Positions 1 to 64,000 of a DNA stretch of 64,000 bases are shown here, piece after piece; position 1 is the first letter of the stretch; the number at the start of each line of letters is the position of its first letter. The translations under genes were made by a program, and so were the position numbers. The DNA is taken from positions 34,844,001 through 34,908,000 of the forward strand of contig OZ024757.1 of the NCBI GenBank assembly GCA_964016885.1, read 5' to 3'. The DNA comes from Eledone cirrhosa. Lineage: Eukaryota. The notes below the pieces were generated by a model. That model saw only the letters and a list, made by a program, of their open reading frames with translations. It did no database searches and had not been told where the DNA came from.

Positions 1-421
1 GTATGTCCGATGCTCTACCAATTCTGCCAATCTACCACCCTTAATAATAATGATTTCTAGTATAGGCACAAGGCCAGTAATTTGGGAGAGGGGAAAGTCG
101 ATTAAATTGACCCCAGTACATTACTGGTGCTTTATTTTATCGATCCCGTAAGGATGAAAGGCAAAGTCAACCTCAGCGGGATTTGAACTCAGACCGTGAC
201 TCTATGCTGCAAAGTATAGTGTCTGACTATCTACCAATACTGCCAATCCACCACCCTTAATAATAATGATTTATTTTATTGGCCAGAAGGGCCCAGGACT
301 TTGGGGACAATACAAGAATGAATTACAACACAAAGTGAGGTTTACATTGAGTAGAAGGGTTCATCTCATTCCCACATACACTTCATTGTCTTCAATATTT
401 CAACATAGATGACCATCTTAC

Positions 422-626
422 CTGCACAACACCACCGTATTTGTCACAGTATGCTGCCCAGTGAAACAACCGGTCAACTGACAATTGGACCTCTTTCACA
501 CAATCACTCATCTCTCGATTGGTCATTTGGTGCAAAAGCTTAGCATTTTCCTCACTGCGAACTTCCAGATTTTCAGCAATGTAATACAGGATCTGTGAGC
601 GAAGACGTCCTGTCTTCTTGGCCCAG
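422..626 (-). CDS. ALDH16A1: ALDH16A1-like coding exon 12 (WAKKTG...[10 protein letters not shown]...[13 protein letters not shown])
   Basis: CAG acceptor, GTAAG donor. Confidence 0.93.
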
Positions 627-3600
627 CTGAAAGAAGACCAACAAATATATTAAAAAAATTTAAAAAACAGAACATTATAAATATGGCAGTGCCTCAGCCT
701 GTTAGTTAGAACATGTAATAGAGTAATAGAGATATTGAAGTTAAACACAGAGATCCTAACAAGGACAAAATCTTGAGGGCCCTGTCAAAGGCCTTCTCAA
801 GATCAATGAATGCTACATAGAGAAGCTTAATATTAGATCAATGAATGCTAGATAGAGTGGCTTACCGCTAGATACAGAGGCTTATGTTTAAATGAATGAA
901 TGCTACATACAGAGGCTTATGTCTACACAGGTTTATTTATGTCTAGATCAACGAATGCTAGAGAGAGAGAAGGACAGTGCATACCCAGGTGCAGCTTTCT
1001 GTGCAGCTTCAACAGCATTGCGAATATCTTTACGGTTGCTCTCAGGAACCAGCCCAATGATTGTTTTTCCATTTGGACTGAAGATAGTGCGAGAAGCTTG
1101 ACCATCTGGACGCTTCTGTCCTCCACCATAATACAGTTTGTAAGTTCGGTCAACACTGAAATAGAAAGGGTTTTTTATTTTAACTATTAACACAAACATA
1201 TATATCATCATCATCATCGTTTAACGTCCATTTTCCACACTAGCATGGGTTATACAGGTTGTCCCATTAGAAGTAATGGTGACCATGTCTTGCTCATATT
1301 GGCCTGTTTCTGGCTTCGTTTCTACAGCTGGATGCCCTTCATAACGCCAACCACATTTTCAGTGTGTGCTGGGTGCTTTTAGTCGTGACACCTACACAAC
1401 CACTTTACAGTGTGGGTTGGAGGCTTTTAGTCATGACACCTACATGACCACTATATATATATTGCAAAGGCAAAAATATATAACTAAATGTATATAGAGA
1501 GCTATATAGAGGAGTACATATTGCCAAATAGTTTTATGCAAAGCTCAATGTGTTTATGTAAAAATGGTTGGAAGAAATGAGAGACACTTCTAAGGAAAAA
1601 TATACAGAAAGATAGACGGAAATACAGAACATATCTGAAGAAAAAGATGAAGTGAAGTTCTTAACTTATTTAATGTTTAACCCTTTAACATTTACATTAC
1701 TTAACATATATTATATATTTTCATGGTAAACACTTTATCTCACATAATTATCCCACATAATATCGAATCTAGGAAGTTTTGATATTATTTATTTTGAGAA
1801 CAATACCTTAACATCAGTATGAGCAGTCAATTACAGCCAGTTTGAATAGAAAAAGGTGAGAGAATTCTGGCTGGATATGGCCAGTTTAACTGTTACAGGG
1901 TTGACAATTGTTTCGGTAATGTCATGGAACATTACACAGTTAGTTAAAAGGAGAAATTTATGTATAATATGATATTTTGTATGATTTACCTTGTTTTACT
2001 TCTGAGGAGGTGTTGCCATATTTTCTTTTTCTTTCTTATTCTTTACATATGTTATAGTTAAATTTATCATTTTAACTGTGTAATGCCTCACTGAAACAAT
2101 TGTAATGCATTAAACAAGTTAAGAAGGCGCATGGCTTAGTGGTTAGAGCATTGGGCTTGCAATCGAAAGGTTGTGAGTTCAATTCTCAGACCGGGTGATA
2201 TGTTGTTTCCTTGAGCAAGAAACTTTATTTCACATTGCTCCAGTTTACTCAGCTGTAGAAATGAGATGGGGTCCCTATCATTCCACTGCAAAGTGGTCGT
2301 GGAGGTGCCATGGCAAAAAGCACCCAGCACTCACTGTAAATGAGGTTAGTGTTAGGAAGGGCATCCAGCTGTAGAAATCAAGCCAGAATCAGTTCCTGTA
2401 TGAGCAAGACAAGGTCAGCCGACTGGACACTGCCCACAACAGGACAACCCATCTAACCCATGCTAGCTTGGAAGAATGGACGTAAAACGGTGATGATGAG
2501 TATGATTCAATCTTTTTCTTTGTTTATATATATATAACAATGGGAGATGGCACAGTAGATTTCTTTAACCCTTTAGCATTTAAACTGGCTATATCCAGGC
2601 AGAATTCTCTCACCTCTTTTTGTTCAAATCAGCCATAACTGGTTGCTCATACTGATGTTAAGGTATTGTTCTCAAAATAAATAATATCAAAATCTCATAG
2701 ATTCGATATTATGTAAGATAAAGTGTTTACCGTGAAAATACAATAGTAAATATTGAGTAATGTAAATGTTAAAGGGTTAAATCATATAACAGCTTTACAA
2801 ATGTTTCAATACGTGTTATTCAATTAATGCTTGTTATTTCAATTTAGTTAAAGAGGAAAATATTGAATATAACAATGCATTATTAAATATTGTACATCTT
2901 CAGAAGCACTATAAATGGTTATACAATGACCTCGGATTCACCAAGCCCTCAAGAAAAGTTGAAACTTCAAAGGACTACATCTTTAACCCTAATGTCCCTA
3001 AATTCTTGTGTTCTTTACATTACTCTATATTTATTATTATATTTTCATGGTAAAGGCTTTATCTCACGTAATAACTCGCATAACAAATCTACGAGATATT
3101 ATTGTGACAACATAACTAGAGAAGCTGTAATGTCTTTCACACAGCTTAAGAGTCCTGCCAACTTTTTGTTTAACCATAAAAATGTTCACCTACCTTGGTT
3201 GGGCTGTTAAATCATTGGTGCATGAAATCATATTTTGGTTGCCTGGCAAAGAATGGGAAAATTCAGCAGAACCAAAAGACTTCATATCGACCTCAGGTTT
3301 CCCAAATTTTGGTTTATTCAACCAAGAAGGCTGGACATATTCATACAGACCCTAAAACACAGAACAATCATTTTAACTATTTCATTACTATATGGCCATG
3401 CAAAGTCCCATAACTCCTGAAGGAGTCGTAGGGGCACCATATTGACATAGTGTTTCTTGGGTATTTTTAAGCCTGGTGGAGCTCATCCCCTTTCCAGGTC
3501 TGAATACTGCAGGTTTCTTCCAGAGAAGGATAGAGAGAGTGAGAGAGAAAGGAAATGAGAAAGACATAGAGGAAGAATCGACCCCAGTACTTGACTGTTA

Positions 3601-6600
3601 CTTTTTTTTTTATCGACCTCGAAATGATGAAAGGCAAAGTTGACCTTGGTGGGATTTGAATCAGAGACCAGAGAGCCGAAATTGATACCACAAAGCAATC
3701 TATCTGACATTCTAATGGCTCTGCCAATTCGCCACCTTAACCATTTCTTTATCATATTTCTAACAAAAGACACTGGCAATGATTTTCAATTTATTTCAAA
3801 ATTAATGCAAAATTCTGAGGAATTTAGTAAAAAAGTATTATGGATATGTAGTTAGAATGTCCCAGGATTGAATCACTGGACAGATTTTACAGGCAAAACA
3901 ATCAGTAGGAAACCCAGAGGTAGATCTTGAACAAGATGTTTGGATAACATCCATGAGCTCAGTTGGTCTTCCTTGGGGATCCAACTAGATCAATTGGAGA
4001 TAGATGCTTCTGACAGGACCTGCTGGAAGGAGTACTTGAGGATTCTGCCCCAACGACCCTCTCAGGAATAAGTGGAGGAGGAGAAGGAGAAGGCAATTTT
4101 CATTATTAAGCTGAATTATTGAACATTATACAAAGAATTCTTACATAAAATTATAAATGGAATGGTAAATGAACCAGTGCATGGTGTAAAGTGGTTGGTG
4201 ATGGGAAGAGCATCTAACTGTAGAAAGCTTTTCTAAACAAAATGATGAGAGGACCCTTCAGTTTGTGTCAGGACAGCCTCCCTAGTGCTGGTGATCTACA
4301 CAATAAAAGCACCCAGTACACACTGTAAAGTGGTTGGCGTTAGGAAGGGCATCCAGCTGTAGAAAGCTTACTAAACAAGGATTTAGGAGGACTCTTCGGT
4401 TTGTGTCAAAAGATACTTCTCTTCTGTACTTGATATGACCATGTCAGTAGGATACAGACTTCCTTGGACTGTCTGGGAGGAGAGTAGCCCCATTTCAGTA
4501 CAGACTTGATCTATGTAAACCTATCCACCCCTTGCTAGCAGGGAAAGCGGACACTAAATAATGATTTAGATGATGTTGTATCTATGTGAAAGTGCATGAC
4601 CTAGTGGTAAGGGTGTTGGTCTTGCAATCATAATACTATGGGTTCAATTCCTGGACTGGGTTGTGTGTTGTGTTCTTGAGCAAAACCCTTTATTTCACAT
4701 TGCTCCAGTATACACAGTGGAGGCCTAGTGGTAAGGGGGTTGGACATACAATCATAATGTTGTGGGTTCGATGCCTGGACTGGGTTGTACGTTGTGCTCT
4801 CGAGCAAAACACTTTATTTCCCGCTGCTCTAGTATACTAAGCTGAAAATGAGTACCAGCAATAGCTGCGGGTTTAACCATATGAAGGACTGGTTTAAAGC
4901 ACCCCACCATCACAAGTCTTACCTCTTTGCCACCATCACATCAGTAGCCATTCTTTTTTTAAGACCCCTCCACCACACAACCACCACACCACAACATTAC
5001 ACCACGACTAGTCTTACCGCTTTGCCACTATCACGTTCATAGCCACTGTTTAAAGCACCCCACCACCACACTCACCCCCACCACCACTACCACAAGTCTT
5101 ACCTCTTTGCCACCATCACGTCCATAGCCTCTGTTTAAAGCACACCACCACCACACTCACCCCCAACACACTACACCACCACAAGTCTTACCTCTTTGCC
5201 ACCATCACGTCCATAGCCACTCTGTTTAAAACACCTCACCCCCAACACACTACACCACCACCACAAGTCTTACCTCTTTACCACCATCACGTCCATAGCC
5301 ACTCTGTTTAAAGCACCTCACCCCCAACACACTACACCACCACCACAAGTCTTACCTCTTTGCCACCATCACGTCCATAGCCACTCTGTTTAAAGCACCT
5401 CACCCCCAACACACTACACCACCACCACAAGTCTTACCTCTTTACCACCATCACGTCCATAGCCACTCTGTTTAAAGCACCTCGCCCCCAACACACTACA
5501 CCACCACCACAAGTCTTACCTCTTTGCCACCATCACGTCCATAGCCACTCTGTTTAAAGCACCTCACCCCCAACACACTACACCACCACCACAAGTCTTA
5601 CCTCTTTACCACCATCACGTCCATAGCCACTCTGTTTAAAGCACCTCACCCCCAACACACTACACCACCACCACAAGTCTTACCTCTTTACCACCATCAC
5701 GTCCATAGCCACTCTGTTTAAAGCACCTCACCCCCAACACACTACACCACCACCACAAGTCTTACCTCTTTACCACCATCACGTCCATAGCCACTCTGTT
5801 TAAAGCACCTCACCCCCAACACACTACACCACCACCACAAGTCTTACCTCTTTACCACCATCACGTCCATAGCCACTCTGTTTAAAGCACCTCACCCCCA
5901 ACACACTACACCACCACCACAAGTCTTACCTCTTTGCCACCATCACGTCCATAGCCACTCTGTTTAAAGCACCTCACCCCCAACACACTACACCACCACC
6001 ACAAGTCTTACCTCTTTACCACCATCACGTCCATAGCCACTCTGTTTAAAGCACCTCGCCCCCAACACACTACACCACCACCACAAGTCTTACCTCTTTG
6101 CCACCATCACGTCCATAGCCACTCTGTTTAAAGCACCTCACCCCCAACACACTACACCACCACCACAAGTCTTACCTCTTTACCACCATCACGTCCATAG
6201 CCACTCTGTTTAAAGCACCTCACCCCCAACACACTACACCACCACCACAAGTCTTACCTCTTTACCACCATCACGTCCATAGCCACTCTGTTTAAAGCAC
6301 CTCACCCCCAACACACTACACCACCACCACAAGTCTTACCTCTTTACCACCATCACGTCCATAGCCACTCTGTTTAAAGCACCTCACCCCCAACACACTA
6401 CACCACCACCACAAGTCTTACCTCTTTACCACCATCACGTCCATAGCCACTCTGTTTAAAGCACCTCACCCCCAACACACTACACCACCACCACAAGTCT
6501 TACCTCTTTGCCACCATCACGTCCATAGCCACTCTGTTTAAAGCCACCAAAACCAGCCGCTGCGTCAAACACATTGTGACAGTTGATCCAAACGGCACCT

Positions 6601-7951
6601 GCTTTAATGGATGATGCTACTTCTAAGCCAAGGGCTGAGGTTTCTGTCCACACACTTGCTCCAAGACCATATATGGTGTTGTTGGCGAGGTTGATAGCTT
6701 CCTTTGCTGTACGGAAAGACATGGCTACAAGCACTGGACCAAATATCTGTAATGAGATATATATATATATGGCTTTCCTGATGATTTCCTTCAAATAAAA
6801 CAGTTCTAGTCCTATAGAAGCCATTTCTATATTAAATTTATTATTATTATATATACATATATATGAAGGCACATGGCTTAGTGGTTAGAGCATTGGCCTT
6901 GCAATCGAAAGGTTGGGAGTTCAATTCTCAGACCGGGTGATGTGTTGTTTCCTTGAGCAAGACACTTTATTTCACATTGCTCCAGTTTACTCAGCTGTAG
7001 AAATGAGATGATAGGGACTGGGGTCCATATCATTCCACTGCAAAGTGGTCATGGAGGTGCCACGGCAAAAAAGCACCCAGCACTCACTGTAAATGAGGTT
7101 GGTGTTAGGAAGGGCATCCAGCTGTAGAAATCAAGTCAGAATCAGTTCCCGTCCTACCCTTGCAAGCAGGGAAAAGCGGACGTAAAATGGTGATGATATA
7201 TATATATATGAGATGAATAAATTGTGTATAGTACCTCTTTGGTTGACAATTGATTTAAAAAAGAATATATATTTATATATGATTTATATATATATATAAA
7301 TATATAGTTTTTATTAATGTCCATACACTTAACATGTATGTGCTACCTTAGGTTTCACCCTTAACGGGATCTTCTGAGGATTCCATTAAGGGTGAAAGCT
7401 GTGATTCTTTGCTTAAACTTTAATCTGTTATTTTAATAAATATTTGCTCGATGGTTTTTATATATTTGATATATATATATATATTATCCTTATTGAGCCC
7501 TCTTCAGATTTTGGTCTTCGTAATTATTATTACTATATATATATCAACATATATAATTTCATATAATAAAGAGAGATAAACAGATATATACATATATGTG
7601 TTCAAATCATAAGGGACCAGATTCGGTTTGTACTATTTCTTAATTTATTCTTTTAATTGAGTCTAGCAAACAGTATTGTTAATAGTTAGTATCTTATTCA
7701 CCCTAGCGACTAAGGTCCCTTATGATTTGAACACATATATGTATATATCTGTGCTTGAGGTTAACTCTTTGCCTTTCATCCTTGCGGGGTTGATAAAATA
7801 AAGTACCGGTAATACACTGGGATAATTGCTGGCCTTGTGCCAAAAGTAGAAACAATTATATTAAATTATATTATACGGCTTGGAAAATTTTTTCCTTGAG
7901 CTATTTCAATTGTAAGGGACTATTCTGAGTTTCTAACTCAATATATACTTT

Positions 7952-8004
<53 letters not shown>

Positions 8005-10322
8005 GGTTTTTAAATTCTAAGGATCTAATTTTTGTTTGAATTTCTCAAAAGAGATGATATATGATAATCCCTCTAAGTGTAAGCATGTGCATGTGTAAGT
8101 ATGCATGTCTTTGTATATATGTATGTGTATGTGTGCATGTGAAAAAAATTACCTCTTCTTCAACAACTTTAGAGACAGTCTGGACATTGGTAATTAAGGT
8201 GGGCAGGTAGAAACATCCTTTGTCTGGCAACTTCACAGCTGGCTGGTACACCTGTAAGAATTAATAGACACACCTAAATACTAATTGACACACCTAGAGA
8301 CAGGCACACCTGCTATTTAGCTCCAGGTCAACCTTGATCCAGCAGACCTGTGATCAAAAGTCTGCTGGATCAGGATACTCTGGACAACACAAGGTTTCCC
8401 AAACTTTTTCAAACGCAGAACCCTTTTTGGCTCAGAAACTTTTGTGTGAACCCCAAAGTCTAATACTGTTATATGGTTGTAATATATATATACTCCTCTA
8501 CTGTTATATGGTTGTAATATATATATACTCCTCTACTGTTATATGGTTGTAATATATATATACTCCTCTACTGTTATATGGTTGTAATATATATATACTC
8601 CTCTACTGTTATATGGTTGTAATATATATATACTCCTCTACTGTTATATGGTTGTAATATATATATACTCCTCTACTGTTATATGGTTGTAATATATATA
8701 TATATATGATGATGATGATGATGATGATATACTTCTCTACCTTATGTTGTGGAACCCCAGACACTCCTTTATGGAATCCACTGTTCTAACGACTCTGCCA
8801 ATTTACAACAGGTGAAAAAGGGAAATAAGGGGCTGGGACCCTTTATTGAAGACAGAAACGTTTTCTGATGTTAATGAATAAATTATAAAGTACAATAGAT
8901 GTCATAGTTTTTAGCATATTTACAGAAATATTTATACACAATAAAAGCACCCAGTACATGCTGTAAAGTGGTTGGTTATAGGAAGGGCATCAAGCTGTAG
9001 AAAGCTTGCTAAACAAAGGGTTGGGAGAACCCTTTAGTTGTGTCAAGGACATCACAGCCTCCCTAGTGTTGGTAATCTACACAATAAAAGTACCCAGAAC
9101 ACACTGTAAAATGGTTGGTGTTAGGAACGGTTTCCAGCTGTAGAAAGCTTGCCAAACAGGGGTTGGAAGGACCCTTCAGTTTATGTCAGAAATCACGAAA
9201 ACTTCTCCTTTGCACTCAATATGACTGTGCGTATGTAGGATACAGACTCCTCAGCCTGTCCTGGAAGTCAGTAACCCCGTTTCAGTACTGACTTGGTCTA
9301 TAGTCTATGTAGGCCCGTCCAACCCTTGCTAACAGGGAAAATGAACGTTAAATGATGATGATGATGAATAAGAAAAAGAAAAGAAATAAAGTGAAAAAAG
9401 AAACTAAACAATGTAAGGAAGTGAAGAGGTGGAGGGAGAAACAGACTACACCCCAGTCTGAGCGAGTGGTATCCTGCAGACAAAATGGCTGGACTGGGTA
9501 TATTGGTGAGAGGAGAGAAAGAGAGAAAACTTACATCAGCCCCTTCTCTTCTTGCATCTTCAACATACTCGTCGATGGTCTTTCTTTGACTCTCACTCAC
9601 AATGGCTCCCATGTCTATAGCTTTATCCTGACCGGAACCAATTCGAAAATGATCCAATCGCTCTTTCAGTTTGCTGATCATTTTCTCATAAATGGATTCC
9701 TGCACAAGAAGTTTTGATCCAGCGCAGCAGACCTGAAAGACACAACAATTACATGATGGACAATTAATAGAGACATCAACAACAACATCATTTAACCCTT
9801 TTCCATTTACATTACTCCATATATATTATTGTATTTTCACAGTAAAGACTTCATCTCGCATAATACTGTATACAGCTGCTAAGAGAGAAGCTAGACGTCA
9901 GGTGTACTTAGCACGCAGGGAGGCTGAGAGTAGGAGGTTTGCCAATGTTCTGCGACGGGAAGATCAGAGGCGTTCGGTGTTCCACATTGCAAGGCAGTGT
10001 GTCGATGCAAATCAGGATATTGTTGGAGATAAATGTGTCACGAATGATCAGAAAAAGGAGGCCTGGAAATGTCATTATGAGCGACTGATGAATGTGGAGA
10101 ACGAATGGGAGAGAGAGAAATTACTCTCAGTAGATCCGACAGAGGGACCAGCTATTGAGATTGACGAATATAGGGTCCAAGAGGCGATTAAGGAAATGAA
10201 AAATGGTAAGGCTGCTGGACCATCTAATATTAATAACTTTGGAAAATTATTTACTGTAGAGTGCTTCCAATCTACTGTAAAACTCATTCTTTGATATACT
10301 CATTGAATTTTGTTTAACTCTT

Positions 10323-10378
<56 letters not shown>

Positions 10379-13092
10379 GCAAAGGCAGGGGAATGAACAA
10401 AACACAGACAGTCCCATCTCAGTGATTGCTAGCGATATGTTGTTTCAGTGCTTTAAGATCAATACAACTGGCTCCAGTGCACAAGAGACAGTAAGAAATG
10501 GACAAAAGGCAAGACAATAGTCGTAACAACTATTTACAAATACGAGAAATTATACTACAAACGCAAGTGTTGTAACTGAAAAGAAGAGATATTGATGGGG
10601 CTCAACATATTGATTAGCCAAGAAGAAGAAATCTGTGTGTATTTGCAATATTTCTCTATGAACATATCACAGTGAGTGAAAGATGACAGACTGATAAGAT
10701 GGGCCTTACCTGTCCTTGATTAAACCAGATGGCGTCAACCACACCCTCAACAGCACTGTCAAGATCAGCGTTTTCAAAGACGACCACAGGTGACTTGCCA
10801 CCCAACTCCAGCGACAGTTTTTTACCACTTCCGGCTGTCAGTTGACGCAGTTTCTGTCCAACCTATAAAGAAGAAACACACAGAACAAGGACAGTGAGTT
10901 AATAATGTCCAAACCCTTTTAATTACTGTATTGATCTAGAAAACTTTAATTACCATATTTGCCAGGACACAATTCTTTCCCCCAAAAGATATAACAAATC
11001 TTCCCTGTGTCCAAGATGGCTGTATCACAGATGGGAGGTTGAATACAGGGCGAGGATAATCAGGGTTAAAAAAATTTAGTTTGTATTACAATTAGTATTA
11101 CTAATACAATAATTGTTTCTACTTTTGGCACAAGGCCAGCAATTACCCCAGTGCATTAATGGTGCTTTATTTTATCGACCCTGTAAGGATGAAAGGCAAA
11201 GTTAACCTCGGCGGGATTTGAACTCAGAACGCAATGGGCCACAACTCTATGTTGTAAAGCATGGTGTCTGTTGCTCTACCAATACTTGCAATCCACTGCC
11301 CTAATTAATAATACAATACAATTTATATAAACAAAATGACGTCGGACTTATATGAGTTTCTGATAAAAATAAAGAAATATTTAAAAATAAATTTATGAAG
11401 AAATGTACTAAAATTCTTTTTTATCAAAATGTCCTTGTAAAATCAGGGTGCGTCTTATATGAAGGGGCATCCAATAGGACGGCAAATATGGTAGTCAATC
11501 ATTGCTCCTATATTGAGTACTGTAATGTTGCTAAGAGGTCAACTTTGCCTTTCATCCATTTAAGGTTGATAAAAAAGTACCAGTCTAGTGCTGGGGTACA
11601 TTCTTCCTCTATATCTCTTTCTCCCTTTCTTTCTACCAAATCTCTATCTTTCTCTAGAAGAAATCTGCTGTATTCAGACCTGGGGAGGAGAAGGCTCCGA
11701 CAGGTTTTAAAATGTCCTAGAAACCCTGTATGTCATTATGCCACCTCTACGACACCCTCAGGAGTTATGGGTCCATACATACTGTTGCTATTTCTGGTTT
11801 GCTCCTCCTGTCACACACCTCAAGAGACTGGATAAGGTTCAAAGAAAATAAATCAACTTTATTGGTCCTGACTTATGGTGGCTTCACTGTCACACACAGT
11901 CTTAAGTGATTATTTGTAATTTCTACAGTTCTTTAACTGATGGACACTGTTGTTGTAGTTCACCACCATCACCACTACCACCAACCTCCCACCACCTTCA
12001 CCATCACCACCACCACCAACCTCCCACCACCTTCACCACTGCCACCACCATCAACCCTACCACCACAACATCACAACCATCCCCACCACCACCATCAACC
12101 ACATCACCATCAACCCTACCACCACAACCATCCCCACCACCATCATCATCAACCTCCCACCACCACCTTCACCATCACCACCACCACCATCACCACCATC
12201 ACCCCCACTACCATCACCACCATCACCACAACAACCATCACCACCACCACCACCACAGCCATCACCACCATCACCCCCACTACCACCACCACCACCACAA
12301 CAACCATCACCCCCACTACCATCACCACCACAACCATCACCACCACCAAAACAACCATCACCACCACCACCACAACAACAACCATCACCACCACCACAAC
12401 AACCATCACCACCACCACAACCATCATCATCGCCACCATCACCACCATCACCCCCACTACCATCACCATCACGTTATTTTGATCAAGACACCAAAGTTTA
12501 AAGAACCATGCTGGAACCCTCAGAAGAAAAAAGTGTGGTTGGGGGGGGGGGGGGGGGTGTTGATTACTCACGTTGGTGGACCCAGTGAAGGCCACCTTAT
12601 CCACGTCAATATGTGCCGCTAAACTACTTCCAAAGGCCCCATTGCCGGTGACAACATTGAAAACTCCAGCTGGTAACCCAGCCTGAGCAAATATCTCAGC
12701 CAAGAGCAGACAACTGAGTCTGGTATAGGAGGCAGGTTTTAGGATGACTGTGTTACCCATTGCCAGGGCTGGACAGACTTTCCACATGAGGATCATTAGT
12801 GGAAAGTTCCAAGGGACGATACCAACCACAACACCTGTGGGATGAGAAACAATATTTTGTATTAGTGATATATGTATGTGTGTATATATATATATATATG
12901 TTTGTGTGTGTATATATATTTATATATATATGTGTGCGTATATATATTTATATATATATGTGTGCGTATATATATTTATATATATATGTGTGCGTATATA
13001 TATTTATATATATATGTGTGCGTATATATATTTATATATATATGTGTGCGTATATATATATATATATATGTCTGTATATCTATATGTATGTA

Positions 13093-13129
<37 letters not shown>

Positions 13130-13691
13130 GTTTGTGTATATATATGTGTATGTATATATATATATGTTTGTGTATATATATGTGTATGTATATATATGTG
13201 TATGTATATATATATATGTTTGTGTATATATATGTGTATGTATATATATATATATGTATGTGTATATATATATGTATGTGTATATATATATGTTTGTGTA
13301 TATATGTGTATGTACATGTATGTGTATATATATATGTATGTGTATATATATATATATGTATGTGTATATATATATATGTATGTGTATATATATATATATG
13401 TATGTGTATATATATATATATGTATGTGTATATATATATATATGTATGTGTATATATATATATATGTATGTGTATATATATATATATGTATGTGTATATA
13501 TATATATATGTATGTGTATATATATATATATATGTATGTGTATATATATATATATGTATGTGTATATATATATATATATGTATGTGTATATATATGTATG
13601 TGTATATATATATATATATGTATGTGTATATATATGTATGTGTATATATATATGTGTGTATATGTGTGCGTATATATTTATATATATGTGC

Positions 13692-13741
<50 letters not shown>

Positions 13742-16700
13742 ATATCTATATATATATGTGTGTATATATATATGTGTGTATATATGTGTATATATATGTG
13801 TATATATATATATATGTGGGTAATAGGAATGAGTAGGACCCCGACGACTGAGCTCAAGCCGTTTCGACACACACACATATATATACACACACATGTACAT
13901 ACGCGTACACACACACATACATGCAGATACACATGCGTATATATACACACACATGTACATATGCACACACACACACACATGCAGATACATATACACACAT
14001 ATATATATACATGGTGATAATGATGTCAATGATTGATGACGAATATGACGAAGATAATGACGATGATGATGATAATGATGGTGATGATAATGATGATAAT
14101 GTTAATGATAATGATGATAATGTTAATGATGGTGATGATAATGATGATGATGATAATGTTAATGATGGTGATGATAATGATGATAATGATGGTGATGATG
14201 ATGGTGATGGTGATAATGATGGTGATGATTTAGGCACAAGGCCAACCATTAAGGGGAGAGAAAAGTTGATTAAATCAACCCCAGTGCATTACTGGTACTT
14301 TATTCTATCAACCCCAAAAGGATGAAAAGCAACGCTGACCTCGGCGGGATTTGAACTCAGACAGTAAAGAGCCGTAACTCTGTGCTGCAAAGCATAGAGT
14401 TCAACGCTCTATCGATACTGCCAACCCAACACTTTGATAATGACGATGAAAAAAGCAATAAAAACATTGTTAAAGATCCCCTTACCAAGTGGTTTCCAGC
14501 CCCTCATTTCTGTTTCCATAAGCTGGGCCCAACCAGCATGATGGTAGACATGGTTGATAACTGTAGGAATATCGTAGTCCCGGGTTTCTCGGAATGGTTT
14601 ACCATTGTCCATGCTCTCCAGCACCGCCATTAACTTCTGGTGTTTTTGAATATTTCTTGCAATACTGAGACAAACAGATGTTATTAGAAAACCTCAGACA
14701 CACATAGGAGAACATGTGTAAATCTACACAGACACACATAGGAGAACATGTGTAAATCTACACAGACACACATAGGAGAACATGTGTAAAACTACACAGT
14801 CACATAGAAGAACATGTGTAAAACTACACAGACATACAGAGAACATGTGTAAAACTACACATATACACACACACACAGAAAAACGTGTAAAACTACACAC
14901 ACACACATAGAAGAGCATGTGTAAAACTATAACTACACGCACAGACAGAACAACACATACACACACATGGAGCAACATGTGTGAAACTACACTCACACAC
15001 ACTGAAAATCACGCGTAACTCACCTTCCACACACAAAGAACAACAAATTGAAAACCACACTTATACACACACACAGAATGACATATGGAAAACCACACCT
15101 ACATACACACACACAGAACAACACATGGAAAACCACATCTAACACATACACACCAGTGGCGAAGGGTAACCTGGAAAGCAGGGCATGCAGTCCAATCGCC
15201 ATGGCGGAAAGTGGGGCTGTGCAGCCTTACCCCCCCCCCCCCAATTCCCTCTATATTCCCCTCCCGGTTAAAGCCGCATGTAGTGTTATCTAGTGTGTGT
15301 GTGTTATCTTTTTATGTTTCTACGATTTAGTAAGCAGCAAAAATTCTGCTTGCTTCAACCGACACAATTGATTAACTCAAGATTCTATAACGCATGCACG
15401 CACCCTTCGCCCCTGATACACACACACATGGACACACTCACAAAGAACAACACATGGAAAACCACACCTAGAAATAGCAGCCAAATATTCCTCAAATTAC
15501 ACCATATGATCATTAAAAAAAATATCGACACATTGTATAATGTAATCTTGGGTAGACTATACCTGAAAAAGAAAAAAAGTACTGACCATAACTGGAATGC
15601 TTTTATCATAAAATGTTCAGTCAATAACTGACCTAGGGCTAAACAACAATAGTCTTTGATGAAATGGTTGGCAAGGTAAGTCTTACCTGTAAAGATAACG
15701 AGCCCTTGTATGAGGTGAGAGAGTGCTCCAGGTGGTAAAAGCCTTCTTTGCAGCCTTAACTGCAGTTTCAACATCCTCATCTTCCCCCTGGATGGTTGTT
15801 GCCAGGACTTCATCTAACGATGGCATCAAGAGAAATACCAAATACATATTTTAATCAAAGCTGTTGACTTTTTATTTTTAACTTTTAACATCTAATGATT
15901 TAGTAAGGTGGACAAATGGCAGAGTCATTAGAACATCAGATAGAATGCTTTGTGGTATTTGTTCCACTCGCTGAGGTCAACTTCACCTTTCATCTATTTT
16001 AGGTCGATAAAAAAAGTACCAGTCAAGTACTGGGGTCAGTTCTTCCTCTCTATCTCTTTTTCACTTCCTTTCTCTCTCACTTTTCTCTGGAAAAAATCTG
16101 CTGTATTCAGACCTGGAGAGGAGATGAGGGTCTGCCAGGTTTAAAAAGTGCCCTAGTAATGCTGTATTTCAATATAGTGTCCCTACAACTCCCATAGCAG
16201 TAGAGCAAGTGCCTTAATTCAGTAAGAGAATGAGGTCTGGGATTTTATCTGTTGATTCCTTATTTACTTGACTGGTACTTTATTTTATTGACTCCAGAAG
16301 GATGAAAGGCAAAGTTGACCTCAGAATGGAAAAAGCCAAAATAAATACTACAATGGCATTTTATCCGATGCTCAACCAATTCTGTCCATCCTCCACCCTC
16401 AACAGTGAGACATATTGAGGGAAAATAAAGCAAATCTGAAAAACCTGTTGATGGATTCTTGCTTTCAAGATTCTTGCGTCCTTCTGGTTTTACCCATTCT
16501 CCATCAATGAAATGTCCAAATGCCCTTCCATGCTTGGTTAACCATTCCTGGCAGAGCAAAAGAAAATAGAGAGAACACAAAAATGAATCCCTTTCACAGA
16601 TACTTCACTCTACAACCAGTACCGGATTTGGTTCAAATGAGGCCCCTTACTTGGGCCCTGAAGGAAGTAACACATTTTTTTGGCATTTTTTGCTGAGGTG

Positions 16701-17217
16701 GATGTGCGCACAAGGCTGGGAAAAGCAACGGCGGTCTTCCAGTGACTCCGTCTGGTATGGTCCAGGTGTTACATCGGCAACGCCGTCAAATTCCGTGTTT
16801 ACATGTCCATTGTAGTACCAACAGCGATATATGCCTGTGAGACATAGAAGAGTACGGAAAGTGTATGTAACAAGCTTGATGTATTCCACCGTCGTTGCAT
16901 TCGGACCATATTGAAAATTTCATGGAAAGACCAAGTTAGCAACGAGGAAGTGATGAGGAGGTCAGGATTGGAGAAGTTAAGGGACATTGTCCGGAAAAGG
17001 AGACGGCCGTTCGCGGGCCACATCCTTCGTTTGCCAGCAGATCGACCTGCTCATATTGCCATGGATTGGGTACCAGAAGGTGGCAGGAGAGAACGGGGAA
17101 GACCACGAAAAACATGGCGGAGCACATTCAGGGAGGACCTGCGGGAGATGGGAATTACCTGGAGAGGTGCTTAGAAGGGCCGCCAGTGACAGGATCAAGT
17201 GACTGGAGTAACTAAGA

Positions 17218-17259
<42 letters not shown>

Positions 17260-18413
17260 CTTAGTGGTTAGAGCATTGGGCTTGCAATCTAAAGGTTGTA
17301 AGTTCAATTCTCAGACCGGGTGATGTGTTGTTTCCTTGAGCAAGACACTTTATTTCATACTGCTCCAGTTTACTCAGAAATGAGATGAGATGATAGGTAC
17401 TTGGGTCCCTATCATTCCACTGCAAAGTGGTCGTGTAGAGACAACCCACAAGGTGTGTGACAGGCAGATGAGATATAGAAAAAATTGAAAGAGGGGCAGG
17501 ACATATATATATATATATATGAATGTATGTATGTATATATGTAATTTTTTTTATCAACCTTGAAAGAATGAAATGCAAAATTGACCATGGCAGGTTTTGA
17601 ACTCAGAGTGCAGAGGGCCAGAAAGTGTGCCTCAAGGCATTGTATCCAACGTTCTAAAATCTCTGCCAATTTACTGCCCTTCATTTTAAAGGGTTCTTAA
17701 TCAAAAATTAAAAATTTCCAACATAATTTTATATAAGAAAATTTTATGTTATAAATACCATCTTAATGAAAATATAGCTTCAGTATATCTGACCAAAGTT
17801 CTTCATTAGTTAATTAATTGATTGAAATAGGTTGTATTTCATTAGAAATAAGGCCATGAAAGAGTTATGGTTCAGTAATGTAATCCTCTGTCTGTGCTCT
17901 AGCTGGCTGGTCTGTCTTGAGAGAGAGAGTGGGGGGAGGGGGAGAGACAAAGTGAGAGAGAGGGAGAGAGAGAAAAAAGGAGAGAAGGGGAGAAAGTTAG
18001 AGAGAGAGAGACAGTGAAAGTTAGAAAGGGAGGGCGGTAAGGGAGATTGAGTGGGCAGGGATATAATGTTATTGGGGAAAAGAGTTGGTGTAATTGTCCT
18101 GTCATTTCTGTCAAACCTAAGCTGGTTCAAAGTCTTCCACCTTTTTAACTAGGCCCCTATCTGTTTCTTCCTCTCCCTATGTTTACTACCTCTTCTTCTT
18201 CTCACCCTCAAACTACCCCCTCCGTCTCTCTCCACATTGGCTGATTCTGGGAACACTTCAAATTGTTAAACAAAACAGGATCTGAAAGGTCAAGTACCAA
18301 CATATTCACATACATTGTGTGTGTGTATATATATATATATAGACACACACATTGTGTGTGAATATGTTGGTACATTTATGTATGTATGTATATATGTATG
18401 TATGTATATATAT

Positions 18414-18451
<38 letters not shown>

Positions 18452-20149
18452 CATACATATATACATATATACATACATACACATACATACATGTGAGGAT
18501 TGCAGCCTCTTATCCCATCTGTGTCCATGACCTTGTAGGCCAGCTGTAGATCTGCATGGTTTACTACACAGGTGACAGAAGAGAGTTGTGCTTTCCACCA
18601 TGTGTTTTTTAGTCCAGAACTAGTTTTACACACTTTGTTTTGGCAGGTCTTTGTTGAGTGGTGTTGCAGGTGGTTATCCTTTCATGTGACTTCAGGTGAT
18701 TAAAATAACCAGCCTCTGAGAGGAGTACACACTGACAGAAATTGCATGTCCAGCTACTGACGACTTCATCAAAACTGAGCACAGCTATTCTGGAGCTGAC
18801 ACTTCAGTTGTTTATGTTCCATACGACATCCCCAAAAGTTTTACAACTGCTCTTTATGTGCTTTCTCCACTCACCCCTATTTAGAGCTATCTCCTCCCAG
18901 TTGTCTATATTAAATGCCAGCTCTTTGAGGTTGTTTTTGATGCTGTCCAAGTACCTCATTTTCGGTTTGTGTTGGGGCCATTTCCAAGATGGAGTTCACC
19001 ATAAAACAGTTACTTCGGGATCCTGCTTTCTTTCATGCGGACGGTATGTCTTGTCCAGCGCATTTGAGAAGATGTTACTAGAGACTCAATGCTTGGACAT
19101 ACATACATGGGTGTATGTATGTTAGTGAAACTAGAGGATCTACTGCAATGCTCCACGGTTTTGGTTAGTTACCTCTTCTGGTAACTAGCTCATAGTCGTC
19201 TCTATGAACCACCTAAGAGAATATTAGTCTACGACTTCTTTTATACCATTTACGTGGTTTTGTCTTTGCGTGTAATTGTTTTTCACCGCTCCAAATAATG
19301 ACGTATTATATTCGTTTTTTCCCGTTCTTTGCCAGGGAACGTTTCCACGAACCAAAGTATCGTCTTCCTGTCTTCCTCCGGTTGCAACGTTTTTTGAAAT
19401 ATTCACTTCTGCGTTCACAGATTGACTTTGTTAGTTTCAGCAGATCCCGTTAAGGGTGAAAGCAGCGATTCTTTGCTTAAACTTTAATCTGTTATTTTAA
19501 TAAATATATATATATATATATTTTATTAAGGCTAAATAGTGAGTCTTGTTACTCTGGAGTTTTGCCTGTGATAAACAGGTGAAACTCCAGAGTAACAAGA
19601 CTCACAATTTAGCCTTAATAAAATGAGTGTTTAAAATCTACTTCAGTTTTGAGTACTATTTTCTCTCAGCCATCAACCACATATGTATGTATCATCATCA
19701 TCACCGTTTTACGTCCGTTCTTCCACGCTAGCATGGGTTAGGCGGGTTGTCCTGTTGTGGGCAGTAGCCAGTCGGCTGACCATGTCTTGCTCATACGGGA
19801 ACTGATTTTGGCTTGATTTCTACAGATGGATGCCCTTCCTAACACCAACCTCATTTACAGTGAGTGCTGGGTGCTTTTTTACCGTGGCACCTACACGTCC
19901 ACTTTACAGTGTGGGCTGCCGTGGCACCTCCACGACCCCTTTACAGTGGGAGGGTGTGGGGGCATATTGTCTATATGCTTCAGCTTCAGCTTGTACCCGT
20001 GGGGGAGCCGGGTCTTCTGTATTACTGACGCCAGAGGTCACGGTCATGTGTCATCACCTTTGAGAGGTGTAATTGGGTAAGGTCGGCTTTTATCACCTCA
20101 TCCCAAGTTTTCTTGGGTCTCTCCACTCCACGTTTCCATCGACTTCTAG

Positions 20150-20181
<32 letters not shown>

Positions 20182-22792
20182 AACACACTTTTAAATTTGG
20201 TATATAATTATCATGCAATATACACCTGATGTCACAGGTTCATACGTAACCTGACCACTGAAATGTGCATAGTGTTTTCAGAAATAAAAATTTGATGAAA
20301 TCCAAACTGTCCAGCCTCCTATCATTTTACTCTATAATATACATATATATAAATATATATATATATGGAAACAACTGATGACTCACTCCTTCCCCACTGA
20401 AAATGGTCCCATCACATGACTGGAACAAATGACAATACATAGCAAGAGAATGTAGTCCAGCATATATGGAAAATGGACAGGTTGGACATGTTTAGAGCGT
20501 CTTAGTTCATAGTTGTACTTAATCACAACTGAACTGGGCCTAAATAGGAACTACAAAAATAGTTGATGCATCTCTCTCTCTATATATATATATATATATC
20601 CGGGAACTTCCAACAGTAATGGTTGCATCCTTTAAGGGTATGTCAATATTTATTTATAAAACTGCTCTATATTATATTTTATCTGATGAAAGCACACCAT
20701 AATTTAACTTGGTGTCCTTGAAATATGTATAATGAAATAAATATGGTTTTATAAATATAGTTTCCATTTGTTAATATCGTATTTTTACTCCAATTATTTG
20801 TTGAGTGCTTTATATCAGTTATAAAAATATTTTCTTGTTGCATCTCAACAATTTAAATAGAACGTTTACATATATATATATATACATATATATACATATA
20901 TAGAAGTGGTTACACAACAGTTAGTTCACCATACCGAGAACAATTGTTTCACCTTAGCGGATGTTCACTTCGTAATGGACATGGTTATTTGTTATGTTAT
21001 TCTACTGTAAATTTATATACTTTTTTTTACAAATATAGAATGAAAGTGTAGACAAATAATTGTTTCTATTTTAGGCACAAGGCCAGCAATTATCCAGTGC
21101 ATTACTGGTACTTTATTTTATCGACCCCGTAAGGATGAAAGGCAAAGTCAACCTCGGCGGGATTTGAACTCAGATCGTAAAGGGACGTAACTATGCTGGA
21201 AAGCATGGCGTCCGACCCTCTACCGATAGACAAATAATATATACAATACTTAATGAATATTATTTTATTAAATCTAAATGTTTGTCATCCGCTCGCTCCT
21301 CCCAATTTTGGTAAATTTTTACCGTTAAACCAGTCTCGCTTTAGAAGTGAAATTTATATTTTCGCTATGGTTTTTTAATGTTTTGGAGAAATATATTCTT
21401 CAAAACTGTGGGAGATAACTAGAAGAGTGAGGGACGCCCACAACTTTTTTTTTTTTACAGACTTTATATATGAGGGTAGGGGTATTTTAATCTTTTAAAG
21501 AGCTTGGATCCTTAAATAGACTTAATACAGCCCATGAACACATGTACCCTTAACAATTTTTCAGAGTGAGTCCGCGTGACACAATAAGGGGGTGGTCTGA
21601 AAAGTTCATTGGCTAACTACGAAGGAGTGATGCTAGTGCTGTGAAATTTTGCATGGATTAATTTCAATTAATAATTGGACTGTTTCTTTCCAGGGACTAT
21701 GCTGAAAAATAAACATCATTTGGTCATGCCATGAGAGTACCTTGGTTAGTCTATGAACCTTTCAGCCGACCCTCGTATATTGAATGAGTGATTAACAAAA
21801 ACATAGCTTTATACCATCGTATCAAAATTTAATGCTTCCGTTACCATATTCCTAATAAAAGACAGCATATAATTTCTAAATAATTTTGAAAATAATAAAG
21901 AATTTGGAGGGGTTTAGTAATAAATACAAAGTATATAAATTTCACATTATAAAGCTGGTGTTAGGAACATAACAAACAATTTTTTTCTCCCCTTTTACGT
22001 AGAATTAAATTTATAAACCGTTTCAAACAATCAGTTTGTTACCGTAGGACTTGGTGTGGCTTCAGGTGCTTTAAATAATTAAATTGATGTACACAACATA
22101 ACTTAACAAAGGTGCTTACATAGAATTACGATCGAAAGTTTTTAGACAAATATAAACACTTTAATTTCGTTTTCGTTTTATATTTCTTTGCGTAATATTC
22201 ATGTAGCATTGGATAATTTTGAGTAATATTTATGTAATAAATGTTTAATGTATATATTGTTTGTGTATATTTTCAATCTATAAAAACAATCAATTCGATA
22301 TTTGTTCAGTCAAAGAGCTTTGTGTTATAAAACAAAGGGGCGATGTTTCTATCAAAGGGTTTAAGCGAGGGTCAGCTTAAGAGGTCATAGTCTGACTATG
22401 AAGGAATGATGTTAGAGCTGTGAAATCTTGTATGCATTAATTTCAACTCTTCTCATTAATATCTGCATTGTTTCTTTCCAGGGACTATGTTGAAAAATAT
22501 ACCGCATTTGATCATTCCATGAGAATATTTTAGCCTATGAACATTTTATCCGACCCACGTACATGTCAAATAATTATCGCTATAAATATAGTACACCAAA
22601 ACATACAATCAAAGCTAAAAATAAAAAGGGGGTGGCGTTAAATATATAAGTATTAAGGAAGGAATATTGGTGAAGAAGTGTTAAAATAATATGAATTACC
22701 TGGACGATAGTGTCAGCCTCAGGGGCTGGGCCATAGCTGAGGGTGTCAAAAATGTTTTGGGTTTGATACAGAGTACTACCGTTAGACGACAT
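422..22792 (-). CDS. ALDH16A1: ALDH16A1-like aldehyde dehydrogenase (ALDH16 family), multi-exon, 3' part continues beyond the left window edge
   Basis: Coding exons in transcription order: 22792-22700, 16547-16445, 15813-15687, 14664-14486, 12834-12572, 10862-10710, 9732-9535, 8251-8153, 6746-6504, 3351-3194, 1155-985, 626-422. All introns are GT-AG and phases join (1992 nt, 664 aa). Motifs: [58 protein letters not shown] second partial ALDH domain ([16 protein letters not shown]...[12 protein letters not shown]) and the N-terminal LSYGPAPE are typical of ALDH16. Confidence 0.93.
985..1155 (-). CDS. ALDH16A1: ALDH16A1-like coding exon 11 ([17 protein letters not shown]...[10 protein letters not shown])
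   Basis: CAG acceptor, GTATG donor, phase 2 to 2. Confidence 0.93.
2126..2500 (+). mobile_element. tRNA-derived SINE family A with LINE-derived tail
   Basis: A box TGGCTTAGTGG, B box GAGTTCAATTC, central ccttgagcaagacacttt, tail ending (GAT)n; copies at 6868-7196, 17258-17430, 29385-29531 (-), 33920-34207; tail copies at 19695-19950, 55860-56130, 60050-60325 and many others. Confidence 0.85.
2565..2780. mobile_element. piggyBac-type MITE (about 210 bp)
   Basis: TTAA-CCCTTTAGCATTT...AAATGTTAAAGGG-TTAA; further copies at 1677-1904, 26010-26457 (with internal 73-bp tandem expansion), 40283-40490, 43025-43236, 59481-59708. Confidence 0.8.
3194..3351 (-). CDS. ALDH16A1: ALDH16A1-like coding exon 10 ([10 protein letters not shown]... 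linker)
   Basis: TAG acceptor, GTAGG donor, phase 0 to 2; GLYEY follows GGKE as in other ALDHs. Confidence 0.88.
4893..6545. repeat. 82-bp minisatellite built from the 3' end and splice donor of ALDH16 exon 9
   Basis: AAGTCTTACC recurs every 82 bp from 5183 to 6495 (17 copies), with about 3 degenerate copies back to 4893. Confidence 0.95.
6504..6746 (-). CDS. ALDH16A1: ALDH16A1-like coding exon 9 (IFGPV...[10 protein letters not shown])
   Basis: CAG acceptor, GTAAGA donor, 243 nt. Confidence 0.95.
7586..7748. mobile_element. MITE-like element with about 30-bp terminal inverted repeats
   Basis: tatacatatatgtgttcaaatcataagggacc ... ggtcccttatgatttgaacacatatatgtata. Confidence 0.65.
8153..8251 (-). 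CDS. ALDH16A1: ALDH16A1-like coding exon 8 (VYQP...FYLPTLIT...EEE)
   Basis: CAG acceptor, GTAAT donor, 99 nt. Confidence 0.92.
8463..8700. repeat. 35-bp minisatellite
   Basis: ctactgttatatggttgtaatatatatatactcct, about 6.5 copies. Confidence 0.9.
9535..9732 (-). CDS. ALDH16A1: ALDH16A1-like coding exon 7 (VCCAGS...EGAD)
   Basis: CAG acceptor, GTAAG donor; catalytic Cys motif. Confidence 0.95.
9866..10228 (+). mobile_element. LINE ORF2 internal fragment (pre-RT region)
   Basis: [15 protein letters not shown]...[17 protein letters not shown]. Confidence 0.8.
10710..10862 (-). CDS. ALDH16A1: ALDH16A1-like coding exon 6 (VGQKLR...LELGGKSP...FNQGQ)
   Basis: TAG acceptor, GTAAG donor; general-base Glu motif. 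Confidence 0.95.
10951..11493. mobile_element. pogo/Tigger-like MITE with a nested SINE
   Basis: terminal inverted repeats TACCATATTTGCC / GGCAAATATGGTA; SINE at about 11105-11305 inside. Confidence 0.65.
11960..12470. repeat. (CAC/CAT)n degenerate trinucleotide microsatellite
   Basis: direct inspection. Confidence 0.9.
12572..12834 (-). CDS. ALDH16A1: ALDH16A1-like coding exon 5 (GIVPWNFP...FTGSTN)
   Basis: CAG acceptor, GTGAGT donor; NAD-binding motifs. Confidence 0.95.
12868..14230. repeat. (TA/TG)n compound microsatellite followed by (CA)n and (GAT)n tracts
   Basis: direct inspection; source of spurious Y/I/C/V-rich ORFs. Confidence 0.9.
14486..14664 (-). CDS. ALDH16A1: ALDH16A1-like coding exon 4 (IARNIQKH...LESMDNGKP...WKPL)
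   Basis: CAG acceptor, GTAAG donor, phase 2 to 1. Confidence 0.92.
15687..15813 (-). CDS. ALDH16A1: ALDH16A1-like coding exon 3 ([10 protein letters not shown]...RARYLY)
   Basis: TAG acceptor, GTAAG donor, phase 1 to 2. Confidence 0.9.
16445..16547 (-). CDS. ALDH16A1: ALDH16A1-like coding exon 2 ([18 protein letters not shown]...NPST)
   Basis: CAG acceptor, GT donor, phase 0 to 1. Confidence 0.9.
16640..17220 (+). mobile_element. RTE-type LINE 3' fragment, decayed
   Basis: [29 protein letters not shown]. Confidence 0.85.
18490..19095 (-). mobile_element. RTE-BovB-like LINE 3' fragment
   Basis: minus strand [36 protein letters not shown] and C2H2-like [17 protein letters not shown]. Confidence 0.75.
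20675..20739 (+). ncRNA. Type I hammerhead ribozyme motif, same family
   Basis: CTGATGA-aagc-acacca..tggtgt-cctt-GAAA-tatgta-TA-atgaaata; stem II sequence differs from the other copies but stays paired. Confidence 0.7.
22700..22792 (-). CDS. ALDH16A1: ALDH16A1-like coding exon 1 ([31 protein letters not shown])
   Basis: ATG at 22792, donor GTAATT, phase 0. Confidence 0.85.
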
Positions 22793-23148
22793 AATTGTAA
22801 CTACGTAAAGCACTGGGCAAATATCCTGCTAGTTACATACACAACCTATATTCATACATATACATGTATATATATATATGTATGTATGTAGAATGCAAAC
22901 ACACACACAGCCGACTATATATATATATATATTATAGATTATGATATATATTTTTTTTTAATATATTAAATATATCTATATCTATAAAACTGCTGATGAT
23001 GAGATGATGACAACGGATTATATATGTCAACAACTTACACACACAACTTGACTATATATATATATATGTCAACAACTTAAATACATACATATATATATAT
23101 ATATATATAACTGACTATATATGTTTGTAAACAACTTATATATATAGG

Positions 23149-23193
<45 letters not shown>

Positions 23194-23399
23194 AAGCTGG
23201 GTTGTTAGTTTAAACTTGTGTGAGTTTGCGCAGAACAAGTTAAGTTTCTTTTCCTACTGAGAAGGAGGGAGGGAGAAACAGATTTATCAGATACTGTTCT
23301 GGTCATATGATGGTGGCGGTGGTGTGGTAGCTATGATAGCAGTGGTAGTGGGGGTGATAGTGATGACTATGATAGAGGCGGTCATGGTTTTGAGGGTAA

Positions 23400-25690
23400 T
23401 TAGGAAGAATTAAAGAGCTCAAATGTAGCGAGGCCGCTGGGGTGGATCAAATTCGGCCTGAGATGTTAAAAGCCTTAAAGTGAGAAAGTATTCTCTAGCT
23501 GACTCATGTGTGCTGGGCGGCCTGGATCAGCGTGGTTTTTGTCCTAAATGCAGATCTTTGAGAAATCGTGGGAGTACTGCGAAGAGATATATGCTTGCTT
23601 CATAGACCTTGAAAAGACATATGACAGCATTCCACAAGGACTAGTGTGGAAGCTTCTGTAGGAATATGGGATCAAAGGACAGCTTCTTGTTGCCCAATTG
23701 TTCCTATATGAATGCCCTAGTATTTGTGTTCGGATAAATGGTACTAAATCAAAACCATTCAATGTGGTAGTCAGACTCTGCCAAGGATGTGTACTGTCAC
23801 ATCTTCTGTTCATAATCTTCATGAACGGGATTGACATGTGCAACCAGGTTGGAAGTGGTATCACAATTGGTGGAGGTAGGATCAGTCAGCTGGAATAGAA
23901 AGATGACATGGTATTACTTAACTCATCACAAGGGGAGCCACTACTTCTCCAAATTGAGAGATCACAGCTCCAGTACTACAGTCAAGTGGACAGAATATCT
24001 AAGGAAAGAATCACTGGACAGATTTTGCAGGTAAAGTCAACCGGTGGGAGTTCCAGTGGTAGACCATGAACAAGATGGTTGGATAACATCCATGATCTAA
24101 CGCTCATAGCTGAATCAATGACCGAACTAGAGAAGAAATTCCAAACATGGAAGCACGGCCTAGAATCAAAAGGCCTTAAAATTAACCTGGCTAAGACTAA
24201 AGTTCTAGTTTGTAGGAAAGAAAATAAGGCGGCAGTCCCATCTGGGAAATGGCCATGCTCAGTGTGTAGGAAAGGCGTAGGTAGAAACTCCATTTTATGT
24301 CCCAAATGCAAAGTATGGGTGCATAAAAGATGTAGTGGGATCACAGGTAAGCTAACTAAGAACATAGATTTTACATGTGGCCGGTGCTCTGGTGCAATAA
24401 GTAGCAGCAAGTGCCCACAAAATACTAGCTCCTTCAACTGCGCAGAGGGTTCTATAGAAATAGTGGACAGCTTCCGTTACCTGGGTGACAAAATCAGCAG
24501 TGGGGGAGGGTGCTCTGAAAGTACAGTAGCTAGAGTCAGAACTGGATGGAAAAAGTTCAGAGAGCTTATACCACTATTAGCCGCTAGAGGGTTCTCCCTA
24601 AAAATGAAAGGCAGGTTATACGATGCCTGCATACGAACAGCAATGCTGCATGGCAGTGAGACCTGGGCATTGTGTGCAGAGGATATACACAGACTAGAGA
24701 GGAACGAAGCTTGCATGCTCCGCTGGATGTGCAATAGTAATATACGTGAACGGCAAAGCATAAACGAACTAAGGAAAAAATTAGAAATAAGAGGGATCAG
24801 ATGTTGTTTACTCGAGAGAAGGCTACGTTGGTACGGTCACGTGATGCGCATGAAAGACGACAGCTGTATAACAAAGTGCAGGGCAATAAAGATAGACGGT
24901 AGCCACGGAGTAGGCAGACCCAGAAAAACATGGGACGAGCTGATAAATTCCGACCTCACACGCTTACACCTCTCCAAGACAATGTCACTGGACCGAGACC
25001 TTTGGCGGTACTCAGTAATAGAGAAGACCCGCCTTACCTAAATACAAAGTAAAAACCTACTACAGTCAGTAGGCATCTCTATCAAAACACCCCCCGGTCC
25101 CACCACCTCCACCCCATCCACACCGCCCCTTTCAATGTAAAGTTATGTTGGTCCCACAACATCCAGGCCGAAACAAATGAGATCGTGTAGATGTCACGAC
25201 AAAAAAACACACAGTCCACGCTGTAAATGTGGCCGTGTAGGCAACACGGTAAAAACCTCCCAGCCCCACACTGTAAATGTGGTTGGTGTTAGGAAGGGCA
25301 TCCAGCTGTAGAAAACCCGCCAGACAGTCCACGCTGTAATGTGGCCGTGTAGGCAACATGGTAAAAACCTCCCAGCCCCACACTGTAAATGTGGTTGGTG
25401 TTAGGAAGGGCATCCAACTGTAGAAAACCCGCCAGACAGTCCTATGCGAGCAAGACAACCACTCTTGCCTCAAGTGGGAAAACCCCCGTCCAAACCCATG
25501 CAAGCGTGGAACACGGACGCTAAACCTGATGATGATGATGATGATGATGATGAGCTCAGTTGGTCTGTCTTGCTTGGGCATCAAACTGGATCAATTGGAA
25601 ATGGTTGCTTCTGACTAGACCCACTGGAAGGAATGTTTGAGGACTCTGCCCCTATGATACTCCTAGGAATAAGTGGGCAAAGAAGAAGAT
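23400..25690 (+). mobile_element. Older, internally deleted RTE-type LINE fragment interrupted by the element above
   Basis: ACFIDLEKTYD and QGCVLSHLLFIIFM RT motifs with stops; the sequence GGATAACATCCATGA resumes as GCTCAGTTGG at about 25554, as in the uninterrupted copy at 3943-3970. Confidence 0.8.
24091..25550 (+). mobile_element. 5'-truncated RTE/RTEX-type LINE with open ORF2 C-terminus (RT end, PHD-like finger), 3' UTR and (TGA)n tail
   Basis: ORF 24079-25041: [58 protein letters not shown]; tail (GAT)n at 25528-25553. Confidence 0.9.
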
Positions 25691-27149
25691 TTTAAATACA
25701 CTTTTGTCATTGAATTGCAGGAAAGTGTTTAATTTCATTTATATATGTAAGACAGTACTGTGTGTGTATTTAGCATACAGTATAATCCACTGAGATATTT
25801 TCACTTGGATGGTCTCACGTGGCCAAGTGGTAAGAGTGTTGAACTTATGATCATAATGTTGTGGGTTTGATTCCTGGACTGGTTTGTGTGTCGTCTTCTT
25901 GAGCAAAACATTCCATTTCATATTGCTCCATGAAATCAGCAATAGCTGGGGATTTAACCATGTGATGTACTGGTGTCCTGTCCAGTGGGGAGTGTTGTAC
26001 TCTCAGTCGCTTAATCCTGTAATGTTCAAACCAGCCAAAAACGACCAGAATTCTGTACCTCTCTCTGTTGAAACTGGCTGTAACTGGTCGCTCAAACTGA
26101 TGTTAAGGTATTGTTCTCAAAATAAATACTTTCAAAATCTCATAGATTGGATATTATGTGAGGTAATTATATGAGATAAAGCCTTTGCCATGACAATATA
26201 ATAGTATATATAGAGTAATGTGAATGTTATATGAGATAATTATGTGAGATAAAGCCTTTACCGTGACAATATAATAGTATATATAGAGTAATGTGAATGT
26301 TATATGAGATAATTATGTGAGATAAAGCCTTTACCATGACAATATAATAGTATATATAGAGTAATGTGAATGTTATATGAGATAATTATGTGAGATAAAG
26401 CCTTTACCATGACAATATAATAGTATATATAGAGTAATGTAAATGCTAAAGGGTTAATGTTGCAGAAACCGGGATAGACACTGGATGATGAGCTTCTGGG
26501 CTCAAGACAGACTTCAACTCTGCGATGGACTGGCGTCCTGTCCAAGGGGAAATGTTATACTCTCAGTCGCTTAACACCATGGAAACCAGAATAAGCACTA
26601 ACTTAATGAGCCTCTGGGCTCAAGACAGACTTTAGATTTTTTTTAAAGTCCTGGGTTCAATCGCATTGTGTGACATGGGGGACTGGGTCAGTTTAGTTGT
26701 AGTGAATAGTTTAGCCTTTTGCACTATAAAATGGTCAGAAAATGCAATTTGAGTCCAAGCAGGTCCTATTACATTTACAGCTTTCAATAATTATAAAGTA
26801 ATCATAGCAAAATGACCTATGTAATATGTCTCTGAATAAACATACTAGCAATTGGCAAATAGTGATATGTGGAGAAAAAGTTATGACATGACAAAAAAAA
26901 TTTACTATGAAAGTTAACATAATATATTACACTGTTGTTAACCAAGATATTAAAAAAAAATACTTTGATATGCAATAAACATAAAATGTACATAAAGTGT
27001 AGCGTATGTACAAATAGATGTGAGTTTTGGTAGTTTGGGGAGAAAAATATAATTATTGGGATGTAGGGTCAGCTGCTCCCTTTTCCCTTACTTTCACCAT
27101 TTAATTTTTTTTCTTTACTTTTATTGCAAACTTCATATAATCCACTTAC

Positions 27150-27335
27150 AATTTTTTTAAATTGAATCTATTCAAATCTCATTTCACGATATGGCTAATC
27201 GAACAACTGGAAAATTCTTCGTCGAAAGCGGTGGGAGTCCAATCCGTCGACTTTACCCGGAAAACTTTAAAAAGTGAATGCGCATGCCTAACCGGAAGTC
27301 TTTGTCTCTAAGCCAAACACTGAAATTCGTTCATC
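27150..27335. promoter_or_regulatory. Probable bidirectional promoter of ALDH16A1 and PIH1D1, with a likely non-coding ALDH16 first exon
   Basis: CpG-enriched patch with ETS/GABP-like CCGGAA (27257) and ACCGGAAGT (27291) and NRF1-like TGCGCATGC (27279). A minus-strand GTAAGT donor at 27149-27144 could splice to a CAG acceptor at 22828-22826 just upstream of the ALDH16 ATG. Confidence 0.6.
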
Positions 27336-27407
27336 ATGTCCGTGGATTCGTCTTTACTAAATATCGACTCAAAGGAGTTTGATTATGAAAATCTTTTCCT
27401 GGACAAT
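27336..27407 (+). CDS. PIH1D1: PIH1D1 exon 1
   Basis: ATG in CATCATGT context, donor GTAAAT, phase 0. Confidence 0.8.
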
Positions 27408-29614
27408 GTAAATATTTATTATTCTTTCACATAAATTGTTTATTTTCCCCAGAGACTCCCTATCAGGCTTAGGAATTATAATAGGGTGTTCATCTCTTCC
27501 TGTTATCGTATTGTGACATGCTCTGTTGGGGGCGCTTGGTTATTTCAGTGTCTTAGCCACGCCATCACCTGCAATAATGCTACCAGTGTGTTGACTTGCT
27601 TCAAACATTTCCGATGACCTTTGTGATGTGTGACCGATTGACGCACTTAATATTGAATTGGTGTGGGCTTTTTTTCGCATTGATTAGATATTTTTGTGTA
27701 TTATGTTTATAATGTTCCTAGCAATAATAATTTGATTATATGTATGTACTTCTATTTAATCTTATATATTTGTTATTATCATCATCATCATTTAAGGTCC
27801 ATTTTTCCGCGCTAGCATCGGTTAGACGAGTTGTCCAGTTGTGAGACAAGCCAGGTCGCATGAACTTCCTCACAGAACTGATTCTGGGTCTCTACAACTG
27901 GATGCTCTTCTTAACTACAACACTACCACTTTACAGTGTGGACTTGGCGCCTTTTTGTCGTGACACCAACACTACCACTTTACAGTGTGGACTGGGCGCC
28001 TTTTTGTCGTGACACCAACACGACCACTTTACAGTGTGGACTGGGCGCCTTTTTGTCGTGACACCAACACTACCACTTTACAGTGTGGACTGGGCGCCTT
28101 TTTGTCGTGACACCAACACGACCACTTTACAGTGTGGACTTGGCGCCTTTTTGTCGTGACACCAACACTACCACTTTACAGTGTGGACTGGGCGCCTTTT
28201 TGTCGTGACACCAACACGACCACTTTACAGTGTGGACTGGGCGCCTTTTTGTCGTGACACCAACACTACCACTTTACAGTGTGGACTGGGCGCCTTTTTG
28301 TCGTGACACCAACACTACCACTTTACAGTGTGGACTGGGCGCCTTTTTGTCGTGACACCAACACTACCACTTTACAGTGTGGACTGGGCGCCTTTTTGTC
28401 GTGACACCAACACTACCACTTTACAGTGTGGACTGGGCGCCTTTTTGTCGTGACACCAGCACGACCACTTTACAGTGTGGACTGGTCCTCTGACTACCTC
28501 TCTATTCACTACTATCGGAGGTGCAGTTAGACAACTGTAGGAGTGAGCCCCATAACAGTGGAGACTTCAGGAGTTCTTGTTCCCCATACCACCTCCCTAT
28601 TGACTACTATCAGGGCGGAGTGGGCCACCCACAGGACCGAACCCTGCAAGTTGGAATGAAGCAGCTGGGGACCCAGTGGTAGACCCTGAACAAAAAGGTG
28701 GAATATCATCCACAAGCTCCTCTGGTCTCACTTGGAAATTCAACTGGATCGATTGGAAACAGTTGCTTCTGAGAGGATCCAATGGAAGGAGTGTTTGAAG
28801 ACTCTGTCCCAATAACCCTCCCAGGAAAAAGTGGATAAAAAAGAAACAGCATGGTATGGTGGTATGGCCCTGTAACTCCTGATGAAGTTGTAGGGAAGCC
28901 ATAGTGGCGTACGGCGTTTCTAAAGGCTGGCAGAGACCAACGCTCTCCATGCCTGAGTACTGCAGATTTCTTGCAGAGAAGGATAGAAAGTGAGAAAGAG
29001 ATATAGAGGAATAATCGACTCCAGTAGTAGACTGGTACCTTTTCTTATTGACCGCGAAAGGATTGATGTTAGCTTAATATTGTTTATCTCTTCCAATTGA
29101 TTCTGGAACTTTCTGTCTCTTATGTTTACTACACACAGCTTCAGAATGACCCTCAGTCGCCAGATCTCTTCAAACCTGCAGGTTTTCTAGAAGTTACACC
29201 CAGAGCTGGTAAGTCTCCTCACACACAGCATATATATACACAAACACATATACACACATACACACGCAAACACATATACACACACACACAAACGTATATA
29301 TAACGTGTACATACGCAAACATATACGTACATATATACACAAACACACAAACACAAATATATATACACATATGCAAACATATACGTGATGTCATTCCTAC
29401 AGCTGAGTAAACTGGAGCAATGTGAAATAAAGTGTCTTGCTCAAGGAAACAACGCATCACCCGGTCTGAGAATTGAACTCACAACCTTTCGATTGCAAGG
29501 CCAATGCCCTAACCACTAAGCCATGTGCCTTCATAGAAAAAGGTTACATGTACCTCTTATACAAATATATATACATGTATATATATTTGTGTATATATGA
29601 ACGTATATGTTTGC

Positions 29615-29664
<50 letters not shown>

Positions 29665-31639
29665 GTCAGTTGTGTGTGTGTGTGCATATATGTATATATA
29701 TATATATATGCACACACACACACAACTGACTATATAATATTATTTATAAAAATATTAAAGAGATAAATATTAATAAATGTTTCTACTTTTGGCACAAGGC
29801 CAGCAATTACTGGTACTTTATTTTATCGACCCCGTAAGGATTTGAACTCAGACCGTAAAGGGACGTAACTATGCTAGAAAGTATGGCGTCCAACCCTCTA
29901 CCGATACTGCCAAATAATTTTCATGCACGGTTTTCCTTAGACATGAAAACTATTTCAAGGGTAAAATGATTGAGGAAGCTGCTTTAACCACTGAGCCAGG
30001 CGTCAGTACAAGATTTATCTCCCTTTGACTAAAACTAGCAGTAAAGCCCGGCGTTGCTCGGGGTCGCTCAGTAGCTGTGTTAAAGTTACAATGTTAAGTT
30101 TCTTTCTTGGCTTAAAAACTGTAGTGTCTACTGTGCAGACTTGCATGTGGTGTTTTTGATTAATATTCCCTCAACCAACAATATGCCTTATGAAGTTAAG
30201 AAAACATAACGATAACCCGAATGTTATAACAAAAGAGGATGCTGGGGATAGAAACTGCACTGGTTATTTATTAACAAAGATCGAAAATGTAAACACTGCA
30301 ACGCAGAGAAAAACATTAGCGTAACCAAATTATCAGTTATGTCTGTCTGCACGCCTATATCACCTCTCTGCACGACTGTCTGTCTGCACGCCTATATCAC
30401 CTCTCTGCACGACTGTCTGTCTGCACGCCTATATCACCTCTCTGCACGACTGTCTGTCTGCACGCGTATATCACCTCTCTGCACGACTGTCTGTCTGCAC
30501 GCCTAACGACGAAATATTTGCTTGTTTTACGTAGTCTTTAAATAGACTTGTTTTCAAGTAAAAATATTGTTTTAAAATGCTTTTAAATGGAAATGAAGCA
30601 AAACGGAAGCTTAGTGTTCGAACTGATGAATTTTGCAGGTCAATATTTTGCTGGCTCGACAACTGTTCGTGTATTGTGTTAATGTCATTTTAAACGCTGA
30701 GAAAGCCAGCGTAATTTTTTACGTAAGACGCTCAATGTAAACAGAACAAAGGGAAATAACTGATAACTTACGCTCAAAAATCGATACATTATATTCGATT
30801 TCGTCACATAGGGTGGGTCAATTTGAAATATTTTTTTTCCGATGTCTTCGCTAGGGCTCAATGTACAAGTATAGCAATTTCGGTGCAATTCCGTGAGAGA
30901 TTCTAAGAGGAGATGTGTGCCAAAAATCGATAGACAGACAGACAACCACAGTTTTATATATATAGATTGTATTACAGTGATTTCCTTTCGTTAACATTAC
31001 ACCATTCCTACATTTATATGGTTAATTTCACAGTATTACTTCTGTTTATATAGATTAAATACATACTTCTTATATACACATGGCGTAGTTATAATATGGT
31101 TTATATATAATGTGATGTATATATGGTGTACATTACGTGGTGTGTTTAATGTAGTGTATATACATATGGTGTGTATAATGTGATATAGAATATTTGACGG
31201 TTTTTTACCCTTAAAATGTCCCATAAAATTACCCCGCATCTTATAAGGTCAAGGGTCAGTTTGGGTTACTGGCTAGTGGAGTTCTAGTGTTGCAGTGGCC
31301 CATAAATTAAACCACAAACATCTCCACAATTGGCAATCGCCTTTACATCAACAATAGCAACTCTTCCTTCCCCCCGCCCCCATAAGCTACAATTTTTATA
31401 AAATTTATGAGGAATAAAATAAATTTATTGTCACTTTCTTTTGTTTTAGAAATATTCTAAATATTTCAACAAAAAATACGATGTAGAATGGTAATAAAAA
31501 ACAACAAAAACGATGTACAAACTTTATACCCTTCACCTGACAGTCGTAACTTAAACCCATTTATTCATCTTTTTTAAATGCCTCCCCAAATTGAGGTATG
31601 TCTTATAAGCCCATACGTCGTTTAAGCCGCCAAATCCCG

Positions 31640-31680
<41 letters not shown>

Positions 31681-32682
31681 AAATATGGAGAAAAATACTG
31701 CAGGTAGCGCATGGATAACATGTAATAAAATGAGTCCCTCATCAGTGATTTGCCGACGATCATAGATATTTCATTGCATTAAAAATCATATACCTCACGT
31801 CGGTGCAATAATAATATATATATATATATAATACATTAACAGAGAAAGCCTTAAGTGATACTCTGACCAACTCCATCTCACTCAACAAACATTAGGATAT
31901 ACCTAAGTATTATCCCAATTCAGTGTTTGGGGTGCTAACTATATAGTATTTCGTGGATAAGCTGGTTGTATTATTTTATATGAGACATTATTAAATAAAT
32001 ATCTCTTTCCTTCCAGACGATCGTTTCGTTATAAGATTTCTACAATTTCTGGGATAAATAATGTCCAGGTTATGTAGAAACTTGTATATAATCCATAGTT
32101 TTATACACAAGCGGGCTCTTATAAACTCATCAGTGGATGCCCAATATATATATATATATATATATATACAATGATATTAAATAAATGGAAACTATATTTA
32201 TAAAACCATATTTATTCTATTATATATATTTCAAGGGTACCAAAAATGTTGGTACACTATCATCAGATAAAATACGAAGTGTGTTTTATAAATTTTGACA
32301 TAACCAAGGATAATATACCTTAATGGTTCAAGTTATCTCTGGAAAGTGAAGGGATAAGAGAAGAAAAGTAAGATATTTCAAATTATTAAGATGAGTATGC
32401 AAATACAAATGTATGCAAATCATTTTATGTCCGCTTTTCCCTGCTTGCAAGGGTTTATACACACACACACGCGCACGCACACACACACACACATATATAT
32501 ACAGCAATCACTGTAAATGAGGTTGGTGTTAGGAAGGGCATCCAGCTGTAGAAATCAACCCAAAATCAGTTCCCGTATGAGCAGGACAAGGTCACCCAAC
32601 CTAACATTGCCCACAACAGGACAACCCGTCTAACCCATGCTAGCGTGGAATAATGGACATAAAACGGTGATGATGATGATGA

Positions 32683-32748
<66 letters not shown>

Positions 32749-35232
32749 GGTGTCCCCAAAAATGTATACACACTTCAACAGCATTCTAATAAATATTGCC
32801 TGTACAGGTAATCAAAGTATGTATATATATTTTTTCGTGACACAATGTGATGTATATATATATTATTATCACCATTTAACATCTATTACATTATCCATAC
32901 TAGCATGGATATATACCATCATCATCGTTTAACGTCTGCTTTCCATGCTAGCAATAGTGTGGTGTATATATAATGTTTGTGTATATAAAATCTGGTATAT
33001 ATAATATGTTGTGATGTTTTTTTTTTCCAGGTTTCTGTATCAAATTAAAAGATGAAGAAGATAAGAAAGTGTTCATAAACATCTGTCAATCGGACAATGT
33101 AGGTATACTGCTATCTAGGACTACATTATCTAATGATGTATCCATCTTTGTTGTTGCTTAGCCCCATGTAATATCATACACCTTTCATATATTTCCTAAA
33201 ATCTATCTTTTGTAATTTCCAGAGATCTTCCACACTCAATGTCCATATTTCACAGCCACGTAATATCATGTACCTTTCATATATTTCATATATCTCCTCA
33301 GCTCTTCCACATTAAATGTCTATATTTCACAGCCATGTAATATCACACACCTTACATATCTTTCATACAATATACCCTCTATTATATCACCTTACATATA
33401 TTTCATAAAAATCTTTCGTCTGAAATCTCCAGAGGTCTTCCATACTCAATGTCCATATTTCTCAGCCATGTAATATTACACAGTTTACATACTTTTCATG
33501 CAATTTACCCTCTATTATATCACACCTTACATATATTTCATACAATATGCAGACCTCACCACCATATTCTCCCCTTTGATTTATCTTCTTCTCCTTTACT
33601 CATCCCCAAACATGTTTTTCTTGGTCTTCTTCCACATTCATTTCTATCACCCCTCTCACTCAGTCACTTTCATCCTTCTTCAACACATGACCCATATTGT
33701 ATCTTGCTTATGTTCTCACATTCTCTACTGGGTGGTCAAGGAGTGAAGGTGACCCATATCTTGCTTACAAAACATTCCCATGCTCTTCCGAGTGCATTTT
33801 ATCACTGCACCAACACTAGGGATGTTGTCATATCTTTGACACAGCTGAAGAATACTGTGTTTGGCAAGTTTTCTACAGTTGGATACCCTCTCTAACATCA
33901 ACCACTTTACAAAGTATATGCAATCGAAAGGTTGTGAGTTCAATTCTCAGACCGGGTGATGTGTTGTTTCCTTGAGCAAGACACTTTACTCCAGTTTACT
34001 CAGCTGTAGAAATGAGATGATAGGACTGGGGTCCCTATCATTCCACTGTAGAGTGGTCGTGGAGGTGCCACGGCAAAAAAGCACCCAGCACTTACTGTAA
34101 ATGAGGTTGGTGTTAGCAAAGGCATCCAGCTGTAGAAATCAAGCCAGAATCAGTTCTCGTCCCACCATTGCAAGCAGGGAAAAGCGGACGTAAAATGATG
34201 ATGATGATTAGGCAGCAGAGTCATTAGAATGTCAGATAGAATGCTTTGTGATATTTGTTCTGGCTCTCTTCTCTCTGAGTTCAAACCCTCGAAGGTTAAC
34301 TTTGCCTTTCATTCTATCGAAGTCAACAAAAATAGTACCAGTCTAATACTGGGGTCGATTCTTCCTCTATATCTCTTCCTCACTTCCATTCTCTCACTCT
34401 ATCCTTCTCTGGAAGAAATCTACTGTGTTTAGACTTGGAGAAGGGATGGGCTCCACCAAGTTTAAAATTGCCCTAGACATGTTGTATGTCGATATAGTGC
34501 CTCTACAACTCCATCAAGAGTTACAGGTCCATACATACAATGGTCAGCTGGAAAGTTCATAAGCTGATCAAGATACTCTCATGGAATGACCAAATGAGGT
34601 TTATTTTTCAACATAGTCCTTGGAAAGAAACAATGCAGTTATTAATAAGAAGAGTTGAAATTAATGCTTGCAAGATTTCACTGCTCTAGCATCACTCCAT
34701 CATAATCAGCCTATGAACTTGTCAACCTTCCCTCATACAACACTAACGTTATTTTTTCTATTGGTGTTTTAGGTTCCAGAGCCAGAAGAAATATCTGATG
34801 AGAAGTTAATGGAACTGCTTAAGTCAGAAATTCAAACAGATTACAGAATACCAATGAGTTTAGGAGAACCACACCCGGAACTTGATAAAAGTAACTTAAT
34901 TTCATTATCTATTTCTTAATGGGCGGTGAATTGGCAGTATCGGTAGAGGGTCGGACGCCATGCTTTGACACATAGTGTTATGGCCCTTGCCATTCTGAGT
35001 TCAAATCCCGCCAAGGTTTACTTTGCCTTTCATCCTTACGGGGTTGATAAAATAAAGTACCAGTAATGTACTGGGTAATTGCTGGCCTTGTGCCAATAGT
35101 AGAAACAATTATCTATTTCTTTATAAGGGTAGTGGCTTTCGTTCTGACTCTCTGCTCTCTCAGTTAAAATCCTATCAAGGAGGTTAACTCTGCCTTATAT
35201 TCTTTCGAGGTTGATAAATAAAGTACCAGACC

Positions 35233-35294
<62 letters not shown>

Positions 35295-35490
35295 TTAATA
35301 TAGAGGAGATTCTACAGGACTAGAACTGTTTCATTCTTTAGAAATCATCAGGAATCTGGATTCCTGATGATTTCTAAAGAATGAAACAGTTCTAGTCCTG
35401 TAGAATCTCATCTATATTAAAACTTTTATACTCTGCAATGTATTGAGTACATTACTTACTGTGGTTACCTCCGATTCAACCCAGAATAAC

Positions 35491-35551
<61 letters not shown>

Positions 35552-36178
35552 AATGGAAGTTCAGTAGAATCAAAGCTTTGGCTGCAGCTATGTTAACGAA
35601 TGCAATCGGAATGTGCAGCTAAGCACTCAATAAGGTAGTTTTACCTTAGAGTAACAACATTATGTTTAGACAGCTTGACAAATGGAAGACTGCGACCGGT
35701 AAGCCAGCCGCAAGGACCAAACCAACTCAGGATAATTTGACAAACCTGGACCATCCCGTCGATATTAAGCAATATCTCCGGTAGGTTTCTGTGAATCCGA
35801 AATCAACAAATCCACTTGCGGGGTATGCAAGTTATTGGTGTTGGAAGATCGAACAGAGGGTTCACTTTCTCAACAAGTTTCCGTTCAATGCCGCTGTCCT
35901 TTGTGAGTTATAGCAGTAAGACTGCCGGCGGTCACGTGGTTTTCCCAAAGGGAGGTAACCGCCGGTTTTGGCGGTCGAAATTCAAATTTTGAACAAAGGA
36001 ATAAATTCCTTTCCACAAACCGAATAAAGCTCTCGATATATATATATATAGTTTGATTCCTGCACCACCCACAAGATTCAACATGAAAGATGGATGAGTT
36101 ACGTAACGTTGAGTGCTTTCCATTATGGTTAACTATACTATACGGAATGACCAGTTCTATCCAGTGGTGAACCACTAA

Positions 36179-36224
<46 letters not shown>

Positions 36225-36574
36225 TGTGTGTATGTATGTATATAATTATATATATATATATATATATATATAAATACATATGACCAAAGTTTATATGGTT
36301 CGTTGATTATTCAACGAATACAATTTTACAATAGATTAGAAATACTCGACACTATTGGAATTGAATAATCAAAACCGTAGCGGTATGTCACATATCCAAT
36401 CTTATATTTTGTCTGATGAAAACGTACTGAAACACCATTGTACCTTTGAAATATGTAGAATAAAATATATATTTTGGTTATGAGAATATTTTTCATTTAT
36501 TAATATTTTGAATAATATTATATATCATCATCATCATCATTTTACGTCCGCCCTTCCCTGCTTATGTATATATA

Positions 36575-36619
<45 letters not shown>

Positions 36620-39600
36620 GGCATATGGCTGAGTTGTTAGAGAATTGGATTCACAATCGTGAGGTTGTGAGTTCGATTCCCAGAGCGGGTGATGCGTTAT
36701 GTCCTTGAGCAAGACACTTTATTTCACGTTGCTCCTTCTACCTGGAGTTGCGACCAATAGATAGTATTAGCAACTGGAAAGACCAATGGAAACATTGTTT
36801 CCTCGGTCCGATTTGACGAAAGTCGATCTTGAAAATAACTATATATATCCTCTCGTTCCATTCTATTTAGGTGGGCAAGCCTGTATAGTGTATGATATTG
36901 TTATCAATCCAAAGTTTTTTGAGAAGATCCAGATCAATGAGTTGTTCCGGGTTTTCCTGGTGTCGATATCTCTGGAAGGTTTAGAGGAGAAATACAAACT
37001 CAACATAAAACGGGGTAAGTAAATCAACTGATTTGTTTGACCCTTTTAGTATTTTATTGGGTTTTGAGTGAGGAGGACCTTTGTGCTAGAACACTGGTTC
37101 CCAAACCTTTCTAGTAAAAGTATATTGGTATAATTTAGAACTAGTAAATGTATATTGGTATATTTTAGAACTAGTAAAGGTATATTGGTATATTTTAGAA
37201 CTAGTAACAGTATATTGGTGTAATTTAGAACTAGTAAAGGTATATTGGTATAATTTAGAACTAGTAAATGTATATTGGTATATTTTAGAACTAGTAAATG
37301 TATATTGGTATAATTTAGAACTAGTAACAGTATATTGGTATAATTTAGAACTAGTAACAGTATATTGGTATAATTTAGAACTAGTAAAGATATATTGGTA
37401 TATTTTAGAACTAATAAAGGTATATTGGTGTATTTTAGAACTAGTAGAGGTATATTGGTGTATTTTAGAACTAGTAAAGGTATATTGGTATATTTTAGAA
37501 CTAGTAAAGGTATATTGGTATATTTTAGAACTAGTAAAGGTATATTGGTATATTTTAGAACTAGTAACAGTATATTGGTATAATTTAGAACTAGTAAAGG
37601 TATATTGGTATATTTTAGAACTAGTAAAGGTATATTGGTATATTTTAGAACTAGTAAAGGTATATTGGTATATTTTAGAACTAGTAACAGTATATTGGTA
37701 TAATTTAGAACTAGTAAAGGTATATTGGTATATTTTAGAACTAGTAAAGGTATATTGGTATATTTTAGAACTAGTAAAGGTATATTGGTATATTTTAGAA
37801 CTAGTAAAGGTATATTGGTATAATTTAGAACTAGTAAAGGTATATTGGTATATTTTAGAACTAGTAAAGGTATATTGGTATATTTTAGAACTAGTAAAGG
37901 TATATTGGTATAATTCAGAACTAGTAAAGGTATATTGGTATATTTTAGAACTAGTATAGAACCAGTAAATTAAAAAGTATCAACATTAGAAAAGACTAAT
38001 GGAAATATTGTTCCCTGGGTTCAATCAGACAATCGACTCCTTTCTTTTTTCAGGAATTGCTGACCAGCAACTAGTATTAGCAATGGAAAGACCAATGGAA
38101 ACTATGTTTCCTTGGATTGATCTGATGATCAGCTCCTTTCTCTGCTAGGAATTGTGACTGGAAGATAACATCAGCAATAGAAAGGACCAATGGACTCATT
38201 GTTTCCTGGGTTTGATCTGATAATCTGTTCCTTTTTTCTGCCAGGTGTTGCTAATCAGTATCAGCAATGGAAAGACTAATGGAAACTATTATGCTTCCTT
38301 GGTCTGATCTGATAATCAGCTCTTTGGCTTATTTGAATTTTTTTTCTTCAGATTCTTGGGTGATACTGAAAAACAAGAAGTTTATGGGAAGTATAGCACC
38401 ACAGAACATTCGAAATAAACCCAAATCTCTGATTAGTGAAGTTGCTGGGTAAGTGATATTTTTTCTTTTTATCATCATCATCATCACCATTTAATGTCCA
38501 TTTTTCCATGCTAGCATGGGGTAGACAAGTTGTCCCGTTGTAAGACAAGCCAGACCAGGTAACCATGTCTTGCTCATAAAAAACTGTTTCTGGCAGGTTT
38601 CTACAACTGGATACCCTTCTTAACACCAACCACATTTACAGGGTGGACTGGTCGCCTTTTATCGTGGCCGCAACATGACTGACAGGATGGATTGGGCGCT
38701 TTTTGTTGTGACACCTACACAACCACTTTATAGGGTGGACTGGGTGCTTTTTGTTGTGACACCTACATGGCCACTTTACAGGGTGGACTGGGAGCTTTTT
38801 GTCATGTCACCAACACAATCACTTTACAATGTTGACAGTGCTTTTTATGGCAGCACCAAAACAACTGCTTTAGAGTGTGGACTGGGTTCTTGGCACTTCA
38901 CAGAATATACTGGGTGCATTTTATCGGGGCAACAGCTCTACCGTTTTACTGAGTGTACTGGGTGCATTTTATCACTGCAACAGCTCTACCACTTTACAGA
39001 GTATACTGGACGCGTTTTATCATCGCAACAACACAACCACTAAGTTAATTGTTATTTTCACCTTACCTTTGTAATTATCTGCCAACTTTTGTTAATCACA
39101 GGTCTGAAGGTATAGAAGAATTTGAGACCAATGCCTCACTGCCCACCAAAACCCCTACACCATTGATCCAGGAGATCTCCAGCCACACAGTTAAACACAT
39201 GTACGTAATACAGGATTAACACCTATTGTCATTATCAATTAATTTATGAAGAATTTTGAAGGATTTTCTAAAATTATTTCATTACTAAGATAATAACAAA
39301 ACATATGGTTCTTATAAACAATCATGTTGGGAGATTTTAATTTCACTTTCATAGAACCAGAACTGGTTTAATGAAGAATTTTGAAGGATTTACTAAAATT
39401 ATTAATTATTTCATTACTTAAGATATTAACTTAACATATAGTTCTTATATGAAATTGTTAGAAGATTTTAATCTAAAAAGGAACTCTTTTAAATGGGTAG
39501 TTTTGTTTCATAGTCGTGAGGTTGCATGTTCGATTCCAAGACCAGTTGATGTTATGTCCTTGAACAAGACACTTTATTTCACGTTGCTCTTTCTGCCAGG

Positions 39601-41780
39601 AGTTGCAACCAATAGATAGTATCAGCAATGGAAACATTGTTTCCTTGGTCCAATATGATGAGTTCCACCCCATTCTGTATGAGATCCAGTTGCTCTTTCT
39701 GCCAGGAGTTGCAACCAATAGATAGTATCAGCAATGGAAACATTGTTTCCTTGGTCCAATATGATGTGTTCCACCCCATTCTGTATGAGATCCAGTTGCT
39801 CTTTCTGCCAGGAGTTATAACCAGTAGATATATCAGCAATGGAAACATTGTTTCTTTGGTCAGATTTGACAAGTTCCACCCCACTCGGCAAGCAAATGAG
39901 GTGTGGGGGGGTCTTGTGGATTGTTTTTCACTCTTCCATGTTTTATAGAGCCAGAGCTGTTTTTGGCTGGGTTGGTATAAAAAAGGGGTTAAATGTAAAA
40001 TACTGATTATACATGTTCTCAGGAGTGTTGAGGCTTCCATCTCTCTTTCTACTGAATTAATTTGTTTGGTAATTAACTCTTAACTCTGTTATTAGCCAGC
40101 TGTGTGTTTCGTTTATTTAATAGCAGGGAAAAACCCTTGTATAAGCTGTTAAAAGACCCTGCCAAAGGTCACCCAGAATTTATAATAGCAGAAATAAACC
40201 TTCCGAAAATTGTAAGTAAAACAATATTATTTTGTGAATTATGAAGCCAGGGATGATTTCAGTCAGTTGCATATGAAAATGATTAACCCTTTAACATTTA
40301 TATTACTCTATATATGCTATTGTATTTTCACGGTAAAGGCTTTATCTCACATAATATCGAGCTTTTGATATTATTTGTTTTGAGAACACTACCTTAACAT
40401 AAGTATGAATGGCCAGTTACAGCCAGTTTGAACAGAAAGGGGTGAGAAAATTCTGGCCAGATATGGCTGGTTTAAATGCTAAAGGGTTAAACTTTGTTAA
40501 GTGTGTTATGTTCTTGAGAAAAACACTTCATTTCACGTTGCTCCACTATACTCAATGGAGGTGCGTGGCCTTGTAGTAAGGATTTTGGACATGCGATCAT
40601 AATGTTGTGAGTTCGATTCCTGGACGAGGTTGTGTGATGGTGCATAGCCTTGTAGTAAGGGTGATGGACTTAGGATCATAATGTTGTGGGTTTGTTTCCT
40701 GGACTAGGTTGTGTGTTGTGTTCTTCAGCAAAACTTTATTTCATGTTGCTCCAGTATACTTACCTGAAAATGAGTACCAGCAATAGCTGGGGGTTTAACC
40801 CTCTGATGGACTGGCATTCTGTCCAGAGGTGAGTCTTGTTGTCTCAGCTGTTTAATGCCATGGCATTCAGGCTTGAGACAGACTTTAGACTTAAAGTTAG
40901 AAACTGTTCAGGCTGTGAAAAGGACAAAAGCCTTCATGATACAGTCATATGAACATTTTACTGTATGGTAGATCCTATACTAACATTTTTTAGTGACCTC
41001 TAACAACACACAGGAATGCAGTGTACCTATTCTGAACCAGATACACAATTGGAACACTATATAATACAATATTGGTTATATCAAAACTGTATGGTTGATA
41101 TGAAAGGCCAGCCATTGGAAGCAATATACACACTGGGTTTTAGCAGTGTATTAGTTGGAGGTTTGTTTAAAATTGTTGTTAGACATCAATTTATTAATTC
41201 TTTTCCAGAAAATTGCCACATCTCTTATTCTGAACATTGGAGAGGACCGACTGCTTCTAGAAACCCGATCAGACGTCTACCTCTTAGATATATTTTTTCC
41301 ATACAACATCGTACAAGAAAACTGTGGGGCACAATTCAACAGAAAATCAAAGGTAACTACAAACATTATTGGTATCTGTTTGGAATAAATATACTTGGGA
41401 TAGAAATATAAAGCTCTAAACATAGACTCCTGCCTCAAAATGCAATTCTTAATGTTTGCATGGGTTGTCACATTATAAAGGCATACAGGTCAGATGGCTG
41501 TGTATTGTGTATGTACACATGGTTTTTATGGCTGAATGCCCTTCCAAATGCCAATATATATAGTAAAAAGAAATCAAGATTTCACATTGAGGTTTTTATT
41601 AATTAGGTTTAGTTACGAATGTTTAATTCCACCCCACCCGTCCCTTCAATCTATCTAATTTCTCATTCTTTCTTCTGATGAAGGACTAGCATCCGAAACA
41701 TTAAGACCTTCTTCCTGCTATTTCAAGTGTTAACCTAATATATTCCTTCCATATACTGTACCGATTGTGTTATTTCTGTT

Positions 41781-41821
<41 letters not shown>

Positions 41822-42800
41822 GGGGCTTTTAGATAATTCTCTTTTTCTCTGAAGATGTTATTAATAGCTGAAACTTATCATTTAACATGTATCTCTCTCT
41901 CTCTCTTCTTTGCCCACTCATTCCTGAGAGGGTCGTGGGGGTAGAGTCCTCAAATACTCCTTCCAGCAGGTTCTGTCAGAAGCAACTGTCTCCAAATGAT
42001 CCGGCTGGATACCCAAGTGTGACCAGCCAAATTCATGGATGTAATCCAACCATCTTGTTAGGGGTTTGATCCCCGGGTCTCCTGCCGGTTGGTTTTGCCT
42101 GTAAAATCTGTCCAGTGATTCTTTTCTGAGACATTCTAACCACATGCCTATCAGAGCTGTGATCTCTCAATTCGGAGAAGTAACAGCTCTACCTGGAGTG
42201 ACTCCATAATCTTCGAGTTACGCACTATATATATATATATATATATTTTAGGATAAGTCCACCATATCCATGCATGTAATAAGAAGTGACTAAAAGGGTC
42301 AGTATCAAGGATATCCAACTATAAAAAATTGTCTCAAAAAGTTTTTAACCATAAGAAAAAATATTTTCCCAACCATCAAATACATGCATTTTCACAGAAA
42401 GGACATAGGCGTTATGGCATGGATTAAATTGGCAACAGGTTGACAAGCAAGTGCTAGAAATAGCTCACTAACAAGCCTGTCAGTTACAACTTCAGACCTG
42501 CCATCCTCTAAAAGCCCAAACGAGGAATACTGTGAAAAAAAGTGCCCCCAAAACGAGGGGAAATGAGGCAAAATGGGGAGATTTTACATAATGAAAGCTA
42601 TACCCATTTTCACAAGAGAAGACATCTCTCACCCACCCCAAAATGGGTGGGAGATGTCCCAGTTAGATAGGGAGAGTTGACAGGTCTGCAATTCAACCAA
42701 AAAAAGGAGTATATATTTATATAACATTTTGTTTAAATTTCTGTTCTAGCTGTTAACAGTGACTATGCCAGTGCTACCACAAAGTGATTTAACATCCTGA
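27336..42800 (+). CDS. PIH1D1: PIH1 domain-containing protein 1 (R2TP co-chaperone subunit), 10 exons, about 315 aa
   Basis: Exons 27336-27407, 29139-29208, 33031-33098, 34773-34890, 36871-37014, 38352-38448, 39102-39200, 40127-40211, 41209-41352, 42750-42800. GT-AG introns, phases join (948 nt). Motifs GFCIK..KVFINICQS, YRIPMSLGEPH.ELD, VYDIVINP, LEGLEEKY, WVILKNKKFMG and a CS domain LNIGEDRL...AQFNRKSK|LLTVTMP. AATAAA at about 42932. Confidence 0.93.
27920..28485. repeat. 49-bp minisatellite expanded inside a LINE/SINE 3' tail
   Basis: gacaccaacactaccactttacagtgtggactgggcgcctttttgtcgt, about 11 copies; related arrays at 53900-54500 and 38630-38830. Confidence 0.9.
29139..29208 (+). CDS. 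PIH1D1: PIH1D1 exon 2
   Basis: CAG acceptor, GTAAGT donor; ends EVTPRA-G before GFCIK. Confidence 0.8.
30034..30966 (-). mobile_element. Non-autonomous Helitron-like element
   Basis: Minus strand begins TCTATATATAAAA followed by (CTGT)n and ends in a CCCGAGC..GCCGGG hairpin plus CTAGT; internal 37-bp tandem repeat at 30341-30505. Confidence 0.75.
32213..32274 (-). ncRNA. Type I hammerhead ribozyme motif, same family
   Basis: CTGATGA-tagt-gtaccaa..ttggtac-cctt-GAAA-tatata-TA-atagaata; core intact, first stem II pair mismatched. Confidence 0.65.
33031..33098 (+). CDS. PIH1D1: PIH1D1 exon 3 (GFCIKLKDEEDKKVFINICQSDN)
   Basis: polyT-CCAG acceptor, PIH-N signature. Confidence 0.93.
34773..34890 (+). 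CDS. PIH1D1: PIH1D1 exon 4 (..YRIPMSLGEPHPELDK)
   Basis: TAG acceptor, GTAAC donor. Confidence 0.93.
34921..35110 (+). mobile_element. tRNA-derived SINE family B
   Basis: ggcggtgaattggcagtatcggtagag..gagttcaaatcccgcc..ctttgcctttcatcctt..gataaaataaagtaccag; copies at 1-260, 11105-11305, 14232-14430, 21060-21230, 45725-45913, 47355-47750, 50165-50380, 51712-51902, 52060-52200. Confidence 0.85.
36404..36468 (+). ncRNA. Degenerate hammerhead motif (U16.1 to G)
   Basis: CTGATGA-aaacgtac..gtaccttt-GAAA-tatgta-GA-ataaaatat. Confidence 0.55.
36871..37014 (+). CDS. PIH1D1: PIH1D1 exon 5
   Basis: TAG acceptor, GTAAGT donor; VYDIVINP. Confidence 0.93.
37110..37955. repeat. 30-bp minisatellite
   Basis: tatattggtatattttagaactagtaaagg, about 28 copies. 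Confidence 0.95.
38352..38448 (+). CDS. PIH1D1: PIH1D1 exon 6
   Basis: CAG acceptor, GTAAGT donor; WVILKNKKFMG. Confidence 0.92.
39102..39200 (+). CDS. PIH1D1: PIH1D1 exon 7 (linker, PLIQEI)
   Basis: CAG acceptor, GTACGT donor, phase 2 to 2. Confidence 0.8.
39586..39885. repeat. 106-bp tandem repeat (about 3 copies) at a SINE tail
   Basis: gctctttctgccaggagtt at 39586, 39692, 39798; related sequence at 36730-36830 and 37990-38330. Confidence 0.8.
40127..40211 (+). CDS. PIH1D1: PIH1D1 exon 8 (..PEFIIAEINLPKI)
   Basis: TAGCAG acceptor, GTAAGT donor. Confidence 0.88.
41209..41352 (+). CDS. PIH1D1: PIH1D1 exon 9 (CS domain)
   Basis: CAG acceptor, GTAAC donor; LNIGEDRL, AQFNRK. Confidence 0.92.
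41671..41706 (+). ncRNA. Minimal Penelope-type hammerhead motif, second family, decayed
   Basis: tctt-CTGATGA-a-gga ctagca tcc-GAAAC-ATT-aaga; a sister copy at 47090-47125 on the minus strand has AAAAC-GTT, so the consensus is GAAACGTT. Confidence 0.5.
42750..42800 (+). CDS. PIH1D1: PIH1D1 last exon (LLTVTMPVLPQSDLTS*)
   Basis: TAG acceptor, TGA stop, final strand of the CS domain. Confidence 0.88.
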   Translation: MLTVTMPVLPQSDLTS

Positions 42801-45211
42801 GAATTGCTGTGAAACATTACCATATTCTACAATATATTCTTCATGTAAGCTTGTTCATATTGAATTAACTTTTGGAGACTTTTCAATGAGTAATGAATAT
42901 CTGGACATTGAACAAAACCAATTTGAGACAGAATAAAGCAAGGGACATGAGGTGGTAGATTTAATCTGGCTTAACACCACTACCTTGTCCTTGGGTGTCT
43001 TTAACAACAGGGATGGGGCAACGATTAACCCTTTAGCATTAACATTACTCGATATTTACTATTGTATTATCATAGTAAAGGCTTTCCCTCACAAAATATC
43101 AAATCTTGGAGATTTTGATATTATTTTGAGAACAATACTTTAACATCAGTATGAGTGACTGGTTACAGCCAGTTTGAACAGAAAGAGTTGAGAGAATTCT
43201 GTCTGGATATGGCCGGTTTAAATGCTAAAGGGTTAAGCTTGCATGGACTGAATAAATAAAATAAAGTACGTCGAACACTGGTGGGGTCAATGTAATCGAC
43301 TTCTTTCCCCCTTCAAACAAATTGCAGGTTTTGTGCCAAGTTTAGAAATCATTATTGTAAACCCCAACAGCCACTCCAATTAAAGGGCCAGCTGGCATAG
43401 TGACAGACCCCGTAGTCAATAACTGTGTAGTTCAAGTCCTGCCAATTATTCTCTCTCACATTGTTTAGAACTGTCCAATAAATATGATTTACTTTAAAAT
43501 ATTAACAGCTGCTTCCTGTCTTTTTTCTTCCTGATTTGATTTGTTTTGTTTTTTCAATTTACAATTACACCCTGTAAATATGAAACTGTTGTTCACAACA
43601 TCAATATATATGTATCTATATTATTGTTCAGTTGAATAGGAGGTTAATTATATGTACAAACATTGATAATGCTCTGATGACCCAAAACGAAAGTTTGGAA
43701 GAATCAATTGTCAGCAATTAAATGATTTGAACATAGCTTTGATAATTGTGTAATTTATATTCCTGCTCTGTAAAACATCTGATGTTCTTACATTGAGCTA
43801 TTTCTCTTACTGGTAATAAGGTAGTAATAAATTACTGACCTTTCCTGTTTATAGTATATACATAACTATAAATAGTATCATTATTATTATTATTATATAG
43901 CGAGATATGAAATCAAGGGCCAAAGATACTAGATCAAATATGACAAGACCTTCTATTTGATGTTCTAATGACTCAACCACATTGCTGCCTCTAATTTACA
44001 CAAGAATACAACAGAAATAAGATGGACAATATAACATATTTTTAATGAATAACAGGCCACTGGATCAGTCTTAATAAATCATTCCTCTCTACTGTGGTAT
44101 TGAGTACTTATGATTGGCCAATTGAGTATTGGTGAGGCTATTTAACCCATAGTTGGGGTGGATGGCCGTTGGCTCTCAGGAGTTCATCTGTCCTTTTAAC
44201 AGCTCTTATTTTTTGTGCTGCTGGGGTTCCTTACCAGAACAGGGTCTGATAGGGGAGCCAGTACAACCTGCTTCATGGTTGAGAGGACTAAATCAGTTCC
44301 CCTACCAGACCCTGGTCTGGTGAGGATAAGAGGAACCCCAGCAGCACGAAATACAAGAGCTGTTAACAGAGCAGATGAATTCCTCACAGTCAGCCATCCA
44401 CACCAACCCACAATTAGCCAAACGTAGTGAGTACAGCTACACCCCTGAAGACACAACCAAAACCAAACAGAAAATGGTGGCAGTCAATCAGAGAGGAGGG
44501 GTTCCTCCAACAGGAGAGACAAGCCCCTGGATTGGAATGGTATATACATCACCATCAACAGTTTTACTTGTTTTCCATGCTAGCATTGATTGGACAGGTA
44601 ATCATGTCATGTGACCAGATACTGCTCATCCACTCCTTTTTGGTAGGATTTTTACAACTGGATGCTCTTCCTAATGGCAACAACTTTACAGAGTGGACTG
44701 TGTACGTTTTATGATGGCAACAACACTACCACCTTACACTGTGGACTGTGTACATATATGAGTCTTGTTATGAATGTTTTAAGCAGTGGTAGACAATATC
44801 ATCATCATCATCGTTTTACGTCCATTTTCCACACTAACATGGATTAGACAAGTTGCCCTGTTGTGGGCATCTCTTGCTCATACAGAACTGATTTTGGCTT
44901 GGTTTCTACAGCTGGATGCCCTTAATGTATTTAATTTAGAAATACAAGGTAGATGTGGTCTTTTTAAGCTGTAGTGAAGGCAACCCACTTAGGAGTGTAG
45001 TCACTCTGAATAAAACCTAATACAGTGTGGAGAGGACTCTTAAGTCCAGTCAGACAACCTCTCTAGTGTTGGTGGCATAAGTAAGGCACCCAATCCATGC
45101 TGTAAAGTGGTTGGTGACAGGAAGGGCATCCATCCAGCCAGAAAACTTAGTCAAAAACCATGACTAGAACAACATTTAATGGTCAGAAATGGGGGCCAGA
45201 ACTTGTGAAAG

Positions 45212-45369
45212 TTAGAGAAGATTTTCAATAGCTTTGATCTCTTTGTCAGAAAGGGGTTTCAGATCAAACCCCTTAAGGGAATCCTGGTGTTCCAAATCAC
45301 GTAACTGATTCACCTCATTCTTCAATGTTTTCCGAAGGGAGTTGATTTCTACATCTAATTTATCATAAT
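45212..45369 (-). CDS. PDRG1: PDRG1 last exon
   Basis: CAG acceptor; LKGFDLKPL; TAA stop. Confidence 0.92.
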
Positions 45370-46794
45370 CTGAAATAGAGAGAAAAGAAAAGACAAATAA
45401 GATATTACAAAACATTTAATAATAACCTCTATAGGGAAGTTGTATGGCCTGGTGGTTAGGGTGTTGGACTTATAATTATGAGGTTGTGGGTTTGATTTCT
45501 GCTCAGGATGGCATAAGCTAAATCTACATAGGTGAGCTATAACATGATAGGGGAGGGACTTCAATTGGTAAACACCCAAGAAACATCCTATGAAGTCAGC
45601 TAAACATGCATATGTGTGAGCTGTATCAACAATATAAGACTAGGGTCCCTATCATTAAAACACTCAGGAAACCTGAGATACCATCTGGTATGAGGCCAGC
45701 TAAATTTGTATGTGTGAGCTGTAATAACTGTTTCTACTTTTGGTACAAGGCCAGCAATTACCCAGTGTATTACTGGTACTCTATTTTATCGACCCAGTAA
45801 GGATGAAAGGCAAAGTGAACCTCGGCGGGATTTGAACCCAGACCGTAAAGGGACGTAACTATGCTGGAAGCATGGCATCCGACTCTCTACCGATACTGCC
45901 AATTCACCGCCCTTGTGTGAGCTGTAATAACAGCAACATGATAGGACTGGGACCTCTATCATTAAAACGCCCAAGAAACCTCTTAAGAGATGCAACTTTG
46001 TAGGAGGCCAAATAGACACACATTGGTGTGAGTAATAACAATATGATATGACTGAAACACTTTACTATGGCACCATCACTGCAGCTTGCAACTTTACAGG
46101 GAGAACTGGGTGTGATTTATCACTACTACTTTACAAACAACTACTTTACACCAACACTACTACTTTACAAAGGGTACTTATTTAATGTGATGCAGCCATT
46201 GTATTGTTTTGTAATTTTCACAATTTTCATGTGGTTTAATGCAGAACAGAAAGTAAAACACCCAAGAAACCTTCTGTGATGCAACTTCATAGGTGTTAGC
46301 TGTAACAACGACAACAAAGGGCAGTGAGTATAAAAAGAATTAAACCGAAATAATATCAACTCACCTTTTTCTAAAATTGATTTGGTAGAATTTTCTGGCA
46401 TTTTGAAGAACATGTTGCTCATACAGACCCATCGTTTCTTGTCACCATGGGACTTTGATAAAACCCTTTGAGAAGGAACAAAAATGGAAAACAATATTTA
46501 AACCTGCAACCAATCTATAAATTTGAGCGACTTCCGTCTGTCACACAATGTGTGTGTGTGTTTATGTGAATGTATGTGTGTGTAAAGGAAGGAAAGGGAT
46601 GATGAACTATAGCAAAACAGCGGCTGGCGTTACATTTGCTACGCTGTTTGTGTGAATGTATATCTATGTATTTTTGTAAGTGTGTCTGCAGGTTTATATT
46701 TATATACTCATACATACAAATGTATGCACATACACACGTATACACATATGTCAGCGAGTTGAAAAAAATTCTAGTTATTTAAAATACACAAACT

Positions 46795-46835
<41 letters not shown>

Positions 46836-47200
46836 CATGCATATATACATACAAAGGCCCACACATATACAGATAGAAACACATATACACAAACATAGAG
46901 GCACATACAGACATGCAAATAGATATATACACACAGAAGCATTCAAATATACACATAGACACACACATTCAAACACAGACATGCATTACATACACATATA
47001 TATATGTAAAAGGCAAACAGAAATAACAACACAATCGGTACATATAAGAAAAATATATTAAGTTAACGCTTGAAATAGCAGGAAGAGGATCTTAACGTTT
47101 TGGACGCTAGTCTTTCATCAGAAGAAAGAATGAGAAATTAAAAAGATTGAAGGGACGGGTGGGGCAGAATCGGAAAAAATGTTTTTAGAGAAAAATAACA

Positions 47201-47240
<40 letters not shown>

Positions 47241-49063
47241 GACATTCATAAAAACACATACAATAACAGCAAGATAAGCATTTTAAAGCCATTTTCTCAA
47301 CTAAAGCAATGACTAATCTTACAGGATTCATATAATCCTAAAGTAATAGTAATAATTGTTTCTACTTTTGGCACAAGGCCAGCGATTATCCCAGTGTATT
47401 ACTGGTACTTTATTTTATCGACCCCCGTAAGGATTTGAACTTTGAACATAAAGGGCCGTAACTCTATGCTGCAAAGAATCGTGTCTGACGCTCTACCGAT
47501 ACTGCTAATCCATTGCCCTTAATAGTAATAATGGTTTCTGATTTAGGCACAAAACCAAACATTTGGCGGGAGGAGGGAAAGTCAATTAAATTAACCCCAG
47601 TGCATTACTGGTACTTTATTTTATCAACTCAGTAAGGATGAAAAGCGAAGCTAATCTCGGTGAGATTTGAACTCAGACTATAAAGTGACATAACTCTATG
47701 CTGCAAAGCATGTTGTCCGACGCTCTACCAACACTGCCAATCCACCCCCCCTATAATAAATCTATATGTGTGCCTGCGTGTGTTTCATCATCATCATTAT
47801 CGTTTAAAGTCTATCTTCCACGCTAGCATAAGTTAGATGGGAATTGTCCCACTTGAGGCAAGATGGATTGGGTGACCGTGTCTCGTATAGGACTGTTTAT
47901 ATTCTGTAAATTAGCAATTTCACAAGAAAAAGAAAAAAAAAGATAAAATAATTGCCAGGCAAGAAAAAATAAGTATAGAGTCGATGTGATCAAAAATATT
48001 TGGTGACTCAACATGTTCACAATCCTATGACAGAAACCAGTAAAAACAGAAAAAAAGGGGGTTTTACCTGATTGCTTCTCTGACTTGCTGTCGTTTCCTG
48101 TCCAAGTCAATAATCTGTTGCTTATTGGCAAGGATTTGTTCAGCTACCTCTTCTATCTCGCACAATCCACGCTCGATCTTGTCAGTGGCCATCATCAGAG
48201 ATCTGCAAGGCACCAACAGGAAAGAAACTGCAATGACAAATGTTCCAATTAATAATTTAACTCTTTCATTGCCATATTTCTACTGAAACACACTGCCTAT
48301 GTTTTTTAAATATGATTTGAAAATAAGAATTTAAAGGGATTAGTACAACAAATTTTCTTATTAAGCTCATGTTTCGAATACAGTAAAAGTCCATACATGA
48401 AATTATGATGGAAGGGTTTTAGATTAATATAAACATATTAACCTTTTCATGACCATATTTTTAATGGAAAACACTACTTGAAGTTCTTCAATATATTTTG
48501 AATATAATTAAGAGTTTGGAAGGATTTAGAAATATAACAAACTTTCTCATTATTGAGGTGGTCTTTTGAACATAACTTAATAAAGGTTCTTACATAAATT
48601 TCTTTTTTAGATAAATATTAACACTTTAAAACAGTTTCCTATTGTTAGAATCAAGTGATATTTTAGGTGGCTTGGTTAACAAAAGGGGTTAAACTTCCCT
48701 CGGGGAAAAAAACTAGTAAAAATAAAGCCTTTTGTTTAGAGAAACAACACGAAACCTGATCCAGGAGTCGAACTCCGGACAATTCGATCGTGGCAAATAA
48801 TTTGAAGAGCTCCCCTCAAATACTTATGGCTGTTAACTTTAAAATACCAAAATTTCGAGTTCTGTAAAGATCTCTTCATTGTTTAAATTCTTAATTTTTA
48901 ACGGTTCAATGTCAATTGAAATCTCATATAAATTCAACATTCTCAAAATTCAATATTTGTCATTTATTTTCATGCCTGGTAGCTGGTTTAGACACGCGAG
49001 TAATAATGTATATATACGGTACTTTGAAAACAATGTGGTTTTATGTCGCTCCCTTCTCGCTGA

Positions 49064-49160
<97 letters not shown>

Positions 49161-49916
49161 GAAGGAAATGTGGTAAGGAACCAGATGGACCATAACGCAC
49201 CAAAGTACTCAATACTTAAAGTAGTAGAGTGGGTAATAGGAACAAGTATGACTCCGACGGCAGAGCTCAAGCCGTTTCGACGGCTAATTCTGGACTCTCT
49301 CTCTCTCTCTATATATATATATAGATATGGTTATGAATCTTGGATAATGACCGAAAGAATAGGATAGCGGCTGAAATGGGGCTCCCCCGAAGGATTTTCG
49401 GAGTAACGTTACTCGATAGAGTGTGTAGCTCGGGGATAAGAGTCACTCCAGGTAGAGCCACTATAATAATAATAATAATTGTTTCTACTTTTGGCACAAG
49501 GCCAGCAATTATCCAGTACATTACTGGTACTTTATTTTATCGACCCCGTAAGGATGAAAGACATAGTTAACCTCGGCGGGATTTGAACTCAAATCCCGTC
49601 GAATAATAATACAATATAATATAAATTACTTATGAAATCTAATCTTTCTTTTCATTTTGTTATATATACATACATATATTATTTAGAAAGAGATCTGTTC
49701 TATACATAGAGCACTCTTTTTTTTCCTTCGGAATTATCTAACACACATATCTATATAAACAAACCTTTTCTAACAGTGGGTGGCATGAGACACGGCTCAC
49801 ATTAACGCCGGCCGGACTACTTCAAAACAATTCAAAGTAATGTTTCGTTAGACATACCAAACGGGGTCACAGTTTTCTCACGACTGATTTAAAATTTCAA
49901 AATAATCCACCATCAT
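45212..49916 (-). CDS. PDRG1: p53 and DNA damage-regulated protein 1 (prefoldin-like PAQosome subunit)
   Basis: Exons 49916-49882 (tentative), 48202-48068, 46465-46365, 45369-45212. Protein EIEEVAEQILANKQQIIDLDRKRQQVREAIR..WVCMSNMFFKMP..ILEKDYDKLDVEINSLRKTLK..LKGFDLKPLSDKE matches the PDRG1 pattern. The start may instead be the ATG at 48195 (128 aa). Confidence 0.9.
46365..46465 (-). CDS. PDRG1: PDRG1 exon 3
   Basis: AAG acceptor, GTGAGT donor; WVCMSNMFFKMP. Confidence 0.9.
48068..48202 (-). CDS. PDRG1: PDRG1 exon 2 (contains ATGATG at 48195)
   Basis: GCAG acceptor, GTAAAA donor. Confidence 0.9.
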
Positions 49917-50462
49917 TTCTCGTTCGACGCCTGCAATTGTTTGTGACACGAGGTATTATGGAGTATTATGGAGTTATGTCCCCATTGTGAAGGAACTTTC
50001 TCATGGCGGAGTGAAAGTTAGTCACACCACATTTGTTGGTCAATTACGTTTCCTAGCAATAATTAATTGATATTTATTTGATTTTATATATTTGTTATAT
50101 GACAATAACATTTATTTTAAGTATCCCCCACCTTCCAAATGTTTCTAATCACGACCACAGCTGTTTTACTGGTATTGGCAGAATCAGTAGAGCATCGGGA
50201 AAATGCTTCGTAGCAATTAATTACGACCTTTTACGCCCTGAGTTCGATACCCGCCAAGGTTAGCTTTGCTATTCATCCTAACAAGGTCGATAAAATAAAG
50301 TATCTGTAACGCACGGGAGTTGATTTAATCGACTTTCCTCTCCTCCCCCTCAAAATTGTTGGCCTTGTACCTAAATCAGAATTCCCTAGTGTTTTATGTT
50401 TTTTTTTTTTTTTATATATCAATGATATTAATAAATGGAAACTATATTTATAAAACCATATT

Positions 50463-50527
50463 TATTTTATTATATATATTTCAAGGGTAACCAAGACAAC
50501 ATTGGTACGCTTTCATCAGATAAAATA
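50463..50527 (-). ncRNA. Type I hammerhead ribozyme motif (intact core)
   Basis: tattttat-CTGATGA-[aagcgtaccaa..ttggttaccctt]-GAAA-tatata-TA-ataaaata: 8-bp stem I, stem II, palindromic stem III, AUA cleavage triplet. Confidence 0.75.
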
Positions 50528-50560
50528 CAAAGTTTGTTTTATAAATAGAGACAAACTTTG

Positions 50561-50625
50561 TATTTTATCTGATGAAAGCGTATCAATACTGTCTTGGTTA
50601 CCTTTGAAATATATATAATAAAATA
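50561..50625 (+). ncRNA. Type I hammerhead ribozyme motif (intact core), inverted partner of the previous copy
   Basis: tattttat-CTGATGA-aagcgtatcaa..ttggttaccttt-GAAA-tatata-TA-ataaaata. Confidence 0.72.
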
Positions 50626-50913
50626 AATATGGTTTTATAAATATAGTTTCCATTTATTTAATATCATTGAATATTTACTCCAGTAAATTGTTGAGTGCTC
50701 TAAATCAGTTATAAACATTTATGTTTGTCGGACTTCCAACAAATTAAATACCACTTTTACTTATATATATATATACTCATATATATAGCAAAGGATTTCT
50801 GCTTCCACCCTAATCTGAGACTACACACACACACACTCTCTCTGTCTCTCTCTCTCTCTATATATATATATACTCTAATACGTAGATATTACGATGTCGG
50901 ACTGTTAAGTATC

Positions 50914-50927
50914 GTTGCCATAGCTAC
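50914..50927. promoter_or_regulatory. RFX X-box-like motif upstream of the TEX47-like gene
   Basis: GTTGCCATAGCTAC, 1-2 mismatches to GTTGCCATRGCAAC, about 70 bp before the ATG; a second X-box-like GTTTCCTAGCAAT at 50048-50060. Confidence 0.5.
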
Positions 50928-50995
50928 CTAACACCAGTTCCTTCTCTTCCCAACTTCCACCATTAAACACACAAACAAATCTGTATGTGGAGGCC

Positions 50996-51073
50996 ATGTC
51001 GACTCTGGAATTAACCGACCTGGAAAACAGACGATCTTTATATGAGATTGAGAGGAGTAAATTTGGGGAAGGA
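50996..51073 (+). CDS. TEX47: TEX47-like exon 1
   Basis: GCCATGT Kozak-like context, GTAAGT donor, phase 0; the frame stays open upstream to about 50924. Confidence 0.72.
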
Positions 51074-52452
51074 GTAAGTATATAAAACAGCATTACTTTA
51101 ACTAACATCCATACTAAATACGACAACTCTATATAGCCTGCAACCCCTTCATCCAGCAGCCTTAGAGAGTCCTACAACTTCTTGGTGGGGCAACTCCCAA
51201 GGCCCTGCAAATATCATAGTCCGGCAACTCCCAAGATCCATTAAATCCTATAGTTCGGCAGCCTTTGAGTGTTGTGTATGTATGTATGTATGTGTGTATG
51301 TTTGTGTGTTGTGTGTGTATGGATATGTGTGTGTTGTGTATGTGTGTTATGTATGCTTTGTGTGCTATATACGTGTGTGTTGTGTATGTATGTTGTGTGT
51401 GCTATATACTTGTGTGTTGTATACGTTTGTGATATATACGCATGTGTGTTGTGTACATGTATTGTGTATATGTGTTGTATGTTGTGTATGTATGTATTAT
51501 ATACGTGTGTGTATGTATTATATAGATGTGTGTTACCAGTCCACCACTACCTTCACCACCTCCCAACCTATACCACCACCACCACTACCATTGATACTCC
51601 AATGATACAATCCGGGGCAATGTGGGAGAATAGTTTTAAGTATGAAGGACCCAATTAAAGGGAGGCAACTCATCATCCTTTATCTGTTGATTTATTTATT
51701 TAATTATTCATAATTGTTTCTACTATTGGCACAAGGCCAGCAATTATCGCAGTGTATTACTGGTACTTTATTTTATCGACCCCGTAAGGATGAAAGTCAA
51801 AGTTAACCTCGGCGGAATTTGAACTCAGAATGGCAAGGGCCGTAACTCTATGCATCAAAGCATGGCGTCCCACCCTCTACCGATACTGCCAATCCACCGC
51901 CCTTTTGAAATAAAATAATGGTTTTCTTTTATTTTATTTCAAAATACTCCAATATATTCCTAGGATAAAATTACATGGAAATAATGAAGAATTTAATATT
52001 TAGACAAATGCCATAAATGAGAGGAAAAAGATGAGAAAAACAAGAATTATTAGGCGACAAAAGGGTGGTTGATTGGCAATATCGGTAGAGCGTCGGACAA
52101 TATGCATAGAGTTACGGCCCTTTACACTCTGAGTTCAAATTCTATCGAGGTTAGGTTTGTCTTTCATCCTTACGGGGTGGATAGAATAAAATACCCAGTG
52201 CCAGATTTAACATTGTGCTTAGGTATGCTTAACCACAGGGCCCTGTTGGCCAAGTGGGGTAGGGGAGCCCATCTTCCTGCCAAAACATTTTTTTTCAATG
52301 AATTTGTCAAATGTTTTTTTCAAATGTCAGGGCCCGGGTAAGGGGCCTAATTTTTCCTTAATCCAACACTGAAAGTGCTAGTAATGCATATGTGTTTATG
52401 TGTATATATATATGTATATGTATGTATGTGTATATATATATGTATGTGTGTT

Positions 52453-52493
<41 letters not shown>

Positions 52494-53526
52494 TAGATTG
52501 AGTTATAAACTCAAAATAGTCTTTTACAATTAAATAGCTTGTGTAATATAATTGGATATATGAGAGGGATGAACACAGATATAATTATACATGTGGTCCA
52601 ATTGCAAATGACCAAGTTAGCTGTTTCACAAGAATTATTAAGTGAAAGCCGGAATTCCTGTGTGCGAAACAGATTTTGGGTCTGTCCGGGTATCAAAGGC
52701 TATTGCCCGATATAGGTTTGTTATTTTTATTAATTTACTAGCAGATGTACCCGGCGTTGCTCAGGAAATGAATGACAGCCTGAATTGTTCAAGGTCGTTT
52801 ATGGCTTAGCTAGCAATTTCTGAGTGCATGTCAGCTTATGTCAGCTAATTGGCTAGCCAATGAGAGGTCGCCTCAATAGCACGTGCAAATCGGCCTAGTA
52901 CTTCAAAAGTTTAAAGGAGCCTAGTATTTGTACACAGACAGAGAGAAACACACACACAGACCGACTTGCTTTTATATATATAGATTACTTTAAATCGAGA
53001 CAGGCAAACCATATTGTTTTAAATTAGTATTTTTCAACCTAGCTAATTTGGTCATTTGCAATTGGAACACATGTATACTTGTATCAGTGTTCATCTCTCT
53101 CATATATCCAATTATATATATATATATATATAGTATTAAGGATACTATTTATGGTTATGTATATACTAAAACTTTTTATAGTTATATATATTTTAAACCC
53201 TAAACAGTAAAAGACAGTAATTTATTACTGACTAACAAACTATCCTCTTGCATTATCTTCGTAAACTGCCGATGTTGTATTTTAACTTTAATTTTGTTTT
53301 AATATGATTTTAATTTTTGAATTTAAATTGCCATGCAAAAATATTATAATGGATGTCAGCCCACTGTGCATCGATATATACATATGTTTCTGTATGTCTC
53401 GTGTGTTGGAAAGGAGGTCATGTATGTAAACAATCATTGAAAAATTGCTCCGAAGACTCCAAACCTTGGTTTGGACGAAACAATTGTAAGCTAATAAATG
53501 ATTTGAACAGAACTTTGATTCATGTG

Positions 53527-53566
<40 letters not shown>

Positions 53567-56500
53567 GTGTGTGTTTCAAAATCCTGATATGTTCTCATGT
53601 ATCTGTTGCAGGCCAGCCTGGTTCACCGTTTAATATATATTGCAAACATCAGCAAGGATTCCGGCCATGAGCCCTATACATTCCTCGGTATGTCCTAGAA
53701 CTTTTCATTACCTTAGGGATTTAGGTATATAACAAACTTTCATCATCATTATAATCATCATCATCGTTTGATGTCGATCTTCCACGCTAGCATGGATAAG
53801 ATGTGTTTGTCCCATTTGAGGCAAGTTGAGTCAGGTGACCATCTCTTGCTCATAGGACTATTTCTGGCTGGTTTTCTATGGCTCGATGTCTTTCCTAGCG
53901 CCAACCACATTTACAGTGTGGTCTGGGTGCTTTTTGTCATGTCTCCTACATGACCACTTTATAGTGTCGACTGGGTGCTTTTTGTCATGTCTCCTACATG
54001 ACCACTTTACAGTCTTGACTGGGTGCTTTTTATCATGACACCTACACGTCCACTTTACAGTGTGGACTGAGTGCTTTTTGTTGTGTCTCCTACACGACGA
54101 CTTTACAGTGTGGTCTGGGTGATTTTTGTCATGACACCTACCTGACCACTTTACAGTGTATACTAGGTGCCTTTTGTTTTGTCTCCTACATGTGAACTGG
54201 GTGCTTTTTGTCGTGACAGCTACACAACTACTTTACAGTGTGGACTGGGTGCTTTTTGTCATGACACCTAGACAACCACTTTACAAAATGGACTGGCTGC
54301 TTTTTGTCATGACACCTAGACGACCACTTTACAGTGTGGACTGGGTGCTTTTTGTCGTGTCTCCTACATGACCACTTTACTATGTGGACTGGGTGCTTTT
54401 TGTTGTGTCTCCTACATGACCACTTTATAGTGTGGACTGGGTATTTTTTGTTGTGACACCTACACGACCACTTGACAGTGTGGACTGGGTGCTTTGTGGT
54501 ACCAACATAACTTTACATATATATATATATAATTGAAAAAGTGGAGAATAGCATGGTCAACAGTACAAAAAGGGGGATTTATTTGCAGTCTAACAATTGA
54601 TAGAGTTGTCTAAAAATTGCTGAACACTAAAAGGAGTGCCACTCAATTTTAAATACGATGTTAACTCTACGTAAACCTCTTGTTGAGTCAAGCAACGCCA
54701 TACGTTAAAACTATCCATAATAAGAAGTATTCATAACCTCTAATTGGACTACCTATAACAATATTTTGTTATCCTTTATATATATATATATATATACTAG
54801 CAGAATGGCCCGGCATTGCTCGGGATTTGCTCTAGGGTTCTTATATATTTGATCTATATTTATCCTTATTGAGCCTCGTGAAATAAATACATTTCTTTAT
54901 ATTTTGTTATTGTGTATACAAAAATATCTGTACACGAATATATAATTATATATATATATGAGCAGGGAAAAAGCGGATGTAAAATGAAATGATGATGATG
55001 ATGATATATATATTAAAATAACAGATTAAAGTTTAAGCAAAGAATCGCTGCTTTGACCCTTAACGGGATCTTCTGAAACTAAAAAAAAATCAATCTGCGA
55101 ACGCAAAAGTAAATATTTCGAAAAACGTTTCACACTATATATATATATATATACACACACTATATATACATATATATACACACACACAGCGTCATAATGT
55201 TGTTATGTAGACAGCCAGATATACAGACAGATATTATAAGGGCGCAACGTTATATCTATGTATCTATCTAAAAAGAAAGACTAAGAATTATAGAGAGAGA
55301 TCGCTAAATCGCCCGATGCGGTCCCTAGGGCATTGAAAATTTGAAATTTTCTTTTCTCAAAACACTCACAGGACCATAAGTATTACATGTGTAAAGTTTG
55401 AAAAAAATCTGTTGGGTGGTTCTTGAGTTTTAGGGAGTCAGACAGACAGACAGACATTCTCTGTTTTAGATATATAGATGAATGTATCATCATTTAACCA
55501 CTAACTGATGATGATGATAATGATGTGATTCCATATTCAATTTACACAGGCCATCTTCAGGAAGAACTTCTGCATTTGAGAGAAAAAGAAGGTGAGATTA
55601 TTTCCGGTCTTCTGGTGATGTACCAGGTGCAGTTCTTTGTTGTACTGGAGTCATCGGAGAAGTATATCTCAGCTTTACTACAACACCTCAGGAGTAGCAT
55701 GGGCGGACCACTCATCAATAATGTGAGGCTCCTTGTCATGTCACATGATGTATCCTTCTACCTGTCACCACGACTACGTCTAATTGATAACACAGCAGCT
55801 GTCTAAATTAGACAGCTGCTGTGTTCCGTTTCCGGGTTTTCTCAACTATATATATATATCATCATCATCATCATCATCACCGTTTTACGTCCGTTCTTCC
55901 ACGCTAGCATGGGTTAGACGGGTTGTCCTGTTGTGGGCAGTGTCTGGTCGGCTGACCATGCCTTGCTCATACAGGAACTGATCTGGCTTGATTTCTACAG
56001 CTGGATGCCCTTCCTAACACCAACCTCATTTACAGTGAGTGCTGGGTGCTTTTTCGTGGCGCCTACACGTCCACTTTACAGTGTGGGCTGGGTGCTTCTT
56101 TGCCGTGGCACCTCCACGACCACCTTGCGGTGGGGGGGGGGGGGGACATATTGTTTATATGCTTCAGCATGTACCCATGGGAGGTCGGGTACCCTGTATT
56201 ACTGCGTGACGCCAGAAGTCACGGTCGTGTGTCATTGACTTTGAGAGGTGTAGTTGTATATATATAATAACTAGAAATTGATTAACATATAAATAAACAT
56301 GAATAATCACAGGAGATAATTTTTACAAGTGTGTAAGCACACATAGCTAGGTAGGTAACTAAATAAAGTTAACCAGAACTTCAAAAATAGATACCTTATA
56401 ATATGATTAATCTTCCCTGTATATATTCCATTAAAGAAATATATTTCACCAATTAATCGAATGGTAAACCATGGAGGCCGGTACTTGGATTTTCAACAAG

Positions 56501-59500
56501 GAAGAAGTCCAGCGATCTATGTTTACACTTCAAGTTCAAATCAGCGACTGGCCAGCAACACGTGCTGTATCTACTAGAAATACACACATCATACCAGCTT
56601 CGTCACAGTGGCGTGAATAGGGTTATCGACAACTAGAAACAGCAGTCAAATCCTTTCAACAGAGTTAGCTCTACAATTAAGGGGCGGTATTTATATATAT
56701 ATATAAATGAAAGGATTACAAAGGAGAATATATACTGTCAGAACATGTTTATATAAAAGCACCTACGTACGTTTTGCCCGAAAAGGGCTTCTCAAGTGCA
56801 TAGAAAACTACACAGTGTTCAGTACAGTACCCAGAAGGAGTTTTAAAATGATACATACATCAAAGTTCATTCTTAGTTCAAACCTACACGTTGTTATTAA
56901 CACAGAGCAAGGTGAGTAACTCTGGCCAGTGTCTGAATAATTGTCCCCAAAGGGCTTATTACCCGTTCACATGATGGTGGTTTTCCATTACTAATTTGTG
57001 GGTACTACTTTACTATTGTCAATTCAGGCAGGCGTCTGAGATGCATAGTTGGTGTACAGATGTTTATTTGCGCAGCCTACCCACTGGAGTGTTATGGTTT
57101 GGTGCAGGGGGACCCAGTTTATGGTTTTCAGGTCTCTGTCCTTTTCCATCCGAAGAAATTGGGCTGTCCAGAATTAGCCGTCGAAACGGCTTGAGCTCAG
57201 CCGTCGGGGTCCTACTCGTTCCTATTATATATATGTGAATACAGTGAAGGAGGCAGAGGATTTGATGCGGGAGGTTGAGACTGTGTCGATGAGTGTGGGG
57301 CTGAGAATGAATGAGACTAAAACAAAATATCTGGTAGAGAATGTTGAGAAGCCAGAGGGGATCACTAATGTAGGCGGGAGGCCGCTGGAATTGGTTGAGG
57401 ACTTCCTGTATTTGGGAGCAAAGATTGGGAATACGGAAGATGATGTGGTTGGGAGGAAGAGCAAGGCCTGGGCGGCGTGCTACAGCTTGAGATCGGTGTG
57501 GAAGTCGGACCTTCATAGAGACCTGAAAATCCGCCTCTTCATTGCTGTAGTGGAGTCTGTGCTGCTGTATGGGTCTGAGACTTGGACACTGACCAAGAAA
57601 CTCACTCAGATGTGGATGGGTGCTACACAAGAATGCTGAGGATGGCTCTGAACATTAATCAGTATACACTGAGGATGAAAAACTCAGAGCTGTATGGGAG
57701 CATCTCAAAAGTCAGCTCAAAAGTGACACAGAGGAGACTGAGGTTGGCTGGACATGCTCACCGACATCCAGAGTTGACATTGCACTCAGTGCTCCTGTGG
57801 GAGCCCCTACATGGACACACTAGAAGAGGAAGACCAAGGTTAACGTATGTTGATGCCCTAAGGACAGACACTGGTCTGTTGGAGATGCAGGACATGGCAG
57901 CGATAATGAGGGACAGAGACCGCTGGAGAGAACTCGTCCATGGATCTCGGGAATTTTACCCGCCTTAGAGATATATATATAGAGAGAGAGAGAGTGAGTG
58001 AGATAGAGAGATAAGTTGATAAATAGATAATATATGGATGTGAATGCAATCACACACATGTACACATACAGACACACACACACCCACATGTGATATTGAA
58101 CAACTGTCCGGATATTTTACCCTCCTTAACCACCATTTTGAAAAGGTTACTCGCTTGTTTAGACAGATGCATTTCTGTCTATTGGATATTCATTCTCAGA
58201 ACATGGAGGTGTTTGAAAGTCTGGAGCCCCTCGAGAAACTGCAGCTTGATCTCATCCAACAGATCCTCGTTCTCAGCACCCACCTAAACCAACAAATTAA
58301 AGTAAGTTTGCCTCTTTTACATATGTATCATCACCATCACCACCATCATCGCCAACTTCATCACCATCACCACCATCATCGCCAACTCCATCATCACAAT
58401 CATCACCATCATCATCATCATCATATATAAGCTGAGTATCAATCTTTTTGCAGGGTGACTTCCAGAAAGTTCTTGAAACCCTAAGTACCAAAAACCCAAC
58501 ATTACTGCCACAACAAGGTAAACCTCATTGGTAGGGCATCTTTATTACCAACTAGGTGCAGACCTAAACGAGGGGCATTATTGAACCTGAAAAGAAAAAT
58601 CACATGTTTATACAGGTCTGGTGATACTCTTAAGGTCAACTAGGGGCGGTGGATTGGCATTACTGAATCTTAAAGGATCACAGTTTTATATAGGGCTAGT
58701 GATATTATTAAGGTCAACTAGGCAGTTACCTAGGGTACAGACTTTAGAGAGGGATATTACTGAATCTTAAAGGATCACAGTCTTATATATAGGGCTGGTG
58801 CTCCTATTAAGGTCAACTAGGCAGCCATCTAGGGCAAAATTTTGAATATTTTAAAAATTAATTAAGAATGATAGATTGTTTCTCATTAGAACTATGGTAA
58901 CAAGAAAGTTGAAGTGTTTATTATCACTGTTTAACATCCAATTTTTAGTCCAGCATGGATTAGATGACTGTGTCTAGTACAGAACTGTTTCTGGCTTGGT
59001 TTCTACAGCTGGAAACCCTAGTGCCAACCACATTCCCAGTATGGACCAGGTGCTTTTTATCGTGGCACCAAAACGACCAAAAACCTTCCATCATAATTTT
59101 ATGTTAAATCCTTTGTTAAGATATGTTCCAAACACCTTCTTAAAAATGACAAAGTTATAATACTAAATACCTACAAATTTTTTATTATTTTTAAAATGAA
59201 TTACGAGAGTCGGCTGAAAAGTTCATACGCTGAAATGAAAAGGTCATAAGCTGACCAAGATACTCTCATGGAATGACCAAATGAGATTTATTTTTCAACA
59301 TACTTCCTGGAAAGAAACAATGCAGTTATTAATAAGAGTTGAAATTAATGCATGCAGAATTTCACAGCTTTAGCATCACTCCTTCATAGTCAGCCTATGA
59401 ACCTTTCAGCCCACCCTCATAAGAATGATAGGCAGTGGTTTTCATTAGAAATATGGTAACAAAAGGGACAGTATTGCTCATTAACCCTTTAGCATTTCCA

Positions 59501-61562
59501 TTACTCTATATTTACTATTATATTTTCACAATAAAGGCTTTATCCTACATAATAGCTCACATAATATTGAATCTATAAGATTTTGATATTATTTATTTTG
59601 AGAACAATACTTTAACATAAGTATGAGTGGCCAATTATAGCCGGTTTGAACAGAGAGAGGTGAGAGAATTCTGGCCGAATATGGCCAGTTTAAATGCTAA
59701 AGGTTTAAGAATCTATTGTATGTCCTTAGCAGAAGTTCCATGGTTTGTTTCTATGTTACAGACTTGATCCATTATTTACTGAAGAATGAAGATCAAGAAG
59801 GAATGACTATAGACGAGCTCATAGACATGTTCACAAAACCATTTGATATTATTCTTCATTCTGGTAAGTTATTGTTGTAACACTTTAAACTTTTTTTGAT
59901 ATCAAGCAATTCCCGAGTGCAACCCTTGGTTCTACTATACAAAACTTTTCATTTTAAAGTGTTTGCATTTATCTATAAATCTTCCCTCATAATTTTATGT
60001 AAGGGGTACAAGCTGAAGCTGAAGCATATAGACAATATGCCCCCACACCCTCCCACTGTAAAGTAGTCGTGTAAGTGCCACGGAAAAAAGGCACCCAGCC
60101 CACACTGTAAAGTGGACGTGTAGGCACCACGGAAAAAAAGCACCCAGCATGCACTGTAAATGAGGTTGGTGTTAGGAAGGGCATCCAGCTGTAGAAATCA
60201 AGCCAGAATCAGTTCCTGTATGAGCAAGGCATGGTCAGCTGACCAGACACTGGCCACAACAGGACAACTCGTCTAACCCATGCTAGCGTGGAAGAACAGA
60301 CGTAAAATGGTAATGATGATGATGAACCTTTGTTAAGTTATGTTCCAAATACCAAACCATCCTTGGTTCTACAATACAAAGCTGTTTGTTTTAAAGGTTT
60401 TACATTTATCTATAAACCTTCCTTCATAATTTTATGTAAGAACCTTTGTTAAGTTATGTTCCAGATACCAAACCACCTGAAACCACTCCTGGTTCTACAA
60501 TATAAAACTATTCATTTTAAAGTGTTTAGATTTATCTAAACACCTTCCATCATAACTTTATATAAGAACCTTTATTGAGTTATGTTCCAAATACCAGTTT
60601 AATAATTATTATGCAAGCATGGGTGTCTTCTACCATGGGTTGCCCAATAGCCTGAGGGGGAAATTTGGTAGACAAAAACTACAGAAGCCCATCGTATACG
60701 AGGGTCAGCTGAAAAGTTCATAGGCTGACCAAGATACTCTTATGGAATGACCAAATGAGGTATATTTTTCAACATAGTCCCTGGAAAGAAACACTGCTGT
60801 TATTAATAAGAAGAGTTGAAATTAATGCATGCAAGATTTCATAGCTCTAGCATCACTCCTTCATTATCAGCCTATGACCAAGATACTCTCATGGAATGAC
60901 CAAATGAGGTTTATTTTTCAACATAGTCTCTGGAAAGAAACAATGCAGTTATTAATAAGAAGAGTTGAAATTAATGCATGCAAGATTTCACAGTACTAGC
61001 ATCACTCCTTCATAGTCAGCCTCTGAATGTTTAAGCCAGCCCTCATATACACAGATTTTGTGGTTGCTGCTGTTGAATAGGCGGGGAATTGGCAAAGTTG
61101 TAAGAAAATCGAATAAAATGCTTTGTGATATTCAGTTTGACTCTCTTCTCTCTGAGTTCAAATCCCGCCAAGGTCAACTTTGCTTTTCATCCATTCATGG
61201 TTGATAAAACAAGTACCAGTTTAATACTGGGGTTGATTCTTCCTCTATATCTCTTTCTCACTTCCTTTCTTTCAATCTCTCTATCTTTCTCTGGAAGAAA
61301 TCTGCTGTATTCAGGCCTGGGGAGGAGACAGGCTCCGCCAGGTTTAAAAAAATGCTCCCTAGAAATGCCATATATCAATATGGCACCCCTATGACTACCC
61401 CAACAATAATGGGTTCATACCATGTTGTTGTTGTTGTTGCTGCTGCTGCTGCTGCTCAAATTGTTGTTGTTGTTGTTGTTGTTGTTTATTTTTTATCCCT
61501 TCCCTCCAGATTTGGTATGGCCATTGCCGAAATATCTCTACCCCAACGACTACATGGAATAA
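50996..61562 (+). CDS. TEX47: TEX47 (C7orf62)-like protein, 7 coding exons, about 242 aa
   Basis: Exons 50996-51073, 53612-53687, 55550-55749, 58146-58301, 58454-58517, 59762-59863, 61510-61562; phases join (729 nt). LVHRLIYIA, EIISGLLVMY..VVLESS, RLLVMSHD, RLF, NPTLLPQQ and MFTKPFDIILHSDLVWPLP parallel vertebrate TEX47 as I recall it (TGLLLIYP..ILESS, IVVISHN, MYNKPIHITLDSEVVWP). Confidence 0.85.
52737..52984 (-). mobile_element. Short non-autonomous Helitron-like element
   Basis: same termini as 30034-30966. Confidence 0.7.
53612..53687 (+). CDS. TEX47: TEX47-like exon 2
   Basis: GCAG acceptor, GTATGT donor. Confidence 0.82.
54796..55478 (-). mobile_element. Non-autonomous Helitron-like element
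   Basis: same termini (TC..., (CTGT)n, hairpin plus CTAGT). Confidence 0.7.
55550..55749 (+). CDS. TEX47: TEX47-like exon 3
   Basis: CAG acceptor; ends at U12-type donor GTATCCTT. Confidence 0.88.
55750..58145 (+). other. U12-type (minor spliceosome) GT-AG intron
   Basis: 5' splice site GTATCCTTC; branch site TCCTTAAC at 58123-58130; AG ending 15 nt downstream; no polypyrimidine tract; in-frame join SHD|VTRLF. Confidence 0.85.
57232..57968 (+). mobile_element. RTE-type LINE 3' fragment with a frameshift
   Basis: GLRMNETKTKY, DFLYLG, LLYGSETW, DGCYTRMLRMALNI, RLRLAGH, RGRPRLTYVD. Confidence 0.88.
58146..58301 (+). CDS. TEX47: TEX47-like exon 4
   Basis: Follows the U12 acceptor; GTAAGT donor. 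Confidence 0.85.
58454..58517 (+). CDS. TEX47: TEX47-like exon 5
   Basis: TTTTTGCAG acceptor, GTAAA donor. Confidence 0.82.
59762..59863 (+). CDS. TEX47: TEX47-like exon 6
   Basis: ACAG acceptor, GTAAGT donor; MFTKPFDIILHS. Confidence 0.87.
60697..61046. mobile_element. Mariner-like MITE (internal duplication in this copy)
   Basis: TA-CGAGGGTCAGCTGAAAAGTTCATAGGCTGAC ... GTCAGCC..CCCTCA-TA; copies at 21586-21778, 22366-22562, 34536-34738, 59202-59421. Confidence 0.75.
61080..61420 (+). mobile_element. SINE family B variant with a longer 3' body
   Basis: shared head and core, then ttcctctatatctc..agaaatctgctgtattcagacctgg; copies at 3410-3740 (-), 11535-11780, 15905-16195, 28860-29065 (-), 34210-34535. 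Confidence 0.75.
61510..61562 (+). CDS. TEX47: TEX47-like last exon (DLVWPLPKYLYPNDYME*)
   Basis: CCAG acceptor, TAA stop, conserved VWP. Confidence 0.87.
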
Positions 61563-61939
61563 GGGAGCAACAGTGGTGGTGGTGGTGGCGGCGGCGGCGG
61601 CGGTGGTGGTGGTGGCAGTGGTGGTAGCTAACCATCACCATCACCACCACCATCATCACCATCATCATCACCATCATCATCACCATCACCATCATCATCA
61701 TCATCATTACCATAAGCAGTGGTAGTGAAGAAGAAAGCTGGGTTAAATTATTGAACAGTGTAAATGGACTAATAAATCATACATATATCCATTTCTTTCG
61801 TCTTCTTATTATTATTCTCCTCCCACCTCCCCCCCCCCCCACATTATGATCGTATGTCCAACACTCTTACCACTAGGCCACGTGCCTCCGTGTGTGAGTA
61901 TATATATATATCTAGGGCGGGTAAACTTCCCGAGATCCA

Positions 61940-63095
61940 TGGTGGTGGTGGTGGTGTTGGTGTTGGTGGTAGTGTTGGTGGTGGTGGTGGTGGTGGTGGT
62001 AGTGGTAGTGTTGGTGTTGGCGGTGGTGGTGGTGGTGGTGGTGGTGTTGGTGGTGGTGGTGTTGGTGTTGGTGGTGTTGATGGTGGTAGTGTTGGTGGTG
62101 GTGGTGGTAGTGTTGGTGGTGGTGGTGGCGGTGGTGGTGGTGGTGGTGGTGGTGTTGGTGGTGGTGGTGTTGGTGGTGGTGTTGGTGTTGGTGGTAGTGT
62201 TGGTGGTGGTGGTGGTGGTGGTGGTAGTGGTGGTGGTGGTGGTGGTGGTGGTGGTGGTGTTGGTGGTGTTGATGGTGGTAGTGTTGGTGGTGGTGGTGGT
62301 GGTGGTAGTGTTGGTGGTGGTGTTGGCGGTGGTGGTGGTGGTGGTGGTGGTGGTGGTGGTGGTGGTGGTGGTAGTGTTGGTGGCGGTGGTGGTGTTGGTG
62401 GTGGTGGTGGTGTTGGTGGTGGTGGTGGTGTTGGTAGTGTTGGTGGTGGTGTTGGCGGTGTTGGTGGTGGTGTTGGCGGTGTTGGTGGTGGTGGTGTTGG
62501 TGGTGGTGGTGTTGGTGGTGGTAGTGTTGGTGGTGGTGGTGTTGGTGGTGTTGGTGTTGGTGGTGGTGGTGTTGGTAGTGTTGGTGGTGGTGTTGGTGGT
62601 GGTGTTGGTGTTGGCGGTGTTGTTGGTGGTGGTGGTGTTGGTGGTGGTGGTGGTGGTGATGTTGGTGGTGGTGGTGTTGATGTTGTTGGTGGTGGTGGTG
62701 GTGGTAGTGTTGGTGGTGGTGTTGGTGGTGGCGGTGGTGGTGGTGGTGTTGGTGTTGGTGGTGGTCTTGGTGGTGTTGGTGTTGGTGGTGGTGTTGATGT
62801 TGGTGTTGGTGGTAGTGTTGGTGGTGGTGTTGGTGGTGGCGGTGGTGGTGGTGGTGGCGGTGGTGGTGGTGGTGGTGGTGGTGGTGTTGGTGGTGGTGTT
62901 GGTGGTGTTGGTGTTGGTGGTGTTGGGGTTGGTGGTTTGGTGGTGTTGGTGGTGTTGTTGGTGTTGGCGGTGTTGGTGGTGGTGTTAATGGTGTTGGTGG
63001 TGTTAGGGTTGGTGGTGTTGGTGGTGTTGTTGGTGTTGGCGGTGTTGGTGGTGGTGTTAGTGGTGTTAGTGGTGTTGGTGGTGCTGTTGGTGTTT
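61940..63095. repeat. (GGT/GTT)n microsatellite, about 1.15 kb
   Basis: direct inspection; gives spurious poly-G, poly-P and poly-V ORFs. Confidence 0.95.
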
Positions 63096-63235
63096 GAGGA
63101 AATGGGATTGGATTTATTCTCTTCCTGCAAGGTAAAAGTCTTTCTCTAAGAACAATGTAGAAATAGTGTATATATATATATATGCGTGTGTGTGTGTGTG
63201 TGTATACATATATATATATATATGTGTGCGTGTGT

Positions 63236-63287
<52 letters not shown>

Positions 63288-63389
63288 AGGGGTAGGAGGA
63301 GGAAGATACAGTGTAATTAGATGGAAGCTAAACAAGAGGCGAACTGGCTCTTTGTGAGGAATTTCTGTTTAGCAATGCTTTGATGTGGA

Positions 63390-64000
<611 letters not shown>

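Follow-up and report, generated by a model that had tools for sequence, protein, structure and literature searches.

The locus and its flanking genes

The feature analysed here is a palindrome between two divergent genes in the window, the whole 64-kb stretch of Eledone cirrhosa DNA under study. One neighbour is TEX47, as the initial annotation had it: its exon matches Pfam PF24787 (E 5e-12) and is 86% identical to proteins of Octopus vulgaris and Argonauta hians. The other had been named PDRG1, a name to which prefoldin-like Atlas leads, all below 0.9, lend weak support, but on which Pfam, PDB and homologue searches came back blank; it is kept here as our assumption, from motif similarity. 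The first exons of the two genes are placed as follows.

49858..49970, minus strand: PDRG1-like gene, predicted first exon (non-coding); context, outside the insertion; upstream end approximate
50881..51073, plus strand: TEX47 first exon, covered extent; ATG at about 50997, donor GT at 51074

Run X4, whose kind is not recorded, behaves like RNA, because its 914-nt TEX47 contig, aligned over 50881-51074 from contig base 35, departs from the genome at the GT donor where run X1 goes on. On the PDRG1 side, X4 depth falls from 29 at 49900-49945 through 16.5 at 49946-49991 to 0 at 49992-50037, and the gene's GT donor at 49857 is matched by an AG acceptor ahead of the ATG exon, the two presumably being joined by a splice. 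The contigs suggest that transcription starts near 49970 on the minus strand and 50850 on the plus strand, with the limits that contigs cannot prove a start and that the TEX47 contig begins inside a microsatellite. On these apparent starts the palindrome belongs to neither flanking mRNA and lies between them, at distances of about 450 bp (PDRG1 side) and 180 bp (TEX47 side).

Several other features of the window deserve mention. Upstream of the TEX47 ATG, positions 50914-50927 read GTTGCCATAGCTAC, which we take to resemble the RFX X-box of ciliary genes, and at 50950, in the 5' region of the same gene, X1 and X4 contigs alike show C>T and therefore carry an allele other than that of the assembly. 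A SINE-like repeat surrounds the two promoters in both orientations (49470-49591, 50203-50381, 51705-51863 and 52102-52195), with 51762-52195 forming an inverted pair. Elsewhere lie the exons of an aldehyde dehydrogenase gene (6483-9825, minus strand) and of a PIH1-domain gene (33015-37019, plus strand), the latter with a hammerhead copy at 36.4 kb between them. There are also two broken LINE-like reverse-transcriptase remnants, presumably RTE-like (23548-25041, with a PHD-type finger match, and 57178-57968), and a marginal tRNA match at 2132-2189 (31.2 bits against a gathering score of 29) that is possibly a SINE head.

A head-to-head repeat with a hammerhead motif in each arm

A repeat search places the arms at 50430-50537 and 50551-50658, 96% complementary with 13 nt between them, and folding together with alignment extends the palindrome to 50419-50670, with arms that are about 95% identical (six mismatches and one gap over 123 aligned columns). 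For the 301-nt region the predicted folding energy is -168.6 kcal/mol (z -29.8), a value reached by none of 100 shuffles. Repeat search, folding and alignment all confirm the inverted repeat of about 250 bp reported earlier at 50419..50670; that description was right on the arms and missed the 90-nt tail of the right copy and three other copies in the window. The whole unit measures 341 bp and is bracketed by TTATATAT. Its parts are listed below.

50412..50419, no strand: possible 8-bp target-site duplication TTATATAT, left; low complexity, weak
50420..50547, minus strand: left arm, a short 5'-truncated inverted copy of the end module, without tail; same end base as the copy at 32169
50463..50527, minus strand: minimal type-I hammerhead motif of the left arm; CUGAUGA 50519-50513, stem III 50479-50472, H17 50471
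50538..50550, no strand: head-to-head junction; contains the 8-nt palindrome TTTATAAA (50538-50545), part of the family sequence
50548..50670, plus strand: right arm, a 5'-truncated direct copy of the end module, by alignment
50561..50625, plus strand: minimal type-I hammerhead motif of the right arm; CUGAUGA 50569-50575, stem III 50609-50616, H17 50617
50671..50760, plus strand: tail of about 90 nt, absent from the left copy; the 20.7-kb copy has it too (80% over 105 nt, E 2e-21)
50761..50768, no strand: possible 8-bp target-site duplication TTATATAT, right; low complexity, weak

Both arms are 5'-truncated, since the family sequence runs on 5' of the junction, beyond 50547, in 52 contigs and in the solo copies. 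The truncation point falls about 13-20 nt before stem I, at the TTTATAAA palindrome. At its other end the left arm shares its last base with the 32169 copy and with 83 contigs, TA runs coming next, and the tails of the right copy and the 20.7-kb copy both finish in TTTAC followed by (TA)n. The two arms are each other's closest relatives (119/125, the best match of an arm to any other copy being 122/134) and have a lengthened stem II in common, which together argue for one template. The arm divergence of 5% suggests an age of a few million years (about 5-7), or more if the arms have been homogenised; the calibration quoted in PMC13282606 equates a JC distance of 0.09 with 25 My. No contig of the runs was seen to cross the head-to-head junction independently. 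Among the joints listed, none removes the whole unit to leave an empty site, and the flanks consist of a SINE-like repeat and a masked microsatellite. Opposite-strand joints in run X21 were put down to reads that fit both arms.

The core of a type-I hammerhead, CUGANGA...GAAA...UH, is complete in both arms. On the right, stem I pairs 50561-68 with 50618-25, a 30-nt stem II occupies 50576-50605, GAA lies at 50606-08 and stem III (50609-16) is the self-complementary AUAUAUAU, with A at H17. Helix I consists of 8 bp, all A-U, and helix II contains a conserved C-C mismatch. Pair 10.1-11.1 is A-U in four of the five family copies and U-U in one, the usual G-C being absent, and the motif lacks the extra base after A9. 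Helix III reads AUAUAUAU in three of the five and a central G-U wobble variant in two, one of which is also without U16.1. With a strict descriptor, three motifs are found in the window and none in any of 200 dinucleotide shuffles.

These results reproduce the motif as the initial annotation had drawn it, with 8-bp stem I, CUGAUGA, stem II and palindromic stem III in each arm, H17 at the cleavage sites proposed (50617 on the plus and 50471 on the minus strand) and cores pointing outward toward both genes. Its word "intact" holds for the sequence motif, whose core reads as complete on both strands. The covariance-model check that it had suggested turned out negative: the Rfam hammerhead models gave no match at E<=10 in 48000-53000 or with one arm alone, and none at gathering score in the whole window. 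We infer that this miss reflects a limit of the models for variants with a loop-less stem III and is not a refutation. Rfam matches to miRNA hairpins fell below gathering score (mir-944, 50.1 against 100 bits) and were set aside as hairpin artefacts.

Copies, abundance and structural conservation of the family

BLAST, nhmmer and a covariance model find five copies of the hammerhead-bearing repeat at four loci in the 64 kb. Besides the two arms there are solo copies, 75-91% identical to them.

20627..20869, plus strand: tailed solo copy of the family; its hammerhead core, at 20683, is intact and its stem II has two compensatory pairs
32169..32311, minus strand: solo family copy without tail, then (TA)n; U-U at 10.1-11.1
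36399..36514, plus strand: older solo copy of the family that has lost U16.1; its stem II has one compensatory pair

A sixth copy was not found in the window by the nhmmer profile or the covariance model, both built from the five copies. Four of the five end in TA runs. Homology far upstream of the solo copies is weak (23, 72 and 695 of 2000 shuffles reach as high), no coding frame in module or tail is kept across copies, and no ATG frame runs through the motif. The window has two further short-spacer palindromes, 35291-35424 (134 bp, 97%) and 19520-19624 (105 bp, 90%), which hammerhead family searches leave unmatched. The 80 loci returned by an 18-nt pattern scan of metagenome contigs aligned over 36 nt at most and were taken as chance.

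The family is very abundant. Summed contig depth in X1, which is no copy number, reaches 1.39M and 1.18M on the 3' bins of the arms against about 7 on the unique flanks, with 0.88M on the neighbouring SINE-like repeat. Scaling five copies per 64 kb to 2.8 Gb, the genome size implied by the O. vulgaris supplement of PMC13282606, gives about 2x10^5 copies (Poisson range about 0.7-5x10^5). Depth and copy scaling put the family size roughly in the order of 10^5. Past 50681 the depth drops from 1.18M to 0.23M, so tailed copies are a minority. Of the small-share runs from other organisms, X5 alone was used; it has family-like contigs at low depth and zero depth on the unique flanks.

Pairing in the stems is well kept. 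Over the five copies, 88 of 90 cells in helices I and II are paired and three pairs of stem II have changed on both sides, a covariation set of five related sequences whose structure was drawn from the same five. Only 13 of 500 shuffles attain this level of pairing, and slid controls are 38-60% paired. A common variant seen in 58 contigs combines C at N7, the free core position, with a perfectly paired, shorter stem II. Over 50605-50665, run X21 reveals a very abundant subfamily in which the C-C mismatch is retained and the stem II that follows it is of another sequence, yet fully paired (8958 RAD reads); the tail of this subfamily is like that of the 20.7-kb copy (8958 and 13284 reads). As far as five related sequences can tell, the hammerhead fold is probably under selection in the family.

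Predicted behaviour of RNA through the unit

Equilibrium folding, computed without tertiary contacts or protein, predicts that read-through RNA forms a hairpin of about 120 bp in which CUGAUGA is unpaired with P <=0.0008 on both strands; for plus-strand transcripts starting at 50500 or earlier, the predicted pairing of the core is unchanged. A crossing RNA makes the antisense arm first and is predicted to pair the whole catalytic core, and since the motifs lie on opposite strands they cannot dimerise in cis. In the same predictions stem I of a one-arm RNA has a pair probability of <=0.01 at 37 C, stems I and III contribute -2.4 and -3.2 kcal/mol at 37 C (at 15 C, -5.3 and -6.5), and from 15 to 37 C the hammerhead fold of the monomer is predicted to be 4-11 kcal/mol less stable than the MFE. 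The modelled motif would require a trans dimer held by the 8-bp A-U helix III (-3.2 kcal/mol at 37 C). The only route to ribozyme activity would be outward transcription from the centre with trans dimerisation; this and a cruciform effect on the divergent promoters are, even taken together, very unlikely.

Origin of the unit

The palindrome consists of two 5'-truncated copies of an abundant octopod repeat set head to head; it is likely a single insertion unit of a Penelope-like element (PLE), with ribozymes that are predicted to be silent here. The head-to-head copy, one-ended tail, (TA)n target, high-copy family and arm divergence of about 5% all support the young Penelope-like relic that had been proposed from the outset. 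A six-frame scan of the window for PLE-type RT and GIY-YIG motifs gave only the unspecific tripeptide FLD, and Pfam found no PLE protein remnant in 70 ORFs (picked from 182, mostly by nearness to the copies: a first 66, and further picks far from them). An RVT_1 match at 23662 was rejected as a PLE remnant, as it belongs to the LINE-like remnant, and so were the 32.2-kb and 36.4-kb copies as brackets of a PLE body, which have PIH1-domain exons between them. With no PLE ORF in the window, membership therefore rests on architecture, by analogy with which the module would be a pLTR. Truncated PLE copies normally come without the RT plus GIY-YIG ORF.

The insertion might have proceeded as follows. 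An RT/GIY-YIG partner encoded elsewhere would nick a (TA)n tract, and the end of the element would be reverse-transcribed from two defined starts, one giving the short end and the other the tail end. The inverted second copy would arise in the same event, by fold-back priming or a template switch at TTTATAAA, just upstream of the hammerhead. As part of the parent element the hammerhead would have been under structural selection, acting either as a dimer or together with the protein of the element. Here, any RNA that reads through the unit would form a duplex of about 120 bp, a Dicer/ADAR-type substrate instead of a ribozyme. Within the gap of about 900 bp between the two divergent promoters, the unit most likely sits as a neutral passenger, and the locus is most likely a transposon scar that adds no new mechanism.

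Other histories can be imagined for the same DNA. The hammerhead repeat could be a stand-alone, non-autonomous element, retrozyme- or SINE-like, with the palindrome arising from a later fold-back duplication during replication or repair. The window is without a PLE ORF and the module without a conserved reading frame, three of the four loci are solo copies, and animal retrozymes have been proposed as PLE derivatives (10.64898/2026.07.22.740005). However, the left arm ends precisely at the short end of the family (the 32169 copy and 83 contigs), not at random or in host flank, and none of the five copies stands in head-to-tail tandem, which also speaks against the term retrozyme as first applied here; such a stand-alone origin is unlikely. 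A MITE or foldback DNA transposon, or an assembly artefact of fold-back reads, could yield a near-perfect inverted repeat in a TA-rich target with no independent contig across the junction. Yet three of the four loci are single-armed and the outer ends are unequal by the 90-nt tail, at odds with a MITE, while a fold-back read would give neither the 7 differing columns in 123 between the arms nor the unrelated flanks. Hardly any probability remains for either.

It had been suggested that the two ribozymes cut any transcript crossing the region and so form a bidirectional RNA barrier or 5'-end processor, and both cores are indeed complete and face outward to the genes. Predicted pairing, however, hides the core on both strands (P unpaired <=0.0008), the A-U stems are weak, motifs on opposite strands have no cis dimer option and both mRNAs apparently begin outside the unit. 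A hammerhead cut, moreover, leaves an uncapped 5'-OH RNA. Published motifs of this kind do not cleave as monomers (PMC4209133) or depend on protein (PMC11167929), and the barrier suggestion is extremely improbable. The unit could instead be a co-opted cis-element of the divergent promoters, acting either as a cruciform that negative supercoiling extrudes or by transcription outward from the TATA-like palindrome at its centre, which would give two RNAs of the same sequence that dimerise through stem III and cleave. The apparent gene starts are about 450 bp and 180 bp away, its 79% A+T DNA folds into a hairpin of -111.2 kcal/mol, both arm cores are intact whereas two of the three solo copies have a core-adjacent defect, and bidirectional TATA motifs have been proposed for rotifer pLTRs (PMC3846280). 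Against this, arms only about 5% diverged would be expected to have intact cores anyway, transcription beginning about 30 nt beyond the central TATA would land within or after CUGAUGA, and in a one-arm RNA stem I hardly forms (probability <=0.01 at 37 C), with the hammerhead fold 4-11 kcal/mol above the MFE. Co-option is considered quite improbable. Equally little weight is given to its broadest form, in which about 10^5 structurally selected dimer-type hammerheads of one Penelope-derived family would exist in octopods and the pair found here would have been co-opted, as outward self-cleaving RNAs or as a cruciform, to tune PDRG1 and TEX47.

Significance and comparison with known systems

What is new under the preferred reading, a silent PLE insertion, is the octopod hammerhead family, which is apparently undescribed; the architecture of PLE insertion and opposite-strand hammerhead pairs, the latter in Schistosoma, were known already. 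In the literature covered, which leaves most subscription papers and Repbase/Dfam outside, no title on octopus hammerheads turned up, nor a report of minimal hammerheads from cephalopods; it may be that the family is among the repeats already annotated. In abundance this octopod hammerhead repeat is about on a par with the neighbouring SINE-like repeat. It puts thousands of natural variants on offer for covariation and cleavage tests, its helix II has a C-C mismatch and is closed by an unusual A-U pair, and its long tail maps two putative reverse-transcription start points. Head-to-head family units would supply long dsRNA. These animals are known for heavy A-to-I editing; an A>G excess from editing was not apparent in the contigs (A>G/T>C 19/24 in X1 and 21/18 in X4, in 79% A+T DNA).

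PLEs are abundant in a related octopod, where the supplement of PMC13282606 assigns them 6.83% of the O. vulgaris genome; ribozymes go unmentioned in the passages covered of its main text and supplement. Inverted pLTRs, head-to-head junction palindromes ascribed to self-priming, a one-sided tail and target-site duplications of 8-10 bp have been described for EN+ PLEs (PMC3846280), and Craig et al. 2021 (10.1101/2021.04.23.441226) give the same insertion scheme together with a (TA)n bias. PMC11167929 shows that the tail spans the distance from one RT start site to the other, and that the hammerhead of the anole PLE needs protein in order to cleave. The unit studied here resembles those of all three reports in its head-to-head copy, junction palindrome, one-ended tail, AT-rich/(TA)n target and possible 8-bp target-site duplication. 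It differs in having no ORF between the repeats, since it is truncated to the end module, and in a tail of about 90 nt where the published one measures 30-40 nt. In the anole element the ORF starts in stem II, whereas no ATG frame runs through the motif here.

Non-LTR retrozymes are likewise small, non-coding, A+T-rich repeats with a type-I hammerhead, and 10^5 copies are known for them (axolotl, up to 120,000). They form head-to-tail tandem arrays and circular RNA (PMC7229834; Li et al. 2026, 10.64898/2026.07.22.740005), unlike the present family, with no tandem among five copies and its pair head to head. A closer parallel in the motif itself is offered by the minimal dimer-type hammerheads (min-HHRs) of PLE pLTRs, mostly solo, whose monomers remain uncleaved and whose dimers cleave weakly; in S. 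mansoni, dual min-HHRs lie about 100-700 bp apart on opposite strands (PMC4209133). Type-I topology, a full core, a long helix II, a palindromic helix III, many solo copies and opposite-strand pairs are common to both. The octopod motif stands apart by A-U at 10.1-11.1 and by the missing extra base after A9 (G-C at that pair and the extra base being common in min-HHRs without being universal), by an 8-bp, all-A-U helix I and by the conserved C-C mismatch in helix II, and its estimated copy number exceeds the 2,000-9,000 quoted in that report.
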